DNA of 64,000 nt, from NCBI GenBank assembly GCA_001799735.1, contig MGUA01000020.1, positions 7,572 to 71,571 of the forward strand. Reading direction: 5' to 3'. Made by a program: the position numbers and the translations under genes. Shown here piece by piece: positions 1-64,000 of this stretch. Positions within the stretch are counted from its first letter, which is position 1; each line of letters opens with the position of its first letter. A model generated the notes under the pieces. The model made no database searches, was not told where the DNA came from, and saw only the letters and a list, made by a program, of their open reading frames with translations. Source of the stretch: Elusimicrobia bacterium GWB2_63_22 (GTDB lineage: Bacteria; Elusimicrobiota; Elusimicrobia; Elusimicrobiales; UBA9959).

Positions 1-542
1 AGGGCGGGGTCGAAGCTCTGCACGCCGATGGCCAGCCATTCCACTCCGGCGGACTTCAGGAAGGCCAGCTTCTCCGGGTCCAGCGTATTGGGGCTGGCTT
101 CGAAAGCTATGCGGGTCTTGGGCGTGACCTTGAAATACGCGCGCAGCATTTTAAACATCCGGTCCAGCTGGGCTATGGTCAGCAGGCTGGGCGTGCCGCC
201 GCCTATGCAGAGGAACCTGAGCGGGCGGCCTTTGAAGAGCGGCCCCAGGATCTTTATTTCTTTCTCCAGCGCGTCCAGGAAGCGGTCGATGGCACCGGGC
301 GCGGCCGGGAGTTTATAGAAACCGCAGAAGCGGCAGAGGGTTTCGCAGAAAGGCACGTGCACGTAGACCACCGGCCTGCGGCCGCCGTCGGAACGGAGCG
401 ACCGGCGCCAGGCCGCCACTATTTTCTCCGTGCCGCGCAGCTCGGGCCAGGCCGCCATGGGCGGATAATTGGGCGGGGCCTCCGGCAGGGAGTCCCTGTC
501 GGCGCAGGCCAGCAGCCGCTCTATGTCCATGGCGGCTTTCAT
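1..542 (-). CDS. HemN-like (coproporphyrinogen-III-oxidase family, class C type) radical SAM protein; C-terminal part lies beyond the window edge
   Basis: Hand translation of the minus strand from ATG 542..540 gives MKAAMDIERLL...VVYVHVPFCETLCRFCGFYK...FLCIGGGTPSLL...WLAIGVQSFDP. This has CxxxCxxC in the HemN-type context plus GGGTPS and GVQS motifs. It is absent from the ORF track because no stop lies in the window. ATGA start/stop overlap with the upstream gene at 539..542. Confidence 0.75.
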   Translation of the reverse strand, partial: MKAAMDIERLLACADRDSLPEAPPNYPPMAAWPELRGTEKIVAAWRRSLRSDGGRRPVVYVHVPFCETLCRFCGFYKLPAAPGAIDRFLDALEKEIKILGPLFKGRPLRFLCIGGGTPSLLTIAQLDRMFKMLRAYFKVTPKTRIAFEASPNTLDPEKLAFLKSAGVEWLAIGVQSFDPA

Positions 543-1930
543 TGATAACCCTCCGCCCAGCCTTCCAGCATTTTGCGCGCCGCCGGCTCTTTTAGTTTTG
601 CGAGCAGCAGGTCCGACACGCCCATGAAGACCCGGCAGCGGCCGTTGGTCATCATGTCGCCCCAGAAACCGCCCTGCGCCGCGTGGTTATAGACCGGAGA
701 GACCCGGCACCAGGCGCTGTGCGGGCAGCGCGCGCAGCGCGGCTGCGTCAGCCGCGGGAAACAGGAAAGGATCAGAGTCCTGCCCAGCGGGGAGGAGGCC
801 AACCGGCAGAAGGAGTCCTCCACCGAGCCCAGCCTGAAGAATTCGTTGCCGCCGGCGGCCAGCAGGCGAGCCTCGTCGGAACCGTAGACGGAGCCGTCGG
901 GCCCATAGGCCAGGCGGTACAGCAGGTCCAGGTTCTGGTAGCGCGGGCGTTCGCCGCCCACCATCTGCTTGAGGAACATCAGCGCGCCCTTCTCATACAC
1001 CGCCACGCCCCTGCGGTTCAGGCGCAGCATATACTCCAGGGCTTCGGCGTAGAAAGCGAGGAATTCTTCCGGGGTCACGGCCAGGCCCGCGCGGGCGGCG
1101 CGGCCGATAGGCTCCAGCGGTCCCAGCTGCACGCGCTTGATGCCGCGCTTTAAAAATTCGTCCACTATCGCCTTCGGCTGCGACAGGGAATATTTAGTGA
1201 CGGTGCAGATGGCGTTAAGAGGTTCCAGCTCCCCGGCCGCCGCGAGCTTCTGTACCAGGGCTATGCCGCGGACGGCGGCGGCGTGGCTGGAGCCGCCGGA
1301 ATACTTGCGGCCGCTGTCGTGGATGGCCGCGGGGCCGTCGAGCGAGGTGCATAAGGTCACCTTGTTCGCCGCCAGGTAGGCCAGTTTTTCGGCCGTAAGG
1401 CCGGCCAGGTTGGAGACCATGGAGAAATGCAGGCTCTGTCCCCCCCGCGCCGCGAGCCGTTTGGCCTCGCCTATCATGTACTGCACCACGCCGAAATTGC
1501 GCAGCGGCTCTCCGCCCTGGAATTCTATCACCAGTTCAGGGGCGCCCGTGCTGAAGATGAAATTGAGCGTCTTCTTAGCCGTCGCGCGGGTCATGTGGGA
1601 GCCGCCGGAGCCGGACGAGGCACCGCAATAAAGGCAGGCGTGGTCGCAGTCGGCCGTCACGGCTACGATATGCACCCTGGGGCCTTTCCAATCGGCCAGC
1701 AGGGCCGCGAAATGCCGCGGCAGCAGCCTGGCGAAATCCAGCCGGCCGGAGAAAAAGCCTTTCTCCTCCAACCCCTTGCGCAAGGCCGGCGGCAGGGCCG
1801 CGCCGCGGGCGAAACGGGACAGCTCAGCGGCGCTCAGCTCCGTGGTCATGGACAGATCATTGGACAGCAGCCTGCCTCCGCCGCGGCGGGCGAAGTTGAA
1901 CTCCATGGGGCGGTCGTCCCTCTTCGCCAT
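539..1930 (-). CDS. Radical SAM / SPASM-type maturase, HxsB-like; paralog of 20692..22146
   Basis: 463 aa with CDHACLYC (CxxxCxxC), IEFQGGEPL, and a C-terminal Cys block (CARCPHSAWC..., CRVFMG). Alignable by eye over most of its length with the 484-aa protein at 20692..22146 (IEFQGGEPL, CTSLDGPA, GGSSHAA vs GGNSHAA, LNRRG). Confidence 0.8.
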   Translation of the reverse strand: MAKRDDRPMEFNFARRGGGRLLSNDLSMTTELSAAELSRFARGAALPPALRKGLEEKGFFSGRLDFARLLPRHFAALLADWKGPRVHIVAVTADCDHACLYCGASSGSGGSHMTRATAKKTLNFIFSTGAPELVIEFQGGEPLRNFGVVQYMIGEAKRLAARGGQSLHFSMVSNLAGLTAEKLAYLAANKVTLCTSLDGPAAIHDSGRKYSGGSSHAAAVRGIALVQKLAAAGELEPLNAICTVTKYSLSQPKAIVDEFLKRGIKRVQLGPLEPIGRAARAGLAVTPEEFLAFYAEALEYMLRLNRRGVAVYEKGALMFLKQMVGGERPRYQNLDLLYRLAYGPDGSVYGSDEARLLAAGGNEFFRLGSVEDSFCRLASSPLGRTLILSCFPRLTQPRCARCPHSAWCRVSPVYNHAAQGGFWGDMMTNGRCRVFMGVSDLLLAKLKEPAARKMLEGWAEGYQ

Positions 1931-3012
1931 CAGATGTAACCCTTCTTAAAAAGTTTTATCAGGCGCTTCAGGTAGGCCTTCATGGCCGGCTCGGCGGCGG
2001 ACCTGCGCACCAGCTCCGCCGCGGCGGCGCGGCAGACTTCCGTGCGCAGGGCGTGGGCGCGGCTGCCGTCGGCCAGGCCGGGCAGGCGGTAATAGGAGCG
2101 GGCGCAGGCCAGGCAGCGGCGGGAACCGGCGGCAGGAGCGCAGGCGGCGTATTTTTTAGCCACCCCCCCATCAGCCGTGCCGATGGCCGCGGCCCTGCGC
2201 TCGGCGGCAGTGCGCAGGAAAGGGTAAGGGTAGAAGGAGAGGGTGCCGTCGGGGAAGAGTTCCAGGTCGCGCAGGAAAGGGCAGAAGGTGCTCTTGAATT
2301 CTTTGTCCCTGAGGAATTCCAGCAGCGGCTCCAGCACCACCGGGGATTTGTCCCCCGCGTGCGCCAGGGTGTAGGCGGCTATCTTTTTCATGCCGGCTTC
2401 GAAAGCTTTATAGTCGGCGGCCCGCCAGGGGAAACCGTGCACGCATTCTATGCCGATATTTCGGAAGCCGTCCTCCGCCAGCCGCAGGAAATCCTGGTAG
2501 GCGGCCGCGGCGCGCCGCGGGTGCACGCAGAGTATGACGTGCAGACCCTCGCCCAGCTTTGAGAGGAACATCGGGATCTTGGCCTCCACGGCGGCGTGGG
2601 AGCCTTTCCCGGAAATAAATTTGCGCGACAGGTCGTGGCTGCGGCCGCTGCCGGAGAAGCTCACGGCGAAACGGACGCCGCGGGCGGCCAGCCAGTCCAG
2701 CTGCTCGGCGCCGGCCAGCACGCCGTTGCTGGCCACGGAGACGGCGAGGGTCTTGCCGAGTTTTCTGGCGAGTGAGCGGGCGGCGGTGATGATGGTTTTG
2801 ACCAGTTCGAATTCCATCAGGGGCTCGCCGCCGTAGATCTCGAGGGTCTTGGTCCGGCCGGGGGAGCGCAGGAAGGTCTCCACGGCCTTCAGGGCGGAGG
2901 GAGCGGGGATGGTCTCGACCCGGCTCTTGTCGATAAAGCAATGCGTGCACCGCAGGCAGCAGCCCGAGGTGACGGCTATCTTGAACTTCAGTATTTCCTT
3001 GTTGAACTTCAT
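1930..3012 (-). CDS. Radical SAM protein, HxsC-like by size and pairing with the HxsB-like gene
   Basis: 360 aa with GCCLRCTHC cluster motif, IYGGEPL, and C-terminal Cys residues (FCPF..., CLAC). Its stop overlaps the downstream start by 1 nt (TGATG at 1928..1932). The HxsC assignment is positional, not verified. Confidence 0.7.
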   Translation of the reverse strand: MKFNKEILKFKIAVTSGCCLRCTHCFIDKSRVETIPAPSALKAVETFLRSPGRTKTLEIYGGEPLMEFELVKTIITAARSLARKLGKTLAVSVASNGVLAGAEQLDWLAARGVRFAVSFSGSGRSHDLSRKFISGKGSHAAVEAKIPMFLSKLGEGLHVILCVHPRRAAAAYQDFLRLAEDGFRNIGIECVHGFPWRAADYKAFEAGMKKIAAYTLAHAGDKSPVVLEPLLEFLRDKEFKSTFCPFLRDLELFPDGTLSFYPYPFLRTAAERRAAAIGTADGGVAKKYAACAPAAGSRRCLACARSYYRLPGLADGSRAHALRTEVCRAAAAELVRRSAAEPAMKAYLKRLIKLFKKGYI

Positions 3013-3040
3013 CGTTATTTCAGTTTCCGGTCATCGCTGC

Positions 3041-3169
3041 GCCGCCACCGGGGCAGGAACGCAAAAACGTGGTCTCGCACACCGTGCTCGCCACTCCCCG
3101 TCTCGGCCCTCGCGCTTACGCAAGCTCGGGCCTCCGACAGGGTTTTGCTAACCCTGCCCCGGCGTCGGC
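3041..3169. repeat. Possible degenerate, shorter third copy of the palindromic intergenic element seen at 30505 and 41613
   Basis: Flanking inverted repeat: ccggggcagg (3048..3057) pairs with cctgccccgg (3153..3162), extendable to 15/17. Inner segments tcgcacaccgtgctcgc and tctcggcc resemble ctcggcacacagtgcctcgc and tctcggcc of the full copies. The similarity is weak. It overlaps the 3' end of CDS 3116..4180. Confidence 0.3.
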
Positions 3170-4180
3170 ACGAAGCCCCTTCTTCTTAAGTAAAACCTGA
3201 GCCCTCTTCAAGCGGTTGTGGGAGGGCACCAGCGGGAAGGGGACGGCTGGTTTACGGACGGGGCGGAATTCGCTGCCGCCGAACAGGTCCGAGTACCATT
3301 TCTCGAAGCCCATGCAGCGCGCGTTGTAGATACAGGCCTCGCAGCCCTTGTTCTTGAGGCAGAGGCGCTCTTTGAGGCCGTGGATGCGGTCCTCGCGGCC
3401 GTCGATATGGAACAGCGGCTCGTCCTTCGTCCCGGCCGGGCGCTCCCATTCGGCCATCAGGTGGACGGCCTCCGGGAGATTGCAGGGCGTAAAATTCACC
3501 AGCACCGTGTCCTCTATCGCCGCGCCGGAATCCTTGAGATAGGCCAGCGCCTCGCGCACATAAGGCACGGCCTGGGTCACGCTCACCTTCAGCTCGGAGG
3601 CCCGCGCGGCCATCATGCCGTTGTAATGCGGGAAGATCACGTTAAAATCTTCTATGCCGAAGCGCCCGCTGATGATCTCCAGCAGGGGCTTGAGCTTTTT
3701 ATAGTTTCTCTTGTTGAGCGCGTGGTTGACGGAGATCTCGGCGCCCAGGCGCGTGAGGTTGTCGAAGGCCTTCATCACTTTTTTAAAGGCGCCCGGCACG
3801 CCGACCAGGGCGTCGTGGGTGGCGGCGTCGGGGCCGTGCACCGAGACGCGGAAAATGTTGGCCCCGGCCTCCACCAGCTCCCTGGCGTAGGCGGGGTCGG
3901 CCAGCTTGAGGCCGTTGCTCATCACCTGCACGTAGGGGTAGCCCATGTCGCGAGCTATCCGCACTATCTTGGGCAGGTCGGGGCGCATGGTGATCTCGCC
4001 GCCTATCAGGTAGGCGACCCAGCATTTTTCCCGGCGGCCCTTGTACAGCGCCTCGGCGGCCTTGGCAAAAGGCATGCGCTCCGCCACCTGGTTCAGCACC
4101 GCTTCCGGGTGGTAGCAGAACCTGCATTTAGCGTTGCAGTCGTAGTTCAGTATGACTTCGCAGTTGCGCGGTTTTATCAT
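3116..4180 (-). CDS. Radical SAM protein with C-terminal twitch/SPASM-like CxxCx5CxG motif; tandem paralog of 4177..5247
   Basis: 354 aa with CNAKCRFC, LIGGEITMRPD, and C-terminal CEACIYNARCMG. It carries a ~30-aa C-terminal extension relative to its paralog, and that extension is encoded by the repeat-like sequence at 3116..3200. Confidence 0.8.
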   Translation of the reverse strand: MIKPRNCEVILNYDCNAKCRFCYHPEAVLNQVAERMPFAKAAEALYKGRREKCWVAYLIGGEITMRPDLPKIVRIARDMGYPYVQVMSNGLKLADPAYARELVEAGANIFRVSVHGPDAATHDALVGVPGAFKKVMKAFDNLTRLGAEISVNHALNKRNYKKLKPLLEIISGRFGIEDFNVIFPHYNGMMAARASELKVSVTQAVPYVREALAYLKDSGAAIEDTVLVNFTPCNLPEAVHLMAEWERPAGTKDEPLFHIDGREDRIHGLKERLCLKNKGCEACIYNARCMGFEKWYSDLFGGSEFRPVRKPAVPFPLVPSHNRLKRAQVLLKKKGLRADAGAGLAKPCRRPELA

Positions 4181-5247
4181 ATCTCAAAAAGGGTCTTAAC
4201 CGCGAAAGAGCGCGGGGCCCTGGCCAGCGGCTTGAACTCCCTGCCGCCGGCGAGCTTTATGTACTCGGCGTCGAAGCCGCGGCAGCGCCGGTCCAGCGCG
4301 CAGCGCGCGCAGCTGGCAGGCTTGCAGCTCTGCAGGTTCTTCATCTCGGCCATGTTCACCACGGCCCCGTCGGCCGGCATCAGGGGGTCGCCTTCGGAGA
4401 TATCGGATTCCCAGTCGGCCAGCAGGTTCATATGGCGCGGCAGCAGGCAGGGGGTGAAGTTGACCAGCACGCGGTTGAGCGCGGGCACGCCGGACTTTTT
4501 AAAGACTTCCATCCCTTTGACTATATAGGGCAGGGTTTTAGAAATATTCACGCGCAGCAGTTTTTCATTGCAGGCCATCACGCCGCGGTAATGCCCGTAG
4601 ATGATGTTGAAGTAGTTTACGCCCAGGCCGTTATAGGCAAAGTCCATAAACTTCGGAAAATGTTTATAGTTCAGCGCGTTGACCACCAGGTTAGTGCCGG
4701 TCTCGCGGCCCAGCTCCCGCACATTGCGCATGGCCCGCACGGCCTTGTCGAAAGCGCCCGGCACGCCCACCAGCCGGTCATGCAGCGCCGCGTTGTGCCC
4801 GTGCAGGGACACGTCGAACATGTTGAAACCGGCGGCCGCCATCCGTTTGGCGTAGGCCGGGTCGGCCAGGCGCGCGCCATTGGTGCAGAGCTTTATGCAG
4901 GAGTAGCCGGCCTTCCGGGCGAAGGAGGCGACCTTGTCGATATCGCCGCGCAGCGTCGGTTCCCCGCCGATCACGGCGGCTATCCAGCAGCCCTGCCGGC
5001 GGCCCGTGTAGAGGGCCTTGAAGATCTCCTCCAGCGAGGGCTCCGGGCCGTTCGCGAAGGAGCCCGGTTCGGCGTAGCAGAACAGGCAGCGGTTATTGCA
5101 GGCGGAATTTACGGTAACCTCGCAGACCCGGGCTTTAAGGCTGACGGGCCAGCGTATATTGGCGAGGCGCGCCGCGAGGACGGCCTTGTTCAGGCCGGGC
5201 GTTCTGCCGGTCGCGAACCTTATGTTCTTTTCAAGCAATGAGTTCAT
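4177..5247 (-). CDS. Radical SAM protein with C-terminal twitch/SPASM-like motif; tandem paralog of 3116..4180
   Basis: 356 aa with CNNRCLFC, VIGGEPTLRGD, and C-terminal CARCALDRRCRG. ATGA overlap with the downstream paralog (4177..4180). Clearly alignable with 3116..4180 (SLHG/SVHG, LVGVPGAF, VNFTPC). Confidence 0.8.
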   Translation of the reverse strand: MNSLLEKNIRFATGRTPGLNKAVLAARLANIRWPVSLKARVCEVTVNSACNNRCLFCYAEPGSFANGPEPSLEEIFKALYTGRRQGCWIAAVIGGEPTLRGDIDKVASFARKAGYSCIKLCTNGARLADPAYAKRMAAAGFNMFDVSLHGHNAALHDRLVGVPGAFDKAVRAMRNVRELGRETGTNLVVNALNYKHFPKFMDFAYNGLGVNYFNIIYGHYRGVMACNEKLLRVNISKTLPYIVKGMEVFKKSGVPALNRVLVNFTPCLLPRHMNLLADWESDISEGDPLMPADGAVVNMAEMKNLQSCKPASCARCALDRRCRGFDAEYIKLAGGREFKPLARAPRSFAVKTLFEI

Positions 5248-5320
5248 TCAAGACAAAGCCAACTTTCCCGGCGTTTACGGGTGCCGGGATATTATTATTA
5301 TATAATTAAAGCCTGAAATT

Positions 5321-6676
5321 ATGGCGGAACTCTCGGAACAGGCTTTTGACGCCTTCCTGGCGGCCCTGCGGCGCCTGGATTACACCGGCTATGCCGAGCA
5401 ACACCCGCCTTTCGGCAGCTGGCAGGATTTCGGCCGCCAGGGCGCCGGCATAAAGGCCGCCTGGGGGCGCAGCCTGGGGCTCACAAAAGAGGCCGGGCTG
5501 TTCGTCAACGTGCCGTTCTGCCGCGCCCGCTGCCGCTTCTGCTTCCTGCCGGTCACGGCCATCGGCTCTTCCGGCGAAAAGAGGACCGCCTCTTTCAGGC
5601 GCTATCTTTCCGCGCTGGACAAGGAAGCCGCCCTCTACGCCCCGCTTTTCAAGAACGTCCGTTTTTCCACTCTCTACATCGGCGGCGGCACGCCGTCCAT
5701 GATGACGCCGGCCGAGACCCGTGAGTTCTTTGCCCTGCTGCGCCGGCGCTTCAAGGTGTCGCGCAGCGCGCAGACCGTACTGGAGCTGCACCCCGACGAC
5801 GTGACGGAAGAAAAACTTTCGGCCTACACGGACTGCGGCGTCAGCCGGGTCTGCATCGGCGTGCAGTCCATGGACGCGGAAGTCCTCAACGCGAACTCCC
5901 GGCGGCAGGGCCTGGCCCAGGTGGCCGCCGCGCACGCCGCGCTGAAGGCCCGCGGCATCGGCGTCAACATCGACCTCATCTGCGGCCTGCCCGGCCAGGA
6001 CCGCGCCAGCTTCCTCTCCGGCCTGAAGAAGGTCATAAAACTCGGGCCGGACCAGGTGCACCTGAACACTTTCATCAACACCCCGTACACAGTGCACGCC
6101 ATGACCGGCGGCAAGGCCGGCGACGAGCGGGCCGTGGAGGCGCTGCGCGCCCAAGGCTTCCGGCTGCTGGCCCGCGCCGGCTACCTAAAGATAGATTCCG
6201 ATTCGATGGGCCGCACGAAAGAGTCCCGCAACAGGCAGACCACGGACCTGAGCGGCAGGCGCTCGGTACTGGGCCTCGGGCCCGGCGCCGTCTCGCGCGC
6301 TTTCGGCGCGGCGCGCTACATTAACCGCGCGGGCTGGGACGGCTGGCTGGCGCGGGCCGGCTCCGGCCTTTGCCCGGCCGACAGGGGCGTTTTCTGCGGC
6401 CCCGAAGACGAGATGATCTACTCGGCCCTGACAAAGTTCACCGACGAGCAGGCCATGGACCTGGCCTGGTTCCGCCGCGTCCACAAGGCCGATTTCCTGA
6501 AAGTCTTCGCGCCCGAAGCGGCCGCGCTTAAAACCGCCGGCGCAAAACTGTCCGGCGGCAAATTCAGGCTCCCGCATAATATGTGGGGGCTGGTGCGGCG
6601 CCTCTTCTACCGCCCAGACGTTATCGCCCGCGGCCTGGCCAACCTGAAAAGGGTCCGGCGTCCGGGCCCGCGCTGA
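5321..6676 (+). CDS. HemN-like (class C type) radical SAM protein
   Basis: 451 aa with FVNVPFCRARCRFCF, YIGGGTPS, RVCIGVQS and NIDLICGLPGQ. These are hallmark motifs of the oxygen-independent coproporphyrinogen oxidase / HemN-like family. Divergent from the rSAM operon at 1..5247. Confidence 0.8.
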   Translation: MAELSEQAFDAFLAALRRLDYTGYAEQHPPFGSWQDFGRQGAGIKAAWGRSLGLTKEAGLFVNVPFCRARCRFCFLPVTAIGSSGEKRTASFRRYLSALDKEAALYAPLFKNVRFSTLYIGGGTPSMMTPAETREFFALLRRRFKVSRSAQTVLELHPDDVTEEKLSAYTDCGVSRVCIGVQSMDAEVLNANSRRQGLAQVAAAHAALKARGIGVNIDLICGLPGQDRASFLSGLKKVIKLGPDQVHLNTFINTPYTVHAMTGGKAGDERAVEALRAQGFRLLARAGYLKIDSDSMGRTKESRNRQTTDLSGRRSVLGLGPGAVSRAFGAARYINRAGWDGWLARAGSGLCPADRGVFCGPEDEMIYSALTKFTDEQAMDLAWFRRVHKADFLKVFAPEAAALKTAGAKLSGGKFRLPHNMWGLVRRLFYRPDVIARGLANLKRVRRPGPR

Positions 6677-6696
6677 GCCCCGCGCAAAAATATTTC

Positions 6697-7917
6697 ATGT
6701 CCACGGTAAAAATAAACCAGCTCCTTCTCCGCAGGCTGTCGCCCGGCTCCGGCAACGGCCCGGAGGGGCTCTACGAGCAGGCCGTCACCCGGGGCCACGG
6801 CGGCGACATCCCCGGCATGCGCGCGCTGTTCGCGCGCTTCGCGGTCTCGGCGGGGCGGGACGCAGACCCGGAAAAACTGTTCCGGGCCCTGATGGAACTG
6901 CGCCTGTACGCCAGGGCTTTCGCCGCCGGAGAAAAGCTAGTGCGGCTCAGGGGCTCGGACCGGCTGCCTCTAAAAGACCCTTTCATCGACATTCGCTTCG
7001 CCCCCCCGCCGGGCTATTACGAAGAGCATATCCGTTCCCTGCGCCGGTTCAGGGCAGGCGCTGGGAGCGAGGCGTGGAAGAATTACTATCTGGGAGCGCT
7101 GCACCGCCGGCTTAACCGGCTGGAGGAGGCGCTGGTCTTTTTCAACAAGGCCCGGCCGGCCGGACCTGCCTATGGCTGGATGCGCTTCCAGCGCGGCTGG
7201 ACGCTGCTCAACCTGGGCGGGGATCTGCGGGAGGCGGAGGCCGACCTGCGCGCCGCCGTCCGCGCCGACGGGGCGGACTGGGTGGCGCGCTGCCTGCTCG
7301 GGGAAACCCGCATCTGCGCCGGCCGGAGAGCCGGGGGGCTTAAAGATTTTTCCGCGGCCCTGAAGGCCGCGCCGGCGCACTCGGCCGACATCGCCGCGTG
7401 GCGCGGCCAGATGCGCCTCCTGTACGGCGACTACCGCGGGGCGCTCGGGGACCTCAGGGCGGCCAATAAAAAAAAGAGCGTTTTTTCCTACTGCTGGCTG
7501 GGGGCCGCCTGGCTCTGCCTCGGGAAAACCGGCAAAGCCCTCTCCCTCCTGCGCCAGGCGGTGCGGCTGCTGCCGCGGGACGCCGAAGCCCGGCTCTGGT
7601 ACTGCGAGGCCCTGCGGAGGCTTGGCCGCCGGGGAGCGGCGCTGCGCCAGCTCTCCTTCGCCGGCGACGGCAACTGGACCAGGGCCAACAAGACGCTCCT
7701 GCACGCCCAGGCCGGGCGCTATTCCGAAGCTTTCGGCTGGTACCTGAAACTGGACGGGGAAATAAGGCTGAGGCTGGAAAAAGAAACCGGCCTGAGGCCG
7801 GTGGACGCGCCCGCCCTGGCGGGGCTGATGGAAGCCCTCTTTAAAAAAGCCCTCGGCAACCGCACAGACAAGCGCTACCTCTACACCCGGTGGCTGACGC
7901 CGCCGCCCCGCGCCTGA
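6697..7917 (+). CDS. TPR-repeat protein
   Basis: ORF-track entry 6583..7917, trimmed to the first ATG after the upstream stop (MSTVKINQ..., 38 codons in). Repeated Ala/Leu/Arg-rich helical pairs with TPR-like spacing, e.g. WYCEALRRLGRRGAALRQL and AWLCLGKTGKALSLLRQAVRLLPRDAEA. Confidence 0.6.
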   Translation: MSTVKINQLLLRRLSPGSGNGPEGLYEQAVTRGHGGDIPGMRALFARFAVSAGRDADPEKLFRALMELRLYARAFAAGEKLVRLRGSDRLPLKDPFIDIRFAPPPGYYEEHIRSLRRFRAGAGSEAWKNYYLGALHRRLNRLEEALVFFNKARPAGPAYGWMRFQRGWTLLNLGGDLREAEADLRAAVRADGADWVARCLLGETRICAGRRAGGLKDFSAALKAAPAHSADIAAWRGQMRLLYGDYRGALGDLRAANKKKSVFSYCWLGAAWLCLGKTGKALSLLRQAVRLLPRDAEARLWYCEALRRLGRRGAALRQLSFAGDGNWTRANKTLLHAQAGRYSEAFGWYLKLDGEIRLRLEKETGLRPVDAPALAGLMEALFKKALGNRTDKRYLYTRWLTPPPRA

Positions 7918-7960
7918 ACCGCGGGTAGAACTTCCTCAGCCGCGGTTTTTTCGCTAGAAT

Positions 7961-9088
7961 GTGGGCATGGGGTTCCGGGGGCTACTGCGCACGCTGCTGC
8001 TTTCTTTGCCTATGCTGGCATTGAGCGCCTACCTGCTTACAAGGGGCGTTATTCCTCCGGATTGGCCGCACCGGGCCGCGCTCCTCCTGGTTTTCTTTTT
8101 TTTCAACGCCGCTTTCATAGCGATGATACATACCGGCAAGACGGACCGCTGGCGGGCCCCGCTTTTTATCGCTATCGCCGGCCTGTTCGCCGTCTCCTTC
8201 ATGGGCAACATGCTGGAACTCAACTCCCGGCAGGGCGAATTTGTGGATTTCATCTTCCGGGATAGCGTGCCCATGTGCCCGGTCGTGATCCCGATGATGC
8301 TGATCCCGGCCGCCGTCGGCAAGACCATTATCTGGCCCGGGGCCGTCGCCGGCACCTACGCCGCCGCGGGGCTCATGTTCGTCATCTGGCTGGCCGCTTC
8401 GCTGGGCCTGGGCAAGGCCTGGTGCGGCTGGGGCTGCTTCTTCGGCGGCCTCGACGACGCTTTCTCGCGCCTGCTGCCCAGGGCGCTCCTCGGCACGCCG
8501 GGCTGGCTCAGGGCGCTGCCCTATGCCGTACTCATAGTGTTCGCGCTGCTGACCGCCGCCTCCATGATGCCGGCCTATTGCGGGCTTCTCTGCCCGGTCA
8601 AGGCCGCGACGGAACTGCCGCCGGGAGACTTTGTCAGCGACAAGCTCATGCTCTGGGTGCACCTGGGCATGTTCGGAGCTTTTACCGCGGCGCTGCCGAT
8701 ACTTACCAAGCGCCGCGTCCAATGCGCCTTCATCTGCCCGCTGGGCGCGCTGCAGAACGGCATGGACCGCCTGGCCCCATTCAAGATGCGCGTGGACGCC
8801 GCCCGCTGCACCGCCTGCGGCGCCTGCGCAAAAAACTGTCCGGTCCTGGCGATAAAGCCGGGAACCGCAACCCCGGGCAGCGCCTGCGTCAAGTGCGGGC
8901 GCTGCGCCGATAATTGCCCGGCCGGGGCCATCAGTTTCTCCGTCAAAGGCGCCGTCCACTCCCCCGGTTCAGGGCGGCTGCTCTTTCTTTATCCGGCTTT
9001 TCTTTTTATGACGGGTTTCGGCGGCGGCATCTGCGTCGACGCCGTAGCCAGGCTCATTACCTTCGGCCTGACCGGGAGGCTGTTCTGA
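7961..9088 (+). CDS. Polytopic membrane polyferredoxin (NapH/NosR-like 4Fe-4S binding protein)
   Basis: 375 aa with multiple hydrophobic helices, a CGWGCFFGG motif, CPVKA and CPLGA, plus two classical ferredoxin motifs (CTACGACAKNCP and CVKCGRCADNCP). The start is either GTG 7961 or ATG 7967. Confidence 0.75.
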   Translation: MGMGFRGLLRTLLLSLPMLALSAYLLTRGVIPPDWPHRAALLLVFFFFNAAFIAMIHTGKTDRWRAPLFIAIAGLFAVSFMGNMLELNSRQGEFVDFIFRDSVPMCPVVIPMMLIPAAVGKTIIWPGAVAGTYAAAGLMFVIWLAASLGLGKAWCGWGCFFGGLDDAFSRLLPRALLGTPGWLRALPYAVLIVFALLTAASMMPAYCGLLCPVKAATELPPGDFVSDKLMLWVHLGMFGAFTAALPILTKRRVQCAFICPLGALQNGMDRLAPFKMRVDAARCTACGACAKNCPVLAIKPGTATPGSACVKCGRCADNCPAGAISFSVKGAVHSPGSGRLLFLYPAFLFMTGFGGGICVDAVARLITFGLTGRLF

Positions 9089-9540
9089 AACGCGTAAGGA
9101 ACGCTCCCTCCCTGCTCTGGGCGGCGCTGGCCACCCCGGCGGTATTCCTGTCCCTCGCCGGCAGCGACGCCTTCAGCCGCACCCTCGCGGAGAAATCCGG
9201 GCTGAAGATCTCTCCCCGGTTCACCGGCGGGGAAATAGTCGCCGAGACCAGGCACGGCGGGTACAAGACGCTGCTGCACCGGCCGGTCTTCGACGGCATC
9301 GCCGGCGAGCGGGAGACAGGCTTCATCCAGGTGGACTGGCGGCCGCTGCCGGCCCTGCCCCCGGAGCTGAGCGAGGAGATCCCGCTGCCCGGAGGAGGCA
9401 GTTTCCGGCTGAACGTGGAGACGGCCACCGGGCGGGTCTCCTGCGAAGGCGGCGGCGGCCGGGTACTCTGCGACCCCGGCACGGCGCGCGCGAAGAACGC
9501 CCTCACCGTGCGGGTCAAGCTTTACCGGCGCCGCGGCTGA
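9085..9540 (+). CDS. Hypothetical exported protein; start codon unresolved
   Basis: In frame with ORF-track entry 8914..9540, whose first ~57 codons overlap the polyferredoxin gene in another frame. A signal-like LLWAALATPAVFLSLAG begins just after the upstream stop. GGGAGG (~9074..9079) precedes a CTG at 9085, and I saw no in-frame ATG or GTG in the first ~55 codons after it. Confidence 0.3.
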   Translation: MKRVRNAPSLLWAALATPAVFLSLAGSDAFSRTLAEKSGLKISPRFTGGEIVAETRHGGYKTLLHRPVFDGIAGERETGFIQVDWRPLPALPPELSEEIPLPGGGSFRLNVETATGRVSCEGGGGRVLCDPGTARAKNALTVRVKLYRRRG

Positions 9541-9551
9541 ACCCCGCCGGC

Positions 9552-11219
9552 TCAGCGCCCCAGCGCGGGAATTATTTTATCGTTGGAGATCCTGAACAGG
9601 CCGCCGGCCCCGGCGGCGTAGAGATATTTTTTGGTCGCCGACAAGCCCTCGATGCGGGGCGTCACGTAGAAAGACCCCAGCCTTTTAGAAGAAGAGACCT
9701 CGTAGACCACCACGTCGCCGCCGAGATAGGACCCCGCGTAAAGAAATTTTCCGTCGGCGGAGAACTCCAGCTTCCTCACATGGAAGGGCGCGTCGATCTT
9801 GCCGATGATCTTCAGACTCTCCGCATCCAGCATGTAGATATCCTGCGTGAAGACCGAAGGGGCGTAGAGCCTGCGGCCGTCAGGCGACAGCGCCAGGTCC
9901 ATGAAGGCCCTGGAGGGATCGGAAGCGCCGGTCAGCTGCAGGGTATTTTCGTCGAACTCCAGGATGCGCCGGCCCGGCTGCGCGCCGATCCAGTGCATGA
10001 ACCACATCAGCCGCCAGAAACCCGGCCTGGCCGCGGGGTCCTGGCCGTAGAGCGAGACCAGGAGCGTGCGCCGGCGCGGGTTGCGCTTGACCTGGAAGAC
10101 CACGGCGCCGTTGCCGATCAGGCCGGCCTCGTGCAGCGACAGCGATTTGAGCAGCTTGCCCGAGCCGTCCAGGGCGAACAGCGCCGGGTTCAGGTTATTG
10201 ACCGCGTACACCCTGCCGCAGGCGTTATGCACGGCGAAGAGTTCCTCCACCGGCCACCCGCCGACCGAGGCCGGCAGCGGCAAGCGCTTGAGCGAATCGG
10301 CGCCGGGCACGTATTCCAGCAGGTACGGCGCGTGCCAGGGCGCGAAGTAAAGCCGCCCGGGGCATTCCGAAGAGAACCGCCGCACCTGGGACCCCTCGTA
10401 AAAAGCCCTGAACTCCGGGCGGAGCAGGTCTACCCAGGCGAAGCTCGGCCTGGGCGCCGCGTCGCGCCCGAAGGTGGCCCCAAAGGAGAGCGCGGCCCAG
10501 GAATCGTCGGGCGCCGCGTAGACCTCGTGGGGGTGCAGCGTCCCCGCGGGCCAGGGCTCGCCTTCGGCCCCGGCGTAACCCTCGGCCGGGAAAACCTTCT
10601 CCAGGCCCGCCGGCCGGGAGCGCAGCTCGCGCAGGGGCCCGCCGGGGTGGAAGTAAAGCAGGGCGAACAGCGCCGCGGCGCAGGCGGCGGGCAGCAGCAG
10701 CGTTACGGTAAGGCGGAAGGCGGAACGGCGATAGACGAGGGCCCAGTAGGCCGCGCCTATCAGGGCCAGCAGCGCCGCGGCCGGCAGCGGGTTGGCGTAC
10801 AGCAGGATCCAGCCCACAAAATGCCAGAGCCCCACCAGCGGCGCGAAGATGTCGGGGCGGCCGTGGGCGGTTATGGGGAAAAGGAAGAAGAGCACCGAGA
10901 GCAGGAGCAGCACCAGCATCCTGCCCGCCATTGGCAGCCAGACCAGGGGCCCGGGGCCCAGGCGTTTCGCCTCCAGCAGCCTGGTCGCCGCGTATTCTAA
11001 AACCAGCAGCGGCAAGGCGGCCGCGGCCGCGGTCCAAGCCGGCAGCGGCAGCAGGTACAGGAGATAACTGTGCGCGGAACGTATATAATATAACTGAGCG
11101 AAAGTTGCCGCGGCCGGGGCCAGCAGGTAAAAAACGGCCGCCCGGGACCCCGCCGGGAGCGGGGCTTTCTCTAAAATTTTAAAAAAATACTTTTTGATGT
11201 CAGAACTCGCCATTATCAT
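9552..11219 (-). CDS. Polytopic membrane protein with C-terminal beta-propeller (YVTN/YncE-like repeats)
   Basis: 555 aa. The N-terminal ~200 aa are very hydrophobic (several TM helices). The C-terminal part has repeated ...DG..LY....... blades (DGRRLYAPS, DGKFLYAGSY, KKYLYAAGAG). The first ~20 codons are AT-rich and overlap the divergent GT2 start, so the true start is uncertain. Confidence 0.6.
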   Translation of the reverse strand: MIMASSDIKKYFFKILEKAPLPAGSRAAVFYLLAPAAATFAQLYYIRSAHSYLLYLLPLPAWTAAAAALPLLVLEYAATRLLEAKRLGPGPLVWLPMAGRMLVLLLLSVLFFLFPITAHGRPDIFAPLVGLWHFVGWILLYANPLPAAALLALIGAAYWALVYRRSAFRLTVTLLLPAACAAALFALLYFHPGGPLRELRSRPAGLEKVFPAEGYAGAEGEPWPAGTLHPHEVYAAPDDSWAALSFGATFGRDAAPRPSFAWVDLLRPEFRAFYEGSQVRRFSSECPGRLYFAPWHAPYLLEYVPGADSLKRLPLPASVGGWPVEELFAVHNACGRVYAVNNLNPALFALDGSGKLLKSLSLHEAGLIGNGAVVFQVKRNPRRRTLLVSLYGQDPAARPGFWRLMWFMHWIGAQPGRRILEFDENTLQLTGASDPSRAFMDLALSPDGRRLYAPSVFTQDIYMLDAESLKIIGKIDAPFHVRKLEFSADGKFLYAGSYLGGDVVVYEVSSSKRLGSFYVTPRIEGLSATKKYLYAAGAGGLFRISNDKIIPALGR

Positions 11220-11928
11220 CCCCGCCTACAACTCGGCAAAAAGCGTAGAGCCTACCCTGGAACGCCTGGCCGCCGTGCTGCCGCGCCTGCCGCGCGCGGC
11301 CGTGCTGCTGGTGGACGACGGCAGTTCAGACGGCACCGCCGCGGCGGCCGCGGCCGCCGGGCAGAGGCTGGGCCTGGACCTGCGCGTGCTGCCCCACCTG
11401 GCCAACCGCGGCTACGGCGCCGCGCAGAAAACCGGCCTGAAGGCCGCGCTGGAGTCCGGCTGCCGGGCGGCGGTCCTGCTGCATGCCGACGGGCAGTACG
11501 CCCCCGAAGAGCTGCCGGCCATAACGGCGCCTGTTTTCTCCGGCGCCGCGGACGTCTGCGTGGGCTCCCGGCTGCTGTCCGGCCAGGCCAGGCAACAGGG
11601 CATGCCGTTCGCGCGCTACTGGGCCAACCGCGGGCTCACCGCCCTGGAGAACCTGGTGTTCGGCCTGGATTTCGCCGAGTACCACACCGGCTACCTGGCC
11701 TACTCGGCCGGGGCGCTGCGCGCCATCCGGTTCGACACCCTGACCGATAAATTCCATTTCGACGGGGAGATGCTGCTCTGCTCCGGCAAGCTCGGCCTGC
11801 GCGTGGCCCAGGTGCCCGTCTCCGCCTATTACGGCCCCGGCTCTTCCAGCCTGGCCCCCCTGCCTTATCTCGCCGAGATCGCCGGCGTGCTGTTTAAATA
11901 CCTGCGCCGCGGCTATTTCTTTCAGTGA
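11194..11928 (+). CDS. Family 2 glycosyltransferase (Dpm1/polyprenol-phosphate sugar synthase-like)
   Basis: 244 aa with LAIIIPAYNS, VDDGSSDGT, NRGYGAA and HADGQY. This is the typical GT2 (GT-A fold) N-terminal motif set. Confidence 0.8.
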   Translation: MMSELAIIIPAYNSAKSVEPTLERLAAVLPRLPRAAVLLVDDGSSDGTAAAAAAAGQRLGLDLRVLPHLANRGYGAAQKTGLKAALESGCRAAVLLHADGQYAPEELPAITAPVFSGAADVCVGSRLLSGQARQQGMPFARYWANRGLTALENLVFGLDFAEYHTGYLAYSAGALRAIRFDTLTDKFHFDGEMLLCSGKLGLRVAQVPVSAYYGPGSSSLAPLPYLAEIAGVLFKYLRRGYFFQ

Positions 11929-13391
11929 GCCGTCGCGCGAAAAAAATTCTTCAGCAGGCCGTAGCCCCAGCGCTCGGGCAGCGGCTTTAAAAAACCCGTC
12001 CTGAGCCTGAACCAGGCCAGCGGCCTGTACAGATAGTACAGCGCCCTGAGCGCGGCCGAACCGGCGCCATAGTCGTCCATCTTGCGGTCGAGGAACTTGC
12101 TGACAAAGCAGGCGCGCTCCAGGAAATCCTTCATCGAGGGGTCCCCCTCGTGCATGTGCGAATAGTCCCACTCGTAGCGGCCCCAGTCCTCCAGCCTGCC
12201 CGGAAAAGCGACGCCCTTCCTCTCCAGCCCGGCGTAGATCTCGGTGCCCGGGTAGGGCGCGAAGATATAGAACTGAGGGATGCGGAAATTGTCGCCCAGT
12301 TTAAGGATCTCCATCCCGAAGCGCATGGTCTCGCGGATCTCCGTCAAAGTCTCTCCGGGCAGCCCGACGATAAAGGAGCAGAGCACCGCTATGCTGCGGC
12401 CCTTGAACCGCGCCACCTGCGCGCGCGCGAGCTCCAGGCTGCCGGACTTGTTGAGGATCTCGCGGCGCACGCGGTCTACCCCGGACTCCACGCCGATGGC
12501 CAGCCGCACCACGCCGGCCTCCTCCAGAAAGTCCAGGTCCGCGTCGCTCAGCCTGGCCAGCGTCTCTATGTCCACGCCCTGCAGCACGCAGCCCAGGCCC
12601 AGCGCCTTCAGGCCTTTCAGGATCGTCATCGCGCGGCCCTGGTCTATGAAAAAATTATCGTCGAGCAGGTAGACCAGGGAGAAATCGTACTTCTCCCGGA
12701 GCTCTTTTATTTCCCTGAGAACCAGGTCCGCGTGTTTGGCGCGCAGGCGGCCTCGGCTGAAGGCGCGGTTGTAGCAGTAGGCGCAGCGGCAGGGGCAGCC
12801 GCGGCTGGACTGGTAGAAGAACATGCGCCGCCCGTTATAGGTCTGGGCGTAGCGCTCCATGTCCACCAGGTGGTAGGGCACGGGCGGCAGGGCGTTGACG
12901 TCGAGGAGTTCCTGGGGGGCGGGGGCCGAGGGCCGGCCGTCGCGTTTGAACCACACCCCGGGGATGCCGGCAGTGTCGGCGCCGGAGGCCAGGCGGCGGG
13001 CGAGTTCCGCCAGCGCGTTCTCCCCTTCGCCTTCTACCACGTAATCGGCGAGCTCGTGGGCCGCCGCCTGCTCCGGCAGCAGCGAAGCGTGTATGCCGCC
13101 CCAGACCAGCGGCGCGGCGGTAAGCCGGCGCGCCTCGCGGGCGGCCTCGAGGGCGCGGGTGATCATCTGGCCGGTCATGGCCGTAAAACAGACCGCCGCC
13201 GTATCGGCGTCTATCGCCGCGGCCAGCGCCGCCCGCCAGTCACCCGGGAGGCGCTGGTCGACCACTCTCACTTCAAACTCGCGGCAGGCCACGGACGCGG
13301 CGGCTAGCAGCCCCAGCGGCGGCGTGGGCTTGTCGCGGAACATGTCCATATCGCCGATGCCCGGCTGGACCAGGACCAGGTTCTTTTTCAT
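11922..13391 (-). CDS. B12-binding domain radical SAM protein (class B type)
   Basis: 489 aa. N-terminal Rossmann-like cobalamin-binding region (KNLVLVQP...PPLGLL...), then SSRGCPCRCAYC. ATGA overlap with the upstream gene (13388..13391). Confidence 0.85.
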   Translation of the reverse strand: MKKNLVLVQPGIGDMDMFRDKPTPPLGLLAAASVACREFEVRVVDQRLPGDWRAALAAAIDADTAAVCFTAMTGQMITRALEAAREARRLTAAPLVWGGIHASLLPEQAAAHELADYVVEGEGENALAELARRLASGADTAGIPGVWFKRDGRPSAPAPQELLDVNALPPVPYHLVDMERYAQTYNGRRMFFYQSSRGCPCRCAYCYNRAFSRGRLRAKHADLVLREIKELREKYDFSLVYLLDDNFFIDQGRAMTILKGLKALGLGCVLQGVDIETLARLSDADLDFLEEAGVVRLAIGVESGVDRVRREILNKSGSLELARAQVARFKGRSIAVLCSFIVGLPGETLTEIRETMRFGMEILKLGDNFRIPQFYIFAPYPGTEIYAGLERKGVAFPGRLEDWGRYEWDYSHMHEGDPSMKDFLERACFVSKFLDRKMDDYGAGSAALRALYYLYRPLAWFRLRTGFLKPLPERWGYGLLKNFFRATAH

Positions 13392-14332
13392 ACCGGGCCG
13401 CCGGCGGGCACAATAAGGTCCGCCAGGACCAGCGCACCGGAGAGCTCCGCGCCGGCCGCCACCCGCCCGCCGGGGAAGACTACGGAATCTTTGATCCTGG
13501 CGCCGGCCCCGACAAAGGCGCCGCGCGCCGCTACTGAATTTTCAAGTTCCGCCCCCGGGCCAACCTCGGCGCCGGGGTGCGCGAACCCCCGCAGGCCGCG
13601 CTCAGCCAGCCAGGCGGCGTTGGCCTTCACGATATCCGCGGGATAGGTGATGTTTACGTCCAGCGAGAGCGTCTCCATGGCGGTGACCAGGCCGCCGGCC
13701 GAGATGAGGTTCTGTATCGCGTCGGTCAGTTCTATCTCGCCGCGCAGGGAGGAGGGGCGCGTGTACGCGAGGGCCGGCAGGAAGAGCGGGCCGAAAAAGT
13801 AGACGCCGCAGGGTTTGACCAGGCTGAGCGCCCGGGCCGGCTTCTCTATGATCTTAAGCACGCGCCCCGTCTCGTCCTGGGCTATAGTGCACTCCTTCAG
13901 GATGGCCGCTTCGTCCTCGACGCTGCGCACGGAGAGCACGGCGTCCGAACGCCCCTCGGCCACGGTCTTTACGGCGCCGGAAAAACGCGGCGCCGAATAG
14001 TAGGTGTCGCCCAGCACCAGCGCGAAGGGCCCCCCGGCCAGCCACGGCGCGGCCAGGGAGGCGGCGTGGCCGATGCCGAGGCGCTCGGCCTGCGGCGCGA
14101 TAAAAAGTTCGGAGCCGGTGCCGGCCAGCGCGGCGCGCGCGGCGGCCTCTATGGAGCTGCCGGCGGGGTCCGTGACTATGACGAACCGGCGGCTGCCGGC
14201 GGCCAGGAAGGCTTTAAGGTGCATCTCCAGCAGCGTGGAGTCGCCGACCGGCAGCAGGGCCTTCGGGAAGCGCCTGCCTACCTCGCCCAGGCGCTTGCCG
14301 CTGCCGGCGGTAAGTATGACGACGGGGATCAT
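13388..14332 (-). CDS. Sugar-1-phosphate nucleotidyltransferase with C-terminal left-handed beta-helix
   Basis: ORF-track entry 13388..14626, trimmed to Met99 (MIPVVILTAGSGKRLG, the canonical G-x-G-x-R-L NTP-transferase signature). That ATG forms an ATGA overlap with the upstream stop (14329..14332). The C-terminus has hexapeptide-like repeats. Confidence 0.8.
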   Translation of the reverse strand: MIPVVILTAGSGKRLGEVGRRFPKALLPVGDSTLLEMHLKAFLAAGSRRFVIVTDPAGSSIEAAARAALAGTGSELFIAPQAERLGIGHAASLAAPWLAGGPFALVLGDTYYSAPRFSGAVKTVAEGRSDAVLSVRSVEDEAAILKECTIAQDETGRVLKIIEKPARALSLVKPCGVYFFGPLFLPALAYTRPSSLRGEIELTDAIQNLISAGGLVTAMETLSLDVNITYPADIVKANAAWLAERGLRGFAHPGAEVGPGAELENSVAARGAFVGAGARIKDSVVFPGGRVAAGAELSGALVLADLIVPAGGPV

Positions 14333-15669
14333 TTCAGGATCTTTCCGGCGGCGGCCAGGCCGGCCTCGATGCTGTGGTCCATGTTGTAGACGGCCCATTC
14401 GCCGAAGCGCCCGGCTGAAATTATCCCGGCCCGGGCCAGGGAGCGCAGGCAGGCGCCCGTGTCCTCGGCGTGGCGCGCGTGCGGCACCGGGTAGGCGGGG
14501 CAATGGTCGTAGGCCCAGACGCCCCTGATATCTTTCTTCTTTATTATTCCCAGCCGCAGCAGGGCCGCGGTGACGCGGGCCTGCAGGCCGGCCGGCGCGG
14601 CGGCGCTGCCGCCCGGCAGCGCGCACTCCACGATCAGGGCCTTGCCGCCGGGCACGGCGCGAGGGTTAAAAAGGTCGGCGCGGGTCAGGCGGTAGAACGG
14701 CAGCGCCGGGTCCGGCACGTAGATCCAGTGGTAGGGCGGCAGGTTCACGGCGGAGAGGGCGTAATGCAGGCACAGCACCCGCGTGGCGCGCAGGCGCGGC
14801 GCTGCCTGGCGGCAGTCCCTCAGGCCGGCCAGCGCGACGGCTTTATCCAGCGGCAGGGTGGAGATGAGCCGGCCGTAGCGCACGGGGCCGCGGGAGGTCA
14901 GCACGGTCTTGCGCCGGGCGTCTATGCCCGTCACCGCGGTGCCGCAGAGCGGCGAGACCGGAGCTATTTCGCCCAGCAGGCCCTCTATCACGCCCTCTAT
15001 GCCGCCGGTCTTCGGGTAAATAAACTCCGCGTGCGGCGCCACGTCGCCGCGGGAGGACGGCTTGCCGCCGAGGATGCTCTCGGCCAGGCCGGCCGGGCCG
15101 GGCAGGCGGATCTTGGAGGCGAGCCAGGCGTAACTCATGCCGGCCAGCGGGGTCTGCCACAGTTTCTCGTTGTAAGGCCGGAAAAAAAGGTCCGTTATCC
15201 CGGCGCCCAGTTCGCGCAGGGCGTACTCTTCCAGGTTGCGGGGGCCGGGGGCGGGGCCGCCGGACCGGTTCTCCAGCAGGCTCACCAGCACCCGGCGCCT
15301 GTCTTCGGGCGAAAGCTGGTGAATGTTGTCCTGAAAAGGAAAATCCACCCAGCCGCCCTTCCACATTACCCCCAGCCGGTGGCGGTGCGAGTAGACCGGG
15401 CCGGCGAGCGCCCTGAAGACGCCGGCGGCGCGCCGGTTCCTGGTAAAAAAAACGTGCGGCAGCTCGTCTATCGTCACCCCGCCGGAGCGGTTGGTCTTCA
15501 TGAGGCCGCCCGGCCTGGCGTCCCGCTCGAGCAGCAGTATATCCCGCCGGCCGGCCCGCAGCAGTTCGCGGGCGGCGACCAGGCCGGTAAGGCCGGCGCC
15601 AAGGATCACCACCCCGGCCTTTGCGGGCAGGGAGGCGGGGCGGGCGGCGGCTGCTTTCTTCTTCATCAT
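14329..15669 (-). CDS. FAD/NAD(P)-binding oxidoreductase (amine-oxidase / protoporphyrinogen-oxidase / UDP-galactopyranose-mutase-like fold)
   Basis: 446 aa. N-terminal dinucleotide-binding motif VVILGAGLTGLVAAREL...LLLERDARPGG. The C-terminus has the GRFGEW motif seen in this fold. Confidence 0.7.
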   Translation of the reverse strand: MMKKKAAAARPASLPAKAGVVILGAGLTGLVAARELLRAGRRDILLLERDARPGGLMKTNRSGGVTIDELPHVFFTRNRRAAGVFRALAGPVYSHRHRLGVMWKGGWVDFPFQDNIHQLSPEDRRRVLVSLLENRSGGPAPGPRNLEEYALRELGAGITDLFFRPYNEKLWQTPLAGMSYAWLASKIRLPGPAGLAESILGGKPSSRGDVAPHAEFIYPKTGGIEGVIEGLLGEIAPVSPLCGTAVTGIDARRKTVLTSRGPVRYGRLISTLPLDKAVALAGLRDCRQAAPRLRATRVLCLHYALSAVNLPPYHWIYVPDPALPFYRLTRADLFNPRAVPGGKALIVECALPGGSAAAPAGLQARVTAALLRLGIIKKKDIRGVWAYDHCPAYPVPHARHAEDTGACLRSLARAGIISAGRFGEWAVYNMDHSIEAGLAAAGKILK

Positions 15670-15692
15670 TTAAATATTATCAAATCTGGCGT

Positions 15693-17789
15693 TCAGGCCC
15701 TCTCGGCGCAGAAGACGCTCCATTTGCCGAGCGGCACCGTCCTGGTCAGGCGCCAGCCGGCCGACCGCAGGTCGTTCTCCAGGGTTTCCCGCGCGCACTC
15801 CATCCAACTCCCGGTCAGTTCCCAGCCGGGGCCGAATTCAGGATAGCCCAGGCCGCTGTCGATAATGAATAATTTAGCGCCAAAACCGGCCGAGCCCAGC
15901 AGGCGCCTGAGCAGGCCGACCCGCCCGGCCGCCGGCAGGGCGCCGAGCACCTGCGAAACCACGATATCCCGGAAATGGCCGCCTTTAAGGGCACCGGCCG
16001 CGGCCGCCGGCAGGGCGGGCCTGTCCGCGTAAAACCTGTCCCGGGCCGGCGGGGTCGGGAAAAAGCCGAATTTTTCTTCTACCAGCAGTTCCCGCGAAAA
16101 GTCGCAGCCGGAAAGCCGGGCCGGGTCGGAGGAGGCCGCCCCGCAGACGAGCAGCGAGGGGGAACGCAGCCGTTCGCCTGCTGCCAGGCGCAGCACCCTG
16201 TCGGCCGTGGCGCCGTCCACCCTCTCCCAGGCCAGGCGCGCCTCGCAGAACCCCGCGTAGCGCGCCGCGAAGGCCCGCCTCTCGCGGCCTCGCTCCAGCC
16301 CGGCCAACTCCCCTATCAGCCAGGCCCGGCGTTCCCTGAAAGTGTTCACGTCCAGCCCCGACCAGTCCCCGTCGTCCTGGAACGCGTCCGTCTCGGCCGC
16401 GGCCGCCGCCATGCCTTTGTCCGCCCGGGCCAGCCTGTTCACCCGGCGGCAGAGCGCCACCCCGGGAAACTCGCCGGCGTGGCCCCGCGCGATATGGCGG
16501 AACAGGAAGCCGAAATACTTATCCGCGAAGACGATGTTGGCGGCCAGCGACACTTCCCGGGCCAGCGCGCAGGCGCGCTTCAGCCCGGCCGCGCCGAGCG
16601 ACGGCACGCTGAGAACGTAATAGGGGTCCAGCTCCTGGAACTTAATGCCCAGCCGCGCGGCCGCCTTGCCCAGCGGCGTGCCCGGGTAGACGCGCAGGCG
16701 GTGGAAGAAGAGCCCGGCGTTGACCGAAAGGCCCCAGTCGAAGTTGGCCAGGCAGTTCTTATAGGTGTCGCCCGGCAGGCCTATGATGAAGCTGAGCACC
16801 ACCTTGGCCCGCGGGGCCGCGGCCGCGAGCAGGCCGGTCTTGCGCCGGAGCTCGCCGAAATCCATCCGCCTGTTGATCAGCCGGCAGGTCTCGGGGAAGA
16901 CGCTCTGCACGCCCACGCCGAGAATGAAGGCCCTGTCGTTGAGGAGCGGGATCCTCCGCTCGTCCAGGTTGCGGAGGTCCATCTGTATCTCCACGTTGAT
17001 CCCGCGCCGGGACACCTCCCCGCCCAGCAGCCGCAGCAGCTGCGGCATGGCGGAGTTCTGGCAGAGGTCGGGGTCTATAAGAAAAAGCGTGCGCAGCTCG
17101 GGAAAATCGCTCAGGATGCGGGCCAGTTCGGCCCTGGCCCGCCGGATGCCGAATTCACGGTAATTCCTGGTGATGGCGCAGTAGAGGCAGGACCCGCGGC
17201 AGCCGCGCGAGTTCTCGAAAGGGATGCGCGGGTAGCCCGCCCACTTGAAGAGGCCGCCCAGGTAGGGCGAGGGCACGGTTGAAAGGTCTTTGACGGACTC
17301 GCCGGGTGGATTGACGGCGACGCGCCCGCCTTCGGCGTAGGAAAGGCCCCTGACCCCGGCCAGGTCTCCCCGGCCCAGCAGCGCCCTGAGAACCGCCACG
17401 AAGGCCAGCTCCCCCTCCCCGGCTACGGCGTAGTCCACAGCGCCTCCGGAGAAGATCTCGCCGGCCGGCACCGAACCGGCCAGCGGGCCGCCGAAGATTA
17501 TTTTAGCGCCGCAAAGTTTTTTTACGCCCTGCGCCGCCTTCTTGGTCAGCGCCAGCCCGCCGTAGACAGTAAAGCCGGCCAGGTCCGGCTTCAGCGCCGC
17601 CACGCGCGCCGGAGCCTCCTCCGCGCCTACCCAGGGCTCCAGGATGGTTATCTCCACGCGCCCGCGCAGGAAAGGATCGCGCAGGGCGCAGGCCTTCAGC
17701 AGGCCCGCGGCCAGCGGCAGCAGCCCGTCCGCGTGCAGCGGCGGCACCAGCACCACCCTGTACTTGTCCCGGCGGGCGGCGGCCTTCAC
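15693..17789 (-). CDS. B12-binding radical SAM protein fused to a C-terminal methyltransferase-like domain
   Basis: 698 aa. N-terminal B12-binding-like region, then NSRGCRGSCLYC. The C-terminal ~180 aa (FRDIVVSQVLGALP...KLFIIDSG...) resemble the C-terminal half of a class I SAM methyltransferase fold; that assignment is weak. GTG start, with a GTGA overlap with the upstream stop. Confidence 0.75.
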   Translation of the reverse strand: MKAAARRDKYRVVLVPPLHADGLLPLAAGLLKACALRDPFLRGRVEITILEPWVGAEEAPARVAALKPDLAGFTVYGGLALTKKAAQGVKKLCGAKIIFGGPLAGSVPAGEIFSGGAVDYAVAGEGELAFVAVLRALLGRGDLAGVRGLSYAEGGRVAVNPPGESVKDLSTVPSPYLGGLFKWAGYPRIPFENSRGCRGSCLYCAITRNYREFGIRRARAELARILSDFPELRTLFLIDPDLCQNSAMPQLLRLLGGEVSRRGINVEIQMDLRNLDERRIPLLNDRAFILGVGVQSVFPETCRLINRRMDFGELRRKTGLLAAAAPRAKVVLSFIIGLPGDTYKNCLANFDWGLSVNAGLFFHRLRVYPGTPLGKAAARLGIKFQELDPYYVLSVPSLGAAGLKRACALAREVSLAANIVFADKYFGFLFRHIARGHAGEFPGVALCRRVNRLARADKGMAAAAAETDAFQDDGDWSGLDVNTFRERRAWLIGELAGLERGRERRAFAARYAGFCEARLAWERVDGATADRVLRLAAGERLRSPSLLVCGAASSDPARLSGCDFSRELLVEEKFGFFPTPPARDRFYADRPALPAAAAGALKGGHFRDIVVSQVLGALPAAGRVGLLRRLLGSAGFGAKLFIIDSGLGYPEFGPGWELTGSWMECARETLENDLRSAGWRLTRTVPLGKWSVFCAERA

Positions 17790-18874
17790 CTGGCCGCCCC
17801 GGCGCGCGGCACGTCCGGGTTTCCGGAGCCCATCCCCGTAGCGCGCAGCAGCCGGACGATATCCGTGCTGCTCTTGAGCATGGCTTTAAGGTCGCCGCCG
17901 TGCAGCAGGCTGCTGTAATAGATGCAGAGCAGGCAGCCCAGGAACTCGCGGCGCCCTCCGGCCATGACCGCCTTGAAAATTTTTTCCCTGGACGCCCTGA
18001 CCTTAGCGAGGTCCGGGCCGGTGCGCCAGTCGCCCGCGGCGTAGCGGGCGCGCAGCGCGGGCTCCTGGGCTACGCTGGAAGCCGAGAGCATGGAGCAGGG
18101 GTAGAAATACCCGTCGGGCCCGATGGAGATCTCGCCCTGGCCGCAGAAACTCTCCAGCCAGGGCTTGCCCGCCCGCATGAGCTTGTAGCCGAACCGCGGG
18201 CTGTCCTTGAAAGCCCCGCGGCCAGCGCCCTTAAGCCAGCGGCTGGCGGCGAGCAGCTCGCACTCCAGGCCGGCCAGGTCGGCGCGCGTCCAGCGCTCCT
18301 GCACCGCGAAAGAGAGCCCCAGGTCGCCGGCGCAGAGCGAAGCCAGGAATTTAATATTTTCAAAAAGGCGGGGCGCGGTGGCGCGCGTCACGGTGGCGGA
18401 GATGCCGAGGCTGCGGCGCAGGCTTTTCGGGATGGCCAGCAGGTTGCGCACTACCCGGGCGGAGCTCGGCGCGCCGCCGGCATCGACGCGGTTAAGGTCC
18501 TGGCTGGCGGGCGCCCCGTCCAGGCTTATCTTCAGGTGCACGCCGCTGCGGCGGAACAGCTCCGCCGTGGGGCGGTCCAGCAGCAGGCCGTTGGAAAAAC
18601 ATTCTATCTCCAGGTCCGGCCCGGCCGCGCGCCGCAGCCAGGGCAGCAGCGAGCGCAGCAGTTTTTTATCCAGCAGCGGTTCGCCGCCGGAGATGCTGAT
18701 CTTCTCGGCCCGCGGGCCGGCGGCCCGCAGATACTGCAGCACGGCCAGTTTCATCCTGCGCAGGTCCAGCCGCTGCGCGCGCGAGCGGTCGAGACTGCCG
18801 GAATAGCAGTAGCGGCAGCGCATATTGCACTGGTTGGAAACGCAGATGTCTAGTTCCTGGGGGATGGTGTTCAT
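17786..18874 (-). CDS. Radical SAM protein with twitch/SPASM-like region, HxsC-like by position
   Basis: 362 aa with CNMRCRYC, ISGGEPLL, and CGQGEISIGPDGYFYPCS (the typical SPASM/twitch beta-hairpin motif). It lies 95 nt downstream of the His-Xaa-Ser peptide gene. Confidence 0.8.
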   Translation of the reverse strand: MNTIPQELDICVSNQCNMRCRYCYSGSLDRSRAQRLDLRRMKLAVLQYLRAAGPRAEKISISGGEPLLDKKLLRSLLPWLRRAAGPDLEIECFSNGLLLDRPTAELFRRSGVHLKISLDGAPASQDLNRVDAGGAPSSARVVRNLLAIPKSLRRSLGISATVTRATAPRLFENIKFLASLCAGDLGLSFAVQERWTRADLAGLECELLAASRWLKGAGRGAFKDSPRFGYKLMRAGKPWLESFCGQGEISIGPDGYFYPCSMLSASSVAQEPALRARYAAGDWRTGPDLAKVRASREKIFKAVMAGGRREFLGCLLCIYYSSLLHGGDLKAMLKSSTDIVRLLRATGMGSGNPDVPRAGAAR

Positions 18875-18969
18875 CGGAAACCCGCCGGGGGGCGGGGCTG
18901 CGGGGGAGACGCGGACGGAAGCCGCCCGCGCCCGCGGATGCGGGACGCGGGAGCGCCGTTAAAGCCCTG

Positions 18970-19302
18970 CTAGCACCAGCCGCCGCGGGCGTGCGAACCG
19001 TGGCTGCCGTGCGAACCGTGGCTGCCGTGCGAACCATGGCTGCCGTGCGAGGCGTGCGAACCGTGGCTGCCGTGCGAGCCGTGGCTGCCGTGGCTCTGGT
19101 GGCTGACGTGCGAGGTCGGGTCGGCCGGCGGGTAGAAGTAGTTCTGGTGGATGGTCTGCGCGCTCGCCTGGTCCACCATCGCCGCGCCGAGTATGCCCAG
19201 CGCGAGGCCGGCCTTCACTATGTCGGCGTCAAGCATCTTCCCCTCTTCGCTGTTGAGGAAGAGCTTTATATTCTTTTTTACTCCGGGTTTTTTCTTTTTC
19301 AT
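18970..19302 (-). CDS. His-Xaa-Ser repeat peptide (HxsA-like precursor candidate), 110 aa
   Basis: ORF-track entry 18970..19317 begins at a TTG. Five codons in there is an ATG (19302) preceded by AAGGAG with a 6-nt spacer. Product: MKKKKPGVKKNIKLFLNSEEGKMLDADIVKAGLALGILGAAMVDQASAQTIHQNYFYPPADPTS, then HVS-HQS-(HGS)4-HAS-(HGS)6, then HARGGWC. Confidence 0.8.
   Translation of the reverse strand: MKKKKPGVKKNIKLFLNSEEGKMLDADIVKAGLALGILGAAMVDQASAQTIHQNYFYPPADPTSHVSHQSHGSHGSHGSHGSHASHGSHGSHGSHGSHGSHGSHARGGWC
18994..19110 (-). repeat. Coding tandem repeat: 13 x 9 nt, organised as ~18-nt units gtgcgaaccgtggctgcc, encoding His-Xaa-Ser
   Basis: Direct reading shows gtgcgaaccgtggctgcc repeated with minor variants from ~18991 to ~19110 on the plus strand. 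On the minus strand it is in frame with the peptide CDS. Confidence 0.85.
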
Positions 19303-19313
19303 GGCCGGCTCCT

Positions 19314-20381
19314 TCAATCCTTACCTAAGGCCTTCCTGGCGTTTTTATTCACGTCTTCTATTATTTTCTGCTCTTCTTTCTTGCGGGCCTCTTCGAGGCG
19401 TTTCTTTTTCTCGGGGCTCATATTCTGTTCGTGCGTCGCCTCCGTCTGGGCGAAAGTGCCGGCGATCTTGTCGAGTATGAGCGAGCAGACCGAACCGGAC
19501 TTGGTGGAGAAAACTCCGCACTCCGTCATGTACTTCTCGGGGCAGGCGGAGATGTTGTTGTCCCGGAGCGAGAGGTAAAGCCTGTTGTTGTCCATGCAGT
19601 CCTGGGTCCTGCAGTTGCGGCTGTCGGCGGGGAACGCCTCGCGGCAGCGGCTCTTGTCGCGGGCGGGCGCCATGTCGCAGATATAGGAGAAGCCTTTGGC
19701 CACCTCGCGGCAGAATTCCGGCGGCACCTTGGCGCCCTCCACGCTGTCCCCCGCGAGATACTTGCGGCAGACCGACTCGCCGTTGACGTTGAACCGGCCG
19801 GCGGCGTAAGCGTAGAAGAGCACGCGGCTGGCGGGGTCCACGCACTGGTAATGCGGGCTCCAGAAATATTTATCCTTCTTGTTGAGGGACCCGGGCAGGA
19901 AGTTGCACATGTTCAGGTCGCCGTAGGCCACGGCGTTGCAGGAGAAGAACTGGGCCAGCAGGCTGTAGAGGGCGTCGTTCTCTTCCTTGGTGAAGACGTC
20001 CGGGCCGAAAGTGGCGTTGCCCCAGGCCTTGCCGTGGGAGGAGAGGATGCCGTTGAGGGTTTTGCCGGTGTAGCCTACCGGGGCGCGGGCGAAGTCCGCG
20101 TTGATGGTGGGCAGCGGGCCGGCCCCGGCCATTTCGGCCGGCGCCTTGAAAACCGAAGAGGGCGGGGCCTTTATCGGGGCAGAGGGCCGCGTTTCCTGCG
20201 ACGGCTGCTGGGCCGCGTAGGCGGTGGCCTCGGCCGGCAGCGGTATGCCCGCGGGGGCCTCGGCGACGGGCGTAGCCTGGCCCGCCGGCAGGGCGGGAAC
20301 GGGGCTGCGCCGCTGCATGTACTGCAGGAAAAGCACCAGGGCCAGCAGCCCGACAATAGCGATCACCACTGATTTTTTCAT
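19314..20381 (-). CDS. Membrane-anchored or exported Cys-rich protein (12 Cys) with Lys/Glu-rich C-terminal tail
   Basis: ORF-track entry 19314..20489, trimmed to Met37 (MKKSVVIAIVGLLALVLFL, a signal/anchor sequence). That ATG forms an ATGA overlap with the stop of the HxsD-like gene (20378..20381). A Pro/Ala-rich linker is followed by a ~220-aa domain with 12 Cys. No family recognised. Confidence 0.65.
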   Translation of the reverse strand: MKKSVVIAIVGLLALVLFLQYMQRRSPVPALPAGQATPVAEAPAGIPLPAEATAYAAQQPSQETRPSAPIKAPPSSVFKAPAEMAGAGPLPTINADFARAPVGYTGKTLNGILSSHGKAWGNATFGPDVFTKEENDALYSLLAQFFSCNAVAYGDLNMCNFLPGSLNKKDKYFWSPHYQCVDPASRVLFYAYAAGRFNVNGESVCRKYLAGDSVEGAKVPPEFCREVAKGFSYICDMAPARDKSRCREAFPADSRNCRTQDCMDNNRLYLSLRDNNISACPEKYMTECGVFSTKSGSVCSLILDKIAGTFAQTEATHEQNMSPEKKKRLEEARKKEEQKIIEDVNKNARKALGKD

Positions 20382-20695
20382 TTGCTCCCCCGTAAGCGCG
20401 GCTTGTTTTCGCCGCAGGCCGACAGCAGCGCCTTGGTCACTATCATGCCGGCCAGTTTTGAATTCTTTTTGGCAAGGTCGATACGGCACTGCTGGTTGAG
20501 CGCCTCGTTGGCGAACTCGCCGGCCAGCCGGTCCAGCGCCGCGCCCCCGGACAGCCGCGCGACCAGAACGCCTTTGCCGGGCGAGACTTTTACGCCGCAG
20601 CGCCCGGCGAAGACGTAGGCCGCCAGCTCGACGGCCTCTTTAGAATAGACCGCCGAGTCAAAAACCAGTTCTTTAGCGTCAGTCTGCTTTTTCAT
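20378..20695 (-). CDS. HxsD-like small protein (copy 1)
   Basis: 105 aa. Its size, position next to an HxsB-like rSAM gene (ATGA overlap 20692..20695), and the segment LAGEFANEALNQQCRIDL resemble the LLNDYxLRE-type signature that I recall for the HxsD family. Not verified by HMM. Confidence 0.55.
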   Translation of the reverse strand: MKKQTDAKELVFDSAVYSKEAVELAAYVFAGRCGVKVSPGKGVLVARLSGGAALDRLAGEFANEALNQQCRIDLAKKNSKLAGMIVTKALLSACGENKPRLRGSK

Positions 20696-22146
20696 TTTTT
20701 TGCCACCCAGCTCTCCAGCACCTTTTTGTCGCGGGCGTTCCCCAGCCTTTTAAAAATAGCGGCGAAGACGCCCTTGAACAGGCTGCAGCGGCCGTTGGAG
20801 CGCATATTGCCCCACAGCGAGCCCTGCGCCTCGTAGTTGTACACGGGGCAGACGCCGCAATAGGGCTTATAGGCGCAGCGCGAGCATTCGGGCTGGGCCT
20901 CGAGATTGGAGGAGACCACGCAGGCGCGGGCGGCCGGCGAGGCGAGGACCTTGCGCAGGCTGTCCTTGAACACGTTGCCGACGCGGAAAATGTCGTCGCC
21001 TTCCCAGCCCACCATGCGGCCCTCGTCGCAGGTGAAGAGGTCGCCGTTGTAGTTGTAGGCGATCTGGCCTATGGCCGCGCCGCAGGGGCAGCGCGCGTCC
21101 AGGTAGCCGGGCTCCGTGGCGTTCACTATCTTCTCCAGCATCATGGCGGCGGTCTTTTCGCGCATGACCGTGCCGCGGCGGTTAAGGGCGAGGATGTAGT
21201 CCAGGCAGCGGCCGTAAAATTCCTGGAACTCTTCCGGGGTATAGCCGATCTTGTCCCAGAGGCCGCGGGCGTAGCCGATGGGGGCCAGCGGCCGCACGAA
21301 GATGTCTTCCAGCCCCAGCGCCGCGTACTCTTCTATGATCTCCTTCCAGCGGGGCAGGGACTGGCGGGACACGGTGAGCAACGCGCCGGGTTTGAAGACG
21401 CGGTACTGCTGCGACTGGCGCGCGTGTTTCTCCTGGAAATATTTTATCCAGCGCACCGTGGCGGCGTGGGAGTTGCCGCCGGCGAAGATCCGGTTCTTGT
21501 TATGCAGGTCCGCCGGGCCGTCGAGAGAGGTGCAGATGGAGACCTCATTCTCGAGGAGGAAACGGGCCTTCTCCTCCGTCATCAGGGTAAAATTGGAGAC
21601 CAGCGCCAGCTTGAGTTCCTTGCCGGTGGCGGCGGCCTTTTCGCGGGCGCGCTTCACGGCGGCCTTCAGCACGTCCCAGTTCAGCAGCGGCTCCCCGCCC
21701 TGGAACTCTATGGTTATCAGGGGATTGGGAGAGGTGAAAGCGAAATCCACGCTGGCCAGCGCGGTCCTGCGGTCCATGTCCGTCTTTTTTGCGCCCTCGC
21801 CGGCGGCGCTGGACTGGCAGTAGAGGCATTTATGGTTGCACCTGAGGGTCAGCACCAGTATGTGCAGGCCCGGCCCCTGGTCCAGGTGCGCGTTCAGGGT
21901 GCGCCATTTAGCGGCCAGCCCTTCAAAATCCATGCTCTCCCGGACGAAGCCCGCGGCGGCGAGCCGCTTGAAGAGGGGGTCTTTTTTGGTTATGCCGCCG
22001 GCCATGACCCGCGCGAAATCCTTCTCGCCCAGCAGGGCGTGACAGCCGGCGTCGTTGGTCAGCAGGCGGCCGCCGGCCACCCGCTCCCAGCGGGCCAGGG
22101 GCGTCCTGGCGGACTTTTTATTTTTTACGGGGCTTTTTGGCGCCAT
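20692..22146 (-). CDS. Radical SAM / SPASM-type maturase, HxsB-like
   Basis: 484 aa with CNHKCLYC, IEFQGGEPLL, and a C-terminal Cys block (CPCGAA..., CSRCAYKPYCGVCPVYN, CSLFKG) typical of SPASM auxiliary clusters. Paralog of 539..1930. Confidence 0.8.
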   Translation of the reverse strand: MAPKSPVKNKKSARTPLARWERVAGGRLLTNDAGCHALLGEKDFARVMAGGITKKDPLFKRLAAAGFVRESMDFEGLAAKWRTLNAHLDQGPGLHILVLTLRCNHKCLYCQSSAAGEGAKKTDMDRRTALASVDFAFTSPNPLITIEFQGGEPLLNWDVLKAAVKRAREKAAATGKELKLALVSNFTLMTEEKARFLLENEVSICTSLDGPADLHNKNRIFAGGNSHAATVRWIKYFQEKHARQSQQYRVFKPGALLTVSRQSLPRWKEIIEEYAALGLEDIFVRPLAPIGYARGLWDKIGYTPEEFQEFYGRCLDYILALNRRGTVMREKTAAMMLEKIVNATEPGYLDARCPCGAAIGQIAYNYNGDLFTCDEGRMVGWEGDDIFRVGNVFKDSLRKVLASPAARACVVSSNLEAQPECSRCAYKPYCGVCPVYNYEAQGSLWGNMRSNGRCSLFKGVFAAIFKRLGNARDKKVLESWVAKK

Positions 22147-22579
22147 ACTTGTCTTCCCAAGTGCTCGTCAGTCCCAGCGGGTCCGCGGCTCCCCCGCGGA
22201 CGTCCTCTTTAATTTCTTTCTCGACCTGCGAAATAAGGTCGGCCAGCTCTTTTTCCTGTTCCGGGGTAAGCCCGGAATCCGGGACCGGGGCCGGGGTAGG
22301 CGAGGAGAGCGCCTTCAGCGTAAGGAACTCCCTGAGCTCCCTGTTCTCGGCCGAAATTTTTTCCCGCAGCTTCTCGTCCTCCAGTTCGGCCAGGAACTTC
22401 CCCTTCAGGGCGGCTCCGGACCCGCCGTCTTTAGGCGAGAGCGACACGGCCACGGCGCCGGCGCCGGCGCGGCTTATAAAAACGAAAGCCTCGCCGCTCA
22501 GGGCGTAAGCCGCGTAGCGCGCGGCGTCGAGGCTGTATTTTTTAAGGTCTACCTTAACGTTTGCGATCCTGTTGTCCAA
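22118..22579 (-). CDS. HxsD-like small protein (copy 2) with acidic/Pro-rich C-terminal extension
   Basis: 153 aa. The N-terminal ~100 aa parallel copy 1 (YSLDAARYAAYALSGEAFVFI vs YSKEAVELAAYVFAGRCGVKV) and contain LAELEDEKLREKI (an xLRE motif). It overlaps the HxsB-like start by 29 nt. Confidence 0.55.
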   Translation of the reverse strand: MDNRIANVKVDLKKYSLDAARYAAYALSGEAFVFISRAGAGAVAVSLSPKDGGSGAALKGKFLAELEDEKLREKISAENRELREFLTLKALSSPTPAPVPDSGLTPEQEKELADLISQVEKEIKEDVRGGAADPLGLTSTWEDKYGAKKPRKK

Positions 22580-22612
22580 AGCCCTGTCCTCCGTAAACTC
22601 GTTCTAAACCCG

Positions 22613-23398
22613 TCAGATTATACGGCAGCAGACCATGGTGCCGCCCCAGTCCTCGCCGAGCACTATGTAGCGGCCGACCCCGGTGGAAGTCTGGTTCAGG
22701 GGCAGGAAGCCCCAGACGCGGGCCACGCCGTCGCCCATATAGCCCATCACGCGGGCCCCCGCCGGGCAGAACGCCTGGGGCCCTATGGTGTACTGCACCC
22801 TGGAGCAGACGTTGCGGATATAGCCGGTGCCGGGGGTCATGATGATGTCGCCGGTCACCGAGATATTGCCGGAGACGCTGAGGCGCTGGCTGGGGAAGGA
22901 GGTGGCTATGCCCACGTTGCCGCCCTGGGTAATGGTCATCTGGGGCGAGGTGATGCGCTGGGTACCGGCCTGGGGCAGGCCGAAGACCCAGTTATTGCTG
23001 GAGTCTATGCCCATGGCCTTTACCACGTTGCCCTGCCGGGTCATCGCGATATAGGTAAGGGTCTGGCCGGAAGCAGGGCGCGTGACGCCGAAGGTGCCGT
23101 AGGACGCCGTGTCGGCATTAGCGCTGCCGTCCGTTATCTGCGTGGCCCCGTGCACGTGCAGTTTGCTGCCGGGCCCGGCGATGTTGATGCCCACGTTGCC
23201 GCCGTCCCTGGCCAGCAGGGTCTGGTTGGTGGTCAGCAGGCTGACATAGCCGCCGTAAGGGGCCGGATAATAAGTGGTAAGGGTTAAAGTCTCGGAGCCG
23301 ATAAAGCCCGGATGCCAGGCCAGCAGAAAGAAAGCAAGCAGAACCGAGATCTGCCTGCGGTTGAAGTTGAGTTTTAAGGATATTTCCGTGGTTTCCAT
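22613..23398 (-). CDS. Membrane-anchored or secreted protein with tail-fibre-like GNVGI repeats and a Cys-containing C-terminal domain
   Basis: ORF-track entry 22613..23434, trimmed to Met13 (METTEISL...), which is preceded by GGGGGAGG. It has a hydrophobic anchor (ISVLLAFFLLAW), TLTLTTYYPAPYGGY, two GGNVGI(N/A)...L.V.G motifs, and 4 Cys in the last 70 aa. Confidence 0.6.
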   Translation of the reverse strand: METTEISLKLNFNRRQISVLLAFFLLAWHPGFIGSETLTLTTYYPAPYGGYVSLLTTNQTLLARDGGNVGINIAGPGSKLHVHGATQITDGSANADTASYGTFGVTRPASGQTLTYIAMTRQGNVVKAMGIDSSNNWVFGLPQAGTQRITSPQMTITQGGNVGIATSFPSQRLSVSGNISVTGDIIMTPGTGYIRNVCSRVQYTIGPQAFCPAGARVMGYMGDGVARVWGFLPLNQTSTGVGRYIVLGEDWGGTMVCCRII

Positions 23399-23463
23399 AG
23401 AACCTCCCCCACTGGGACCGTCCCAAAGGCGCAAAACAGCGCCGCACCCAAATGCGCTGCTAT

Positions 23464-23518
23464 AGTCTAGCAGAAAATATTAATATTTTCAACGGGAAGT
23501 TAAGTATATGTATATACT
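23464..23518 (-). promoter_or_regulatory. Candidate promoter plus two AT-only palindromes upstream of the Hxs-type operon
   Basis: On the minus strand: TTGAAA (23492..23487), 17 nt, then TAGACT (23469..23464). A perfect 18-bp palindrome GAAAATATTAATATTTTC (23473..23490) overlaps the -35 and spacer. A second near-palindrome AGTATAT-gt-ATATACT lies at 23503..23518. Both are striking in a high-GC background. Confidence 0.35.
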
Positions 23519-23907
23519 CAAAGGAGGACCACGGTAAAAGGGGTTTTTGACTTTTCCAGCAGGAAAGCCCGGGCTTCGCCGGCCACATCGGCAAAATCCT
23601 CCAGGTCTTTGGGGGAGGAGGCGAGAAAAGAGGCGGAATTGCTTATTACCAGAGCGTAGCCGCCTGCCGGCAGCTCTTCGTGCAGGGACCGGAGGCAGTC
23701 CAGAAGAGCGTCCCAGTTGCGGCCGAAATAGGCGGGAAATTTGAAACTGTCGGCGAGCGCCTCCATAAGTTCGGCCTTGGCGGGGACCTTTGCCCCGTCT
23801 ATCCAGGCTGTAAAATAAACCGGCGGAGGGAACATTTTATTGATCCCCTCCGCCGTCATGCCGCGGCCCTTAAGGTCCAGGAAAAGTCCTTGTTCCCCGG
23901 GGCCCAT
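23518..23907 (-). CDS. Barstar-family ribonuclease inhibitor
   Basis: 129 aa with ...ELMEALADSFKFPAYFGRNWDALLDCL..., matching the barstar signature (F-P-x-Y-[FY]-G-x-N-x-D-A-L-x-D-C-L). It lies immediately downstream of the RNase gene. Confidence 0.8.
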   Translation of the reverse strand: MGPGEQGLFLDLKGRGMTAEGINKMFPPPVYFTAWIDGAKVPAKAELMEALADSFKFPAYFGRNWDALLDCLRSLHEELPAGGYALVISNSASFLASSPKDLEDFADVAGEARAFLLEKSKTPFTVVLL

Positions 23908-23911
23908 CGGC

Positions 23912-24463
23912 TCAGTAAACTACTTCGAGCAGTATGAAATGCGCGTAATGGTCGGGCGTGTAATAGATCTTCTGGCCGCCGCCGATTATAACGCGCTCGG
24001 AACCGCGGGCGCTCAGGTCGGGCGCCACCTGATAGGTGGTGCCGCCTATCACTACGGTGTGCGGGGCGTTGCCGGTGAGCAGCGTGTACTCTTTGTAGAA
24101 GCCGGCGGGCTGCGCGGGCAGTTTGCCTTCCTTGTTCTTGAAGGTGGTGCCGTCCTGCGAGTAGGGCAGGGGCTTGCCGTTATAAACATCCGAAACGAGC
24201 TTCATGATGGCCTTGATGCGGGCCTGGTCCTTGATGACGGGGGTGAAGTCCTTGCCGGGCTGCGGGGCGAGGCCGGCGGCCTTTTCCGGGGCGGCTACCT
24301 CGGCGGGGACGGGGAGCTCTACCAGGTTGGTATAGGACGAATTATCCAGCAGGTCGCCGAGCGCGGCGGATTTAAGTTCCTGCGCGCCGGCATAAGAAGC
24401 TATCGAAGTGAAAGAGAGGGCGGCTACCGCGAAAACATTTAACCAGAAGTTTTTCTTAAGCAT
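23912..24463 (-). CDS. Secreted barnase / RNase Sa-type (microbial N1/T1 family) ribonuclease
   Basis: ORF-track entry 23912..24484. The likely start is Met8 (MLKKNFWLNVFAVAALSFTSIASYAGA signal peptide), preceded by AAGGA. The C-terminal domain reads ...DGTTFKNKEGKLP...FYKEYTL...RGSERVIIGGG.KIYYTPDHYAHF, with the catalytic-type E, R and H context of barnase-like RNases. Confidence 0.8.
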   Translation of the reverse strand: MLKKNFWLNVFAVAALSFTSIASYAGAQELKSAALGDLLDNSSYTNLVELPVPAEVAAPEKAAGLAPQPGKDFTPVIKDQARIKAIMKLVSDVYNGKPLPYSQDGTTFKNKEGKLPAQPAGFYKEYTLLTGNAPHTVVIGGTTYQVAPDLSARGSERVIIGGGQKIYYTPDHYAHFILLEVVY

Positions 24464-24575
24464 GTTGACGTCCTTTATCCGCATTTTTAACGACAGCGTT
24501 ACAGTTATAGTTTAACTATACTGGCAAACCTTGCCGAGAGCAATAAGACCCAGGCCCGCCTAGGTCTTTAGGCCC

Positions 24576-24610
24576 AAAAAAGAACGGGCCGCGGTTTTTC
24601 TCCGCGGCCC
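24576..24610 (-). terminator. Intrinsic terminator downstream of the PIN-PhoH gene
   Basis: 9-bp GC stem gggccgcgg (24586..24594) pairs with ccgcggccc (24602..24610), with a 7-nt loop. On the minus-strand transcript it is followed by GUUC-UUUUUU (A-run 24576..24581 on the plus strand). Confidence 0.6.
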
Positions 24611-24632
24611 GCCCGTTCCGGCTTTCCCGGGG

Positions 24633-25937
24633 TTACAGCAGTTCCGCCACCAGGGCCGCCAGCTGGCTGCGCTCGGTCTTGGTGAACGTCAGGTGGCCGT
24701 ACAGCTTCTGGCCGCGCATGCGGTCCACAATGTAGGTCAGGCCGTTGGAGGCGATGTCCAGGTAGGGGTTGTCTATCTGGTACGGGTCGCCGGTGACGAC
24801 GACCTTGGTGCCCTCGCCCGCGCGGGACAGGATGGTCTTGATCTCGTGCGGCGTCAGGTTCTGGGCGTCGTCGACGATCATGTACTGCTTGGGCAGAGAG
24901 CGGCCGCGGATATGCGTCACAGAGGCGATCTCGATCTTCTCGTTCTGCAGCAGGTATTCGAATTTTTCCACGGCGCTTTCCTGGTGGCGCTTGTCCATCA
25001 CGAACTCGAGGTTGTCGTAGATGGCGCCCATCCAGGTGGAGAGCTTCTCCTCCTTGGTGCCGGGGATGAAGCCGATGTCCTTGCCGACGGGGACGATGGG
25101 GCGGCAGATGATGAGCTTGCGGTAGACGTTCTCCTCCACGGCCTTCTGCAGGCCGCAGACCAGCGTCATCAGGGTCTTGCCGGTGCCGGCGGCGCCGAGC
25201 AGCGTGACCAGCTTGACGGAGTCGTCGAGCAGCAGCTCCATGGCGCAGCGCTGCTCCTTGTTGAGCGGGCGGATGCCCCACGGCGAGGGTTCGGCCCCGA
25301 GCGCGCGGATCTTGGAGACGTCGTTCGGGTCCACGCGGCCGAGCGCGGACTTCTTGGGGTCCTCTTTGGAATGGATCACCACGAACTCGTTGGGGGAAAG
25401 CTCCTCTTTCTCGGGGCTCTTCAGCTCGTGGTCCTTGTAGAACTTGTCGACGGAGGCGGAAGGCACGTCGAGCGACACCAGGCCGGGGTACAGCTCGTCC
25501 ACGTTCACCTTACCGGCCTCGTAATCCTCGGTGGTCAGGCCCACGGCCTCGGCCTTGAGGCGCAGGTTGATGTCCTTGGTCACCAGGATGGCGCTGTGCT
25601 TTTTCTGCTCGTACCAGTAGGCGGTATTGAGGATGCGGTTATCCATCTCGAGCAGCTTGAATTCTTTGGGCAGCACCTGCACGTGGTCCAGGTCCACGAT
25701 CAGCGTGCCGCCAGCCTCGGTCTTCACGCCGGCGTTCAGCTTGCCCTTGATGCGGAACTCGTCGAGCTTGCGCGACACGATGCGCGCGCTCTTGCCGCGC
25801 TCGTCGGCGGTATGTTTAAAATTGTCCAGCTCCTCTATGACGGAGATCGGGATCACTACGGTGTTCTCTTCGAATTTGGTGAAGGAAAGCGGGTCGTGGA
25901 TGAGTACGTTAGTGTCGAGTATGTAGACTTTTTTCAT
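24633..25937 (-). CDS. PhoH-like ATPase with N-terminal PIN domain (YlaK-type)
   Basis: The ORF-track entry 24633..27788 is over-extended. The real start is MKKVYILDTNVLIHDP (434 aa, ATG 25937), preceded by GGAGGAAG. PIN-type N-terminus; Walker A LLGAAGTGKT; PhoH motifs IVDDAQNLTPHE and VVVTGDPYQID. Confidence 0.9.
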   Translation of the reverse strand: MKKVYILDTNVLIHDPLSFTKFEENTVVIPISVIEELDNFKHTADERGKSARIVSRKLDEFRIKGKLNAGVKTEAGGTLIVDLDHVQVLPKEFKLLEMDNRILNTAYWYEQKKHSAILVTKDINLRLKAEAVGLTTEDYEAGKVNVDELYPGLVSLDVPSASVDKFYKDHELKSPEKEELSPNEFVVIHSKEDPKKSALGRVDPNDVSKIRALGAEPSPWGIRPLNKEQRCAMELLLDDSVKLVTLLGAAGTGKTLMTLVCGLQKAVEENVYRKLIICRPIVPVGKDIGFIPGTKEEKLSTWMGAIYDNLEFVMDKRHQESAVEKFEYLLQNEKIEIASVTHIRGRSLPKQYMIVDDAQNLTPHEIKTILSRAGEGTKVVVTGDPYQIDNPYLDIASNGLTYIVDRMRGQKLYGHLTFTKTERSQLAALVAELL

Positions 25938-26102
25938 TCTTCCTCCGTTGATCGGCTTGGGGGTTTTTGCGCGCCCGGGATGCAACCGTTGGGCGCCCTG
26001 ACCCGTAGTATTTATGTCAGCGATATCAAACTCCGCTAATTCTAGCATAAAATACGGGAAAGACCGATTTATGCCGCGCGGCAAAAATAGTAAGATATCT
26101 AT

Positions 26103-26137
26103 ATTGACACCCTTGCCGGAGATTGACACCTGCCGGA
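26103..26137 (+). promoter_or_regulatory. Tandem direct repeat ATTGACACC(C)TTGCCGGA / ATTGACACC-TGCCGGA upstream of bamA
   Basis: Two near-identical 16-18-nt units at 26103..26120 and 26122..26137, each containing TTGACA, ~30 nt upstream of the bamA ATG. No convincing -10 at 17-nt spacing from either unit, so their role (promoter or regulator site) is open. Confidence 0.3.
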
Positions 26138-26165
26138 AGGGCGCTCCGCCCGATTTTTTAAGGAT

Positions 26166-28637
26166 ATGATGAAAAAACTCCAGCTTCTGCTTCTTTTGAC
26201 CCTTCTCCCCGCCCTGCCCCTTTCGGCCCAGACGCCAGACCAGCCGCAGCAGCAGGCGCCCGCGGCGCAGCCGGCCAGCCCTGGCATCCCGCCCGCCGCC
26301 CTGCCCGGCATGCAGGACCCGACGGCCGCCGAACCCGCCCCCCTCCCCCCTCCGGAGACCGCGGCCGCGCCGGCGGAGCACGCCGACGGCCCCTGGGAAG
26401 TGGCCGAAACGGCCGTAAAGGGCAGCGTTAATATAAAGGCCAAGGCCATACTGAAGACCGGCAAGGCCAGGAAAAAGCGCCTCTACCAGCGGTCGTTCGT
26501 CGGCCAGGACATAGAAGCCATCCTCGGCCTGGGCAGCATAGACCGGATCTCCGTGGAGATAGACGACCTGCCCGGCCTCCCCGTTTCGCCCAAACTGGCG
26601 GCGGTCGGCGTCTCCTCCACGCCCGTGAGGATAACCTACATCATCTCCGAGAAACCCATGGTCAAGACGGTCACCGTGACCGGGGCCAAGGGCATGTCCA
26701 AGGGCGCCGTCAAGGACGAGATGACCCTGAAAGAAAAAGATTTCTTCGACGAGTTGAAGGTACGCGAAGACCTGATAAAGATCACGGACAAATACCGCGA
26801 GAAAGGTTTCATAGACGCCAGGGCCGACTACGAGGTGAAGTTCGACACGGCGGCCAATCTCTGTTTTCTGACCATCGCGCTCACCGAGGGCAAGAAAGCC
26901 CGGGTGGCGGCGGTGGAGCTGGAAGGCGCCGCCGGCTTCAAGCTTAAGAAGCTGGTGAAGAAATTCAAGAACAGGCCCAAGAAGATCTACACCCCGCAGG
27001 ACCTGGACGCCGACTACAAGGCGCTGGAGGCTTTCTACAAGAACAACGGCTACGCCGACTTCAAGATCACGGACTCCACCGTCTCTTTTAACGCGGACCG
27101 CTCCAGCGTCACCATACACGTTACGCTGACCGAGGGCAACAAGCAGAAGTTCGGCGCCACCTACTTCGCCGGCAATACCGTCTACCTGCCCAGCGAGCTG
27201 GAGCCGCGGCTGGAGTACCGCCGGGGCAAGCTGTTCAACCAGGACCGCTTCGACGACACCCTGCGCGGCATCCAGGACAAGTACGCCGACAAAGGCTACC
27301 TCCGCGCGGGCATCCAGCCGGAGCGGGTCTACAACGAGAAGACCGGCGAGACCGACGTCACCTTCACCATCACCGAGAACAACCAGATCTTCGTGGACCA
27401 CGTGGACGTGGAGGGCAACAAGGCCACCAAGACCTACGTGCTCAAGCGCGAAATAACCCAGAAGGAAGGCGAGGTCTTCAGCTCCTCCAAGATCCGCCGC
27501 AGCCAGGAGAAGATCTTCAACCTGGGTTTCATCGACGACGTCAGCCCCGTGATCAACCCCACGGCCGACCCGGACAAAGTGGACCTGGTCTTCGACGTGG
27601 CCGAAGGCAAGCCCGGCATGCTGACCGCCGGCGCCGGCATCTCCTCCACCGACGGCCTGGTGGGCACGCTGTCGCTGTCGCACCTCAACCTTTTCGGCCG
27701 CGCCTACAAGACCTCGCTCTCCTGGAACTTCGGCAAGAAGGTGCAGGACTACTACCTGAGCTGGTCCACCCCGTGGATAGGCAGCCACCCGACCTCCTTA
27801 GGCCTCGACATCTTCAACACGCGCCATTACAAGCCCTACCGCGACACCGTCTCGGCCTACACCGAGCGCCGCACCGGCGGCAAGATCTCGCTGGGGCCGC
27901 GCTTCCAGGACGACAAGTACCACCTGACCACCTCCTACACCTACGAGCAGGTGCGCATCTACGAGGTGGACGATATTTACGCGGGCGAGCTGCAGGACGG
28001 CACCAGCGTCACCTCCTCCGTTTACGTGGAGTTCGCCCGGGACACCCGCGACAGCACCTACGACCCCACCCGCGGCTGCCGCACCTCGCTGGGCCTGGAA
28101 TACGCCGGCGGCGCGCTGCAGGGCGACGTGAACTACTACAAGCCCACCTTCTCCCACAGCTACAACCTCAAGCTGTTCTCCATCGACGAGTACCCCTTCG
28201 TCCTCTCGATCGCCAACCGCCTCGGCTTCGTGGGCCGCTTCGGCAGCACCAAGTCGGTGCCCGTCTACGAGCGCTACTTCCTGGGCGGCGCGGAGACCGT
28301 GCGCGGCTACTCCAATAACGGCCAGATCGGCCCGCTCAACGGCGGCAAGGTCTACGACGTCATGAATATCGAGTTCAAGTTCCCGCTGGCCCGCGAGCGC
28401 CGGCGCACCATAGTGCAGTGGGCCTTCTTCTTCGACATCGGCAACTCGTGGGACGGCTTCGACGACGTTTCCGGGCGCATCGGCACCGGGACCTCCAACC
28501 TGAAGGCCGGCGCCGGCTTCGGCATCCGCTTCACCACCCCCGCTTTCCCGATACGGCTGGACTGGGGCTACGGCTTCAACCACAAGCCCGGGGAACAGCG
28601 CTCGGATATTTACTTCACGCTGGGCAACCTGTTCTAA
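26166..28637 (+). CDS. bamA: Outer membrane protein assembly factor BamA (Omp85 family)
   Basis: 823 aa. Signal peptide, Pro/Ala/Gln-rich linker, POTRA-like repeats (...GF.DA.V....), and a C-terminal beta-barrel with RGY and the terminal aromatic ...YFTLGNLF. Confidence 0.9.
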   Translation: MMKKLQLLLLLTLLPALPLSAQTPDQPQQQAPAAQPASPGIPPAALPGMQDPTAAEPAPLPPPETAAAPAEHADGPWEVAETAVKGSVNIKAKAILKTGKARKKRLYQRSFVGQDIEAILGLGSIDRISVEIDDLPGLPVSPKLAAVGVSSTPVRITYIISEKPMVKTVTVTGAKGMSKGAVKDEMTLKEKDFFDELKVREDLIKITDKYREKGFIDARADYEVKFDTAANLCFLTIALTEGKKARVAAVELEGAAGFKLKKLVKKFKNRPKKIYTPQDLDADYKALEAFYKNNGYADFKITDSTVSFNADRSSVTIHVTLTEGNKQKFGATYFAGNTVYLPSELEPRLEYRRGKLFNQDRFDDTLRGIQDKYADKGYLRAGIQPERVYNEKTGETDVTFTITENNQIFVDHVDVEGNKATKTYVLKREITQKEGEVFSSSKIRRSQEKIFNLGFIDDVSPVINPTADPDKVDLVFDVAEGKPGMLTAGAGISSTDGLVGTLSLSHLNLFGRAYKTSLSWNFGKKVQDYYLSWSTPWIGSHPTSLGLDIFNTRHYKPYRDTVSAYTERRTGGKISLGPRFQDDKYHLTTSYTYEQVRIYEVDDIYAGELQDGTSVTSSVYVEFARDTRDSTYDPTRGCRTSLGLEYAGGALQGDVNYYKPTFSHSYNLKLFSIDEYPFVLSIANRLGFVGRFGSTKSVPVYERYFLGGAETVRGYSNNGQIGPLNGGKVYDVMNIEFKFPLARERRRTIVQWAFFFDIGNSWDGFDDVSGRIGTGTSNLKAGAGFGIRFTTPAFPIRLDWGYGFNHKPGEQRSDIYFTLGNLF

Positions 28638-28657
28638 CATAGCTACGGAAGGAAAAA

Positions 28658-29470
28658 ATGAAAAAACTTATTTTCCTGTTGCTGGCGCTGGCGCCCCTTA
28701 ACGCGGGAGCCCTGGAGCTCCTGCTCGAGGAGAACCGCGGCGAGTCCGGGACCATCGGCTACGTCGACATAGACCGGGTGTTCAAGGAATACTCCGGCAC
28801 CACCGGCGCGCGCGACGAGTTCATCGCGGAGATAAAAAAGCGAGAGGACGCCCTGAACGCCAAGAAGATGACGGTGTTCACCCTCAAGGCCGAGATCGCC
28901 AAGCTGCGCCAGGAGCGGGAATTCGCCATAACCCTCCCGTCGCTGCTGGAGACCCGGCGCAGCGTGGAGGAGGCCGCCGCCGCGGTGGCGGCTTCTACCC
29001 AGGCTGCTCCCCAGCAGGTCTCCACCCAGCCCGCCGCGGGAGTGCAGGCTTCCACCCAGACCGCCGTTTCTACCGCCGCCCCGGCCGCGCTGCCGGCCGG
29101 CCTGGCCGCCCTCCCCGGGATGGACGGCATCGACATGCCCGGCGTGGCCAAGGTGCCCGTCGCCCATTTTAAATTCTCCGTCTCCACCTCCGTGCCGGAG
29201 ATAGACCTGGCCCTGCAAAAAAAAGAGACGGAACTAAAGAACAGGGAGGAGGACCTGCGCCTCTCCCAGCGGTTGGCGGAAAAAGAACTGCTGGACTACG
29301 AGAGCCGCAAAGGCGAGCTCCTGCTCGGCCGCATCTACGTCGCGCTCAAGGAACTGGCCATCAAGGAAGAGGTCAGCGTGATCGTAGACAAGCGCAGCAT
29401 CCTTTTCGGTCAGAACGCCGTGGACCTCACCGGCAAGCTGCTTAAGAAGCTGGAGGAGACCGGCCTATGA
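28658..29470 (+). CDS. skp: OmpH/Skp-like periplasmic chaperone with low-complexity insertion
   Basis: 270 aa. Signal peptide, coiled-coil segments typical of Skp (VDIDRVFKEY..., RIYVALKELAIKEEVSVIVDK), and the canonical position between bamA and lpxD. A ~70-aa Ala/Thr/Gln/Pro-rich insert sits mid-protein. Confidence 0.7.
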   Translation: MKKLIFLLLALAPLNAGALELLLEENRGESGTIGYVDIDRVFKEYSGTTGARDEFIAEIKKREDALNAKKMTVFTLKAEIAKLRQEREFAITLPSLLETRRSVEEAAAAVAASTQAAPQQVSTQPAAGVQASTQTAVSTAAPAALPAGLAALPGMDGIDMPGVAKVPVAHFKFSVSTSVPEIDLALQKKETELKNREEDLRLSQRLAEKELLDYESRKGELLLGRIYVALKELAIKEEVSVIVDKRSILFGQNAVDLTGKLLKKLEETGL

Positions 29471-30495
29471 ACCTGACCGCCGCCGACATAGCCAAGCTCG
29501 CCGAAGGCGACCTGCAGGGCGACGGCGCCACCCCGCTATTTGCCGCCGCCCCGTTGGAGAAAGCCGGCCCGGCGGACCTCACCTTTCTGGCCGACGCGGC
29601 CCTGGCGGCCGCCGCCGCCTCTTCGCGCGCCGGTTGCCTGCTGGCGCCCCGCGGCTGCGAGGCGGTCCTGAAGGTTTTCCCCGGCGTTGTGGTGTACACC
29701 AAGAACCCGAAGTATGCCTTTATGCTGGCCCTGCGCCTGATAGAGAAGGAAATGCGCCCGCTGCCCGCGCCCGGCATACACCCTTCAGCCGTAATTTCCC
29801 AGTCGGCCAAGCTCGGCGCCGACGTCCACGTGGGTCCCTGCGCCGTAATAGAGGACGGGGCCGCCATAGGTACCGGCGCCGTCATCGGCGCGCAGTGCTA
29901 TGTGGGCCGCAATGCCAGGGTGGGCGCGCGCTCGCGGCTTTACCCCGGCGTGAAGATCATGGACGCCTGTGAAGTGGGCATAGAGGTTATAGTCCACGCC
30001 GGCGCCGTGATAGGCTCGGACGGCTACGGCTACACCTCGCCCCGCGGCGTGCACGAAAAAATTCCCCAGTTGGGCAAGGTTGTTGTAGAGGATAAGGTGG
30101 AGATCGGGGCCAATACGGCCATCGACCGCGCGGCCCTCGAGACCACACTGATCGGCGCGGGCACCAAGATAGACAATTTGGTCCACATCGCCCACAATGT
30201 GCAGATCGGCAAGAATTGCCTTATCATCGCGCAGTGCGGCATAGCCGGCTCAACCGTGCTAGGCAGCGGCGTCATCATCGCCGGCCAGGCGGCGGTCTCC
30301 GACCACCTGACCATCGGCGACAATACCGTGGTGATGGGCAAGACCGGCGTGATAGCCGACCTGGGCCCCAACCAGATAGTGTTCGGCCACGTCGCCCGCC
30401 CGCGCCTGCAGGCCATGAAAATAGAAGCTTTGCTGGGCCGCCTCCCCGAAATGCACCGGACGATCAACAAGATCAGGAAGCAGCTCGGTATTTGA
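29467..30495 (+). CDS. lpxD: UDP-3-O-acylglucosamine N-acyltransferase
   Basis: 342 aa. LpxD-type N-terminal domain, long hexapeptide-repeat LbH (IHPSAVI..., GSDGYGY, KIPQLG.V.....VEIGANT.IDR, KIDNLVHIAHN). ATGA overlap with skp. Confidence 0.9.
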   Translation: MNLTAADIAKLAEGDLQGDGATPLFAAAPLEKAGPADLTFLADAALAAAAASSRAGCLLAPRGCEAVLKVFPGVVVYTKNPKYAFMLALRLIEKEMRPLPAPGIHPSAVISQSAKLGADVHVGPCAVIEDGAAIGTGAVIGAQCYVGRNARVGARSRLYPGVKIMDACEVGIEVIVHAGAVIGSDGYGYTSPRGVHEKIPQLGKVVVEDKVEIGANTAIDRAALETTLIGAGTKIDNLVHIAHNVQIGKNCLIIAQCGIAGSTVLGSGVIIAGQAAVSDHLTIGDNTVVMGKTGVIADLGPNQIVFGHVARPRLQAMKIEALLGRLPEMHRTINKIRKQLGI

Positions 30496-30504
30496 AAGGG
30501 TTCT

Positions 30505-30697
30505 GGCCGCGGTGTGCCGGCCGTGAGCTCATAAGCGTGCGCTGGGGAAGAGGGCCTGCGGTCCTCCGCCGGCCTCGAACTCGCTCGGCACACAGTGCCT
30601 CGCTCAAACAATCTCGGCCGCAGCCTTAATGATAGGCTGTCCGCTGCGGACCTTGGCCCTGCGCACTAAAATCGCTCACGGCCGGCACACCGCGGCC
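30505..30697. repeat. Palindromic structured intergenic element, copy A (between lpxD and lpxC)
   Basis: Perfect 24-bp terminal inverted repeat: ggccgcggtgtgccggccgtgagc (30505..30528) pairs with gctcacggccggcacaccgcggcc (30674..30697). It encloses a ~145-nt core that is ~95% identical to 41632..41784. Internal hairpins include ggcac-aca-gtgcc and ccgcagc...gctgcgg. Confidence 0.75.
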
Positions 30698-30714
30698 CGA
30701 CAGCACGAATTTCG

Positions 30715-31551
30715 ATGAGAACCACCATAAAAACACCAGCGACGATAGAGGGCATCGGCCTGCATAAGGGGAAGCCTTCGAAGGTTACTTTTCTGCCTGC
30801 CGAAGGGGCTACCGGGTACCGCTTTATCAGTTCCGTTTTCAGCGAACCGCTGCCGGCACGACTGGACCGGGTGGCGGGGACGGTGCGCGGGACTAATATT
30901 ACCGACGGCAAGAATACTATTTACACCGTAGAGCATTTACTGTCCGCCGCCGCCGGGCTGGGGATAGACGACCTCGATATAGAGATAACCGGGGAGGAGC
31001 CGCCGGCCGCCGACGGCTCGGCGCTGGCTTTCGCCACTGCACTGCACAAGGCCGGGCTGAAGGAAAAACCGGATCAGGAGCGCAAAACGCTCACCCTCTC
31101 AGGTCAGTTGGAGATGGTCAAGGGCGACATCCGGTTCGTCGCTCGACCGAACCACCTCGGCGTCACATTTAAACTCACCTACGACTACCCGCACAAACTG
31201 GTAGGCAAACAGGTTATAGAATTCACCCTCACTCCGGAAGAATACCTGGTCCGCGTGGCCCCGGCCCGCACTTTCGGCTTCTCCCATGAGCTGGAGGCCC
31301 TGAAGAAGGCCGGCCTCGCCCTCGGCGGTTCGCTGGACAACGCCGTGGTGATAGCCGAGAATGAAATAACGGCCAAGGGCGGCCTGCGCTTCGCCGAGGA
31401 ATTCGCCCGGCACAAGCTGCTGGACCTCATAGGCGACCTGGCGCTGACCGGCCTGCCGCTAAAGGATATCTATATTGAAGCCGAGCGCCCCGGGCACGCC
31501 GCCAATGTCAATTTTGCTAAACTATTATTGGAAAAGGCCCAAACAGTATGA
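30715..31551 (+). CDS. lpxC: UDP-3-O-acyl-N-acetylglucosamine deacetylase
   Basis: 278 aa with TI...GIGLH.GK...V.F.PA, TVEHLLSA, ARTFGF and EFARHK.LD.IGDL (Zn-ligand and HK motifs of LpxC). Confidence 0.9.
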   Translation: MRTTIKTPATIEGIGLHKGKPSKVTFLPAEGATGYRFISSVFSEPLPARLDRVAGTVRGTNITDGKNTIYTVEHLLSAAAGLGIDDLDIEITGEEPPAADGSALAFATALHKAGLKEKPDQERKTLTLSGQLEMVKGDIRFVARPNHLGVTFKLTYDYPHKLVGKQVIEFTLTPEEYLVRVAPARTFGFSHELEALKKAGLALGGSLDNAVVIAENEITAKGGLRFAEEFARHKLLDLIGDLALTGLPLKDIYIEAERPGHAANVNFAKLLLEKAQTV

Positions 31552-32009
31552 CCGAAACCAAGCCCCGCCATTATAAGCCCGTCCGCGTCATCTCCTGCGA
31601 GGAGATCCTCAAGATCATCCCCCACCGCTACCCCTTCATGATGGTGGACCGCGTGGAAGTGGTGGAGGAAGGCCGGTACTGCGTCGGCGTAAAGTGCGTC
31701 AGCGCCAACGAACTCTATTTCCACGGCCATTTCCCGGAAAAGCCCATCATGCCGGGCGTCCTGATGCTGGAAGGCATGGCCCAGACCGCGGCCGCCATGA
31801 TGATGGACCTCCCCGAGACCAAAGGCCGCCTCGGCTTCTTTGCCGGCATCAGCCGCGCCAAGTTCCGCCGCCAGGTAGTGCCCGGCGACGTGCTGAAGAT
31901 GCACGTGGAGATCCTGCGCATGAAAAGCCACCTCGGCAAGGTCAGAGCCGAGGCCTGGGTGGGCGACGAATCCGCCGCCGAAGCCGAACTGACCTTCGCG
32001 ATAGGCTAA
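31548..32009 (+). CDS. fabZ: 3-hydroxyacyl-ACP dehydratase FabZ
   Basis: 153 aa with ILKIIPHRYPFMMVDRV, HFPEKPIMPGVL..E.MAQ. Canonical FabZ hot-dog motifs. ATGA overlap with lpxC. Confidence 0.9.
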   Translation: MTETKPRHYKPVRVISCEEILKIIPHRYPFMMVDRVEVVEEGRYCVGVKCVSANELYFHGHFPEKPIMPGVLMLEGMAQTAAAMMMDLPETKGRLGFFAGISRAKFRRQVVPGDVLKMHVEILRMKSHLGKVRAEAWVGDESAAEAELTFAIG

Positions 32010-32037
32010 AATTTCAGACACCTTTCTGGAGGAGACA

Positions 32038-32838
32038 ATGCCCACCAAGATACACCCCACCGCGGTAATAGACCCCAAGGCGCAGATAGACGAGGGCGTG
32101 GAGATAGGCCCGTTCACCGTAGTCGGCGAGGACGTACAGATAGGCGCCGGCACCAAGATCGGCCCGCACTGCATCTTCGAGTTCTGCACCGTGGGCAAGA
32201 ACAACCTGTTCACCGGCGCCGCCTACGTGGGCATGCCGCCCCAGGACTGGTCCTACCACGGCGAACACACCCGCTTTACCATGGGCGACAGCAACGTCAT
32301 CCGCGAGAACGTGACGCTGCACCGCGGCTCTCACGCCACCAATCTCACCTCCATGGGCAGCAACTGCATGCTGATGGCCAACTCCCACCTCGGCCACGAC
32401 TGCCGCGTGGGCAACAACGTCATACTCGTGAACTCCTCCGCCCCGGCCGGCCACGTGCACATCGGCGACAGGGCCACCATCTCAGGCCTCGTGGGCATCC
32501 ACCAGTTCACCCGCATAGGCGCGTACGCCATGGTTTCCGGCGGCGGCATGGTGAACCAGGACATCATCCCCTACGTGATAGCGCAGGGCGACCGCGCCCG
32601 CCCGGTGACGCTCAACGTGGTCGGCCTGCGCCGCAACGGCTTCACCCCGGAGCAGATAAAGTCCATAAAGCACGTTTTCAAGACGCTGTTCTTCCACGGC
32701 CTCATGCTGAAAGACGCCATCACAAAACTCCGTGCGGAGAATCTGCCGCCGCAGGCCACGCTGATACTGGACTTTATAGAGGGGTCCAAGCGCGGCATAG
32801 CCCGGCCGCGCCGCAACGCCGTATCGCTCGAAGACTGA
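32038..32838 (+). CDS. lpxA: Acyl-ACP:UDP-GlcNAc O-acyltransferase
   Basis: 266 aa with IHPTAVIDP.A.I, hexapeptide repeats, NSHLGHDC.VGN, NVVGLRR.GF, and a C-terminal helical domain. Confidence 0.9.
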   Translation: MPTKIHPTAVIDPKAQIDEGVEIGPFTVVGEDVQIGAGTKIGPHCIFEFCTVGKNNLFTGAAYVGMPPQDWSYHGEHTRFTMGDSNVIRENVTLHRGSHATNLTSMGSNCMLMANSHLGHDCRVGNNVILVNSSAPAGHVHIGDRATISGLVGIHQFTRIGAYAMVSGGGMVNQDIIPYVIAQGDRARPVTLNVVGLRRNGFTPEQIKSIKHVFKTLFFHGLMLKDAITKLRAENLPPQATLILDFIEGSKRGIARPRRNAVSLED

Positions 32839-32866
32839 CAGGAAGCGGCAAGGGCCGCGCTAAAAA

Positions 32867-33709
32867 ATGAGCAATGAAAAAATAGGCCTGATAGCCGGCG
32901 GCGGGAGCTTCCCGCTGTTGTTCGCGGCCGAGGCAAAGAAAGCCGGCCTCGACGTCTTTGTCGTCGGCCTTAACGATATTTCGCCCAAAGAGATAGAGCA
33001 GTACGCGGCAGAGACCCGCTGGTTCCGCCTCGGCAACGTGGGCGGCCCGATAGATTTTCTCAGGAACAGCGGCGTAAAAAAAGCGCTGATGATCGGCCAA
33101 ATCCCGCACGTTAACATCTTCGGCGGCATAGTACCCGACCTGCGCGCGGCCAAACTCCTTTTTAAACTGCGGGACAAAAAAGCCAAGGCCATCTTCTCGG
33201 CCGTGGCGGAAGAGCTGGCCTCCGACGGCATAGAGATAGTGAGTTCCGCCACCCTGCTCGGCCACCTGCTGGTGAAACCCGGGCTGCTGGCCGGCAAAAA
33301 GCCCGACGCCGGCACATTGAAAACCGCCGCCTACGGCTGGCGCGCGGCCAAAGCCATCGCCGCCCTGGACATCGGCCTTACCGTGGTGCTGCGCGACCAG
33401 ACCGTTATCGCCGTCGAGGGCATGGAAGGCACCGACGAATGCATCCGCCGCGCCGGGCAGCTTACCAAAGGCAGGGGCGGCTCTACCCTCACCGTAGTGA
33501 AAGTGGCCCGACCGGACCAGGACATGCGCTTTGACCTGCCGGTGGCCGGCGCCCGCACCCTGCACGTGATGAAGGAATCCGGCGCGTCCACTCTGGTGAT
33601 CGAAGCCGGCAAGACCCTGATCCTCGGCATGGATGAATTTCTCGCCGCCGCCAAAGAAACGGGCGTAACGGTGATCGGCGCGGACGACAGCACCTTCCCG
33701 GGAAAATGA
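32867..33709 (+). CDS. lpxI: UDP-2,3-diacylglucosamine pyrophosphatase LpxI (DUF1009 family)
   Basis: 280 aa with IGLIAGGGSFP, AVEGMEGTDECIRRAG, KV.RP.QDMRFDLP..G..T. These match my recollection of the LpxI family. Its position after lpxA is typical, and no LpxH is seen in the window. Confidence 0.7.
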   Translation: MSNEKIGLIAGGGSFPLLFAAEAKKAGLDVFVVGLNDISPKEIEQYAAETRWFRLGNVGGPIDFLRNSGVKKALMIGQIPHVNIFGGIVPDLRAAKLLFKLRDKKAKAIFSAVAEELASDGIEIVSSATLLGHLLVKPGLLAGKKPDAGTLKTAAYGWRAAKAIAALDIGLTVVLRDQTVIAVEGMEGTDECIRRAGQLTKGRGGSTLTVVKVARPDQDMRFDLPVAGARTLHVMKESGASTLVIEAGKTLILGMDEFLAAAKETGVTVIGADDSTFPGK

Positions 33710-34350
33710 ACGAACTGCTCTACAAGAACTCGCCCGCGCACAGCGTGCTTTCGCTGCTGGCCTGGCTCTATATCCAGCTCGTGGGCAAGACCTCCCGCAT
33801 CGTTATAAAAGGCAGGCCCGCCGCCGCCGGCCCCGCGGTCTACGCCCTCTGGCACCGCCAGGAAGTGCTGCTGATCTACCTGCACCGCAACAGCGGCATC
33901 TGCGGCCTGGTCAGCAAGAGCAAGGACGGCGAATACATGGCCCGCATCCTCAAGCGCTTCGGCTTCACCTTCGTGCGCGGCTCCACCTCCTCCGGCGGCA
34001 TCATGGCCCTGCGCGGCCTCATCAAGGCGGCGCGGGACGGCTACTCCATAGCCATCACCCCCGACGGACCCAAGGGCCCCATCTTCAAGGTGCAGCCCGG
34101 CCTGGTACTGATAGCCCAGAAGGCCGGCATACCCATCATCCCGGCCGCCTGCGCCCTCTCCAGCAAAAAGATCCTGCGCAGCTGGGACCGATACCAGTTC
34201 CCGCTGCCCTTCGGCCGCATCGAGGCCGTCTACGGCGCGCCTATCCAGGTCGCCGAGACCGACGACGTGCAGGCCAAGGCGCTGGAGCTGGAGAACGCTC
34301 TCAACAAACTGACCGAAGAAGCGGAAACCCTGCTGGCCGCAGGCGACTGA
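33706..34350 (+). CDS. DUF374-type lysophospholipid acyltransferase-like protein
   Basis: 214 aa with ...ALWHRQ...[26 protein letters not shown]......G....ITPDGPKGP. This pattern is seen in DUF374 proteins commonly linked to lpx/kdtA genes. ATGA overlap with lpxI. Confidence 0.6.
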
Positions 34351-34360
34351 AGGTAAAACC

Positions 34361-36262
34361 ATGCCGACCGATAACAAGAACCTGCTCACCGACCAGGACC
34401 TCTACCTGTTCAACGAAGGCAACCACCTGCGCCTCTACGAGCGCCTGGGCGCGCACCCTTTCACCCTCGACGGTACCGAGGGCACCAATTTCGCCGTCTG
34501 GGCGCCCAACGCCAGGGAAGTATTCGTGATGGGCGACTTCAACGGCTGGAATAAAACTTCCCACCCGCTGCGCCAGCACGCCTCCTCCGGCATCTGGGAG
34601 GGCTTCGTCCCCGGCGTGAAGGAAGGCGCCAACTACAAATATTACATCGCCTCCCGCTACAAGGACTTCAAGGCCGAGAAGGCCGACCCTTTCGCTTTCG
34701 CCTCCGAAACCCCGCCCAAGACCGCCTCGGTGGTGCGCGGGCTGGATTATGCCTGGCACGACGGGGACTGGATGAAGGGTCGGGCCGCGAAGAACGGGCT
34801 TAAGAGCCCCGTCTCCATCTACGAGGTGCACCTGGGCTCCTGGATGCGCGTGCCCGAGGACGGCGACCGCTGGCTCACCTACCGCGAGCTCGCCGAGAAG
34901 CTGACCGCCTACGTGAGAGACACCGGCTTCACCCACGTGGAGTTCATGCCGGTGACCGAGCACCCGTTCTACGGCTCCTGGGGCTACCAGACCATCGGCT
35001 ATTTCTCGCCTACCAGCCGCTACGGCTCGCCGCAGGACCTGATGTTCCTTATAGACAGCCTGCACCAGGCCGGCATCGGCGTGATCCTGGACTGGGTGCC
35101 GGCGCATTTCCCGGCGGACCCGCACGGCCTCGGCTTCTTCGACGGCACGCACCTCTACGAGCACGCCGACCCGCGCCAGGGCTTTCACCCGGACTGGAAG
35201 AGTTCCATCTTCAATTTCGGCCGCAACGAGGTAAAGAGCTTCCTGCTCTCCTCGGCGATGTTCTGGCTGGACAAGTACCATGTCGACGGCCTGCGTGTGG
35301 ACGCCGTGGCCTCCATGCTCTACCTCGACTATTCCCGCAAGGCCGGCGAATGGGTGCCCAACAAGCACGGCGGCAACGAGAACCTGGAGGCCATCGCCTT
35401 CCTGAAACAGTTCAACCAGGTGGTCTACCAGAATTTCCCGGACACGCAGACCTACGCCGAGGAGTCCACCGCCTGGCCCATGGTCTCTCGCCCGACGTAC
35501 CTGGGCGGCCTCGGCTTCGGCCTCAAGTGGGATATGGGCTGGATGCACGACACGCTGCAGTATTTCTCCAAGGACCCGGTGTACCGCAAGTACCACCACA
35601 ACAGCCTCACCTTCCGGATGCTCTACGCCTGGGGCGAGAACTTTACCCTGCCGCTCTCGCACGACGAGACGGTGCACGGCAAGGGCTCCATGCTGGCCAA
35701 GATGGCCGGCGACGACTGGCAGAAGTTCGCCAACCTGCGCCTGCTCTACGGCGCCATGTACGCCCAGCCCGGCCAGAAGCTGATGTTCATGGGCAACGAG
35801 TTCGCCCAGTGGGGCGAATGGAAGCACGACCAGAGCCTCGACTGGCACCAGGCCGAGCACGGCCCCCACCGCGGCATGCGGCTGTGGGTAAAGGACCTCA
35901 ACGCCCTGTACCGGGCCGAGCCCGCCCTGCACGAGCTCAACTGCAGCCCGGCCGGTTTTGAATGGATAGACGCCAACGATTCCCAGCAGAGCGTGACAGC
36001 TTTCCTGCGCAAGGACTCCTCGGGCGGGATGGTGCTGGCCGTCTGCAATTTCACCCCGCTGGCAAGGGTGGACTACCGGGTAGGCGTGCCGCAGGACGGC
36101 TTCTGGCGGGAGCGCTTGAACAGCGACGCCCCGGATTACTGCGGCAGCGGCATGGGCAACTTCGGCGGCGTGCAGGCGGAACAGCTGCAGGCGCACGGCC
36201 GCCCCTTCTCGCTCAAGATCACGCTGCCGCCGCTCTCCATACTCTTCTTCAGCCCGGAATAG
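34361..36262 (+). CDS. glgB: 1,4-alpha-glucan branching enzyme
   Basis: 633 aa with [45 protein letters not shown] and NE.L.LSHDE. This is the full GH13 GlgB motif series. Confidence 0.92.
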
Positions 36263-36281
36263 CCGCGCCAGGGATGGAACT

Positions 36282-36671
36282 ATGGCAAAGAAAATACTCA
36301 TCGTAGACGACGAGCCGGATATGTCCGAAACGCTGCGGCGCATTTTCGAGCCGCGGGGCTTCCAGGTGAAGGTCTGCGACAACGGCCTTGAAGTGGTGGA
36401 CGCCCTGGTGGAGTTCAAGCCGGACCTCCTGATAATGGACGTGATGCTGCCGGGCGTGGACGGCTACACGCTGGTCTCGAGCATCACGGGCAGCGTGGAC
36501 AGGGAGCTTAACACCCTGCCCATAATAATAATCTCGGCCCTCGACACCTCCAGGTGCATGTTCGAAAGTTTCCGGCAGGTAAAGGCCTTCTTCAGCAAGC
36601 CCTTCGAACCGCAGGATTTCCTTGAAGCCGTCAACACCGCCATAGACACCAGGGAATTCAACGCCTCCTGA
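36282..36671 (+). CDS. Stand-alone response-regulator receiver domain protein
   Basis: 129 aa with KILIVDDEPD, the phospho-acceptor context DLLIMDVMLPGVDG, and a conserved ...KPF near the C-terminus. Confidence 0.8.
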   Translation: MAKKILIVDDEPDMSETLRRIFEPRGFQVKVCDNGLEVVDALVEFKPDLLIMDVMLPGVDGYTLVSSITGSVDRELNTLPIIIISALDTSRCMFESFRQVKAFFSKPFEPQDFLEAVNTAIDTREFNAS

Positions 36672-36824
36672 CATCTTCAGGAGAGAATAGCCCCGCCCAC
36701 AAGCTCCAAAAGCCCAGGTTGCTGTCCTTTCGCCCGCAAAAGCTGACCCAGCGGCTTGCACGCAAGATGGCACACAAATTGCTCCGCCTTATTCAGATGT
36801 TAACTCAAGCCAAAGGCGGAGAGC

Positions 36825-37484
36825 ATGAAAAAAATAATATTAGCTTTGCTAGCGGCGGCAGGAACGGTTTCCCTGGCCGGCGCTGGAGAATTCAACATTG
36901 GCTTTGACGGCCAGAAAGGGGCCGGCGGCTTAAGCGCGGCCGCTATCAGCCAGCTGGTGGAGGACCTGAAGGGTCCGCCTCCGCCCCCCGTAAACTATTC
37001 CTGCTGCGGCGTGCCGATGCGGCTCTGGGACGCCTGCCTGGCGGTCTGCCCCGGGGATCTTTCAGAGTACAGCGCCGAAAGTTTCCGCCAGCTCAGTTTT
37101 TACGCGGCCGCACAGGGGGAAATGAAGAAAAAGGCGGCCGCCCATTTTACCGCCAAAGGCCGCAAAAGCCTGGCCGCGGCCTTCGCCTCGGCGAAGACGG
37201 TGGTTTCATACGAGAAAAAAACCGTTTCCCTCGTCTTTACTGACAAGCTTTACGCTTTCAAGGACGAGGCGCTGGCCGAGGCCCTGGGGACGATAGGCGG
37301 CCCGTACGGCGGCAGGGGCGTATTTAACCTGATCGTGCCGTCAAGGACCAGCGACCCCTGCCAGATCGGCCCGGAGGAGTGTGAAGTCCCCCCCGAAAAC
37401 CAGCCGAGGGCGGCCGCCACCGGCACGCAGGAATGCCTCGGCCCCTACGGCCCCCAGCCCTGCCCGACAGAGCCCCTCCGCTAG
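36825..37484 (+). CDS. Hypothetical exported protein
   Basis: 219 aa. Clear signal peptide (MKKIILALLAAAGTVSLAGA), several Cys. No family recognised. Confidence 0.5.
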   Translation: MKKIILALLAAAGTVSLAGAGEFNIGFDGQKGAGGLSAAAISQLVEDLKGPPPPPVNYSCCGVPMRLWDACLAVCPGDLSEYSAESFRQLSFYAAAQGEMKKKAAAHFTAKGRKSLAAAFASAKTVVSYEKKTVSLVFTDKLYAFKDEALAEALGTIGGPYGGRGVFNLIVPSRTSDPCQIGPEECEVPPENQPRAAATGTQECLGPYGPQPCPTEPLR

Positions 37485-37629
37485 CCCTATGGTCCTCCCG
37501 GCCTGCCCCCGGCAGGCCGATGGGGACCGCCCTCCGCAGCCCGTATACCTCCATTTTTAGTAGAATAATAAGATAACCCCGGGTTTTAAGCCCGGGTTTC
37601 ACCGTCATTTTTAAGTTCCAGAGGACAAC

Positions 37630-38694
37630 ATGGCTGACAAAAAAATGCGTTTCGGAGTGGTGGGCGCCGGCAAACTCGGCGGTTTCCATACCCGCACCCT
37701 TTCCACGATGCCCGAAGTCGAACTGGTGGGCGTCTCCGACCCCAACCTGCTCAGGGCCCAGGTACTGGCCTGGCGCTACAACTGCGTAGCCTACAAAACC
37801 GTGGAGGAACTGCTCGGCCAGGTGGACGCGCTGGTGATAGCCGCCCCCACCGAGTACCACGCCGACCTGGGCATCAAGGCCCTCTCGGCCGGCGTGCACG
37901 TGCTGATGGAGAAGCCGATCACCAATTCCGAGGAAGGCGCCCGCCGGCTGCTGGAGCTCTCTGAAAAGAATAAAGTCGTCCTGCAGGTGGGCCATTCCGA
38001 GCGCTTCAACGCCGCCGTGGTGGAAACCCTCAAGCATGTAAAGAACCCGCGCTACGTCACCATAGAGCGCCTGGGGCCGTACGACCCCCGCGTGGCCGCC
38101 ACCGGCGTCACCCTGGACCTGATGATCCACGACCTGGACATCATCCTGCTGATGATCGACTCCGAGATAGAAAAGTTCGAGGCCATCGGCGCCAGCATGC
38201 TCTCGGCCCACGAGGACATCTGCAACGTCCGCATAAAATTCAAGAACGGCTGCGTGGCCGACATCACCGCCAGCCGCGCCACCATGGAAGCCGCCCGCCG
38301 CATGCGCATCTACCAGCAGGACGCCTACATCTCGGTGGACTATGTCAGCTCCCGCCTGAAGATCTACACCAAGAAGACCCCGGTGGTGAACTCCCTCAAG
38401 GACATAGAGATCTCCTACCCTAAATTCGCCCCGAAGCAGCCTATCAAGGAAGAGCTGATGCACTTCATAGACTGCATCAAGACCTCCAAGACCCCCACGC
38501 CCAGCGGCGAGAAGGGCCTGAAGGCGCTGCGCCTGGCGCTGGACATCACCAACCAGATGCGCCGCTTCGAGGTTTCCGGCTCCAAGACCGACGAGGCCCC
38601 CGAATCCCTGGCCGGCGCGCTGGCCGACATGGGCAACGCCGCCAAGGTGCTGGTAGAGGAAGGCCTCAAGAACGCCGGCATAGACAAACAGTAA
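37630..38694 (+). CDS. Gfo/Idh/MocA-family NAD(P)-dependent oxidoreductase
   Basis: 354 aa with MRFGVVGAGKLGGFH, EKP (EKPI) and the GH.ERFN pattern. It sits immediately upstream of lpxB, the position occupied by GnnA-type UDP-GlcNAc 3-dehydrogenases in some lipid A clusters; that function is not demonstrated here. Confidence 0.85.
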   Translation: MADKKMRFGVVGAGKLGGFHTRTLSTMPEVELVGVSDPNLLRAQVLAWRYNCVAYKTVEELLGQVDALVIAAPTEYHADLGIKALSAGVHVLMEKPITNSEEGARRLLELSEKNKVVLQVGHSERFNAAVVETLKHVKNPRYVTIERLGPYDPRVAATGVTLDLMIHDLDIILLMIDSEIEKFEAIGASMLSAHEDICNVRIKFKNGCVADITASRATMEAARRMRIYQQDAYISVDYVSSRLKIYTKKTPVVNSLKDIEISYPKFAPKQPIKEELMHFIDCIKTSKTPTPSGEKGLKALRLALDITNQMRRFEVSGSKTDEAPESLAGALADMGNAAKVLVEEGLKNAGIDKQ

Positions 38695-38698
38695 ACCC

Positions 38699-39847
38699 AT
38701 GGCAAAGATCGCACCCTCCAACAAGAACATACTGGTGGTGGCCGGGGACCCTTCCGGCGACCTGCACGCCGCGAACCTGATAAAGGCCCTGCGCGCCAAG
38801 GACCCCGAGATCACCGTCACCGCCATGGGCGGCGTGCGGATGCAGGAAGTCTGCAACCGCTTCCTCTACAACCTGGTCTCCGTGGGAGCGGTCGGCTTCG
38901 CCGAGCCCTTCAAGCATTTCTTCCTCTGGTTCAAGCTGATCAAGCTGGTGCGCCGCTATATGGAGGAGAAGCGCCCGTCATGCGTGATCGCCGTGGACTT
39001 CTACGGCTTCAACCACCAGGTGCTGGGCCTGGCCGCGCACCGCAAAATCCCGGCCTTCTACTACATCAGCCCGCAGGTCTGGGCCTCGCGCCCGGGCCGC
39101 GCCGCCAAGCTGGCCAAGCTGACGAAAGAGCTCTTCGTTATCTTCCCTTTCGAGGCCGACCTCTACAAGAAGGTGAAGGGCAACGCCACTTTCGTCGGGC
39201 ATCCGCTGTTGGACCTGATGCCCGAGCCTGCCGCCAAGGATTTTCCCCCGGCCAACGGGGAGTGGCGGATCGGCATCCTGCCCGGCTCGCGCAAGACCGA
39301 GATCTCGCGCCACCTGCCGCTGTTCATCAAGGCTTTCTACCGCATCAAGGAGCAGCATCCCAAGGCCCGCGCCTACCTGTTCGCCGTGCCGGAATTCCCG
39401 GACGAGCTGCTGGTGACGCAGCTGGAGGCGGTGGAAAAATACTGGTCCAAGGACATAGAGATCGTGCGCGAGAAGGACTACAAGGAACGCGCCAACCTGG
39501 ACTTCGCCTTTACCTGCTCCGGCACCGCCACGCTGGAGAACGGCCTGCTGGGCGTGCCCATGGCCGTGGCCTACAAGATGCAGCGGCTCACCTACGCGGT
39601 GGCCAAGCGCATCGCCAAGGTGCAGTACATCTCGCTCGTCAACATCCTGCTCAAGAAGCCCGCGGTCAAGGAGCTCATCCAGGAAGCCGCCACGGTGGAC
39701 GGCCTGGCGCAGGAAGCTTTCTCCTACATCAACAACCCGCCGCGCATGCAGGCCGCCCGCAAGGAACTCATCGGCCTGCGGACCATGCTGGGCTCGCGCG
39801 GCGCCGCCGAGCGGGCCGCCGCCCGGATAGTCTCCTACCTGAGCTGA
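38699..39847 (+). CDS. lpxB: Lipid-A-disaccharide synthase
   Basis: 382 aa with ILVVAGDPSGDLHAANLIKAL, DFYGFN, YYISPQVWA.R, LPGSR..EI, and SGTATLE..L...PMAV.YK. Confidence 0.9.
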   Translation: MAKIAPSNKNILVVAGDPSGDLHAANLIKALRAKDPEITVTAMGGVRMQEVCNRFLYNLVSVGAVGFAEPFKHFFLWFKLIKLVRRYMEEKRPSCVIAVDFYGFNHQVLGLAAHRKIPAFYYISPQVWASRPGRAAKLAKLTKELFVIFPFEADLYKKVKGNATFVGHPLLDLMPEPAAKDFPPANGEWRIGILPGSRKTEISRHLPLFIKAFYRIKEQHPKARAYLFAVPEFPDELLVTQLEAVEKYWSKDIEIVREKDYKERANLDFAFTCSGTATLENGLLGVPMAVAYKMQRLTYAVAKRIAKVQYISLVNILLKKPAVKELIQEAATVDGLAQEAFSYINNPPRMQAARKELIGLRTMLGSRGAAERAAARIVSYLS

Positions 39848-39848
39848 C

Positions 39849-41606
39849 ATGCAAGAATTAGCCCCGCAAGCCCAGAAAGAACGCTTCAAGGTACTGCTGA
39901 AGTCCCTGTTCGGCTACGTAAAGCCGCACAAGGGCAAAATGCTGCAGGCCGCGGCTTCCATGCTGCTGCTGGCGGCTATCCGCGGCGGCATCGTCTATGT
40001 CATGGGCCCGGTCATCCAGGGCGTCTTTGTGGACAAGCGGATGGACATCCTGAGCATGGTGGTCATCGGCCTGCCGTTCCTGTTCGTCCTCAAGATGGTT
40101 GCCGAGTACACCAACACCTACACCATGAGCTGGGTGGGCCAGCGGGCCGTGCAGAAGATCCGCGAGGACCTCTTCACCCACATCCACCGCCTGTCGATAG
40201 AGTTCTACTGGCGCCGCCGCTCGTCCGACGTGATGAGCCGCGTGATCAACGACCTGACCAACGTGCAGAGCACGGTGCAGTTCATCCCGCTCTACGGCAT
40301 CCGCGACGTGCTGACGGTGGTCTCCTGCATCGGCGTGCTGTTCTACATAGACTGGCAGTTCGCGCTGATCTCGCTGGTCATCCTGCCGGTCACCGGGCTG
40401 CTGCTGGGGATCTTCGGCAAGAAAATGCGCCGGGCGAGCTCCGAGAGCAACGTGATCGTGAGCGAGATCTCGCACAAGTTCCAGGAGAGCCTGCAGGGCA
40501 TCACGGTGGTGAAGGCCTTCAATTACGAGGACCAGGCCATCGCCAAATTCAAGGTCTCCAACGACGCCTACTTCGGCAAGATGATGCGCTACCTGCGCGC
40601 CGCCACCATCAGCGGCCCCGTCATGGAGCTGCTGGGCGGCCTGGTGCTCATCGGCATCATCTACATGGGCGGCAAGGCCATCTTCGCCGGCACCATGAGC
40701 ACGGCCACGTTCTTCTCTTTCTCGGGCGGCTTCCTGACGGCCTACATGCCGCTCAAGAACATCTCCAACCTGAACTCCAAGCTGCAGCAGGGGCTGGCGG
40801 CCTGGGAGCGCATCTACCAGATCCTGGAGGAGAAGCCCGCCGTGGTGGTGAAGCACGAGACCAAGAACATAGACCACCTGGACGGGAAGATAGAGTTCCA
40901 GGGAGTGAATTACAAGTACCCGTCGCGCGACACGCAGGTGCTTAAGGACCTCTCTTTCACCATTAAGCCCGGCGAGGTCGCAGCCTTCGTGGGGCCGTCC
41001 GGTTCCGGCAAGACCACCATCATCCACCTGCTGCTGCGCTTCTTCGACCCCATCTCCGGCCGGGTGAATATTGACGACCACGACATGCTGGACCTGGACA
41101 CCACGGACCTGCGCGAGCACATGGGCCTGGTGACGCAGGACACGATCCTTTTCGACGACACGGTGTACAAGAACATCACCATCGGCCGCCCCGGCGCGAC
41201 GATGGCGGAGGTGGAGGAGGCCGCGCGGGCGGCCGACGCGCACGCCTTCATTACGGCGATGCCGCAGGGCTACGAGACCATGCTGGGCGAGCGCGGCGTT
41301 AAGCTTTCCGGCGGCCAGCGCCAGCGCCTGGCCATAGCGCGGGCGATCATCAAGAAGCCCAAGATCCTGCTGCTGGACGAGGCGACCTCCAACCTGGACA
41401 CCGCGAGCGAGCAGTCGGTGCAGGCGGCCATAGAGCGCATCCTGAGCGGCCGCACGGTGGTGATGGTGGCGCACCGGCTCTCCACGGTGAGGAACGCGGA
41501 CAAGATTTTCGTTCTCAAGAAAGGCGAGCTGGCCGAGACAGGCACGCACGAAGAACTCCTGGCCCTCAATGGCGTCTACAAGGGCCTTTACGAGGCACAG
41601 AGCTAG
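39849..41606 (+). CDS. msbA: ABC transporter, fused permease/ATPase; lipid A exporter MsbA-like
   Basis: 585 aa. Six-helix TMD followed by NBD with Walker A GPSGSGKTT, signature LSGGQRQR, and Walker B ILLLDEATS. Context directly after lpxB. Confidence 0.85.
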   Translation: MQELAPQAQKERFKVLLKSLFGYVKPHKGKMLQAAASMLLLAAIRGGIVYVMGPVIQGVFVDKRMDILSMVVIGLPFLFVLKMVAEYTNTYTMSWVGQRAVQKIREDLFTHIHRLSIEFYWRRRSSDVMSRVINDLTNVQSTVQFIPLYGIRDVLTVVSCIGVLFYIDWQFALISLVILPVTGLLLGIFGKKMRRASSESNVIVSEISHKFQESLQGITVVKAFNYEDQAIAKFKVSNDAYFGKMMRYLRAATISGPVMELLGGLVLIGIIYMGGKAIFAGTMSTATFFSFSGGFLTAYMPLKNISNLNSKLQQGLAAWERIYQILEEKPAVVVKHETKNIDHLDGKIEFQGVNYKYPSRDTQVLKDLSFTIKPGEVAAFVGPSGSGKTTIIHLLLRFFDPISGRVNIDDHDMLDLDTTDLREHMGLVTQDTILFDDTVYKNITIGRPGATMAEVEEAARAADAHAFITAMPQGYETMLGERGVKLSGGQRQRLAIARAIIKKPKILLLDEATSNLDTASEQSVQAAIERILSGRTVVMVAHRLSTVRNADKIFVLKKGELAETGTHEELLALNGVYKGLYEAQS

Positions 41607-41612
41607 CAGCCA

Positions 41613-41803
41613 CCGGTGAGGCGCGCCCTGTTCGCTCATAAGCGGGCGCGGCGGAAGAGGGCCTGCGGTCCTCCGCCGGCCTCGAACTCGCTCGGCACAC
41701 AGTGCCTCGCTCAGACAATCTCGGCCGCAGCCCTAATGATAGGCTGTCCGCTGCGGACCTTGGCCCTGCGCCCTAAAATCGCTCACAGGGCGCGCCTCAC
41801 CGG
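41613..41803. repeat. Palindromic structured intergenic element, copy B (between msbA and the ZIP transporter gene)
   Basis: 19-bp terminal inverted repeat: ccggtgaggcgcgccctgt (41613..41631) pairs with acagggcgcgcctcaccgg (41785..41803). Its sequence is unrelated to the arms of copy A, while the enclosed core is ~95% identical to copy A. Confidence 0.75.
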
Positions 41804-41827
41804 AGCCTGTCCTCGTGATTTTAACTT

Positions 41828-42547
41828 ATGGTAATCCTTTTTAGCATTATCGCGGTCATATTCACGCTGCTGGGGGCGGCGGGGGTGCTGCATTTCGGCA
41901 GCTTCAGCAAGACTTTCCTGGCCCGCACGCTGGCTTACGCCGCGGGCGTGCTCATCGCGGCCGCCATCCTGGACATCATCCCCGCCGGCTTCAGCCTTAA
42001 CTCCACGGCGCTTTCCTACGGCGTGCTGACGGCCCTGGCCGCCCTGTTCACGCTGGAGACCTTCGCCGCGCACAGCGCCTGCAGCGAGTTCATGGAAGAC
42101 TGCCACGTGCACCATATGGGCGCCTTCGCGCTGGCGGCGATGACGCTGCATTCGCTGCTCGACGGCTTCAATATAGCCGTGGGCTTCGCGCCGGGCGCGG
42201 TCGCCGGCCTTAACGTCGCGCTCGGAGTGGTGCTGCATAAGTTCGCCGACGGTATCACGCTGGTCTCGCTGCTGCTGCACGCGGGCCGGTCGCGGCGCGA
42301 CGCCCTGATGTACAGCGTGCTGCTGGCCGCGGCCACCCCGGCCGGCGCCTTTATAGCCGCCCCCCTCATTGAGAACATTCCACCCTCGGCCGAAGCCTTC
42401 GCCCTGGGCCTCAGCGGCGGCTCATTCCTCTATATCGCCATGGCGGACATCCTGCCGCGCCTGCATAAGGCCTACGACCGGCTGACCCCGGCCATCTTCC
42501 CGCTCGGTTTCGCCACGGTGCTGCTGATCCGCTATTTCGGAGAATAA
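41828..42547 (+). CDS. ZIP-family divalent metal (Zn/Fe) transporter, ZupT-like
   Basis: 239 aa polytopic protein with ...HS.LDGF.IA.GF... and ...HKF.DG..L... motifs characteristic of ZIP/ZupT permeases. Confidence 0.8.
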   Translation: MVILFSIIAVIFTLLGAAGVLHFGSFSKTFLARTLAYAAGVLIAAAILDIIPAGFSLNSTALSYGVLTALAALFTLETFAAHSACSEFMEDCHVHHMGAFALAAMTLHSLLDGFNIAVGFAPGAVAGLNVALGVVLHKFADGITLVSLLLHAGRSRRDALMYSVLLAAATPAGAFIAAPLIENIPPSAEAFALGLSGGSFLYIAMADILPRLHKAYDRLTPAIFPLGFATVLLIRYFGE

Positions 42548-42550
42548 TAA

Positions 42551-43993
42551 ATGGAACTCGACGAACTGCTTAAAAAATTCCGCGAATACTCCTCCCAGGA
42601 CACCACCCTGCTGGAATACGCCTGGAACTATTCCTGCGAGGCGCACCAGGAACAGAAGCGCGCCTCCGGCGAAAAATATTTCGTGCACTGCGCGGCCGTG
42701 GCGGAGATCCTGGTGGACTTCAAGATGGACCTGGAGACCGTGGCGGCCGGCCTGCTGCACGACGTGCTGGAGGACACCAAGATCCCCCACGAGACCTTCC
42801 GCAAGGAGTTCGGAGAGGAGATCTACACGCTGGTGGCCGGCGTAACCAAGATCGAGACGCTGAAATTCTCATCGCGCGACGAGGCCCAGGCCGAGAACTG
42901 GCGCAAGATGATCCTGGCCACCGCCAAGGATATCCGCGTCATCGTGATAAAGCTGGCCGACCGCCTGCACAACATGCGCACGCTGAATTTCCTCTCGCGA
43001 GAGAAGCAGATGGAGATCAGCCACGAGACCATCTCCCTGTACGCCCCGCTGGCGCAGCGCCTCGGCATCTTCCACCTGAAGTCGGAGCTGGAAGACCTCT
43101 CTTTCAAGTACCTGCACCCCGACGAATACCAGAGCCTGCTGGCCAAGGTGCAGCTGCGCTACGCCATGCGCGAGAAGCTGCTGGAGGATTTCCGCAAGGA
43201 GCTGGAGGCGCACCTCGCCGGCGCCAACGTGCCGCACCGCGTGCTGGCCCGCGTGAAGAACCTCTACTCCATCTACCGCAAGATGCTGCGCCAGGAGAAG
43301 CCGTTCGAGGAGATCCAGGACGCCCTCGCCGTGCGCGTCATCACCGACACCGTCATCAACTGCTACGCGCTGCTGGGCACCGTGCATTCGGTCTTCAAGC
43401 CGGTGGCCGGCTCGTTTACCGACTATATCGCCGTGCCCAAGATGAACCTCTACCAGAGCCTCCACACCAGCGTGATGGCCGGCACCGGCGAGGTCATAGA
43501 GATCCAGATCCGCACCGAGGACATGCACCGCACCTCCGAGTACGGCATCGCCGCCCACTGGCGCTACAAGCTGGGCGACAAGGGCGCCGACAAGCACCTC
43601 GACGAGAAGCTCAACTGGCTGCGCCAGTGGATGGAGTGGCTGCAGGACCTCTCCAGCCCGCGCGAATTCATAGAGAGTTTCAAGACCGACCTGGAGCTGG
43701 ACCAGATCTTCATCTTCACCCCTAAGGGCGACGTGAAGCCGCTCCCCGTGGACGCCACGCCCATAGATTTCGCCTACACCATCCATACCGACATCGGCAA
43801 CACCTGCATCGGCGCCAAGGTGAACAACAAGATGGTGCGCCTCGACCACCCCATGAAGAGCGGCGACATCTGCGAGATCATCACGCGCAGGAACTCCGCC
43901 CCGAAGAAGGACTGGCTGGGCACGGTAAAGACCGCCGGCGCCCGCTCGCACATCCGCAAGTACCTGCGCGAGCACGGCCAGCCGCAGGAGTAG
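42551..43993 (+). CDS. rel: Bifunctional (p)ppGpp synthetase/hydrolase, short form (HD + synthetase + TGS only)
   Basis: 480 aa with the HD motif (HCAAVAEIL...LLHDVLEDT), the synthetase region (RVKNLYSIYRKM, DYIA.PK.N.YQSLHT, EIQIRT..MH), and TGS (IFIFTPKGDV..LP..ATPIDFAY.IH...G). It ends directly after TGS. Confidence 0.9.
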   Translation: MELDELLKKFREYSSQDTTLLEYAWNYSCEAHQEQKRASGEKYFVHCAAVAEILVDFKMDLETVAAGLLHDVLEDTKIPHETFRKEFGEEIYTLVAGVTKIETLKFSSRDEAQAENWRKMILATAKDIRVIVIKLADRLHNMRTLNFLSREKQMEISHETISLYAPLAQRLGIFHLKSELEDLSFKYLHPDEYQSLLAKVQLRYAMREKLLEDFRKELEAHLAGANVPHRVLARVKNLYSIYRKMLRQEKPFEEIQDALAVRVITDTVINCYALLGTVHSVFKPVAGSFTDYIAVPKMNLYQSLHTSVMAGTGEVIEIQIRTEDMHRTSEYGIAAHWRYKLGDKGADKHLDEKLNWLRQWMEWLQDLSSPREFIESFKTDLELDQIFIFTPKGDVKPLPVDATPIDFAYTIHTDIGNTCIGAKVNNKMVRLDHPMKSGDICEIITRRNSAPKKDWLGTVKTAGARSHIRKYLREHGQPQE

Positions 43994-43995
43994 GC

Positions 43996-44370
43996 GTGAA
44001 CTTTCCGGAACTCTCCGACATAACGGCCGCCAAGATGGAGGCCCTGAAAGCCCGGATCGCCCGGCTGGGCATAGACCTGCGGCTGGTGGACGAGCAGTTC
44101 ACCCGCGGCAGCGGCAACGGCGGGCAGAAGATAAACAAAACCTCCAACGCGGTGCTGCTGCGCTACCCGGCCCTGGGCCTGGTGGTAAAGTGCCAGCGCG
44201 AGCGCAAGCGCTCGCTCAACCGCTTCATAGCCCTGAGGGAACTGGTGGACGAGATAGAAGTGAGGATCTCCCCGGCCACCTCGGAAAGGCTCAGGGAGAT
44301 AGCCCGCATCCGCAAGAAGAAAGCCCGCAGGCGCGCGCCGCGGCCCGACGGAGGCCAGGATGAAAGCTGA
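43996..44370 (+). CDS. arfB: GGQ-domain peptidyl-tRNA hydrolase, ArfB/ICT1-like ribosome rescue factor
   Basis: 124 aa with RGSGNGGQKINKTSNAV (GGQ motif) and a basic C-terminal tail (IRKKKARRRAPRP). GTG start. Confidence 0.75.
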   Translation: MNFPELSDITAAKMEALKARIARLGIDLRLVDEQFTRGSGNGGQKINKTSNAVLLRYPALGLVVKCQRERKRSLNRFIALRELVDEIEVRISPATSERLREIARIRKKKARRRAPRPDGGQDES

Positions 44371-45355
44371 ACAGAAAACTTACCGGAAAATACTGCTCAT
44401 ACTGCTGGGCCGGCTGGGCGACTACATCATCACCACGCCTTTCCTGGAAGGCTTAAGGAAGGCGTACCCGGGCGCCGAGATCACCCTCATCACCTCGGCC
44501 AAGGCCGCCGGTCTGGCCACCGGCAACCCTGACCTGGACAAGGTAGTGGTCTTCAAAGGCTGGCATCACCCGCCGAGCACGCTAAAGATGTTCGCCGCCG
44601 CCTGGCGCCGCTGCGACCTGGCCATAGACCTGAACCCGGCCTACAGCCGGGCCTCGCTGTCCCTGATGCGCCTGGCGCGTGCGCCGGAGCGCATCGCCTT
44701 CGAGAAAAAAGCCCCCGCCGGCGTCTACACCCTCACGCTCCCGCACGACCTGGAGCGGGACCATTTCATGGAGAAGTACGTAGCCCTGGCGGAACGCCTG
44801 GGCTTTACCCCGCCGGAGAGCATGCGCGTGACCCTGCCGCCGGACGTGCTGGCGGAGGGCGGCCGGCTGGTGGACGGCCTCGGTTTCCCGCAAGGGGACG
44901 TGATAGTCGCCATACACCCAGGCAACTTCAAGAAGTACGAGAACCGCTGGCCCGAAGACAAGTTCGTAGCGTTCACGAAGGCGCTACTCAAAAAGCAAGG
45001 AATCTCGGTTTTTTACCTGGTGGGTCTGGGCGAGGAAAAAGAAACGGCAGACGGCATCCTGCGCCACCTGCCCGGCGTGAAGCACATCCCCCCTAAATCC
45101 CAGGAACTGACCGCCGGCATACTAAAGCACTGCTCCATCCTGGTCTGCAACAGCACCGGCACGCTGCACCTGGCCGCCGCGGCCGGCGTGCCCACCTTCT
45201 CCTTCAACCGGCCCTACAACGAGAAATGCTGGAAGCCGAAGGGCAGCATCCACTCCGCCATCGTTTCCAAGGGCCACAAGACCTGCCGGGACATAGAGGT
45301 AGCCGACGCGGCAGAGGCTTTCTGCCGCGCCCTGGAAGGGTTGAAAAAGAATTAA
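44360..45355 (+). CDS. Family 9 glycosyltransferase (LPS heptosyltransferase-like)
   Basis: 331 aa with ILLILLGRLGDYIITTPF, IHPG......RWP...F, and NSTGTLHLAAA.G.P. These are typical GT9 motifs. Confidence 0.8.
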   Translation: MKAEQKTYRKILLILLGRLGDYIITTPFLEGLRKAYPGAEITLITSAKAAGLATGNPDLDKVVVFKGWHHPPSTLKMFAAAWRRCDLAIDLNPAYSRASLSLMRLARAPERIAFEKKAPAGVYTLTLPHDLERDHFMEKYVALAERLGFTPPESMRVTLPPDVLAEGGRLVDGLGFPQGDVIVAIHPGNFKKYENRWPEDKFVAFTKALLKKQGISVFYLVGLGEEKETADGILRHLPGVKHIPPKSQELTAGILKHCSILVCNSTGTLHLAAAAGVPTFSFNRPYNEKCWKPKGSIHSAIVSKGHKTCRDIEVADAAEAFCRALEGLKKN

Positions 45356-47169
45356 TTTTTACTGAACTTCTTGGCTTCCGCCTGGAAGGACAGCAGCAGC
45401 GGGGTAAAAACTTTAACCCGTTCTTTCCCAGCTTCCTGGTAAGCCCCGTCGTAAACCGTTACCCCGCCCCGGTAGGCCTCCAGCGGCATCACCAGGGTTT
45501 CCCCCCCGCGTATTATCGCCGCCGTATCCCAGGAAAAAGACGTCACGAACTCCCTGTCGCCGGGAGCGAACAGGTCCCGCCCGCTTGAATAGTCGGAGGG
45601 CGGGTTCTTCACGCCCGCCAGCCCCAGCAGCGCGGCGGGCAGGTCCAGGTGGCTGGTGACGGCGTTCACTACGGCCGGGGCGCGGCCGGGCCGGTAGAAC
45701 AGCAGCGGCACGCGCACCTCTTCCTCGCTGTAGGCCTGGTTATGCCCGTAGTAGCCCTTCTCAAAGAAAGGCTCGCCGTGGTCGCCCGCCACTACTATCA
45801 CCGTGTCCTTCATGCCGCCGGTCTCGCGCACGGTCTTCAGGATGCGGCCGATCAGGTGGTCGTCGTAATGAATGGAGTTCTTGTACTTATTGAAGAGCGG
45901 CAGGACGTTATCCTTGTTCAGGCGCAACAGGTTGACCGCGGCTGAAGGCTTGAACTTCTCGAAGGCCGGCTCGTAGTCGTAGCTGCCGTGGGAGGCGTCG
46001 TAGAAGATGAAGGAGAAATACGGCTTTTTAGGGTCCCGGGCCTTCAGATACTCCATGAATTTCTCCGAGATATCCCTGTCGCGCAGGGCGCCGTCGGTCC
46101 CAGCCGGCTCGTCGTAAATGCCGCTCCGCGGCACCTCCACGAAGCAGGTCTTATTGAACTCGGGGAAGCTCAGCTTTGAGGCGGAGAACAGCCGCAGGTC
46201 GTAACCCTGCTCTTTCAGCACGTCCAGCAGCACCGGGCCGCGCCGCTCGCCCAGCATGTGGAACCAGTAGTTGCCGTACAGCCCGTAGAAAAGCGAGAAG
46301 ACGCCGAAGCGGGTGCAGTTGCCGCCGCTGTAATGATTGCGGAAGACGGCGGCTTTTTTCCCCAGCGCCCAGGTCTCCGGCATAGTCTCCGGGCTCAGCA
46401 TGTCGTAGCGCATGGAATCCACCACGATCAGCAGCACGTTGAGCGGCCTGGCCGGGAGTTCGGTCCGCAGCGCGACCTTGGGATAATCCAGCCCCGAATA
46501 GCGCGGGTCTATGCCGGCATCCACTTCGCTGTCGAGCTTCACCCCGAGGTAGCGGCTGGCGAAACTCCGCACGCTGACCTTCTGGTACAGCGGGAACAGC
46601 TGGCCGTTGCGGGTTATGTGTACCGAGTCCGTCAGCGAGCCCCAGGCGAACAGGCCTTTGTCGGCCAGCACGCAGAGCAGCAGCGCCCCGGCTGCCGCCA
46701 GGACCCGGCGCCGGGTAAGCCCCGCCGCCAGCCGGGGGGAGAGGCGCAGGAAGTACCACTGCGCGCCAAAGGCCAGCACTGCGGCCAGCACGAACAGCGC
46801 CTTGGTGAGCCAGCCCTGGTCCAGCGATTCCAGGCCGCCGGGGGTCAGCACCAGGTTCAGCGCCATCGAATTCAGGTGGAAATGGAAGATCTTGTAGATG
46901 GAAATGTCGGTTATCAGCGCCAGCTGCAGGGCGCCGGCCAGGAAGGCCAGGACGGCGCGGCCCGCGGCAAAGAAGGACAGGAGCGCGGCAGCCAGCGCCA
47001 GCGGGGCGTAGATCATGGCCGTGTTGGAGACCAGCGCCAGCGCGGCAAAGGCCAGGCCCAGCGGGTGGGACCCCGCGAAAAGCAGGAAAAAGGAACAAAT
47101 GAACAGCGACAGGCAGTAGTTCAGGGCCAGGAAAATGCCGGTGCGGCTGAAGTTATCTTTGACCATCAT
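45352..47169 (-). CDS. Membrane-anchored sulfatase-superfamily protein (YejM/LapC-like or phosphoethanolamine/LTA-synthase-like)
   Basis: 605 aa with ~5 N-terminal TM helices, then the alkaline-phosphatase-superfamily core (NVLLIVVDSMRYD, ...GDHGE...). Confidence 0.8.
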   Translation of the reverse strand: MMVKDNFSRTGIFLALNYCLSLFICSFFLLFAGSHPLGLAFAALALVSNTAMIYAPLALAAALLSFFAAGRAVLAFLAGALQLALITDISIYKIFHFHLNSMALNLVLTPGGLESLDQGWLTKALFVLAAVLAFGAQWYFLRLSPRLAAGLTRRRVLAAAGALLLCVLADKGLFAWGSLTDSVHITRNGQLFPLYQKVSVRSFASRYLGVKLDSEVDAGIDPRYSGLDYPKVALRTELPARPLNVLLIVVDSMRYDMLSPETMPETWALGKKAAVFRNHYSGGNCTRFGVFSLFYGLYGNYWFHMLGERRGPVLLDVLKEQGYDLRLFSASKLSFPEFNKTCFVEVPRSGIYDEPAGTDGALRDRDISEKFMEYLKARDPKKPYFSFIFYDASHGSYDYEPAFEKFKPSAAVNLLRLNKDNVLPLFNKYKNSIHYDDHLIGRILKTVRETGGMKDTVIVVAGDHGEPFFEKGYYGHNQAYSEEEVRVPLLFYRPGRAPAVVNAVTSHLDLPAALLGLAGVKNPPSDYSSGRDLFAPGDREFVTSFSWDTAAIIRGGETLVMPLEAYRGGVTVYDGAYQEAGKERVKVFTPLLLSFQAEAKKFSKN

Positions 47170-47222
47170 CGTTGACCAATATCAATAATTCGACTAATTT
47201 TATATACTAATTATACTATCTT

Positions 47223-48332
47223 ATGAAACTGCCAAGAACCCTATTTAGCGCGGCACTTCTCTCCTTCTCCCTCCTCTCCCAGGCCCCTGCCTTCGAGCTG
47301 GACTCCCTGGGCGCCTCCGACATACAGGAGCTGGCCGCGGACCTGAGCCTGCCGGAACCCCGCCTGGCCTACGCGGAAGCCATTACCCCTAAAAACGGCC
47401 TGGACCCGGTGGTTATAACCATCCCCGGCCTCAAGTTCGGAGAGATCGGTTTCGGCTCTATGGAGCTGAGGAATGTCCTGCGGTTCATCCAGTTCTTCAT
47501 GCGCGACAAGGAAATTACCGAAGCCGACATCGCCAACGGCATCGTCGCCTTCAGCCCGCGCTATTTCTTTCCCCAGGAAGAAGAGGACGGCGCGGAGGCG
47601 AAGTACGATCCCGCCCGCCTGGCCGACAACTACCTGGAAGAGAAACTCAAAGAGATCCCCGGCTACGACCAGCACAACGTGATAGTGGTGCCCTTCGCCT
47701 GGTCGCGCGACCCCGGCGACACCAAGGCCACCCTGCCCGAATTGCAGGCCCGGATAATCGAGATTTACGACACCTATAAGAAAACCGGCCGCCCGGTCTA
47801 CATCCTGGCCCACAGCTGGGGCTCGGTGCTGGCCCATACGGCCCTGCACCGCGTCGGCCGCGAGCGCCCCGACGTGCGGATAGACAAGCTTATTACCGCC
47901 GGCTCGCCTCTGGTGCCCGGCAATTTCGTGGTAAAAATGTTCATAAAGATAGAGGTGGCCAAGGAGAAGCTGGAGAAGCGGGTCTCCAAGCCGGCCGTGG
48001 TGGGAGTCTGGCGCAATATCTGGGCCATGCGCGACGCCTACTCCAACGAGATCCCCGCCGCCGACTCCAACTTCCAGGCTGACGTCGACGTTGAGAACGT
48101 AGAACCCACCCTGATCAACCTGATCCTCCACAACAAGCTGCTCAAGAAAGAAGCCCGCCGGGACCTTTTCAAGATCCGCGACATCAAAGCCTGGCACGGC
48201 TCGTATTTCTTCGACTACCAGGCCTCGCTGACCTCGATACAGAAAGAGATCTTCGTGCCGGTGTTCCGGCCCGTGCTGGCCCCGCAGGTGGTGGATTGTT
48301 CCAAAACACCCGCCCCCATGTGCGTCCCCTGA
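47223..48332 (+). CDS. Exported alpha/beta-hydrolase (lipase/esterase-like)
   Basis: 369 aa. Signal peptide and a nucleophile-elbow motif, AHSWGS (GxSxG-type). No SD sequence upstream. Family not resolved. Confidence 0.55.
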   Translation: MKLPRTLFSAALLSFSLLSQAPAFELDSLGASDIQELAADLSLPEPRLAYAEAITPKNGLDPVVITIPGLKFGEIGFGSMELRNVLRFIQFFMRDKEITEADIANGIVAFSPRYFFPQEEEDGAEAKYDPARLADNYLEEKLKEIPGYDQHNVIVVPFAWSRDPGDTKATLPELQARIIEIYDTYKKTGRPVYILAHSWGSVLAHTALHRVGRERPDVRIDKLITAGSPLVPGNFVVKMFIKIEVAKEKLEKRVSKPAVVGVWRNIWAMRDAYSNEIPAADSNFQADVDVENVEPTLINLILHNKLLKKEARRDLFKIRDIKAWHGSYFFDYQASLTSIQKEIFVPVFRPVLAPQVVDCSKTPAPMCVP

Positions 48333-48407
48333 CGCTCCAGGCCGCGCCCCGAAGCCCGCTACGGCGGGCTTTGTTTTTGGGAGCCGCATATTTGGGATAA
48401 TATACCT

Positions 48408-49430
48408 ATGGACTTTAAAAAGCTTACTGTTTTCTTTAAAGAGAACGGCGTGCCCGCCTTCCGCCTGAAGCAGGTGCAGGACGCCATCTACAAGAACTTC
48501 GCCGTCTCCTGGGACGAGATCCCGGTGCTGCCCGCCCCGCTGAGAGAGAAGCTGAAGCCCGAACTGCGCATAAACTCCCTGGACACCCTGGAAACCCAGG
48601 TCTCCAAAAGAGGCAACGCCATAAAGTTCTGCTTCGAGCTGAAGGACGGGCTCAAGATCGAGACCGTGCTGCTCAACCTCATCCCGGAGAAGTGGAGCAT
48701 CTGCATTTCCACCCAGGTCGGCTGCCCGGTGCGCTGCCCTTTCTGCGCCACCGGCAAGAAAGGCCTCAAGCGCAATCTTTCCCCCGACGAGATCACCGAC
48801 CAGTTCCTGGCGGCCGCCAGTTTTCTCAAGAAAACGCGGAACCACAAGATCGCCAGCGTCATCTTCATGGGCATGGGCGAGCCGTTCTACAACTACGAAG
48901 CCGTGGGCGAAGCCATCCACGCTATGACCGACCCCGCCCGCATCGGCCTGGGCCAGCGCCACGTCTCCGTCTCCACCGCCGGGCATGTGCCCGCCATACG
49001 CCGCTTCGCCAAGGACTTCCCGCAGTGCAACCTGGCGGTCTCGCTGCACGCCGCCGACGACACCCTGCGCACCGACCTGGTGCCGCTCAACCGCACCTAC
49101 CCGCTCTCGCAGCTGGCCAAGGCGCTCACCGACTACATCGTCATGACCAAGCGCAAAGTGTTCGTGGAATACGTGCTGATGGACGGCATCAACAACAGCC
49201 GCTCCTCGGCGGCCAAGCTGAACTCCTGGCTGCGCGCGGTGGCGGCCCCCAAGTACTTCACCATCAACCTCATCACCTACAACCGCACCGGCGGCCCCTA
49301 CAGGGCCCCCGCCAAGGACCGCGTCAGCGTTTTCGCCGGCATCCTGGAGGATTGCGGCTTCGAAGTCACCATCCGCAAAAGCCTCGGCGACGACATAGAC
49401 GGCGCCTGCGGCCAGCTGGCCGGAAAGTAG
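48408..49430 (+). CDS. rlmN: 23S rRNA/tRNA adenine-C2 methyltransferase RlmN (radical SAM)
   Basis: 340 aa with FR.KQ...A.Y, CISTQVGCPVRCPFCATG, MGMGEP..N, SLHA..D..R and DIDGACGQL. Confidence 0.9.
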   Translation: MDFKKLTVFFKENGVPAFRLKQVQDAIYKNFAVSWDEIPVLPAPLREKLKPELRINSLDTLETQVSKRGNAIKFCFELKDGLKIETVLLNLIPEKWSICISTQVGCPVRCPFCATGKKGLKRNLSPDEITDQFLAAASFLKKTRNHKIASVIFMGMGEPFYNYEAVGEAIHAMTDPARIGLGQRHVSVSTAGHVPAIRRFAKDFPQCNLAVSLHAADDTLRTDLVPLNRTYPLSQLAKALTDYIVMTKRKVFVEYVLMDGINNSRSSAAKLNSWLRAVAAPKYFTINLITYNRTGGPYRAPAKDRVSVFAGILEDCGFEVTIRKSLGDDIDGACGQLAGK

Positions 49431-49433
49431 GCG

Positions 49434-51011
49434 CTAAACCGCGGCCTGTTGCGCCGCCTCCACGGCCCGGATGGCGTCGGAGGCCGCGCTGGTTATGCCG
49501 CCGGTATAACCCGAGCCTTCCCCTATCGGATAGAGCCCGGGCAGGCTTGCCGATTCAAAATTATCCCCGCGCTTTATTTTTACAGGCGAAGAGGTCCTCG
49601 TCTCCGGCCCCATCAGCATGGCGTCGCCCGCCACGAACAGCGGGCACTCTCCGGCCCATTTCTTAAAAGCGGCGCGCAGCGTTTCAGTCACAAAGGCCGG
49701 GAAGATGGCGGCCAGGTCCGCGCTCCGCAAGCCCATTTTATAGGAGCTCCCGTTTAAAACTGCGGAAGGCCTTCCCTCCAGGAAGTCGGGGAGGTTCTGC
49801 GCCGGCGCCCGCCAGTCGCCGCCGCCGGCCAGAAAGGCCCTGCGCTCTATCGCCTTCTGGAATTCAGCCCCGGCCAGCGGATGGCCCGGGCCGTAATCCG
49901 CGGCGCCGCAGGTTACCACGATGGCGGCATTCGAGAACGCCGACGCCCTGGCCGCGTAGCTCATCCCGTTAAGCGCCAGCCCGCCCTCCTCGGAGGAGGC
50001 GTTGACCACCTCGCCGCCAGGGCACATGCAGAAAGTGTACGCGCCGCGGCCCGCCTTGCGGTCGGTATAGTTGAACGAGTAGGCGGCCGCCCCGATACCG
50101 GGGAAAGCGCGGTACTTCGCCCCGTACCTGATAAGGTTGATCTTGTCGGCCGGATGCTCCAGCCGCACCCCCACCGAAACCGGCTTAGCCTCCAGGCTGA
50201 CGCCCTTTTCATGCAGCATGCCGAAGGTGTCGCGCGCCGAATTGCCGGGCGCGAAAAAAACACCCGAGCCCGCGTATTCCGCCGAACCGTTCACAACAAC
50301 CCCGGCCGCGCGGCCACCGGCGATCAGGATGTCCGTCACCTTGGCGCCGTAATATATTTCCCCTCCGCGCTCTAATATGTAGTTCCGCACGTTGAGAACT
50401 ATCCGGCGCAGCACATCGGTGCCCAGGTGCGGCTTGCTGACATAGCCGATCTCCGCCGGGGCGCCGAACCTGATAAAGGTTTCCAGCACGCGGCTGGCAT
50501 AAGGAGAATTGTTGATCCGGGAGAAAAGTTTTCCGTCCGAATAGGAGCCCGCGCCGCCTTCTCCGAACTGTATGTTGGACTCGGGGTCCAGGACGCGGGC
50601 GCCGATGAACCGCTGCACGTCCAGGTGGCGCTCTTCCAGTTTTTTGCCCCTCTCGAAGATCAGAGGTTTCAGCCCGTACGCCAGCAGCTCCAGCGCCGCG
50701 AACATCCCGGCCGGGCCGAAACCGACTATCACCGGCCTGGGGCCGGCCTGCGCGGGCGGATAGGTCCGGGCCGGACCGGGAACATAAGCGGGCAGCCCCT
50801 CCGTGTTGGAGAACCCGGCGGGAACGCGCACCGCCAGGGAAAGCTGATAGTAGAATTGCTGCTGGTCTCCGAATACCGGGACCTTGGATATTATCCTGAC
50901 GAGCTCCAGTTCTCCGCAAGGAAGATTAAGCCTCAGCGCGGCGGCCTTCAAATACTCCACGGGCCCGTCGTTCTCCACAGGTACGCGCAGGCCGCTTATG
51001 ATCAGTTCCAT
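49434..51011 (-). CDS. FAD-dependent dehydrogenase (COG2509-like, uncharacterised)
   Basis: 525 aa with VIVGFGPAGMFAALEL dinucleotide motif, FERG, ...FCMCPGG.V... and ...YP.GEG.GY.GGI.SAA.DG. Confidence 0.75.
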   Translation of the reverse strand: MELIISGLRVPVENDGPVEYLKAAALRLNLPCGELELVRIISKVPVFGDQQQFYYQLSLAVRVPAGFSNTEGLPAYVPGPARTYPPAQAGPRPVIVGFGPAGMFAALELLAYGLKPLIFERGKKLEERHLDVQRFIGARVLDPESNIQFGEGGAGSYSDGKLFSRINNSPYASRVLETFIRFGAPAEIGYVSKPHLGTDVLRRIVLNVRNYILERGGEIYYGAKVTDILIAGGRAAGVVVNGSAEYAGSGVFFAPGNSARDTFGMLHEKGVSLEAKPVSVGVRLEHPADKINLIRYGAKYRAFPGIGAAAYSFNYTDRKAGRGAYTFCMCPGGEVVNASSEEGGLALNGMSYAARASAFSNAAIVVTCGAADYGPGHPLAGAEFQKAIERRAFLAGGGDWRAPAQNLPDFLEGRPSAVLNGSSYKMGLRSADLAAIFPAFVTETLRAAFKKWAGECPLFVAGDAMLMGPETRTSSPVKIKRGDNFESASLPGLYPIGEGSGYTGGITSAASDAIRAVEAAQQAAV

Positions 51012-51017
51012 GTCGGG

Positions 51018-51638
51018 CTACAGACCCCGTGCCGCTTCTTTTACGGCGGCAGCCGCGGCCCTGACCAGCAGGTCCAGCGGCAGCGACGGGGAGATCCTCG
51101 GACCCGGCTTTTCTTTAAGGGCCATCTCGGTGCTCACCGGCAGGTGAACAAAAGCGTATATAGCCGGCAAGCCGGAGAGCTCTATGGCCCGCAGCGCCGC
51201 ATACATCAGCGTGTTGCAGACATAGCCGCCGGCGTGGTTGCTGACGTAGGCGGGCACGCCGGCCCGACGCACGGCCGCCGCCAGTGCCAGCGGGGCGGCG
51301 GTCACGGCGTAGGCCGCCGGCCCGCCGGCGTCCAGCTTTTTCCCCTCCGGCCGCCAGCCGGCGTTATCTTTTATCCGGTAATCGGCGATGTTGACGGCAA
51401 AGCGCTCCACCCTCACGGCAGCCTCTCCGGCCGCCAGCCCCAACGAGACCACCAGATCGGGCCGGAACTTGGCGAGCAGCGACGATATTTTTTTCCCCAC
51501 GGCCCTGCCGCTGACCGGCAGCACTCCCCTGTACAGGCGCGCCCCCGCGGGCGCCCTGAGGGCCTTCATCACGCGCAGCGTCGGGTTTTCGCTCCGCCCG
51601 TCAAAAGGTTCGAAAGCTGTTACCAGTATTTTTTTCAT
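51018..51638 (-). CDS. pcp: Pyroglutamyl-peptidase I
   Basis: 206 aa with KILVTAFEPF.G...NP, ...G.AAGE, SN.AG.YVCN and FVH.P. Confidence 0.85.
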   Translation of the reverse strand: MKKILVTAFEPFDGRSENPTLRVMKALRAPAGARLYRGVLPVSGRAVGKKISSLLAKFRPDLVVSLGLAAGEAAVRVERFAVNIADYRIKDNAGWRPEGKKLDAGGPAAYAVTAAPLALAAAVRRAGVPAYVSNHAGGYVCNTLMYAALRAIELSGLPAIYAFVHLPVSTEMALKEKPGPRISPSLPLDLLVRAAAAAVKEAARGL

Positions 51639-51759
51639 GTCTGTATCCTTAAGCGTTTAAACCGCGCGGGCTGGACGGCGGCTCCATTCGATAATTCTAT
51701 AATCCTTAGCCCCCCGTTACAATGGGCGCGCCTCTGTTCTGCGGGCTCCGGCTATGGGT

Positions 51760-51797
51760 TAAGATAAAAGAGCCCCGGAGTTTAATCCGGGGCTCTT
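51760..51797 (-). terminator. Intrinsic terminator downstream of the thiolase gene
   Basis: 11-bp stem aagagccccgg (51768..51778) pairs with ccggggctctt (51787..51797), with an 8-nt loop. It is followed on the minus-strand transcript by UUUAUCUU. Confidence 0.6.
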
Positions 51798-51815
51798 CCA
51801 TGTTTCAGGCTAAGC

Positions 51816-52994
51816 CTAGCGCTCGACGCAGATGGCGATACCCATGCCGCCGCCGATGCAGAGGGTGGCGAGGCCCTTCTTTACGTTGCGCTTCTTCATC
51901 TCGTGCAGCAGGGTCACCAGGATGCGCGCGCCCGAGGCGCCCACGGGGTGGCCCAGGGCCACCGCGCCGCCGTTGACGTTGACGATGTCCTTGTTGAAGC
52001 CCAGTTCCTTGGCCACGGAGAGCGACTGCGCCGCGAAGGCCTCGTTGGCTTCTATCAGCTCAACATCCTTCAGCTCCCAACCGGCCTTCTTGAGCGCCTT
52101 GCGTACGGCTTCGGCCGGGCCTATGCCCATGACGGACGGGTCCACGCCGGCCCAGGCGTAGGAGACTATCTTCGCCATCGGGGTCAGGTTGTGTTTTTTA
52201 ACCGCGTCGGCGGAGGCTATCAGCAGCGCGGCCGCGCCGTCGTTGATGCCGGAAGCGTTGCCGGCGGTAACCGAGCCGTCCTTTTTGAACGCCGCGCGCA
52301 GCTTGGCCAGGCCCTCGGCGGTCACGCCGGCCTTGGGATATTCGTCTTTGGTGAACATGACAGGGTCGCCCTTGCGCTGCGGGATGGCCACCGGGGCGAT
52401 CTCGTCGGCAAAGCGGCCTTCTTTCAGGGCCTTCTCGGCCTTGTTCTGGGACTCGGCCGCGAACTTATCCTGCTCCTCGCGGGTCAGGTTATACTTGGTC
52501 ACCAGGTTCTCGGCGGTCATGCCCATGTGATAGTTATTGAAGACGTCCCACAGGCCGTCTCCGATCAGGGAGTCGGTCAGCTCGCCGTGGCCCATCTTGT
52601 AGCCGTAGCGGGCTTTCTTGAGCAGGTAGGGGGCATTGGTCATGCTCTCGGTGCCGCCGGCGATTATCATCTCGGCGTCGCCGCACATGATGCTCTGCGC
52701 CGCCGTAGCCACGGCGCGCATGCCGGAACCGCAAAGCATATTCAGGGTCACCGCGGTCTTCTCCACCGGTATGCCGGCGCCTATGGCCACCTGCCGCGCC
52801 ACGCCCTGGCCGAGGCCGGCCTGGTAGATGCTGCCCATCAGCACCTCGTCGATGTCGGCGGGATTCACCTTGGCCCGCTCCATCACCGCTTTGGTCACCA
52901 CTTTCCCCAGCTCCACGGAACTAAAATCGGCCAGAGACCCCCCGAAGCTGCCTATCGCCGTCCTCACGCCGTCCACTATAAAGACTTCTTTCAT
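51816..52994 (-). CDS. Acetyl-CoA C-acetyltransferase (thiolase II)
   Basis: 392 aa with the active-site contexts LNMLCGSGMRAV, NASGINDGAAA, NGGA.ALGHP.GASG and LCIGGG.G. Confidence 0.92.
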   Translation of the reverse strand: MKEVFIVDGVRTAIGSFGGSLADFSSVELGKVVTKAVMERAKVNPADIDEVLMGSIYQAGLGQGVARQVAIGAGIPVEKTAVTLNMLCGSGMRAVATAAQSIMCGDAEMIIAGGTESMTNAPYLLKKARYGYKMGHGELTDSLIGDGLWDVFNNYHMGMTAENLVTKYNLTREEQDKFAAESQNKAEKALKEGRFADEIAPVAIPQRKGDPVMFTKDEYPKAGVTAEGLAKLRAAFKKDGSVTAGNASGINDGAAALLIASADAVKKHNLTPMAKIVSYAWAGVDPSVMGIGPAEAVRKALKKAGWELKDVELIEANEAFAAQSLSVAKELGFNKDIVNVNGGAVALGHPVGASGARILVTLLHEMKKRNVKKGLATLCIGGGMGIAICVER

Positions 52995-53032
52995 TTTATT
53001 CTCCTCCGTCAGGTTAATTTAAAATACTGAAA

Positions 53033-54364
53033 TTACAGATACCCCAGTTTCTCTCCCTGCGCTCTCAAACCCTCGCGGAAATCGGGATGGGCCACGCCGA
53101 TCAGGGCGTTGGCCCGCTCGCGCACGGTGCGGCCGCGCAGCCGCGCTATGCCGAACTCGGTAACCACGATGTCGGTGTTGGCGCGGTGCAGCGTAACCGC
53201 CGTCCCCTCGGCCAGCGCGGGAACTATGCAGGACACGGTCCCCTTCCGGGCGGTAGAGCGGCAGGCGATGATGGACTTGCCGAGACCGTCGTAGGCTTCC
53301 TTGGCGCCCACGGCGGTATCCGTCTGGCCGCCGGTGCCGGAATACTGCACGGGGCCGATGGATTCGCTGGCCACCTGGCCGGTCAGGTCCACGGTGAGGC
53401 AGGTGTTGATGGACACCATGCGGGAATTCCGCCGTATTACGGCGGGGTCGTTAACCCAGGAGCCGCGGCGGAACTCCACGGCGGGATTGTCGTGCAGCCA
53501 GTCGTAAAGCTTGCGCGACCCCATGGCGAAGGTGCAGACGAACTTGTCCTTCAGCAGGGCCTTGCGCTTGTTGGTGATGACGCCGGCCTCGCAAAGTTCC
53601 ATCATCGAGTCCACCATCATCTCGGTGTGGACGCCAAGGTCCTTCTTGCCCTTGAGGGCCAGCGCGCAGGCGTTAGGAATGCCGCCGATGCCGAGCTGTA
53701 TGGTGGAGCCGTCCTCTACGAGCTCCGAGATATAGTTGCCGATGGCCGTCTCGGTGGCGTCGGGGGCGGGCGACGGCAGGGCCGGCACCGGCTGGTCGTG
53801 CTCCACGAACCAGTCCACGTCGCGCATGTGCAGGTGGGTATCGCCGAAAGTGCGCGGCAGGTTGCGGTTCACCTCCAGAATAACGGTATCAGCCGCCTCC
53901 AGGATGTCCTTCTCGTAGGTGATGCCGAGCGAGAGCGAAACAAAGCCCTTGGCGTCGGGCGGGGTGCAGGTGCCGAAGAAAATGTCAGGCTTGCGGGCCT
54001 GCAGGCGGTCCAGCGCGGCGCGGTGCAGCATGTTGGGCACGTATGTAACCGTGCCGGCCCCGGCGGCCAGCGCCTGGCGCGAGCCGGGCGCGTGGAACCA
54101 GCTGGCCAGTTCGAAATGACCTTTCATCTCCGGCAGCATATAGAAATCGTAAGGCTTGAGGGTCAGCACGGAGAATACCCGCGCGTCCTCCACCCTGGGC
54201 GCCGCGGTGTGGAAGGCCGACATGCAGCCCTGCGGCTCGGAGGCGCACTGGGCCACCACTACGTCGTCGCCGCTCTTTATCTTGGCGGCGGCTTCTTCGG
54301 CGGTTATCAGTTTGTCGGCGTAGGCGCTCGCGCGCGTCACCCTGGTCTTTTCAGCCGTCGTCAT
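53033..54364 (-). CDS. Acetyl-CoA hydrolase/transferase family CoA-transferase (4-hydroxybutyrate / butyryl-CoA:acetate type)
   Basis: 443 aa with ...IQLGIGGIPNA..., ...HTEM..D...., SIN....VDL.GQV.SE..G....SG.GGQ.D and VVTE.G.A.L.G. Confidence 0.8.
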   Translation of the reverse strand: MTTAEKTRVTRASAYADKLITAEEAAAKIKSGDDVVVAQCASEPQGCMSAFHTAAPRVEDARVFSVLTLKPYDFYMLPEMKGHFELASWFHAPGSRQALAAGAGTVTYVPNMLHRAALDRLQARKPDIFFGTCTPPDAKGFVSLSLGITYEKDILEAADTVILEVNRNLPRTFGDTHLHMRDVDWFVEHDQPVPALPSPAPDATETAIGNYISELVEDGSTIQLGIGGIPNACALALKGKKDLGVHTEMMVDSMMELCEAGVITNKRKALLKDKFVCTFAMGSRKLYDWLHDNPAVEFRRGSWVNDPAVIRRNSRMVSINTCLTVDLTGQVASESIGPVQYSGTGGQTDTAVGAKEAYDGLGKSIIACRSTARKGTVSCIVPALAEGTAVTLHRANTDIVVTEFGIARLRGRTVRERANALIGVAHPDFREGLRAQGEKLGYL

Positions 54365-54993
54365 GCCTTCCCCCTCAGTATCCCCCGCTTGAAGATGCGG
54401 GCGAACAGCTTTACGGCTTCCGTGTCCGGCAGGCCGTAATGCCCCTTCACCTTGAACAGCTTCTCCATTATGAAATAGTTGGAGTAATTCCAGGTCACCA
54501 TCATCAGGGCGGCCACCGGGTCCACGTCCGGCGCTATCTTTGCCAGGCCCGCCGTACCGCGCGTCTTCAGGGCCTGGGCGTAGCCGGCGCGCATATTGGC
54601 GAACAGCCGGGCCACGTGTTTGGCCTCGAACTCCACCACATCCACATAGATAAGGAGAATATAGGCCGAGAACTTCTCTATGGTGTCGCGGGAGGCGAAA
54701 CCCAGCTCCTCTATATTGTCCGGGAAAGAGGTGGACAGCAGGGCCTTTATCAGCGGCTGGTCGGCCTTGAAGTATTCTTTTTCGTAGGTTTCCAGCAGCG
54801 AGACGAAGATGGCCTCTTTAGTAGGGAAGTAATTATAGATATTGCCCAGCGATACGCCGGCCTCGGAGGCGATATCGCGGGTGGAGGTGCCGTGAAAGCC
54901 CTGCCGGGTAAAAAGTTTGGCCGCGGCGGAGAGGATCCGGTCGAGGTTGGGGGCGCCGCGTGTCCGCCTGGTTTTGGGGGCCGTCTTGGTCAT
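54361..54993 (-). CDS. TetR/AcrR-family transcriptional regulator
   Basis: 210 aa with the N-terminal HTH ILSAAAKLFTRQGFHGTSTRDIASEAGVSLGNIYNYFPTKEAIF. ATGA overlap with the CoA-transferase start. Confidence 0.85.
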   Translation of the reverse strand: MTKTAPKTRRTRGAPNLDRILSAAAKLFTRQGFHGTSTRDIASEAGVSLGNIYNYFPTKEAIFVSLLETYEKEYFKADQPLIKALLSTSFPDNIEELGFASRDTIEKFSAYILLIYVDVVEFEAKHVARLFANMRAGYAQALKTRGTAGLAKIAPDVDPVAALMMVTWNYSNYFIMEKLFKVKGHYGLPDTEAVKLFARIFKRGILRGKA

Positions 54994-55063
54994 ACATGAA
55001 CGAGCGTTCGTTCAGATAAATTTTACCAAACGCCTTGCGCCAGGTCAATACCCGCGCGCGGCC

Positions 55064-55423
55064 TTAAGTTGGTTTAAGGATTTTTTTAATAGTGACAGGC
55101 AGGACCTGGTTGTGAAATTCTTTTTTGACGATATACACGTCAGGGTCGTCGCAGAGGTCCAGCACTGTTTCCGGGTTGGTGGTGGCGAACAGCACCGGCA
55201 CCTTGCTCATAAAGACATTGCGCAGCCGCTCCAGCACGCCCTTCCCGCCCCCGCCAGGCAGCTCCAGGTCCAGGATCACCACGTCGGGCTTTATCTCGCC
55301 GAACTTGGCGACAGCCAGCATGGCGTCGTCCGCGGTATGGATGTCAAAGCCAACCTTGGAAAACAGCTCTTTGTAGCATTCCAGGACATAAAGGTCCTGG
55401 TCCACCGCAAGTATTTTAGTCAT
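55064..55423 (-). CDS. Stand-alone response-regulator receiver domain protein
   Basis: 119 aa with KILAVDQD and the acceptor context DVVILDLELPGGGG. The conserved Lys region is less clear. Confidence 0.7.
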   Translation of the reverse strand: MTKILAVDQDLYVLECYKELFSKVGFDIHTADDAMLAVAKFGEIKPDVVILDLELPGGGGKGVLERLRNVFMSKVPVLFATTNPETVLDLCDDPDVYIVKKEFHNQVLPVTIKKILKPT

Positions 55424-55477
55424 TTACCCCCCCCCAAAAAAAACCGTCGTCCCTGCAACGTAGCGGCATAGCACTGG

Positions 55478-55836
55478 TTATCCGCCGGGGAGGACCGGGA
55501 AGTCCACCCCCTTTCCCCTAACTTTTTCATTATAGTAATTTATTCCGCCTGCGCCTTTTATTTCTTTTATGGTGTAGCGCGCGGCGGTCCTGTCCCCGCT
55601 GTGCGTCACTATCCCCCTGGTCCAGTTGAACCACGGCGCGCTTTTGGGCGAAAACGGCATAACCGCCATCTTGCCGCCGGGGAAGAACTTGAAGCCGCCC
55701 AGGTACAGGTCGCCCTGAAAGCATTACAAACAAAAAAGTTCCCGCTGCCGGGCCAGCCTGTTCACGCTTAAATACGGACAGAGAAGAGCCTGTGCCGCTA
55801 AAGATATAGTCTCCCACCGTGAGCGATGCGGGTCAC
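55478..55836 (-). pseudogene. Decayed coding remnant(s) of unknown family, adjacent to the IS fragment
   Basis: Minus-strand reading gives coding-like stretches in different frames, separated by stops and frameshifts: ...SDYYVEKLEDGRKVQSEIWK*, GDYIFSGTGSSLSVFKREQAG..., and ...GDLYLGGFKFFPGGKMAVMPFSPKSAPWFNWTRGIVTH.... No intact gene. Confidence 0.3.
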
Positions 55837-55916
55837 TTCCAGATTTCGCTCTGAACCTTCCGGCCGTCCTCCAGTTTCTCCACATAGTAATCGCTGGACC
55901 TCGTGCTCAGGTCGCC

Positions 55917-56117
55917 GTGTTCGTGGAGCGGCTGTGGCGTTCGGTCAAGTACGAGGACGTTTTCTTGAAGGGCTACCGGACTATCCCGGAAGCCAGGGAA
56001 GGGTTAAAAAAGCATCTCGAGTTCTACAACAACACCCGGCACCATCAGGGACTGGACTATAAGATGCCGGCAGAGGTTTACTTCGGAGAACCGAGGCTTC
56101 GCCCGGCTATAGCGTAG
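55917..56117 (+). mobile_element. IS3-family transposase C-terminal fragment (remnant)
   Basis: A 66-aa ORF reading FVERLWRSVKYEDVFLKGYRTIPEAREGLKKHLEFYNNTRHHQGLDYKMPAEVY. This is the conserved C-terminal tail of rve/IS3-type OrfB transposases. No catalytic core or OrfA lies upstream. Confidence 0.7.
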
Positions 56118-56172
56118 CCAAAAAATAAAAAAACGACCACCCGGGGCCCGGCGAGTTTCCTGGGCGACAGCG

Positions 56173-56805
56173 TTACAACTCAGGTGGATTTAATTTAAAG
56201 CCGTGATCACTACAAACCGCGGCGTAAACAAGCACGTTCCGCCATGCTTTGCGTGTAAACAGTTTTTTTCTGGCCAGTCCTTCTTTTTTGAATCCGCCGG
56301 CTTCCGCCGTCCTGACGGACGCCAGGTTAACAGGCTCGATATAAGCCTCTATCCGATTAAGCCCCAGCTCCGTAAAGGCCAGCCTGAGGCATGCCTTGAC
56401 GGCTTCTTGGGCGTAACCCCATCCCCAGAAAGGGTTGAAAATCCTGTAAGTGATCTCGGCGCTTTGATAGGCGTCTCTGGTAATGTTCATCAGGCCTATC
56501 CGCCCGATGAGCCTGTTGTCGTTCAGGAAAACACCCCAAAAACAACCGGCGCCGTCGCGCAGCAAGCTCTTATTCGCTTTTAAAATACCCCTGAAGGTTT
56601 TTCTGGTGCGCCCGGCCGGCTTTACCGCCGGCGGAACATCAAATTCACTCCGCGGAGCGGCCATCGCGGCCTGGGATTCCCTCCAGGAACCGAAATCGGA
56701 CGCCCGCAAAGGCCGGATATAAATTCTTTTATTTTTTCCCGCGAGCTTTTCAGGTATCAGATGGGTCATTCTTACCCCCTGTGTAAATAAACTTTGTCGC
56801 GGCAT
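56173..56805 (-). CDS. GNAT-family N-acetyltransferase (RimJ/RimL-like)
   Basis: 210 aa with ...IYIRPLRASD..., IGRIGL......SAEI.Y.I...WGWGYA.EAV...L..AF..L.L.RIEA...P.N..S. Confidence 0.75.
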   Translation of the reverse strand: MPRQSLFTQGVRMTHLIPEKLAGKNKRIYIRPLRASDFGSWRESQAAMAAPRSEFDVPPAVKPAGRTRKTFRGILKANKSLLRDGAGCFWGVFLNDNRLIGRIGLMNITRDAYQSAEITYRIFNPFWGWGYAQEAVKACLRLAFTELGLNRIEAYIEPVNLASVRTAEAGGFKKEGLARKKLFTRKAWRNVLVYAAVCSDHGFKLNPPEL

Positions 56806-56872
56806 GAACGCACCTCTTCGCCTTAAAGCCCGGGAGCATGCCCTTATTTTCAGCCGAGGGCACTCCTCCGTT

Positions 56873-57577
56873 TTACTCCAGTGTCCGTGGATTTTGACCA
56901 GCGGCCTCCCCCGTCGGCCGCCGGCTTTGCTCGGCGTATCTTTTTGCCAGCCCCACCAATTGGGAACAGACTTTCGACAAAAGATGATTATACGGCCGGT
57001 TCGCGGTCAGGATAGAGCCGAACTGCCGCGTGTAGGTTCCCGCCGCTACGTCGTCAGAGGCCGTTCCCGGGAACTGCCGCAGCGTGGCGCCGTGCAGAGA
57101 GCCCGCGGCGGCATCGATGCAGGGCATGGTATTGGTAAACACCACCTTTATATCTCCGTTCATGGAAACGGTTTCCGAGGATACCCCGAGAGGCGCGGGG
57201 GAACTTCCCAGCGGCAGCACCAGCGGGCGGCCGGGCAGCTTTTGGTCGTCACTGCCGGCGATAGCCGCGGCATTCGCCACAGTCACGCAGACCCCGGCTA
57301 ATTCCCGTTTAAACGCCGTGTCAAACAAGACCGCCTTCCGGGCGTCTTTTGTGTAGCGCTTTATGGCTCCGGCATTTTCCGGCTTATCCGGCAGGTAATA
57401 GTTGCGCGCCGCGTGGCCCATGGCCTCTATAACGACGTCAACCACCTGATCGATATCATACCCGTCCAGAGAAGCGGCACTGGGACCCACGGGCTTTATA
57501 GCCTCACCCCTTTCCGCCCAGGCGTCGCCGCCGAGAAGCCCGAAGGCCAGAACCGCCGCCATAAAATATTTTTTCAT
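56873..57577 (-). CDS. Hypothetical exported protein
   Basis: ORF-track entry 56873..57598, trimmed to Met8 (MKKYFMAAVLAFGLLGGDAWA signal peptide). No family recognised. Confidence 0.5.
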   Translation of the reverse strand: MKKYFMAAVLAFGLLGGDAWAERGEAIKPVGPSAASLDGYDIDQVVDVVIEAMGHAARNYYLPDKPENAGAIKRYTKDARKAVLFDTAFKRELAGVCVTVANAAAIAGSDDQKLPGRPLVLPLGSSPAPLGVSSETVSMNGDIKVVFTNTMPCIDAAAGSLHGATLRQFPGTASDDVAAGTYTRQFGSILTANRPYNHLLSKVCSQLVGLAKRYAEQSRRPTGEAAGQNPRTLE

Positions 57578-57598
57578 ATTAACACCCCCCCGCCCCAT

Positions 57599-58138
57599 TC
57601 AAGTCGCGTCCCGGCACGCCGGCAGTTTTTTGGCCAGCCTGAGCTGAAGCGGCACGTATCCGGAATCCCTGAACAGCGCTTGCCCTTGCTCGTTCCCGCT
57701 CCAGACCGTCAATTCCATCACACTTATCTTATTCTCCGCGGCCCAGGCCTCGAGCCGCTGCATCAAAGACCGGGCGACGCCGCGTCTACGGTATTTTACC
57801 TCCACGTATATATAGACGAGGCTCACGAAAGGAGCCGTTAAAAGGTCATCGGAGTATTTTTCGATACAGCCGGTGATGAATCCAGCCAGGCCGCCCGCCT
57901 GCGTCCGGGCGACCAGCGTTAACTGGTTCCTGTCCTTCAATTCCCCGATAATGCGGCGCTTTTCATCGTCCGGAACGTCGGGGCCGTTAAGGGCGGCCCC
58001 AAAACCCCGCGGACTTAGCTTGTACATCAGCTTACGCGCCTTTATAAATAGAGCGGCAAGTTCCTCCGCATCAGTTTTTCTCGCAGGGCCTATGACAATC
58101 TTCATAAAAATCCACCTTCCTGTTTTCCACACCCTCAA
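57599..58138 (-). CDS. GNAT-family N-acetyltransferase
   Basis: 179 aa in the track. It has the acetyl-CoA-binding context YIYVEVKYRRRGVARSLMQRLE. The likely real start is the internal Met (MKIVIGPARKTD, about 58105). Confidence 0.7.
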   Translation of the reverse strand: MRVWKTGRWIFMKIVIGPARKTDAEELAALFIKARKLMYKLSPRGFGAALNGPDVPDDEKRRIIGELKDRNQLTLVARTQAGGLAGFITGCIEKYSDDLLTAPFVSLVYIYVEVKYRRRGVARSLMQRLEAWAAENKISVMELTVWSGNEQGQALFRDSGYVPLQLRLAKKLPACRDAT

Positions 58139-58333
58139 AGGAAACCTGCGGACCTCCCCGGCACAGCTTCCTTTGTTCTATTAATAGTTTACCAGACCAT
58201 GCGCCGCGGCACATGAGGCCCAGGACCCGGCCGAAAAGTTTTTAGACTTAGGAGGAAAAACCGCACTAAAACGGCCCTTCCGCGCAGGATTCCCGCGTTA
58301 TTGCCCGCGGAGCGCGTGCAGTTCCTGGGGCGC

Positions 58334-58516
58334 TCAGGGGACAGCATACTTATCGGTTGCCCTCTTTTCCCACCTTCCGCACAGGTGCCGGACCTGCCTG
58401 TCGCTGCGGCCCAGGATCTGGGCGGCCTCGGCCTGCGTAATCCTGGAGCCTATGGCGTTCTGTATCACTTTAAGTTTGTCTATTTCCCGGTTGCTTATTG
58501 CTAAATAACCCTCCAT
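58334..58516 (-). pseudogene. N-terminal HTH fragment of an IS481/ISNCY-like transposase
   Basis: 60 aa reading ISNREIDKLKVIQNAIGSRITQAEAAQILGRSDRQVRHLCGRWEK. This resembles the N-terminal HTH of this transposase type. It is truncated before any catalytic domain. Confidence 0.45.
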
Positions 58517-58673
58517 CGTGCCTCCGATTTAAACAGCCCGATCTCCGGGAGAGATAACCGGCGACCGCAGGAAGCGCGCCCTGATTCCGCATGAACTGCT
58601 TAGGCCGGTTAGGACTGAACTTTTTTCCATGCGCCGGCACTAACCGTTGAAGACTTAGTGTATGTGAGGTGCT

Positions 58674-58994
58674 ATGGAGAGAAGAAAATTATACGCGGCG
58701 TGGGGCGCGGCCCTGTGCCTCTGCATCCCGGCGGCCGTCTGGGCGCTGCGCCAGGGCGGCACCGGGGCGTTGCGCTGCCCGGACCCCGCCAATCCCATCT
58801 GCGGGCTCTACGCCGTCTGCCGACCCATCCTTGACGGCTACCCGGAAGCGGAAATCACCGCCGAGGGCAAGGACTGCACGCTGACCGTGGAGTCCAGCCA
58901 GCTCATCATCCGCAGGAAGAGGGTAGACGGCGCCGCTGGCTATTATTTCTACGCTCGCCGCCGGCCGGCCGGCGGCGAGCACCCGTACCGCTGA
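58674..58994 (+). CDS. Small hypothetical exported protein
   Basis: 106 aa with a signal-like N-terminus and 6 Cys. High third-position GC in this frame supports coding. No family recognised. Confidence 0.4.
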   Translation: MERRKLYAAWGAALCLCIPAAVWALRQGGTGALRCPDPANPICGLYAVCRPILDGYPEAEITAEGKDCTLTVESSQLIIRRKRVDGAAGYYFYARRRPAGGEHPYR

Positions 58995-59030
58995 AGCGCG
59001 GTAAAACTATATAATTATTTACCGCGATTT

Positions 59031-59624
59031 ATGGAATACACGGACAAGAACGGACTTGCCGGGCTGGAAAAGGCCCTGGTCGCGCGCTTTCAGGGCGGCG
59101 ACACGGCGGCTTTCTCCGGCTTGGCCGATCTCTACAAGGACCGGTTGCACCAGTTCATCCTCTGTCTTCTGGGGCCGGACCGCGAGGCGGAAGACATTGC
59201 GCAGGAGGCCTTCGTCCAGATCTACAAGTCCCTGCCCTCCTTCAGGGGAACGTCCGGCTTCGGCACCTGGGCCTATGCCGTCACCCGCAACGTCTGCCGC
59301 CGCAGGCTCCGCGAACGCGGCCGGGACGCCGTCCTTTTCACTGAAGAGCGGGAGACGGCGGCGGACGACGTTCCCCAGTCCGGCCCCACCCAGGAACTGG
59401 CGCTGGAATCCGCCGAGACCAGGGCGCTCATCCGCGCCGAGATAGCAGCCCTCTCACCGGTGCACAGGTCCGTCATTTTTCTGAGCTGTTGGGAGCGGCT
59501 CTCTTACGCGGAGATGGCCGAAGCCCTGGAGATACCCGTGGGCACGGTGCGCTCGCGGCTGCATAACGCCCTGGCGGCCCTGGCGGCGCGGCTGAAAGTC
59601 CTGGCGGAGGAAGAAAAAATATGA
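59031..59624 (+). CDS. ECF-type RNA polymerase sigma-70 factor
   Basis: 197 aa with region 2 (DAEDIAQEAFVQIYKSL..F.....F.TWAY.V.RN) and region 4 (LS...R.V..L..WE.LSY.EMAE.L.IPVGTVRSRL). Confidence 0.88.
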   Translation: MEYTDKNGLAGLEKALVARFQGGDTAAFSGLADLYKDRLHQFILCLLGPDREAEDIAQEAFVQIYKSLPSFRGTSGFGTWAYAVTRNVCRRRLRERGRDAVLFTEERETAADDVPQSGPTQELALESAETRALIRAEIAALSPVHRSVIFLSCWERLSYAEMAEALEIPVGTVRSRLHNALAALAARLKVLAEEEKI

Positions 59625-60100
59625 ACTGCCTTACAAACGCGGAGCTGCTGGACCGGCTTTTTGGCGAAGCTGCTCCGGAGAGCAGCAAAGAGACGCACCT
59701 CGCAGCCTGCCCCGCCTGCCGGGGGAGGCTGGCCGCCCTCAAGGCCGCCACTGCTGCCGCCTCTTCCGTCCAACCGACGCCGGTCTCGGAGGATTTTACC
59801 GCCAGGCTGATGGCCAGGATCGGGGAGGAAGCCGCGCCCGCGCGGGCCCGGCTCGGCGCTGGGTTCCTGGACCGGCTGCGGCCGCGCGAGCTGGCTTTCG
59901 CGGCCGGCGCGCTGGCCCTGCTGACCTTCGTCTATTTCAAGGCCGGCGGCGGCCCCGCAGAGCGGGCGCAGGTGCTGCTGGTTATGACCGACGGCCCGGC
60001 CACGCCTGCGGCGATAGCCGCGCCGCCCTCCCCCTCCGCGGCTGGCCCGGACGGGGTGCTTCTTTCGGATTTCTGCGTGACGGCCAGGTGCGGATTGTGA
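59621..60100 (+). CDS. Anti-sigma factor (zf-HC2 type) with one TM segment
   Basis: 159 aa with HLAACPACRGRL (H-x3-C-x2-C) near the N-terminus and a hydrophobic helix (LAFAAGALALLTFVYF). ATGA overlap with the sigma gene. Confidence 0.75.
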   Translation: MNCLTNAELLDRLFGEAAPESSKETHLAACPACRGRLAALKAATAAASSVQPTPVSEDFTARLMARIGEEAAPARARLGAGFLDRLRPRELAFAAGALALLTFVYFKAGGGPAERAQVLLVMTDGPATPAAIAAPPSPSAAGPDGVLLSDFCVTARCGL

Positions 60101-60145
60101 ACTTTTTCCGGAGCTCCGCCACTAACGGCTGATGGTTGCTTACGA

Positions 60146-61441
60146 ATGGAGACTGATATGAAAAAATTAGCAATGCTGTTCCTCGTCCTTACTTTCCTGC
60201 CTTTCCACGCACCTGCCGCCGCGGCGGAAAAAGCGGCGCCCATGGAAAAGAAGATGACGTGCCGGTTCCAGAGCATCACTCTCCCGAAATTCTTTGCGTA
60301 TGTTTCCAGGGAGACCGGGCTGAACTTCAGAATAGACCCGGCGGTCAGCGAAATGCGCCTTACGCTCTTCGCCCGTAAATTTACCGCCGCCGAAGTAATG
60401 GAACTTCTGCGGATAGCAAAGGAACTGGAATTCCGCCGGGAGGCGGATGGCGGATATTTCGTGACGAAAGGCGCCCGTCTCTCTTTCCCACCCTTCACCC
60501 GCAAGGACCTGGAGGACCCGCTGCTGCAGCGGATGACGACCAATATACGTCTAAAGGAAGCGCCGCTCACGGTGCTCCTGGACATAGTATCCGCCAGCGC
60601 GCGCGTCAACTTCTTCGTCACGGAGGAGGCCGCGAAAGCCAAGATAACCGTGGAACTCACCAAGACCACCGTAGCCGACATCCTGCAATTCCTGCGGCGC
60701 GCGGGCTACGAGTATGCCCGAGTAGGCGCCACCAGCACCATCGTGGTGCGTAAAGCCGGTCCGGACGCGGGGATATTCTTCGAGGCGGAGGAAGCCTTCA
60801 ACACCAAGAAATATGAGAGGGCCGCGGTCATCTATAAGGAGATAGCGGCCGACGACCCGGAGTCCGACATGGCCGATTACGCCCTGCTGATGAGCGCGGT
60901 CAGCTACGACTGGCTGGCGGCCAGGGAGAATTCCCTCCAGGCGATGAAGACGGAGGAGGAACTGCTGGAGCGCCTTATCAAAACCTATCCGGGCAGCCAG
61001 CGCCTGGGGGACGCTTACCTGTACCTGGGCCAGATCCACTCCGGCTTCGGCGGCGCCAAGGCCGGCCCGGTTGATTGCCCCAAGGCCATCGGCTTCTACG
61101 AGCTCGCCATCAGGAACACCTACCGCGACTGGGTGAAGGCGCAAGCCCTGGCCAGGATAGCGCAATGCCACGAGCGAGCCGGCGGCAAGGAGAAAGCTGC
61201 CGCCGTCTACAAGGAGATACAGGAGAAGTACCCCGACACCCCAGCGGCTAAAGAACTGCGGGCCTTGGCTGCCGAGCGTGACCCGCTGCTGGAAGCCGGC
61301 CTGGCGCTGGAACGCGCCAAGGAGTACGAACTGGCCATCCAGACCTACAAACGGCTGATAGCCAGGGGCGACCCGGCCGAAGCCGTGCGCGAGGCCAGGA
61401 CCAGGCTGGAGGCCTGCCGCATGGCGCTGGAGGGGAAATAA
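60146..61441 (+). CDS. Exported protein with two STN/secretin-N-like modules and C-terminal TPR (YbgF/BamD-like) repeats
   Basis: 431 aa. Signal peptide. Two repeats of ...L..(F/L)L..(V/I)S.......F......(K/R)(I/L)T(L/V)....T..E(V/I)(M/L)..L... (residues ~40-110 and ~135-200), then TPR-like helices (KYERAAVIYKEIAADDP, GDAYLYLGQIH, AAVYKEIQEKYPDT). Confidence 0.6.
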   Translation: METDMKKLAMLFLVLTFLPFHAPAAAAEKAAPMEKKMTCRFQSITLPKFFAYVSRETGLNFRIDPAVSEMRLTLFARKFTAAEVMELLRIAKELEFRREADGGYFVTKGARLSFPPFTRKDLEDPLLQRMTTNIRLKEAPLTVLLDIVSASARVNFFVTEEAAKAKITVELTKTTVADILQFLRRAGYEYARVGATSTIVVRKAGPDAGIFFEAEEAFNTKKYERAAVIYKEIAADDPESDMADYALLMSAVSYDWLAARENSLQAMKTEEELLERLIKTYPGSQRLGDAYLYLGQIHSGFGGAKAGPVDCPKAIGFYELAIRNTYRDWVKAQALARIAQCHERAGGKEKAAAVYKEIQEKYPDTPAAKELRALAAERDPLLEAGLALERAKEYELAIQTYKRLIARGDPAEAVREARTRLEACRMALEGK

Positions 61442-61537
61442 GGTTCCGCAGGGCCCTGCTCAGATTGCAGGGAATATAGGTTATCAGCAGTTCCCATTGG
61501 TGAAAAAGATGAACAGCTGGCAACCCTGGCTGGGCCT

Positions 61538-62440
61538 TTATGGACCGGACGCCGTCCGCAGCACAGGCCGCCCGAGCATTTTACGAAGGATCTTCTGCTC
61601 CATGCCGAAATGGCCCGCCCCGTACACGACCAGCACCCGGTCAAACCTGTTCAGGCCCTCGGCGATGGCCCGGCAGACCGCCGCGTCCCTGACCCTTGCC
61701 ACCTGGTAGTCCATTTTCTGGGTGAATAAGGAATCAGCAGCGTTGTAAGGCGCGGTCTCCTGAATAGTTATGGCCCCGCTGTCGAATTGTTTTTTGTTCC
61801 TTTGCGAGTACCAGGCCGCCAGTTCGGACTCCGACATCAGCGCGGCCCCGGTGAGCTTGTACATCCGCCCGGCGTTCCTGGAAGCCGCCGAGTAAAAGTC
61901 GCTGAAACTCTCCGCTCCTCCCTGCCTGCGCCATACGGGGATCTCCGTCAGGATGCTGTAACCGAAAATATCCTTTTCGGTGTACCCTTTGGACAGCAGC
62001 CATTGTTTTATCTCCTGCGGCGCAGGCTCGCCGCCGGCGAACACCGCCGAGCCGGCAAGGGCGAGCGACGCGGCATAGTAGGATTCCATACGGAGAGGGT
62101 CGCTATTGATAAGTTTTACGAAGGCCGGGCTGTTATCCCCGGCATTCCGGGGAATACCTTCTACTATCACCAGTTGCGGCGGTCTCGCCGCGAATTCCGC
62201 CCTGATAAGGGCGAATGTTGCGCTGTCCAGTCCGGATTCATGCCGGGCGGCTATGTAACTCAACCGCTTTCCGCGCCGTTCATATCTGGCGACGAAAGGC
62301 GGCGGAGGACAATCGTCGCACCGGTAAGTGGCCGGCATCAAAGAGATATCTGGCGGAGATATCTTCGCGTGGCCGCAGCCAAGCGACAAGAGGGCCGCTA
62401 TCGTCGCTACGGTCAACCTTACTACCCGGATGTTTTTCAT
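61538..62440 (-). CDS. Hypothetical lipoprotein
   Basis: 300 aa with a lipobox-like N-terminus, ALLSLGCGH. No confident family; VVYGAGHF is reminiscent of TraB/GumN/ChaN-type proteins but is insufficient to assign one. Confidence 0.55.
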   Translation of the reverse strand: MKNIRVVRLTVATIAALLSLGCGHAKISPPDISLMPATYRCDDCPPPPFVARYERRGKRLSYIAARHESGLDSATFALIRAEFAARPPQLVIVEGIPRNAGDNSPAFVKLINSDPLRMESYYAASLALAGSAVFAGGEPAPQEIKQWLLSKGYTEKDIFGYSILTEIPVWRRQGGAESFSDFYSAASRNAGRMYKLTGAALMSESELAAWYSQRNKKQFDSGAITIQETAPYNAADSLFTQKMDYQVARVRDAAVCRAIAEGLNRFDRVLVVYGAGHFGMEQKILRKMLGRPVLRTASGP

Positions 62441-62449
62441 GCAGAACTC

Positions 62450-63709
62450 CTACTCAGCGCAAACGTCGCGGACCAGGTCCGCTTCAGCCGGTTCATAGCC
62501 GGCACCGGCGGCCAGACACAGCAGCCTTAAGGCCTCCGCTGAATTTTTCGGCACCGCCTCTCCGGCGGCATACCCCAGGGCCAGCTTGTATTGGGCCGGA
62601 GGATATCCCGCGTCGGCGGCCAGTCGGTATAAACGGAAAGCCTCGTTCCTGTCCGGCTTCACGCCGGAGCCGTTCTGATACGCTTCGGCCAGTTTGTACT
62701 GTTCCGCAGCGTCTCCCTGCGCGGCTGCTGCCCCATCCGTCCCGCTACCGCTCCCCGGCTTTTGACAGGTGGCGAGGATTATCTGCTTTTTAGCGGAAAC
62801 GATCACCTGCGGCATATCCGACTGGGCCTCAGGGTTGTGATTTGCCGTCAAACACCACCACTTTAAGGCCGCGGCCGGGTTCTTCGGCACAACTTCTCCC
62901 GAGTCATACAGCAGCCCCAGCTTGTATTGCGCGCTGCCAAATCCGGAATTCGCGGCCGCACCGTATAATCTGAAGGCTTCCATTCTATCCTTCTCCACGC
63001 CTCCCCCGTCTTCGTACGCCTGGGCAAGCCTGTATTGCGCCCCGGGCGCCCCCTGAGCGGCGGCCAGTTTATAGAGCCGGAACGCTTCCTCTTTATCCGC
63101 CCTGACGCCGAGGCCGGACTCGTAACGGGTCCCCAGATTATATTGCGCTATGGGGCTGCCGTTGTCCGCGGCCCGCCGGTACCATTCGGCGGCTTTTTTC
63201 TCATCCATTTCCAGGCCTTTACCTTGCGCGTAGGCATAGCCAATATTACACTGGGCTTCGGGGTTACCCTGCAGGGCCGACTTCAGAGACCATTTAACGC
63301 CTTCCGCGGCGTTCTTCTGCGTACCTTCCCCATAGGAGTACATTCTTCCGAGAGCATACTGCGCCAGGTCATCGCCGGCCTCCGCCAACTGCCGTATGCC
63401 CGGAAAAGCGGCTTTTCTCAGGTTGTCTGCGGCGGCCCTGGCTTTAAGCGACAGCGAGTTGCGGACGATACAATTGGAATAGAAATAGTAGGCGACGGGA
63501 TTATCCCTTTGCCCTAACTGTTTAAACTTCGCGCAGGCAAGGGGATACTCGAACCGCCTCCAGAGGGCGACGGCCTTGCGAAGCTCTTTTTTTTGCGCTT
63601 TATACCGCGCCGGGCTGTAGGCGCCTTCGGCGGCATCCGCACACAACGGGAGAGCGCCAAGAAGGGCCCAAAAGAGCATAACATAAGTTTTCAAAATTGA
63701 GTGAAACAT
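62450..63709 (-). CDS. Sel1-like repeat (SLR) protein, exported
   Basis: 419 aa. Signal peptide, then about 8 repeats of the A.Y.LG..Y..G.GV..D...A..W(L)Y..AA..G...AQ pattern. Confidence 0.85.
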   Translation of the reverse strand: MFHSILKTYVMLFWALLGALPLCADAAEGAYSPARYKAQKKELRKAVALWRRFEYPLACAKFKQLGQRDNPVAYYFYSNCIVRNSLSLKARAAADNLRKAAFPGIRQLAEAGDDLAQYALGRMYSYGEGTQKNAAEGVKWSLKSALQGNPEAQCNIGYAYAQGKGLEMDEKKAAEWYRRAADNGSPIAQYNLGTRYESGLGVRADKEEAFRLYKLAAAQGAPGAQYRLAQAYEDGGGVEKDRMEAFRLYGAAANSGFGSAQYKLGLLYDSGEVVPKNPAAALKWWCLTANHNPEAQSDMPQVIVSAKKQIILATCQKPGSGSGTDGAAAAQGDAAEQYKLAEAYQNGSGVKPDRNEAFRLYRLAADAGYPPAQYKLALGYAAGEAVPKNSAEALRLLCLAAGAGYEPAEADLVRDVCAE

Positions 63710-64000
63710 GTTTCTCCATCCTCTTGACGAGTTTTTTTAAACCTTCGGCTGAACTGCTCACGCTTTGTTCATGATACGAAAAAATATCCCGCTTTCACTT
63801 TTTCGCACGGTCCTTGCTTCAGCCGGGCGCCAGGCGCGAGAAAGAATGCTCCCTGAACTCGCCTATCTCCGATTCCCCCCCCGATTTTTCTTTCCTCCTG
63901 ACGCGTTTTTTCGATTTACGAACTATTGCCGGACGTTTTTTCCGGAGTCCAACCGGCATCCCAACGTTCCCGCCCACCCCTCCCTGTTATCGGGGCTCGA

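What the first reader, a model, noticed from the sequence alone, without database searches (positions are those of the whole stretch)
1..5247. Five consecutive radical SAM genes, including a second HxsB-like/HxsC-like pair with no precursor gene in view
Minus-strand order: twitch-rSAM (356 aa) -ATGA- twitch-rSAM paralog (354 aa) - 103-nt gap - HxsC-like (360 aa) -1-nt overlap- HxsB-like (463 aa) -ATGA- HemN-like (partial, continues beyond position 1).
The 463-aa protein is a clear paralog of the HxsB-like enzyme at 20692..22146. I found no His-Xaa-Ser or other repeat peptide ORF between 1 and 9.5 kb.
Either the cognate substrate lies beyond the window edge, or both enzyme sets act on the single peptide at 18970..19302. 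Together with 5321..6676, 11922..13391, 15693..17789, 17786..18874 and 20692..22146 this makes ten rSAM genes in 22 kb, a density I would consider exceptional.
Basis: partly seen in the sequence, partly recalled or inferred. Interest (0 to 1): 0.75.

Follow-up and report, generated by a model that had tools for sequence, protein, structure and literature searches.

The report
Radical-SAM array of split HxS cluster
These five genes are the start of a run of eight radical-SAM enzyme genes that, judging from related genomes, works on the single His-Gly-Ser repeat peptide encoded 14-17 kb away, making an unusually large (13 radical-SAM enzymes) and uncharacterised relative of the HXS peptide-maturation system.

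Summary
The five co-directional radical-SAM (rSAM) genes are real, at the stated coordinates and with the stated overlaps. Two labels need correcting. The 463-aa protein is HxsB-like, but the 360-aa protein is not HxsC-like. The two "twitch" paralogs (354 and 356 aa) are the HxsC-like ones.

The same contig, recovered from public assemblies, shows the run continues past position 1. It adds the rest of a 720-aa HemN-like protein, an HxsC-like protein, a third HxsB and the most HxsC-like protein. That gives eight consecutive rSAM genes and 13 in about 27 kb. I found no precursor gene in the 7.6 kb beyond the edge.

In 17 of 21 other loci, mostly Elusimicrobia, that carry this HxsB subtype, an (H-x-S)n precursor ending in RGGWC lies 0-4.5 kb away on the same strand. 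In this lineage an insert of about 12.5 kb splits the cluster. The subtype occurs only with GGWC-tailed precursors.

This rests on comparative genomics, not on biochemistry. It is a hypertrophied variant of the HXS system, previously noted only as an "rSAM suite".

The parts
1..542 (-). N2: the first 180 codons of a 720-aa HemN-like rSAM protein. The rest lies beyond the window edge.
   Evidence: Translation. The full-length protein comes from L001 11389-13551. Scores are STM4012 178 bits, ChuW 160, HemN 145, all below cut-off; the HemN_C domain scores 27.4, above its cut-off of 24. A C-terminal extension of about 270 aa ends in the same CxxCx5C motif as the HxsC-like proteins.
539..1930 (-). 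B2: a 463-aa HxsB-like rSAM maturase of a distinct old subtype, with an RRE-like N-terminus and a reduced SPASM cysteine set.
   Evidence: TIGR03978 scores 314.9 bits against a cut-off of 370, matching the full length. It forms a separate clade in the NJ tree. It lacks three cysteines that B1 and B3 keep, and has gained Cys242. The AF2 model has pLDDT 86.7 and its best Foldseek matches are CteB and anSME.
1930..3012 (-). P1: a 360-aa rSAM protein with a PapB/HxsB-like core and no N-terminal RRE. It is translationally coupled (TGATG) to B2.
3013..3115 (-). 103-nt intergenic gap with no credible peptide ORF.
   Evidence: The only ORFs are 21-30 codons long with GTG or TTG starts.
3116..4180 (-). 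C2: a 354-aa HxsC-like rSAM protein with a C-terminal Cx6CxxCx5C motif.
   Evidence: HxsC4 scores 90.5 bits and HxsC 83.1, both below cut-off. It is 40% identical to C1.
4177..5247 (-). C1: a 356-aa HxsC-like rSAM protein and the first gene of the eight-gene array.
   Evidence: HxsC4 scores 105.4 bits and HxsC 94.3. The ATGA overlap with C2 is confirmed.
5248..5320 (.). AT-rich divergent intergenic region between C1 and N1, probably a promoter region.
   Evidence: Sequence. It contains a promoter-like hexamer pair at 5274-5301. These are consensus matches only.
5321..6676 (+). N1: a 451-aa HemN-like rSAM protein, divergent from the array and the first gene of the insert.
   Evidence: It is 33% identical to N2. 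All HemN-type models score below cut-off.
6697..9540 (+). Three genes in a row: a TPR protein, a NapH-like membrane polyferredoxin (7967-9088) and a membrane-anchored protein of about 150 aa.
9552..11928 (.). A beta-propeller-like protein (9552-11219, minus strand) and a GT2 glycosyltransferase (about 11275-11928, plus strand).
11922..17789 (-). Four genes co-directional with hxsA4: B12-binding rSAM b12a (489 aa), a sugar-1-P nucleotidyltransferase, an FAD oxidoreductase and B12-binding rSAM b12b (698 aa).
17786..18874 (-). P0: a 362-aa PapB-like rSAM protein and a paralog of P1 (26% identity), immediately downstream of hxsA4.
18970..19302 (-). hxsA4: the only precursor gene. It encodes 110 aa: a K-rich N-terminus, an FLNSEEGK motif, a hydrophobic stretch, 13 H-x-S repeats and a C-terminal RGGWC.
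   Evidence: NF038313 scores 67.1 bits, above its cut-off of 55. Sequence. It is the only HxS-repeat ORF in the window.
19314..20384 (-). X391: a signal- or TM-anchored Cys-rich protein with no family match. It is conserved at this position in related loci.
20378..20695 (-). HxsD-like small protein.
   Evidence: TIGR03976 scores 37.2 bits against a cut-off of 50.
20692..22146 (-). B1: a bona fide HxsB (484 aa).
   Evidence: TIGR03978 scores 473.3 bits, above its cut-off of 370.
22118..22579 (-). D0: a second HxsD-like protein (153 aa) and the first gene of the hxsA4 operon.
   Evidence: TIGR03976 scores 42.9 bits against a cut-off of 50. It is 47% identical to the Pfam-HxsD protein of L008.

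Best explanation
Region 1-5247 is the promoter-proximal part of one eight-gene, co-directional rSAM operon. Its order is C1-C2-P1-B2-N2-C3-B3-C4. Most of N2 and all of C3, B3 and C4 lie beyond the left edge of the window.

This operon is the detached half of an HxsA4-type His-Xaa-Ser maturation supercluster in a groundwater Elusimicrobiales bacterium. The supercluster spans about 27 kb and holds 13 rSAM genes. Its only substrate gene is hxsA4 at 18970-19302.

The following steps are inferred, not shown:
- The conserved leader of HxsA4 is recognised by the RRE-like N-terminal domains of the three HxsB paralogs (B1, B2, B3).
- B3-C4, together with B1 and the two HxsD-like proteins, carry out the ancestral HXS-type chemistry on the 13 H-x-S repeats.
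- B2 is found only with precursors that end in RGGWC. Together with its translationally coupled partner P1, which has no RRE, and the HxsC-like C1 and C2, it adds further modification. The target may be the C-terminal RGGWC.
- The HemN-like proteins (N1, N2) and B12-binding proteins (b12a, b12b) act as tailoring enzymes. Methyltransfer is likely, as in class C and class B rSAM enzymes.
- The NapH-like polyferredoxin may supply electrons.

In this lineage an insert of about 12.5 kb of accessory genes (5.3-17.8 kb) has separated the two halves.
For: 1. The contig continues past position 1 with N2 (720 aa), C3 (298 aa), B3 (472 aa, HxsB at 431 bits, above cut-off) and C4 (296 aa, best hit HxsC at 164 bits). 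Independent assemblies agree on this.

2. There is one HxS-repeat ORF in 64 kb plus the 7.6 kb beyond the edge. The 101-aa ORF beyond the edge has no homologue in any related locus. The intergenic gaps hold no peptide ORF.

3. Compact operons of the form D0-B1-D-X391-HxsA4-(C1/C2/P1)-B2-C3-B3-C4-TM-R5-R6-R7 occur in other Elusimicrobia (L008, L011, L014, L015, L017, L018, L020, L021, L035). In 17 of 21 other loci with a B2-type gene, the precursor lies 0-4.5 kb away on the same strand. In most of these the two genes are directly adjacent, with no mapped gene between them.

4. In the window's own lineage the same split order is found. L010 and L029 lie on one contig, and L006 and L034 match as well.

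5. The B2-type enzyme co-occurs with GGWC-tailed precursors. Seventeen loci have both. Thirty-five loci have other tails and no B2-type gene, and no locus has a B2-type gene with a non-GGWC precursor. Four loci have a GGWC tail without a B2-clade gene in view. These four are explained by a contig end (L028), the split arrangement (L029, L034) and a divergent B2-like copy (L035).

6. The AF2 model of B2 (pLDDT 86.7) has an N-terminal domain of three strands plus helices. It aligns over its full length with the RRE-bearing RiPP maturase CteB (TM 0.68/0.71), then with anSME, ChlB, TigE and SuiB.

7. B1, B2 and B3 are old, separate clades, each with orthologues across Elusimicrobia. All eight array genes are under purifying selection.

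8. In the canonical system, HxsB and HxsC mature HxsA (PMC13128918).
Against: There is no biochemical or expression evidence.

In this genome the array lies 13.7-17 kb from hxsA4, in a separate transcription unit behind a divergent promoter.

The synteny and GGWC associations are not phylogenetically independent, because they come from a few Elusimicrobia lineages.

Two loci (L013, L016) show a B2 array with no precursor within 10 kb.

B2, C1, C2, C3 and C4 all score below the curated HxsB and HxsC cut-offs.

The membrane protein and three rSAM genes (TM-R5-R6-R7) that follow C4 in relatives are missing here. Low-GC DNA takes their place, so the pathway may be incomplete or altered in this genome.

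The assignment of particular enzymes to particular residues is speculation.
Confidence: 0.7

Rival explanations
1. The array is an independent second RiPP cluster. Its own precursor is unrecognised: either a small unannotated ORF, or a gene further than 7.6 kb beyond the edge.
For: In this genome the array is a separate transcription unit 13.7 kb from hxsA4. L013 and L016 show B2 arrays with no precursor within 10 kb. A 101-aa ORF follows C4.
Against: No HxS or other repeat ORF occurs beyond the edge. The 101-aa ORF has no homologue in any other locus and no family match. Orthologous arrays abut hxsA4 directly in most other genomes. The B2 subtype tracks the GGWC tail of HxsA4.
Confidence: 0.1
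2. The rSAM suite makes or modifies a small-molecule cofactor, not a peptide. A tetrapyrrole is the candidate, as Meheust et al. 2020 proposed for rSAM suites next to Group VI nitrogenase-like genes.
For: The cluster has two HemN-like and two B12-binding rSAM proteins and a HemN_C domain. Some related loci hold NifH/NifD-like genes.
Against: No protein reaches the cut-off of any heme or cofactor family. HemN scores 145 against 325, ChuW 160 against 400, and NirJ and AhbD below 75 against 500 or more. The best matches of eight of the enzymes are Hxs or peptide-maturase families. The window has no Nfl gene. Where Nfl genes do occur, they sit inside operons that also encode an HxsD, an HxsB and an (HGS)n precursor (L092). 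HemN-like and B12-rSAM enzymes are common peptide and natural-product tailoring methylases (established knowledge).
Confidence: 0.1
3. Some or all of the array enzymes act on a different protein substrate encoded in the cluster, not on HxsA4. Candidates are the Cys-rich secreted X391 and the 150-aa membrane protein.
For: X391 is conserved next to hxsA4 and has 13 Cys. anSME-like enzymes do modify folded proteins.
Against: X391 is absent from several loci that keep B2 next to the precursor, such as L015, L020 and L022-L026. B2 carries an RRE-like domain of the kind typical for leader-peptide recognition.
Confidence: 0.07

Closest known systems
HXS antiphage system (hxsD-hxsB-hxsC-hxsA): Haft's TIGR03976-03979 models; Li et al., Nat Commun 2026, PMC13128918
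   Same: A His-Xaa-Ser repeat substrate is encoded together with an HxsB-type rSAM/SPASM enzyme, HxsC-type rSAM enzymes and small HxsD proteins. B1 and B3 pass the HxsB cut-off and HxsA4 passes its model's cut-off. B1, B3 and B2 are 35%, 33% and 31% identical to Aeromonas HxsB, and C4 is 27% identical to HxsC.
   Different: This cluster has 13 rSAM genes where the canonical system has 2. It has three HxsB paralogs, at least four short HxsC-like proteins that lack the roughly 110-aa N-terminal domain of canonical HxsC, and two HxsD-like genes. The gene order is different. HxsA4 has 13 mostly H-G-S repeats with no basic residues, no peptidoglycan-binding domain, and an RGGWC end. The host is Elusimicrobia, whereas 99.7% of canonical systems are in Pseudomonadota. 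No antiphage evidence exists for this cluster, and PADLOC returns only generic viperin-level rSAM hits.
'Extensive suite of radical SAM proteins' next to Group VI nitrogenase paralogs in groundwater Elusimicrobia (Meheust et al. 2020, doi 10.1101/765248; ISME J)
   Same: The phylum and habitat are the same. That paper reports up to 13 rSAM genes in a row, including B12-binding and HemN_C-containing ones. Related Hxs-type loci do contain NifH/NifD-like genes.
   Different: The window and the 7.6 kb beyond it hold no Nfl gene. The paper mentions no peptide and no Hxs family (0 occurrences) and infers a tetrapyrrole substrate.
RRE-dependent rSAM/SPASM RiPP maturases (CteB, SuiB, ChlB, TigE) and anSME
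   Same: B2 has the predicted architecture of RRE-like domain, rSAM core and C-terminal Cys-rich domain. The best structural match is CteB.
   Different: Sequence identity is only 13-19%. The B2 clade lacks three of the SPASM cysteines that its paralogs B1 and B3 keep. These pathways normally use one to three rSAM enzymes per precursor, not 13 (my own knowledge).

Membership tests
HXS system (HxsDBCA) | A His-Xaa-Ser repeat protein (HxsA) is encoded with the enzymes | tested here: met
   HxsA4 model NF038313 scores 67.1 bits, above its cut-off of 55, and the protein has 13 H-x-S repeats at 18970-19302. This gene lies 13.7-17 kb from the genes of the finding. In orthologous loci the two are adjacent.
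HXS system (HxsDBCA) | HxsB equivalog (TIGR03978 at 370 bits or more) | tested here: not met
   The 463-aa protein of the finding scores 314.9 bits. Its paralogs B1 (473.3) and B3 (431.3) do pass.
HXS system (HxsDBCA) | HxsC equivalog (TIGR03977 at 267.9 bits or more) next to HxsB | tested here: not met
   C1 scores 94.3, C2 83.1, C3 95.5 and C4 163.8 bits. For the 360-aa protein, HxsC is not among the top 25 families, and it has no BLASTP hit to Aeromonas HxsC.
HXS system (HxsDBCA) | HxsD small protein (TIGR03976 at 50 bits or more) | tested here: inconclusive
   The two candidates score 37.2 and 42.9 bits. HxsD is the top hit for both (the only one for the 153-aa protein), but both are below cut-off. 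Orthologues in L008 and L092 carry the precomputed Pfam HxsD domain PF27806.
HXS system (HxsDBCA) | Gene order hxsD-hxsB-hxsC-hxsA (99.6% of systems) | tested here: not met
   The order here is D0-B1-D-X391-A4-P0..., and the array is separate.
HXS system (HxsDBCA) | HxsA carries a peptidoglycan-binding domain and about five basic HxS repeats | tested here: not met
   Pfam finds no domain in HxsA4. It has 13 repeats, mostly H-G-S, with no Arg or Lys. Compare Aeromonas HxsA, which has HRS repeats.
HXS system (HxsDBCA) | Confers antiphage defence by blocking DNA entry | not testable with these tools
   This needs phage challenge experiments. PADLOC returns only weak generic viperin-type rSAM hits.
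RRE-dependent rSAM/SPASM peptide maturases | CxxxCxxC rSAM motif | tested here: met
   Cys95, Cys99 and Cys102 are invariant in 15 orthologues.
RRE-dependent rSAM/SPASM peptide maturases | N-terminal RRE (three-stranded sheet plus helices) | tested here: met
   The AF2 model has strands at 11-16, 19-24 and 29-33 and helices at 34-41 and 48-56. It aligns over its full length with CteB at TM 0.68/0.71. This is a predicted fold only.
RRE-dependent rSAM/SPASM peptide maturases | Complete seven-Cys SPASM motif (two auxiliary clusters) | tested here: not met
   The B2 clade lacks three cysteines that 100% of B3 and about 70% of B1 keep. One loss is a 5-residue deletion of the PCG loop. B2 keeps CX2CX5C...C, at Cys399, Cys402, Cys408 and Cys432.
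HemN / coproporphyrinogen dehydrogenase (partial ORF 3-542) | HemN equivalog score (TIGR00538 at 325 bits or more) | tested here: not met
   The full-length 720-aa protein scores 145.5 bits for HemN, 159.9 for ChuW (cut-off 400) and 178.1 for STM4012 (cut-off 380). The HemN_C domain is present.
Group VI NFL-associated rSAM suite (Meheust 2020) | Adjacency to nflH, nflD and nflK | tested here: not met
   There is no NifH P-loop or GCDPK motif and no BLAST hit in the window or in L001. Such genes are present in L020, L025, L039, L048, L071, L075 and L092.

The most novel reading that the evidence does not exclude
The Hxs-type superclusters of Elusimicrobia and Myxococcota use up to 13-16 rSAM enzymes to convert one ribosomal (His-Gly-Ser)n peptide into a heavily remodelled product. 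In some genomes they also use nitrogenase-like NflH/NflD reductases encoded inside the same operon. The product could be a peptide-derived redox cofactor or a metal-binding polymer. If so, the unexplained 'Group VI' nitrogenase-like enzymes would act on a peptide-derived substrate, not on a tetrapyrrole. The B2/P1 module of this window would be a dedicated enzyme set for the RGGWC terminus.
Probability: 0.25. Interest if true: 0.85.

Novelty: new variant of a known kind. Interest (0 to 1): 0.66.

Why it matters
RiPP and protein-maturation pathways normally use one to three rSAM enzymes per substrate. Thirteen enzymes converging on one 110-aa repeat peptide, including three HxsB paralogs of different cysteine content, would be among the most enzyme-rich peptide maturation systems known. 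It implies chemistry well beyond the single +8 Da change so far seen in canonical HxsA.

It also gives a concrete, testable substrate for the rSAM suites of groundwater Elusimicrobia, which have been read as tetrapyrrole-cofactor genes since 2020. By extension it gives one for the Group VI nitrogenase-like proteins, which in some relatives are encoded inside the same operons.

Finally, it shows that HXS-type systems are not confined to the four-gene antiphage form of Pseudomonadota.

Tried and rejected
- I searched all six frames of the window and of L001-L009 for H-x-S repeats. Only hxsA4 turned up.
- I listed ORFs of 20 aa or more in 1-9600 and read the 103-nt and 73-nt intergenic regions. 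No credible peptide gene is there.
- I tested the 101-aa ORF beyond the edge as a precursor. It has no NCBIfam or Pfam match and no homologue in any other locus, so I rejected it.
- I tested the roughly 150-aa protein at about 9085-9540 as a precursor. It is a conserved membrane-anchored protein without repeats, so I rejected it.
- I looked for NifH/NifD-like genes in the window and found none.
- I looked for remnants of the TM-R5-R6-R7 tail in the window and in L001. The matches were only to paralogs; after C4 comes low-GC DNA.
- PADLOC gave only generic viperin-level rSAM similarity.
- The promoter and terminator scan gave nothing beyond a weak promoter-like match in the divergent region.
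- A weak 'B2' hit in L047 would have broken the GGWC association. It turned out to be a generic rSAM protein without the C-terminal Cys motif.
- I compared the C-terminal extension of N2 with C3. Only the last 37 residues are similar, so a 'fused degenerate HxsC domain' is not established.

Full report
**Observation**

The minus strand of 1-5247 carries four complete ORFs and the start of a fifth, exactly as described:
- 4177-5247, 356 aa, here called C1
- 3116-4180, 354 aa, C2
- 1930-3012, 360 aa, P1
- 539-1930, 463 aa, B2
- 3-542, partial, N2

The junctions are ATGA, a 103-nt gap, TGATG (a 1-nt overlap) and ATGA. Each protein has a CxxxCxxC motif and a Pfam Radical_SAM match. Ten radical-SAM (rSAM) genes lie in 1-22146. 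The rest of the window is housekeeping (BamA, LpxD, glycogen branching enzyme, RelA/SpoT, an ABC transporter) with one unrelated rSAM gene at 48408-49430.

**Family assignment corrects two labels**

- B2 matches the HxsB model TIGR03978 end to end at 314.9 bits, below the cut-off of 370. It is 37% identical to the HxsB at 20692-22146 (B1, 473 bits).
Its best matches are the N-terminal rSAM cores of PapB, nif11 and SCIFF-type maturases at about 90 bits, and HxsB at 68 bits. HxsC is not in its top 25 families. Against a canonical Aeromonas hxsDBCA locus it hits HxsB and not HxsC.
- The two 'twitch' paralogs C1 and C2 (40% identical) are the HxsC-like proteins. Their best hits are HxsC4 (105 and 90 bits) and HxsC (94 and 83 bits), all far below cut-off.
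- N2 is HemN/ChuW/STM4012-like, also below every cut-off.

**Beyond the window edge**

The exact 463-aa protein is encoded on eight public contigs from groundwater metagenomes, including PRJNA268031. Two of them (L001, L003) extend 7.6 kb past position 1. The array continues co-directionally:
- N2 is 720 aa: a HemN-like core, a HemN_C domain, and an extension of about 270 aa.
- C3 is 298 aa, with HxsC4 at 146 bits.
- B3 is 472 aa, with HxsB at 431 bits, above cut-off.
- C4 is 296 aa, with HxsC at 164 bits. This is the best and a full-length match, and the protein is 27% identical to Aeromonas HxsC.

So the array has eight consecutive rSAM genes. The pair that most resembles canonical HxsB-HxsC (B3-C4) lies outside the window. 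With the divergent HemN-like N1 (5321-6676), the two B12-binding enzymes (11922-13391 and 15693-17789), P0 (17786-18874) and B1, the locus has 13 rSAM genes in about 27 kb.

After C4 comes a 101-aa ORF. It has no repeat, no family match, and no homologue in any of about 85 related loci. After that comes low-GC DNA, with GC falling from 0.62 to 0.46, encoding two secreted proteins. A six-frame search finds one HxS-repeat ORF in the window and none beyond the edge.

**Organism and paralogy**

Homologues of B2 come almost entirely from Elusimicrobia/Elusimicrobiales MAGs. Within the locus, B1 and B3 are 49% identical, and B2 is 37-38% identical to each. C1 to C4 form a family at 24-40% identity. 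P1 and P0 are 26% identical, and N1 and N2 are 33% identical.

A neighbour-joining tree of 115 HxsB-like proteins from 80 species-representative genomes puts B2, B3 and B1 in separate clades. Each clade has orthologues in many Elusimicrobia. These are old paralogs, not a recent duplication.

The B2 clade, together with a sister clade in another Elusimicrobia lineage, is set apart from B1 and B3 by its cysteines. It has lost three cysteines at SPASM positions, one of them through a 5-residue deletion of the PCG loop. It has gained Cys242. It keeps CX2CX5C...C. Loss of one auxiliary cluster is a reasonable inference but is untested.

All eight array genes have dN/dS of 0.15-0.25 against the relative in L006.

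**Comparative synteny is the key result**

I mapped all proteins of the locus onto the loci fetched so far, including the 80 from the genome scan. In other Elusimicrobia the two 'sets' form one operon. L011 reads D0-B1-D-X391-HxsA4-C1-P1-B2-C3-B3-C4-TM-R5-R6-R7. L008, L014, L015, L017, L018, L020, L021 and L035 are similar.

Of 21 other loci with a B2-type gene, 17 have the HxS precursor 0-4.5 kb away on the same strand. In most of these the two genes are directly adjacent, with no mapped gene between them.

The window's own lineage shows the same split arrangement. L006, L034, and L010 plus L029 (one contig) all have N1-TPR-ferredoxin-propeller-GT2-b12a-NTase-FAD-b12b inserted between P0 and C1. 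B12-binding and HemN-like rSAM genes recur next to HxS precursors in other lineages too (L040, L055, L059, L064). They look like interchangeable accessories.

**The precursor family**

Fifty-six loci encode peptides with this layout:
- a K-rich N-terminus
- an FL(N/S/T)SEEGK motif
- a hydrophobic stretch
- an HxNY motif
- between about 7 and more than 35 H-(G/A/S)-S repeats

The C-termini fall into two kinds: RGGWC (or CRGGWCNPRC), and GSW, GQW or GSY. The B2-type enzyme is found only with GGWC tails:
- 17 loci have a GGWC tail and a B2-type gene.
- 35 loci have another tail and no B2-type gene.
- No locus has a B2-type gene with a non-GGWC precursor.
- 4 loci have a GGWC tail without a B2-clade gene in view.

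Those four are explained by a contig end (L028), the split arrangement (L029, L034) and a divergent B2-like copy (L035). The association is striking, but it is not phylogenetically independent.

**Structure of B2**

The AF2 model of B2 (15-sequence alignment, pLDDT 86.7, pTM 0.87) shows an N-terminal domain of three strands plus helices, an rSAM barrel and a helical Cys-rich C-terminus. Foldseek aligns it over its full length with the RRE-bearing sactipeptide-type maturase CteB (TM 0.68/0.71). The next matches are anSME, ChlB, TigE, SuiB and SkfB, all peptide- or protein-modifying enzymes. Sequence-level PDB matches are weak.

**Model**

Shown:
- gene content, order and families
- old paralogy and purifying selection
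- absence of a second precursor within reach
- conserved adjacency of B2 arrays to hxsA4 elsewhere

Inferred:
- HxsA4 is the common substrate.
- The RRE-like domains of B1, B2 and B3 read its leader.
- B3-C4, with B1 and the two HxsD-like proteins, perform the ancestral HXS chemistry. In E. coli that chemistry is a +8 Da change on one SHRSS motif plus N-terminal processing (PMC13128918).
- P1 (no RRE, translationally coupled) works with B2 and with C1 and C2 on a lineage-specific step that may involve the RGGWC end.
- The HemN-like and B12 enzymes are tailoring methylases.
- The NapH-like polyferredoxin feeds electrons.
- The glycosyltransferase, nucleotidyltransferase and FAD enzyme may add a sugar.

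The biological role is open. HxsA4 has no peptidoglycan-binding domain, and its repeats carry no Arg or Lys. The electrostatic DNA-trapping model proposed for canonical HxsA does not obviously transfer. A His-rich metal-binding or cofactor-like product is equally conceivable.

**Comparison with what is known**

The closest system is HXS (hxsDBCA). It was recently shown to be an antiphage system and is 99.7% confined to Pseudomonadota. NCBIfam already carries HxsA4 and HxsC4 models, so curators have seen the variant. I found no paper describing it.

Meheust et al. 2020 reported up to 13 rSAM genes, some with B12-binding or HemN_C domains, next to Group VI nitrogenase paralogs in groundwater Elusimicrobia. 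They proposed tetrapyrrole cofactor synthesis. Their text contains no mention of Hxs or of a peptide. A 2026 review still lists the function as unknown or tetrapyrrole-related.

The window has no Nfl gene. Related loci do:
- In seven related Hxs-type loci, NifH-like genes, some fused to an Oxidored_nitro domain, sit inside the operon.
- L092 (Elusimicrobia RBG_16_66_12) reads HxsD, HxsB, (HGS)n precursor, two rSAM genes, NflH, an NflD-like gene, then six rSAM genes.

I did not test phylogenetically whether these NifH-like proteins belong to Group VI.

**Verdict**

The feature is real and was correctly flagged as unusual, but it is not a self-contained second cluster. It is the detached half of a hypertrophied HXS-type (HxsA4) maturation system that is conserved in Elusimicrobia. 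The rSAM density had been noticed before. The link to a single repeat peptide, the three-paralog HxsB architecture and the B2-GGWC coupling had not, as far as the searchable literature shows.

I rate it a new variant of a known kind, with interest 0.66. My confidence that the array acts on HxsA4 is about 0.7.

Noticed in passing
L092 5295-20837; also L020 2454-5246, L025 3718-6279, L039 7738-8634 and 17171-19552, L048 12529-15316, L075 11915-15215: Nitrogenase-like NifH genes sit inside Hxs-type operons. One example scores Pfam Fer4_NifH at 220 bits, and several are fused to or followed by an Oxidored_nitro (NifD/K-like) protein. These operons also encode HxsD, HxsB and an (HGS)n precursor. 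This suggests the 'Group VI' nitrogenase paralogs of Elusimicrobia and Myxococcales belong to a peptide-maturation pathway, not to tetrapyrrole metabolism. I did not test Group VI membership by phylogeny.
   Followed up: partly
L001 16752-19570 (beyond the left edge of the window, about -4.8 to -7.6 kb): In relatives (L006, L010, L011 and others) C4 is followed by a 383-aa polytopic membrane protein and three more rSAM genes. In this genome low-GC DNA takes their place (GC 0.45-0.53 against 0.62-0.69). It encodes a 101-aa orphan ORF and two secreted proteins. Two assemblies (L001 and L003) show the same junction.
   Followed up: partly
window 18970-19302 and precursors in L008-L089: The (H-x-S)n precursors fall into C-terminal classes: RGGWC or CRGGWCNPRC, versus GSW, GQW or GSY. 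The HxsB subtype with the reduced cysteine set (the B2 clade) occurs only with the GGWC class (17 loci with both, 35 with neither, none with B2 but a different tail).
   Followed up: yes
L001 11389-13551 (the N-terminus is window 3-542): The HemN-like protein N2 carries a C-terminal extension of about 270 aa that Pfam does not cover. Its last 37 residues share the CxxCx5C...G(F/W)xx(F/L)K motif found at the end of the HxsC-like proteins (BLASTP E=1e-5 against C3).
   Followed up: partly
window 19314-20384: A Cys-rich protein with a signal peptide or TM anchor (13 Cys, no family match) is conserved between hxsD and hxsA4 in many Elusimicrobia loci. It occupies the position that hxsC holds in canonical systems.
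   Followed up: no
L091 (Enhygromyxa salina PVNL01000142.1, 22891-44015): A cultured myxobacterium encodes NflH-NflD-NflK homologues (49% identical to the Hxs-linked NflH) with no rSAM or Hxs gene within 10 kb. It could serve as a tractable organism for the nitrogenase-like part, and it shows that the linkage is not universal.
   Followed up: no
window 24633-27788 (minus strand) and 26166-28637 (plus strand): A 1051-codon ORF has PIN and PhoH domains only in its C-terminal 430 residues. It overlaps a BamA (Omp85/POTRA) gene on the other strand. The real PIN-PhoH gene is probably much shorter, about 24633-25925.
   Followed up: no

Follow-up and report, generated by a model that had tools for sequence, protein, structure and literature searches.

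A candidate lipid-linked sugar module and a radical SAM pair adjoining an expanded Hxs system in Elusimicrobia

Introduction

When a peptide precursor gene is followed on its own strand by a run of radical SAM (rSAM) and sugar genes, do these encode dedicated tailoring enzymes of the peptide, or a pathway with a history of its own? The question is raised by a 64,000-nt stretch of DNA (the window) from Elusimicrobia bacterium GWB2_63_22, a groundwater bacterium with a genome GC of ~63%. An earlier note, made from the letters alone, had favoured a methylating and glycosylating tailoring set for an Hxs-type peptide, with an independent glycolipid or polysaccharide module as its fallback.

Results

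Gene content and junctions of the locus

The precursor gene hxsA (18970-19302, minus strand) encodes a 110-aa HxsA4-type product with 13 HxS repeats, a conserved ARGGWC tail and a signal-peptide-like segment ending ASA|Q. It scored 67.1 bits against NCBIfam NF038313 (cut-off 55) and is the sole HxS-repeat ORF in the window. Further along the minus strand, the ORF list gave genes for a 362-aa rSAM enzyme (17786-18874), a 698-aa B12-rSAM enzyme (15693-17789), a 446-aa flavoenzyme (14329-15669), a 314-aa nucleotidyltransferase (13388-14332) and a 489-aa B12-rSAM enzyme (11922-13391), the last of which ends the co-directional string and is met by a GT2 gene on the plus strand (11194/11197-11928, 243-244 aa). 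Direct reading of the sequence matched the gene order, ORF positions and five junctions given in the earlier note: GTGA at 17786-17789, by which the 362-aa gene is translationally coupled to the 698-aa gene; a 23-nt spacing (15670-15692) before the 446-aa gene; ATGA at 14329-14332 and at 13388-13391, on either side of the 314-aa gene; and a 7-nt overlap of stop codons (11922-11928) where the 489-aa and GT2 genes converge. The tight packing of the string from the 362-aa to the 489-aa gene, with its start/stop overlaps, was also confirmed, as was the domain content (Pfam B12-binding/Radical_SAM, an amine-oxidase-type FAD fold, NTP_transferase and Glycos_transf_2). The extent of the block, however, had been drawn too short: the listed genes stood, but a sixth conserved member, the 553-aa membrane protein gene at 9552-11213 (minus strand), had been omitted.

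GC3 was 0.79-0.88 in all six ORFs named in the earlier note, with codon-position GC as in real genes, and independent gene callers returned the same genes on identical metagenome contigs. A GT2 start at 11275 (217 aa), placed by one gene caller, was rejected, as it would truncate the GT-A domain, while ATG at 11197 retains the segment IIIPAYN.

Only one sizeable gap interrupts the string, the 95 nt that separate hxsA from the 362-aa gene (18875-18969, minus strand); it holds a GC-rich hairpin lacking a U tract (about 18917-18950). In all Hxs-carrying lineages examined, an 8-11 bp G+C hairpin lay just past the hxsA stop codon, its sequence varying and its position kept; owing to the G+C-rich background, z-scores were modest (-0.97 to -2.9). 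Hxs-type rSAM genes flank the sugar genes on both sides, with HxsB/D/A at 18970-22579 and HxsB-like and HxsC-like genes at 539-5247.

A PapB-like enzyme coupled to a CysS/TokK-like fusion

The 362-aa protein had been labelled HxsC-like. It carries Radical_SAM and Fer4_12 domains (Pfam), and its top NCBIfam match was PapB (89 bits), with HxsC missing among the best 25 of 74 matches. Identity to the genuine HxsC-like gene at 4177-5247 was 24% and confined to the rSAM core (E=4e-4); a paralogue, at 26% identity (E=1e-16), is the window gene at 1930-3012. The earlier label was therefore abandoned, and the protein is assigned as a PapB/anSME-like rSAM enzyme distinct from HxsC.

The 698-aa protein is a CysS/TokK-like class-B (cobalamin-type) rSAM enzyme bearing a C-terminal class-I-methyltransferase-like Rossmann domain. 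Pfam matched Radical_SAM, the B12-binding score (28.5 bits) falling below the cut-off of 32.1; sequence comparison with solved structures gave CysS (3.9e-15) and TokK (1.3e-9), and C197, C201 and C204 were invariant family-wide. Foldseek searches with an AlphaFold2 model (pLDDT 87.8) returned CysS (4e-21), then TokK, TsrM and OxsB and, below these B12-rSAM matches, class I methyltransferases (E about 5e-7 to 6e-6). The methyltransferase-like C-terminus described previously was thus recovered at the level of fold. This extra domain (approximately residues 540-698) drew no Pfam match even at E<=5, and its SAM-binding motif I is degenerate (CGAASSD). The family comprises 21 clusters, all of those bearing a taxon name being Elusimicrobia.

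Sugar enzymes, glycosyltransferase and membrane protein

The 446-aa protein had been described as an FAD oxidoreductase, of which the FAD fold stood while the identity could be sharpened. It aligned with the UDP-galactopyranose mutases (UGM) of T. cruzi (4dsg, E=6e-42, residues 19-444) and A. fumigatus (3ute, 6e-38), and it keeps the substrate/flavin motifs RPYN, W.Y, FYR, YP.P and N.DHS, although no Pfam match to the GLF domain was obtained. It is accordingly assigned as an eukaryote-type UGM homologue and predicted NDP-sugar pyranose/furanose mutase. LPH stands in place of the UGM GGH histidine loop and one substrate-binding Tyr is replaced by Phe, changes that make a different substrate or reaction possible. 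The 314-aa protein, which carries a short left-handed beta-helix as its tail, is a predicted sugar-1-phosphate nucleotidylyltransferase. Its Pfam domains are NTP_transferase and Hexapep_GlmU; in NCBIfam it matched the archaeal GlmU-like, AglF and long RmlA families, and among solved structures RmlA and GalU.

Both a CxxxCxxC motif and clear Pfam scores (B12-binding 53 bits, Radical_SAM 76 bits) were found in the 489-aa protein. Its NCBIfam resemblance to HpnJ, BchE, Sden_1168 and ApyD is at superfamily level only, the top match, HpnJ, reaching E=1.9e-31 and 109 bits against a cut-off of 577. Class-B rSAM relatives such as HpnJ, BchE and AprD4 need not methylate. The family is broad (235 clusters) and also adjoins a GT2 gene in Myxococcales and in delta-proteobacterial and unclassified proteobacterial MAGs, where the pairs are surrounded by several further B12-rSAMs and HxsC-like rSAMs.

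The GT2 protein (11197-11928) is a bare 243-aa GT-A domain (Glycos_transf_2, Pfam) with the motif LHADGQYAPEE and neither a transmembrane segment nor a peptide-binding domain. Its top NCBIfam matches were PpgS, AglJ, dolichyl-P-hexose transferase and ArnC, and its solved-structure matches were ArnC and Pyrococcus dolichol-P-mannose synthase, placing it with polyprenyl-phosphate glycosyltransferases of the ArnC/dolichol-P-mannose synthase type. Its best matches were all lipid-phosphate glycosyltransferases, and the enzyme is not of the glycocin type raised in the earlier note.

The 553-aa protein is predicted to have ~7 transmembrane helices followed by a 7-bladed YncE-like beta-propeller. Foldseek with its AlphaFold2 model (pLDDT 80.1) matched beta-propellers alone, without a GT-C match for the transmembrane domain, and neither Foldseek nor sequence searches detected a relative of known function. 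The full-length family numbers 25 clusters, all named ones Elusimicrobia; for the transmembrane domain, in which R45, H48, E73, E81, R98, R163 and R167 are invariant, only 14 representatives were found among 1.84 billion proteins. The gene is adjacent to and divergent from the GT2 gene in every Elusimicrobia locus covering that flank, and the convergent placement of the GT2 gene was kept in all Elusimicrobia loci examined.

Distribution with and without Hxs genes

The layout HxsD-HxsB-HxsD-355aa-HxsA-rSAM362-698-mutase-NTP-489-GT2(convergent)-553 was conserved in six Elusimicrobia lineages (that of the window, L001, and L007, L009, L010, L091 and L097), between which HxsA identity was 84-100%. 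The mutase, nucleotidyltransferase, 489-aa, GT2 and 553-aa genes were also found intact without HxsA/B/D in at least five further Elusimicrobia lineages (L011, L012, L092, L099 and L100, with a partial locus in L013). No HxsA/B/D and no HxS peptide occurred within the 4-10 kb upstream of the mutase gene or the 4-10 kb past the 553-aa gene; this absence concerns the flanks, and hxs genes elsewhere in those genomes are possible. In neighbour-joining trees the Hxs-less L011 fell inside or sister to the Hxs-carrying clade, whereas L012, L092 and L013 fell outside it. The intact Hxs-less module together with this placement indicates that the module is older than its association with Hxs.

By distribution the block falls into two parts: Hxs genes were present in 6/6 inspected lineages with orthologues of the 698-aa fusion (53-100% identity, with values down to 55-58% among the six lineages that keep the layout), while the five-gene module also occurs without them. 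Paralogues of the fusion, at 41-43% identity, were solitary. The Hxs-less loci contain, in addition, at least two B12-rSAMs together with one or two amine-oxidase-type flavoenzymes of 516 aa, and a homologue of one HxsC-like gene (54-57% identity) is retained there beside the sugar module; in L011 and L092, homologues of the 362-aa protein (35-36% identity) adjoin B12-rSAMs. The border between Hxs and module is therefore not sharp, and the rSAM pair at 15693-18874 might belong with the sugar module rather than with Hxs. In all loci rSAM enzymes were the module's constant companions, and none of them had a gene for a flippase, a polymerase, chain-length control or another glycosyltransferase beside it. 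The module was never seen in a classical polysaccharide locus.

Discussion

With slightly better than even confidence, the region is read as a composite, in which an ancestral lipid-linked modified-sugar module and a clade-specific rSAM pair have been joined to an expanded Hxs system. The proposed pathway of the five-gene, Elusimicrobia-specific module (9552-15669) rests on family membership. The nucleotidyltransferase would activate a sugar-1-phosphate to an NDP-sugar, the UGM-type flavoenzyme would turn the pyranose into a furanose, and radical chemistry by the 489-aa B12-rSAM, most likely C-methylation, would alter either the sugar or the lipid-linked sugar. On the inner side of the membrane, the soluble GT2 would then attach the sugar to polyprenyl phosphate, and the 553-aa protein may anchor the GT2 and/or hand the lipid-linked sugar to a periplasmic acceptor. 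Since every inspected orthologue of the fusion was accompanied by HxsA/B/D, it is the clade-specific pair (15693-18874), a PapB-like rSAM coupled to the CysS/TokK-like fusion, that is credible as an Hxs-linked candidate; C-methylation of HxsA would be one such role. In one clade both parts would have been joined to a non-canonical, expanded Hxs system, and Hxs-type rSAM genes stand on either side of them. Judging from spacing, co-transcription may extend across the 95-nt and 23-nt gaps, transcripts that start at the hxs promoter probably reading through an attenuating hairpin behind hxsA into the pair and the module.

That the whole block tailors HxsA, the B12-rSAMs C-methylating the peptide and serines of the HxS tract being O-glycosylated from the donor made by the sugar genes (with the GT2 acting on the peptide itself, or with the 553-aa protein drawing on a polyprenyl-phosphate sugar in the periplasm), would fit the position of the sugar genes between two Hxs-type rSAM sets, the start/stop overlaps and the layout kept in six lineages. 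In E. coli, HxsA acts as an effector in the periplasm (Li et al., Nat Commun 2026, PMC13128918), so that the window HxsA, with its signal-peptide-like segment, could be within reach of a lipid-linked donor. We nevertheless consider this distinctly unlikely, given an ancestral module kept whole by at least five lineages that have neither HxsA/B/D nor an HxS peptide in its flanks, a GT2 of polyprenyl-phosphate type without a peptide-binding domain, and canonical HXS systems of which >99.8% consist of the four proteins HxsA-D and in which the change reported for HxsA is one of +8 Da rather than a glycan (PMC13128918). The glycosylating part of the earlier proposal (FAD enzyme, nucleotidyltransferase, 489-aa protein and GT2) gives way on the same distribution: because relatives carry the module without Hxs genes, these enzymes are probably not specialised for modifying the peptide, and glycosylation of HxsA is possible but unsupported. 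The earlier fallback of an independent glycolipid or polysaccharide module comes closer to the evidence, except that classical polysaccharide genes are missing and the module always lies among rSAMs.

The same rSAM-rich surroundings would suit a module that uses no polyprenyl-phosphate carrier and belongs to a larger rSAM-rich biosynthetic cluster, whose product would be a small molecule or a specialised lipid. HpnI/HpnJ and calditol synthesis offer the analogy: the GT2 might glycosylate a lipid and the 489-aa protein rearrange the sugar, for example to a cyclitol, while neighbouring B12-rSAMs and CrtI-like flavoenzymes might methylate or (de)saturate an isoprenoid chain. HpnJ as top match of the 489-aa protein, the 489-GT2 pairs amid other rSAMs in Myxococcales and proteobacterial MAGs, and the extra B12-rSAMs and 516-aa flavoenzymes of the Hxs-less loci all point this way. 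The HpnJ score is, however, far under its cut-off, hopanoid, squalene and tetraether synthase genes are absent from the window, and all closest characterised GT2 relatives use polyprenyl phosphate, leaving this explanation rather unlikely. An ordinary envelope polysaccharide or LPS-decoration locus, near Hxs genes by chance, is highly improbable. ArnC-type GT2s are common in lipid A and O-antigen decoration, and genes for BamA, OmpH, LpxD, FabZ, LpxA, LpxI, LpxB and a GT9 heptosyltransferase follow a few kb further along, but the lipid A genes run on the opposite strand and show no synteny with the module in the Hxs-less loci, and the module's steady companions are rSAM enzymes rather than polysaccharide assembly genes. 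A barnase/barstar pair and a PhoH/PIN gene lie between the module and these outer-membrane genes.

The composite reading can be set against several known systems. The HXS antiphage system (HxsD-HxsB-HxsC-HxsA; PMC13128918) shares with the window an HxS-repeat protein with an export signal, HxsD-like small proteins and an HxsB radical SAM/SPASM enzyme that clears its cut-off (473 bits against 370). Whereas 99.7% of known HXS systems are from Pseudomonadota (PMC13128918), the host here is a member of the Elusimicrobia; the order is D-B-D-x-A, with HxsC absent beside HxsB and the HxsC-like genes 13 kb off and far below cut-off. Where the E. coli HxsA combines five repeats with a peptidoglycan-binding domain, the 110-aa HxsA of the window has 13 repeats and showed no such domain. 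Embedded here are ~15 extra genes, including the block described above, and sugar genes are missing from the canonical system.

With CysS/TokK/KedN5-type class-B methylases the 698-aa protein aligns in sequence and predicted fold over ~540 residues, sharing the CxxxCxxC motif and N-terminal Rossmann (cobalamin-type) domain, but CysS and TokK lack its additional class-I-methyltransferase-fold domain. The glycocin S/O-glycosyltransferases SunS and GccA belong to the same GT2 (GT-A fold) superfamily as the window enzyme, which at only 243 aa is without their peptide-binding C-terminal domain and in several lineages occurs without any peptide precursor. Full-length homology and the FAD Rossmann fold connect the 446-aa protein to eukaryote-type UGM, although it is shorter (UGM, 480-510 aa) and its host is bacterial.

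The small GT2s closest to that of the window belong to polyprenyl-phosphate sugar pathways (ArnC/ArnT, GtrA/B/C, Ppm1/PMT and dolichol-P-mannose synthase). In these closest characterised relatives, an NDP-sugar donates its sugar to polyprenyl or dolichyl phosphate. As in such pathways, the GT2 gene has as its neighbour a gene for a polytopic membrane protein whose periplasmic domain is large; in contrast to them, the partner is not GT-C-like, its transmembrane domain forming an orphan family, the GT2 has no membrane segment, and a UGM-type mutase and a B12-rSAM are integral to the module.

Organization of the Hxs locus and of the adjoining gene block

The open reading frames and junctions of the block described in the earlier note were recovered unchanged. 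The 362-aa radical SAM (rSAM) gene (17786-18874) and the 698-aa B12-rSAM gene (15693-17789) overlap by GTGA at 17786-17789, a 23-nt gap (15670-15692) separates the latter from the 446-aa flavoenzyme gene (14329-15669), and ATGA overlaps at 14329-14332 and 13388-13391 tie in the genes for a 314-aa nucleotidyltransferase (13388-14332) and a 489-aa B12-rSAM (11922-13391). The claimed 7-nt convergent overlap between the last of these and the GT2 gene (11197-11928, + strand) was found as a stop-stop overlap at 11922-11928. Codon-position G+C, in a genome of ~63% G+C, marked all six of these ORFs as genuine genes; a 217-aa start call for GT2 was rejected because it truncates the domain. To the five genes of the tailoring set in the earlier note, a sixth member was added, the 553-aa membrane protein gene (9552-11213, − strand), which lies head-to-head with GT2. 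The ATG codons of these two genes overlap by 17 nt (11197-11213) and are 3-30 nt apart in relatives. As the two genes appear to start within one another, each promoter must sit inside the other gene.

Upstream of the block, the same string runs on with genes that overlap or are separated by very small gaps: an HxsD-like candidate (22118-22579), HxsB (20692-22146), a second HxsD-like candidate (20378-20695), a Cys-rich exported protein of 355 aa (19314-20381, − strand) and HxsA (18970-19302). The sole exception is the 95 nt between hxsA and the 362-aa gene. The HxsA ORF carries 13 HxS (His-x-Ser) repeats and scored 67.1 bits on NF038313 (HxsA4; cut-off 55), while HxsB scored 473.3 bits on TIGR03978 (cut-off 370). 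Both HxsD candidates fell below the TIGR03976 cut-off of 50 (37-43 bits) and had precomputed Pfam matches to PF27806 (HxsD). No HxsC was found adjoining HxsB; the HxsC-like genes of the window lie at 3116-5247 and reach 83-94 bits against TIGR03977, whose cut-off is 267.9, and 90-105 bits against HxsC4, whose cut-off is 500. A second Hxs-type rSAM set (539-5247, − strand), to which these belong, lies on the other side of the block; it comprises an HxsB-like gene (315 bits, under the cut-off of 370), a gene for a PapB-like rSAM and a tandem pair of HxsC/HxsC4-like rSAM genes. Its neighbours at 5321-9088 (+ strand) encode a HemN-like rSAM, a TPR protein and a polyferredoxin membrane protein of the NapH type. 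Nine rSAM genes and a single HxS peptide occur over the entire 22-kb stretch. The 355-aa protein is signal-anchored and rich in Pro/Ala and Cys; a 261-aa protein (22613-23398, − strand) has a hydrophobic segment near its N-terminus and ends in the tail ...MVCCRII. Both are conserved alongside the Hxs genes and lack a family match.

A G+C hairpin of 8-11 bp, lacking a U tract, was present just past the hxsA stop in every Hxs-carrying lineage examined (window 18917-18950, − strand; relative loci L007 3505-3535, L009 8733-8766, L091 4323-4347 and L097 5735-5765), its stem sequence varying between lineages. In peptide operons, precursor genes are often followed by attenuator or stabiliser stem-loops, which the hxsA hairpin resembles; judged from its sequence, it would be compatible with partial read-through. 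A pattern scan of 9000-24600 for sigma-70 promoters and intrinsic terminators found none in the 95 nt that follow hxsA or at the block borders, and no convincing pattern at the other junctions of the string. The two best promoter-like matches fell in the GT2/553-aa head-to-head region and were not above chance.

Contigs identical in sequence to the window occur in groundwater metagenomes of Rifle aquifer projects, and the close relatives of the window are annotated as Elusimicrobia, Elusimicrobiaceae or Elusimicrobiales. Immediately upstream of the Hxs cluster lies a barnase-like ribonuclease/barstar pair (23518-24484, − strand; found in L097, missing in L009), followed by a PhoH/PIN gene that gives the region a toxin-antitoxin or defence-island flavour. 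The right-hand flank holds housekeeping genes for the outer membrane and lipid A (BamA, OmpH, LpxD, FabZ, LpxA, LpxI, LpxB), and a stand-alone rSAM gene distant from the cluster (48408-49430, + strand) adjoins genes for a membrane protein of the sulfatase family and a GT9 heptosyltransferase. Scans of the window for tRNA and Rfam families returned nothing, and the PADLOC defence models returned generic rSAM similarity to viperins plus one candidate family. Loci rich in rSAM genes near NifH paralogues have been described in groundwater Elusimicrobia (bioRxiv 10.1101/765248); nitrogenase families gave no matches among the 40 window ORFs scanned.

A radical SAM pair with a candidate role in Hxs tailoring

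The 362-aa protein had been labelled HxsC-like, a label that was abandoned: its best match is PapB-like, HxsC is missing from the best 25 of its 74 family hits, and no resemblance to HxsC was seen. Its identity to the product of window gene 1930-3012 was 26% (E=1e-16), and to the window's HxsC-like genes 24%, confined to the rSAM core.

For the 698-aa protein, sequence matches were obtained to the cobalamin-dependent methylases CysS and TokK, and a Foldseek search with its AlphaFold2 model (pLDDT 87.8) matched CysS, TokK and TsrM with E values down to 4e-21. Ranked below these were class I SAM methyltransferases (NNMT, plant OMTs and MmcR; E of about 5e-7 to 6e-6), corresponding to the C-terminal alpha/beta domain of the model, and because of these matches the earlier description of the gene as a methyltransferase-like fusion was upheld at the level of fold. 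Motif I of this domain is degenerate (LLVCGAASSDP), and the isolated C-terminus gave no informative Pfam match at E<=5. Both this protein and the 489-aa protein carry the B12-binding Rossmann domain and CxxxCxxC motif of class-B rSAM enzymes: the 698-aa protein scores 28.5 bits for B12 binding, under the cut-off, with C197/C201/C204 invariant and the fold of cobalamin enzymes, and the 489-aa protein is a bona fide B12-binding rSAM (53 bits, cut-off 32; C199/C203/C206 invariant) related to named families only at the superfamily level. The class-B family includes HpnJ, BchE and OxsB, which carry out reactions other than methyl transfer to an unactivated carbon or phosphorus.

Orthologues of the 698-aa protein occurred exclusively in Hxs loci, in all six lineages inspected, with identities down to 55-58% across the Hxs-carrying lineages. 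Its paralogues (41-43% identity) are solitary, and no repeat peptides were found near those at loci L008 and L098. The best candidates for genuine Hxs-linked tailoring are therefore the 698-aa fusion and the 362-aa protein coupled to it.

The probable sugar module and its orphan membrane protein

The gene described in the earlier note as an FAD oxidoreductase was identified as a full-length homologue of the eukaryote-type UDP-galactopyranose mutase (UGM; 4dsg, E=6e-42, residues 19-444), with the FAD fold and diphosphate-binding Arg of that family. Equivalents of the RPYN and FYR arginines are kept, as are the W.Y, YP.P and N.DHS motifs; the histidine loop reads LPH in place of GGH, retaining the His and losing both Gly, Phe stands at the position of Tyr334, and a shorter WAVYN takes the place of the WRYEVGN segment. 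The nucleotidyltransferase is RmlA/GalU/archaeal-GlmU-like.

The GT2 protein (243 aa) consists of a bare GT-A domain (Pfam match at residues 7-177 of 244) with the motifs VDDGSSD and LHADGQYAPEE, so combining a GT-A domain and DxD-type motif (DAD..Q..PE) with lipid-phosphate relatives, as expected of polyprenyl-phosphate glycosyltransferases. Its top NCBIfam matches were PpgS, AglJ, a dolichyl-P-hexose transferase and ArnC, all under the equivalog cut-offs, its solved-structure matches were ArnC and DPMS exclusively, and its characterised relatives (ArnC, DPMS, PpgS, AglJ) are all polyprenyl- or dolichyl-phosphate glycosyltransferases. It has no transmembrane (TM) segment, only a C-terminal amphipathic stretch. 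Whereas glycocin-type enzymes join a GT2 domain to a C-terminal peptide-recognition domain and are encoded with their precursor, the window protein is a bare domain with no glycocin family among its matches, and its gene is present in five relative loci (L011, L012, L092, L099 and L100) without any HxS peptide in the 4-10 kb flanks; a glycocin-type assignment was accordingly rejected.

The AlphaFold2 model of the 553-aa protein (pLDDT 80) comprises about seven TM helices, in which certain Arg, His and Glu residues are invariant, and then a YncE-like beta-propeller of seven blades. Its family is tiny, and every named member is from Elusimicrobia. A phmmer search with the TM domain as query, run over 1.84 billion representatives, returned only 14 proteins, all of the same architecture, and a metagenome scan for further loci yielded only four short ones. 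Foldseek matched beta-propellers, with no match to the TM domain among the PDB matches listed, and a GT-C fold was not found for the TM part, a weak negative because that part was modelled at pLDDT 47-79. Pfam at E<=5 gave no informative match for the TM domain or for three unknown ORFs. Their invariant adjacency makes the 553-aa protein a candidate partner through which GT2 may associate with the membrane.

Distribution of the module with and without Hxs genes

The window and relative loci L010, L007 and L091 share the full layout, including a far side of HemN-like rSAM, two HxsC-like rSAMs, rSAM360 and the second HxsB-like gene; L009 and L097 keep it through the 553-aa gene, with the far side different or beyond the contig end. 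The five-gene module (UGM homologue, nucleotidyltransferase, 489-aa rSAM, convergent GT2 and 553-aa protein) was also found intact without Hxs genes in five loci (L011, L012, L092, L099, L100) and in part in L013; no HxsA, HxsB, HxsD or HxS-repeat ORF occurred within the 4-10 kb upstream and 4-10 kb downstream of these. This comparison, which the earlier note had called for, tied the 698-aa gene to Hxs loci and placed the module in loci both with and without Hxs genes nearby. In neighbour-joining trees of four module proteins, L012, L092 and L013 fell outside the Hxs clade and L011 inside or sister to it, a placement from which the module is judged, on sequence, to be older than its Hxs association.

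At least two other B12-rSAMs flank the Hxs-less modules, as do 516-aa flavoenzymes of the amine-oxidase type, and these loci also carry a 345-aa rSAM (35-36% identity to the 362-aa gene) and an orthologue of one HxsC-like gene (54-57%). Several add OTCase-like, amino-acid-kinase-like and PLP enzymes, and this shared neighbourhood is a hint of a wider biosynthetic cluster that has an amino-acid-derived part. OTCase-like, amino-acid-kinase-like, PLP (PALP) and HxsC-like rSAM genes stand beside the module at L011 100-7640 and L100 28-5448, and OTCase-like, PALP and HxsC-like genes at L092 13830-19230. Outside Elusimicrobia, in Myxococcales and in delta-proteobacterial or unclassified proteobacterial MAGs, a 489-like rSAM adjoins a co-directional GT2 among more B12-rSAMs. 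A JGI metagenome contig (L090, 5806-8933 and 13591-15090) bears three paralogues of the 489-aa rSAM (58-60% identity to that of the window) and a more distant B12-rSAM, amid large TPR proteins and other rSAMs, with sugar genes absent.

Interpretation

The locus combines an enlarged form of Hxs locus with a putative lipid-linked sugar module that had not been described, and we lean towards reading the block as a composite of that module and the Hxs-linked rSAM pair. Drawing on family membership and invariant adjacency, the module would most plausibly make a modified, probably furanosyl, sugar on polyprenyl phosphate for the periplasmic face, with the orphan 553-aa protein acting as anchor and/or transferase for the lipid-linked sugar. 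A lipid or cyclitol-type product is unlikely, and an ordinary polysaccharide locus extremely so, as no classical polysaccharide genes were found in the Hxs-less module loci.

The model of the earlier note, in which the whole block tailors HxsA, survives in part: the rSAM pair stands as an Hxs-linked candidate, but the independent distribution of the sugar module speaks against its having a dedicated HxsA role, and the full model is considered distinctly unlikely. Glycosylation of HxsA within this clade is a slim possibility, given that HxsA has an export signal and that the module is flanked on both sides by Hxs-type gene sets. It is a very doubtful prospect that the Hxs effector is matured by two routes, cytoplasmic rSAM chemistry and O-glycosylation after export. 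Under such a scheme, the 698-aa fusion and its PapB-like partner may perform radical C-methylation or cross-linking in the cytoplasm, and serines of the 13-repeat HxS tract may later be O-glycosylated with a modified furanose from a polyprenyl-phosphate sugar donor, the transferase possibly being the 553-aa protein, of a novel 7-TM plus beta-propeller type. If true, this would yield a periplasmic peptide that is both glycosylated and rSAM-matured and is akin to an antiphage effector.

Returning to the composite reading, its two-part split guides which genes to co-express with HxsA, namely the Hxs-linked rSAM pair as distinct from the older, portable sugar-lipid module. The previously undescribed module unites a eukaryote-type galactofuranose mutase homologue, a cobalamin rSAM, a glycosyltransferase of the lipid-phosphate type and an orphan membrane protein with a beta-propeller, and identification of its product would give bacterial envelope biochemistry a novel lipid-linked sugar and, perhaps, a periplasmic transferase of a new class. 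These findings constitute a solid lead and not a discovery, and current views stand.

The HXS system is a four-gene (D-B-C-A) antiphage defence, 99.7% of which falls within Pseudomonadota, and the D-B-C-A composition holds in >99% of systems (PMC13128918). Its HxsA is periplasmic, N-terminally processed and modified by +8 Da in an SHRSS motif, and sugar genes play no part in it (PMC13128918). In contrast to this canonical composition, the order here is D-B-D-355-aa gene-A, followed by the block. The antiphage role of the four-gene system, nearly confined to Proteobacteria, was shown only recently, and the window presents a far larger, conserved form of Hxs locus that occurs in uncultivated groundwater Elusimicrobia.
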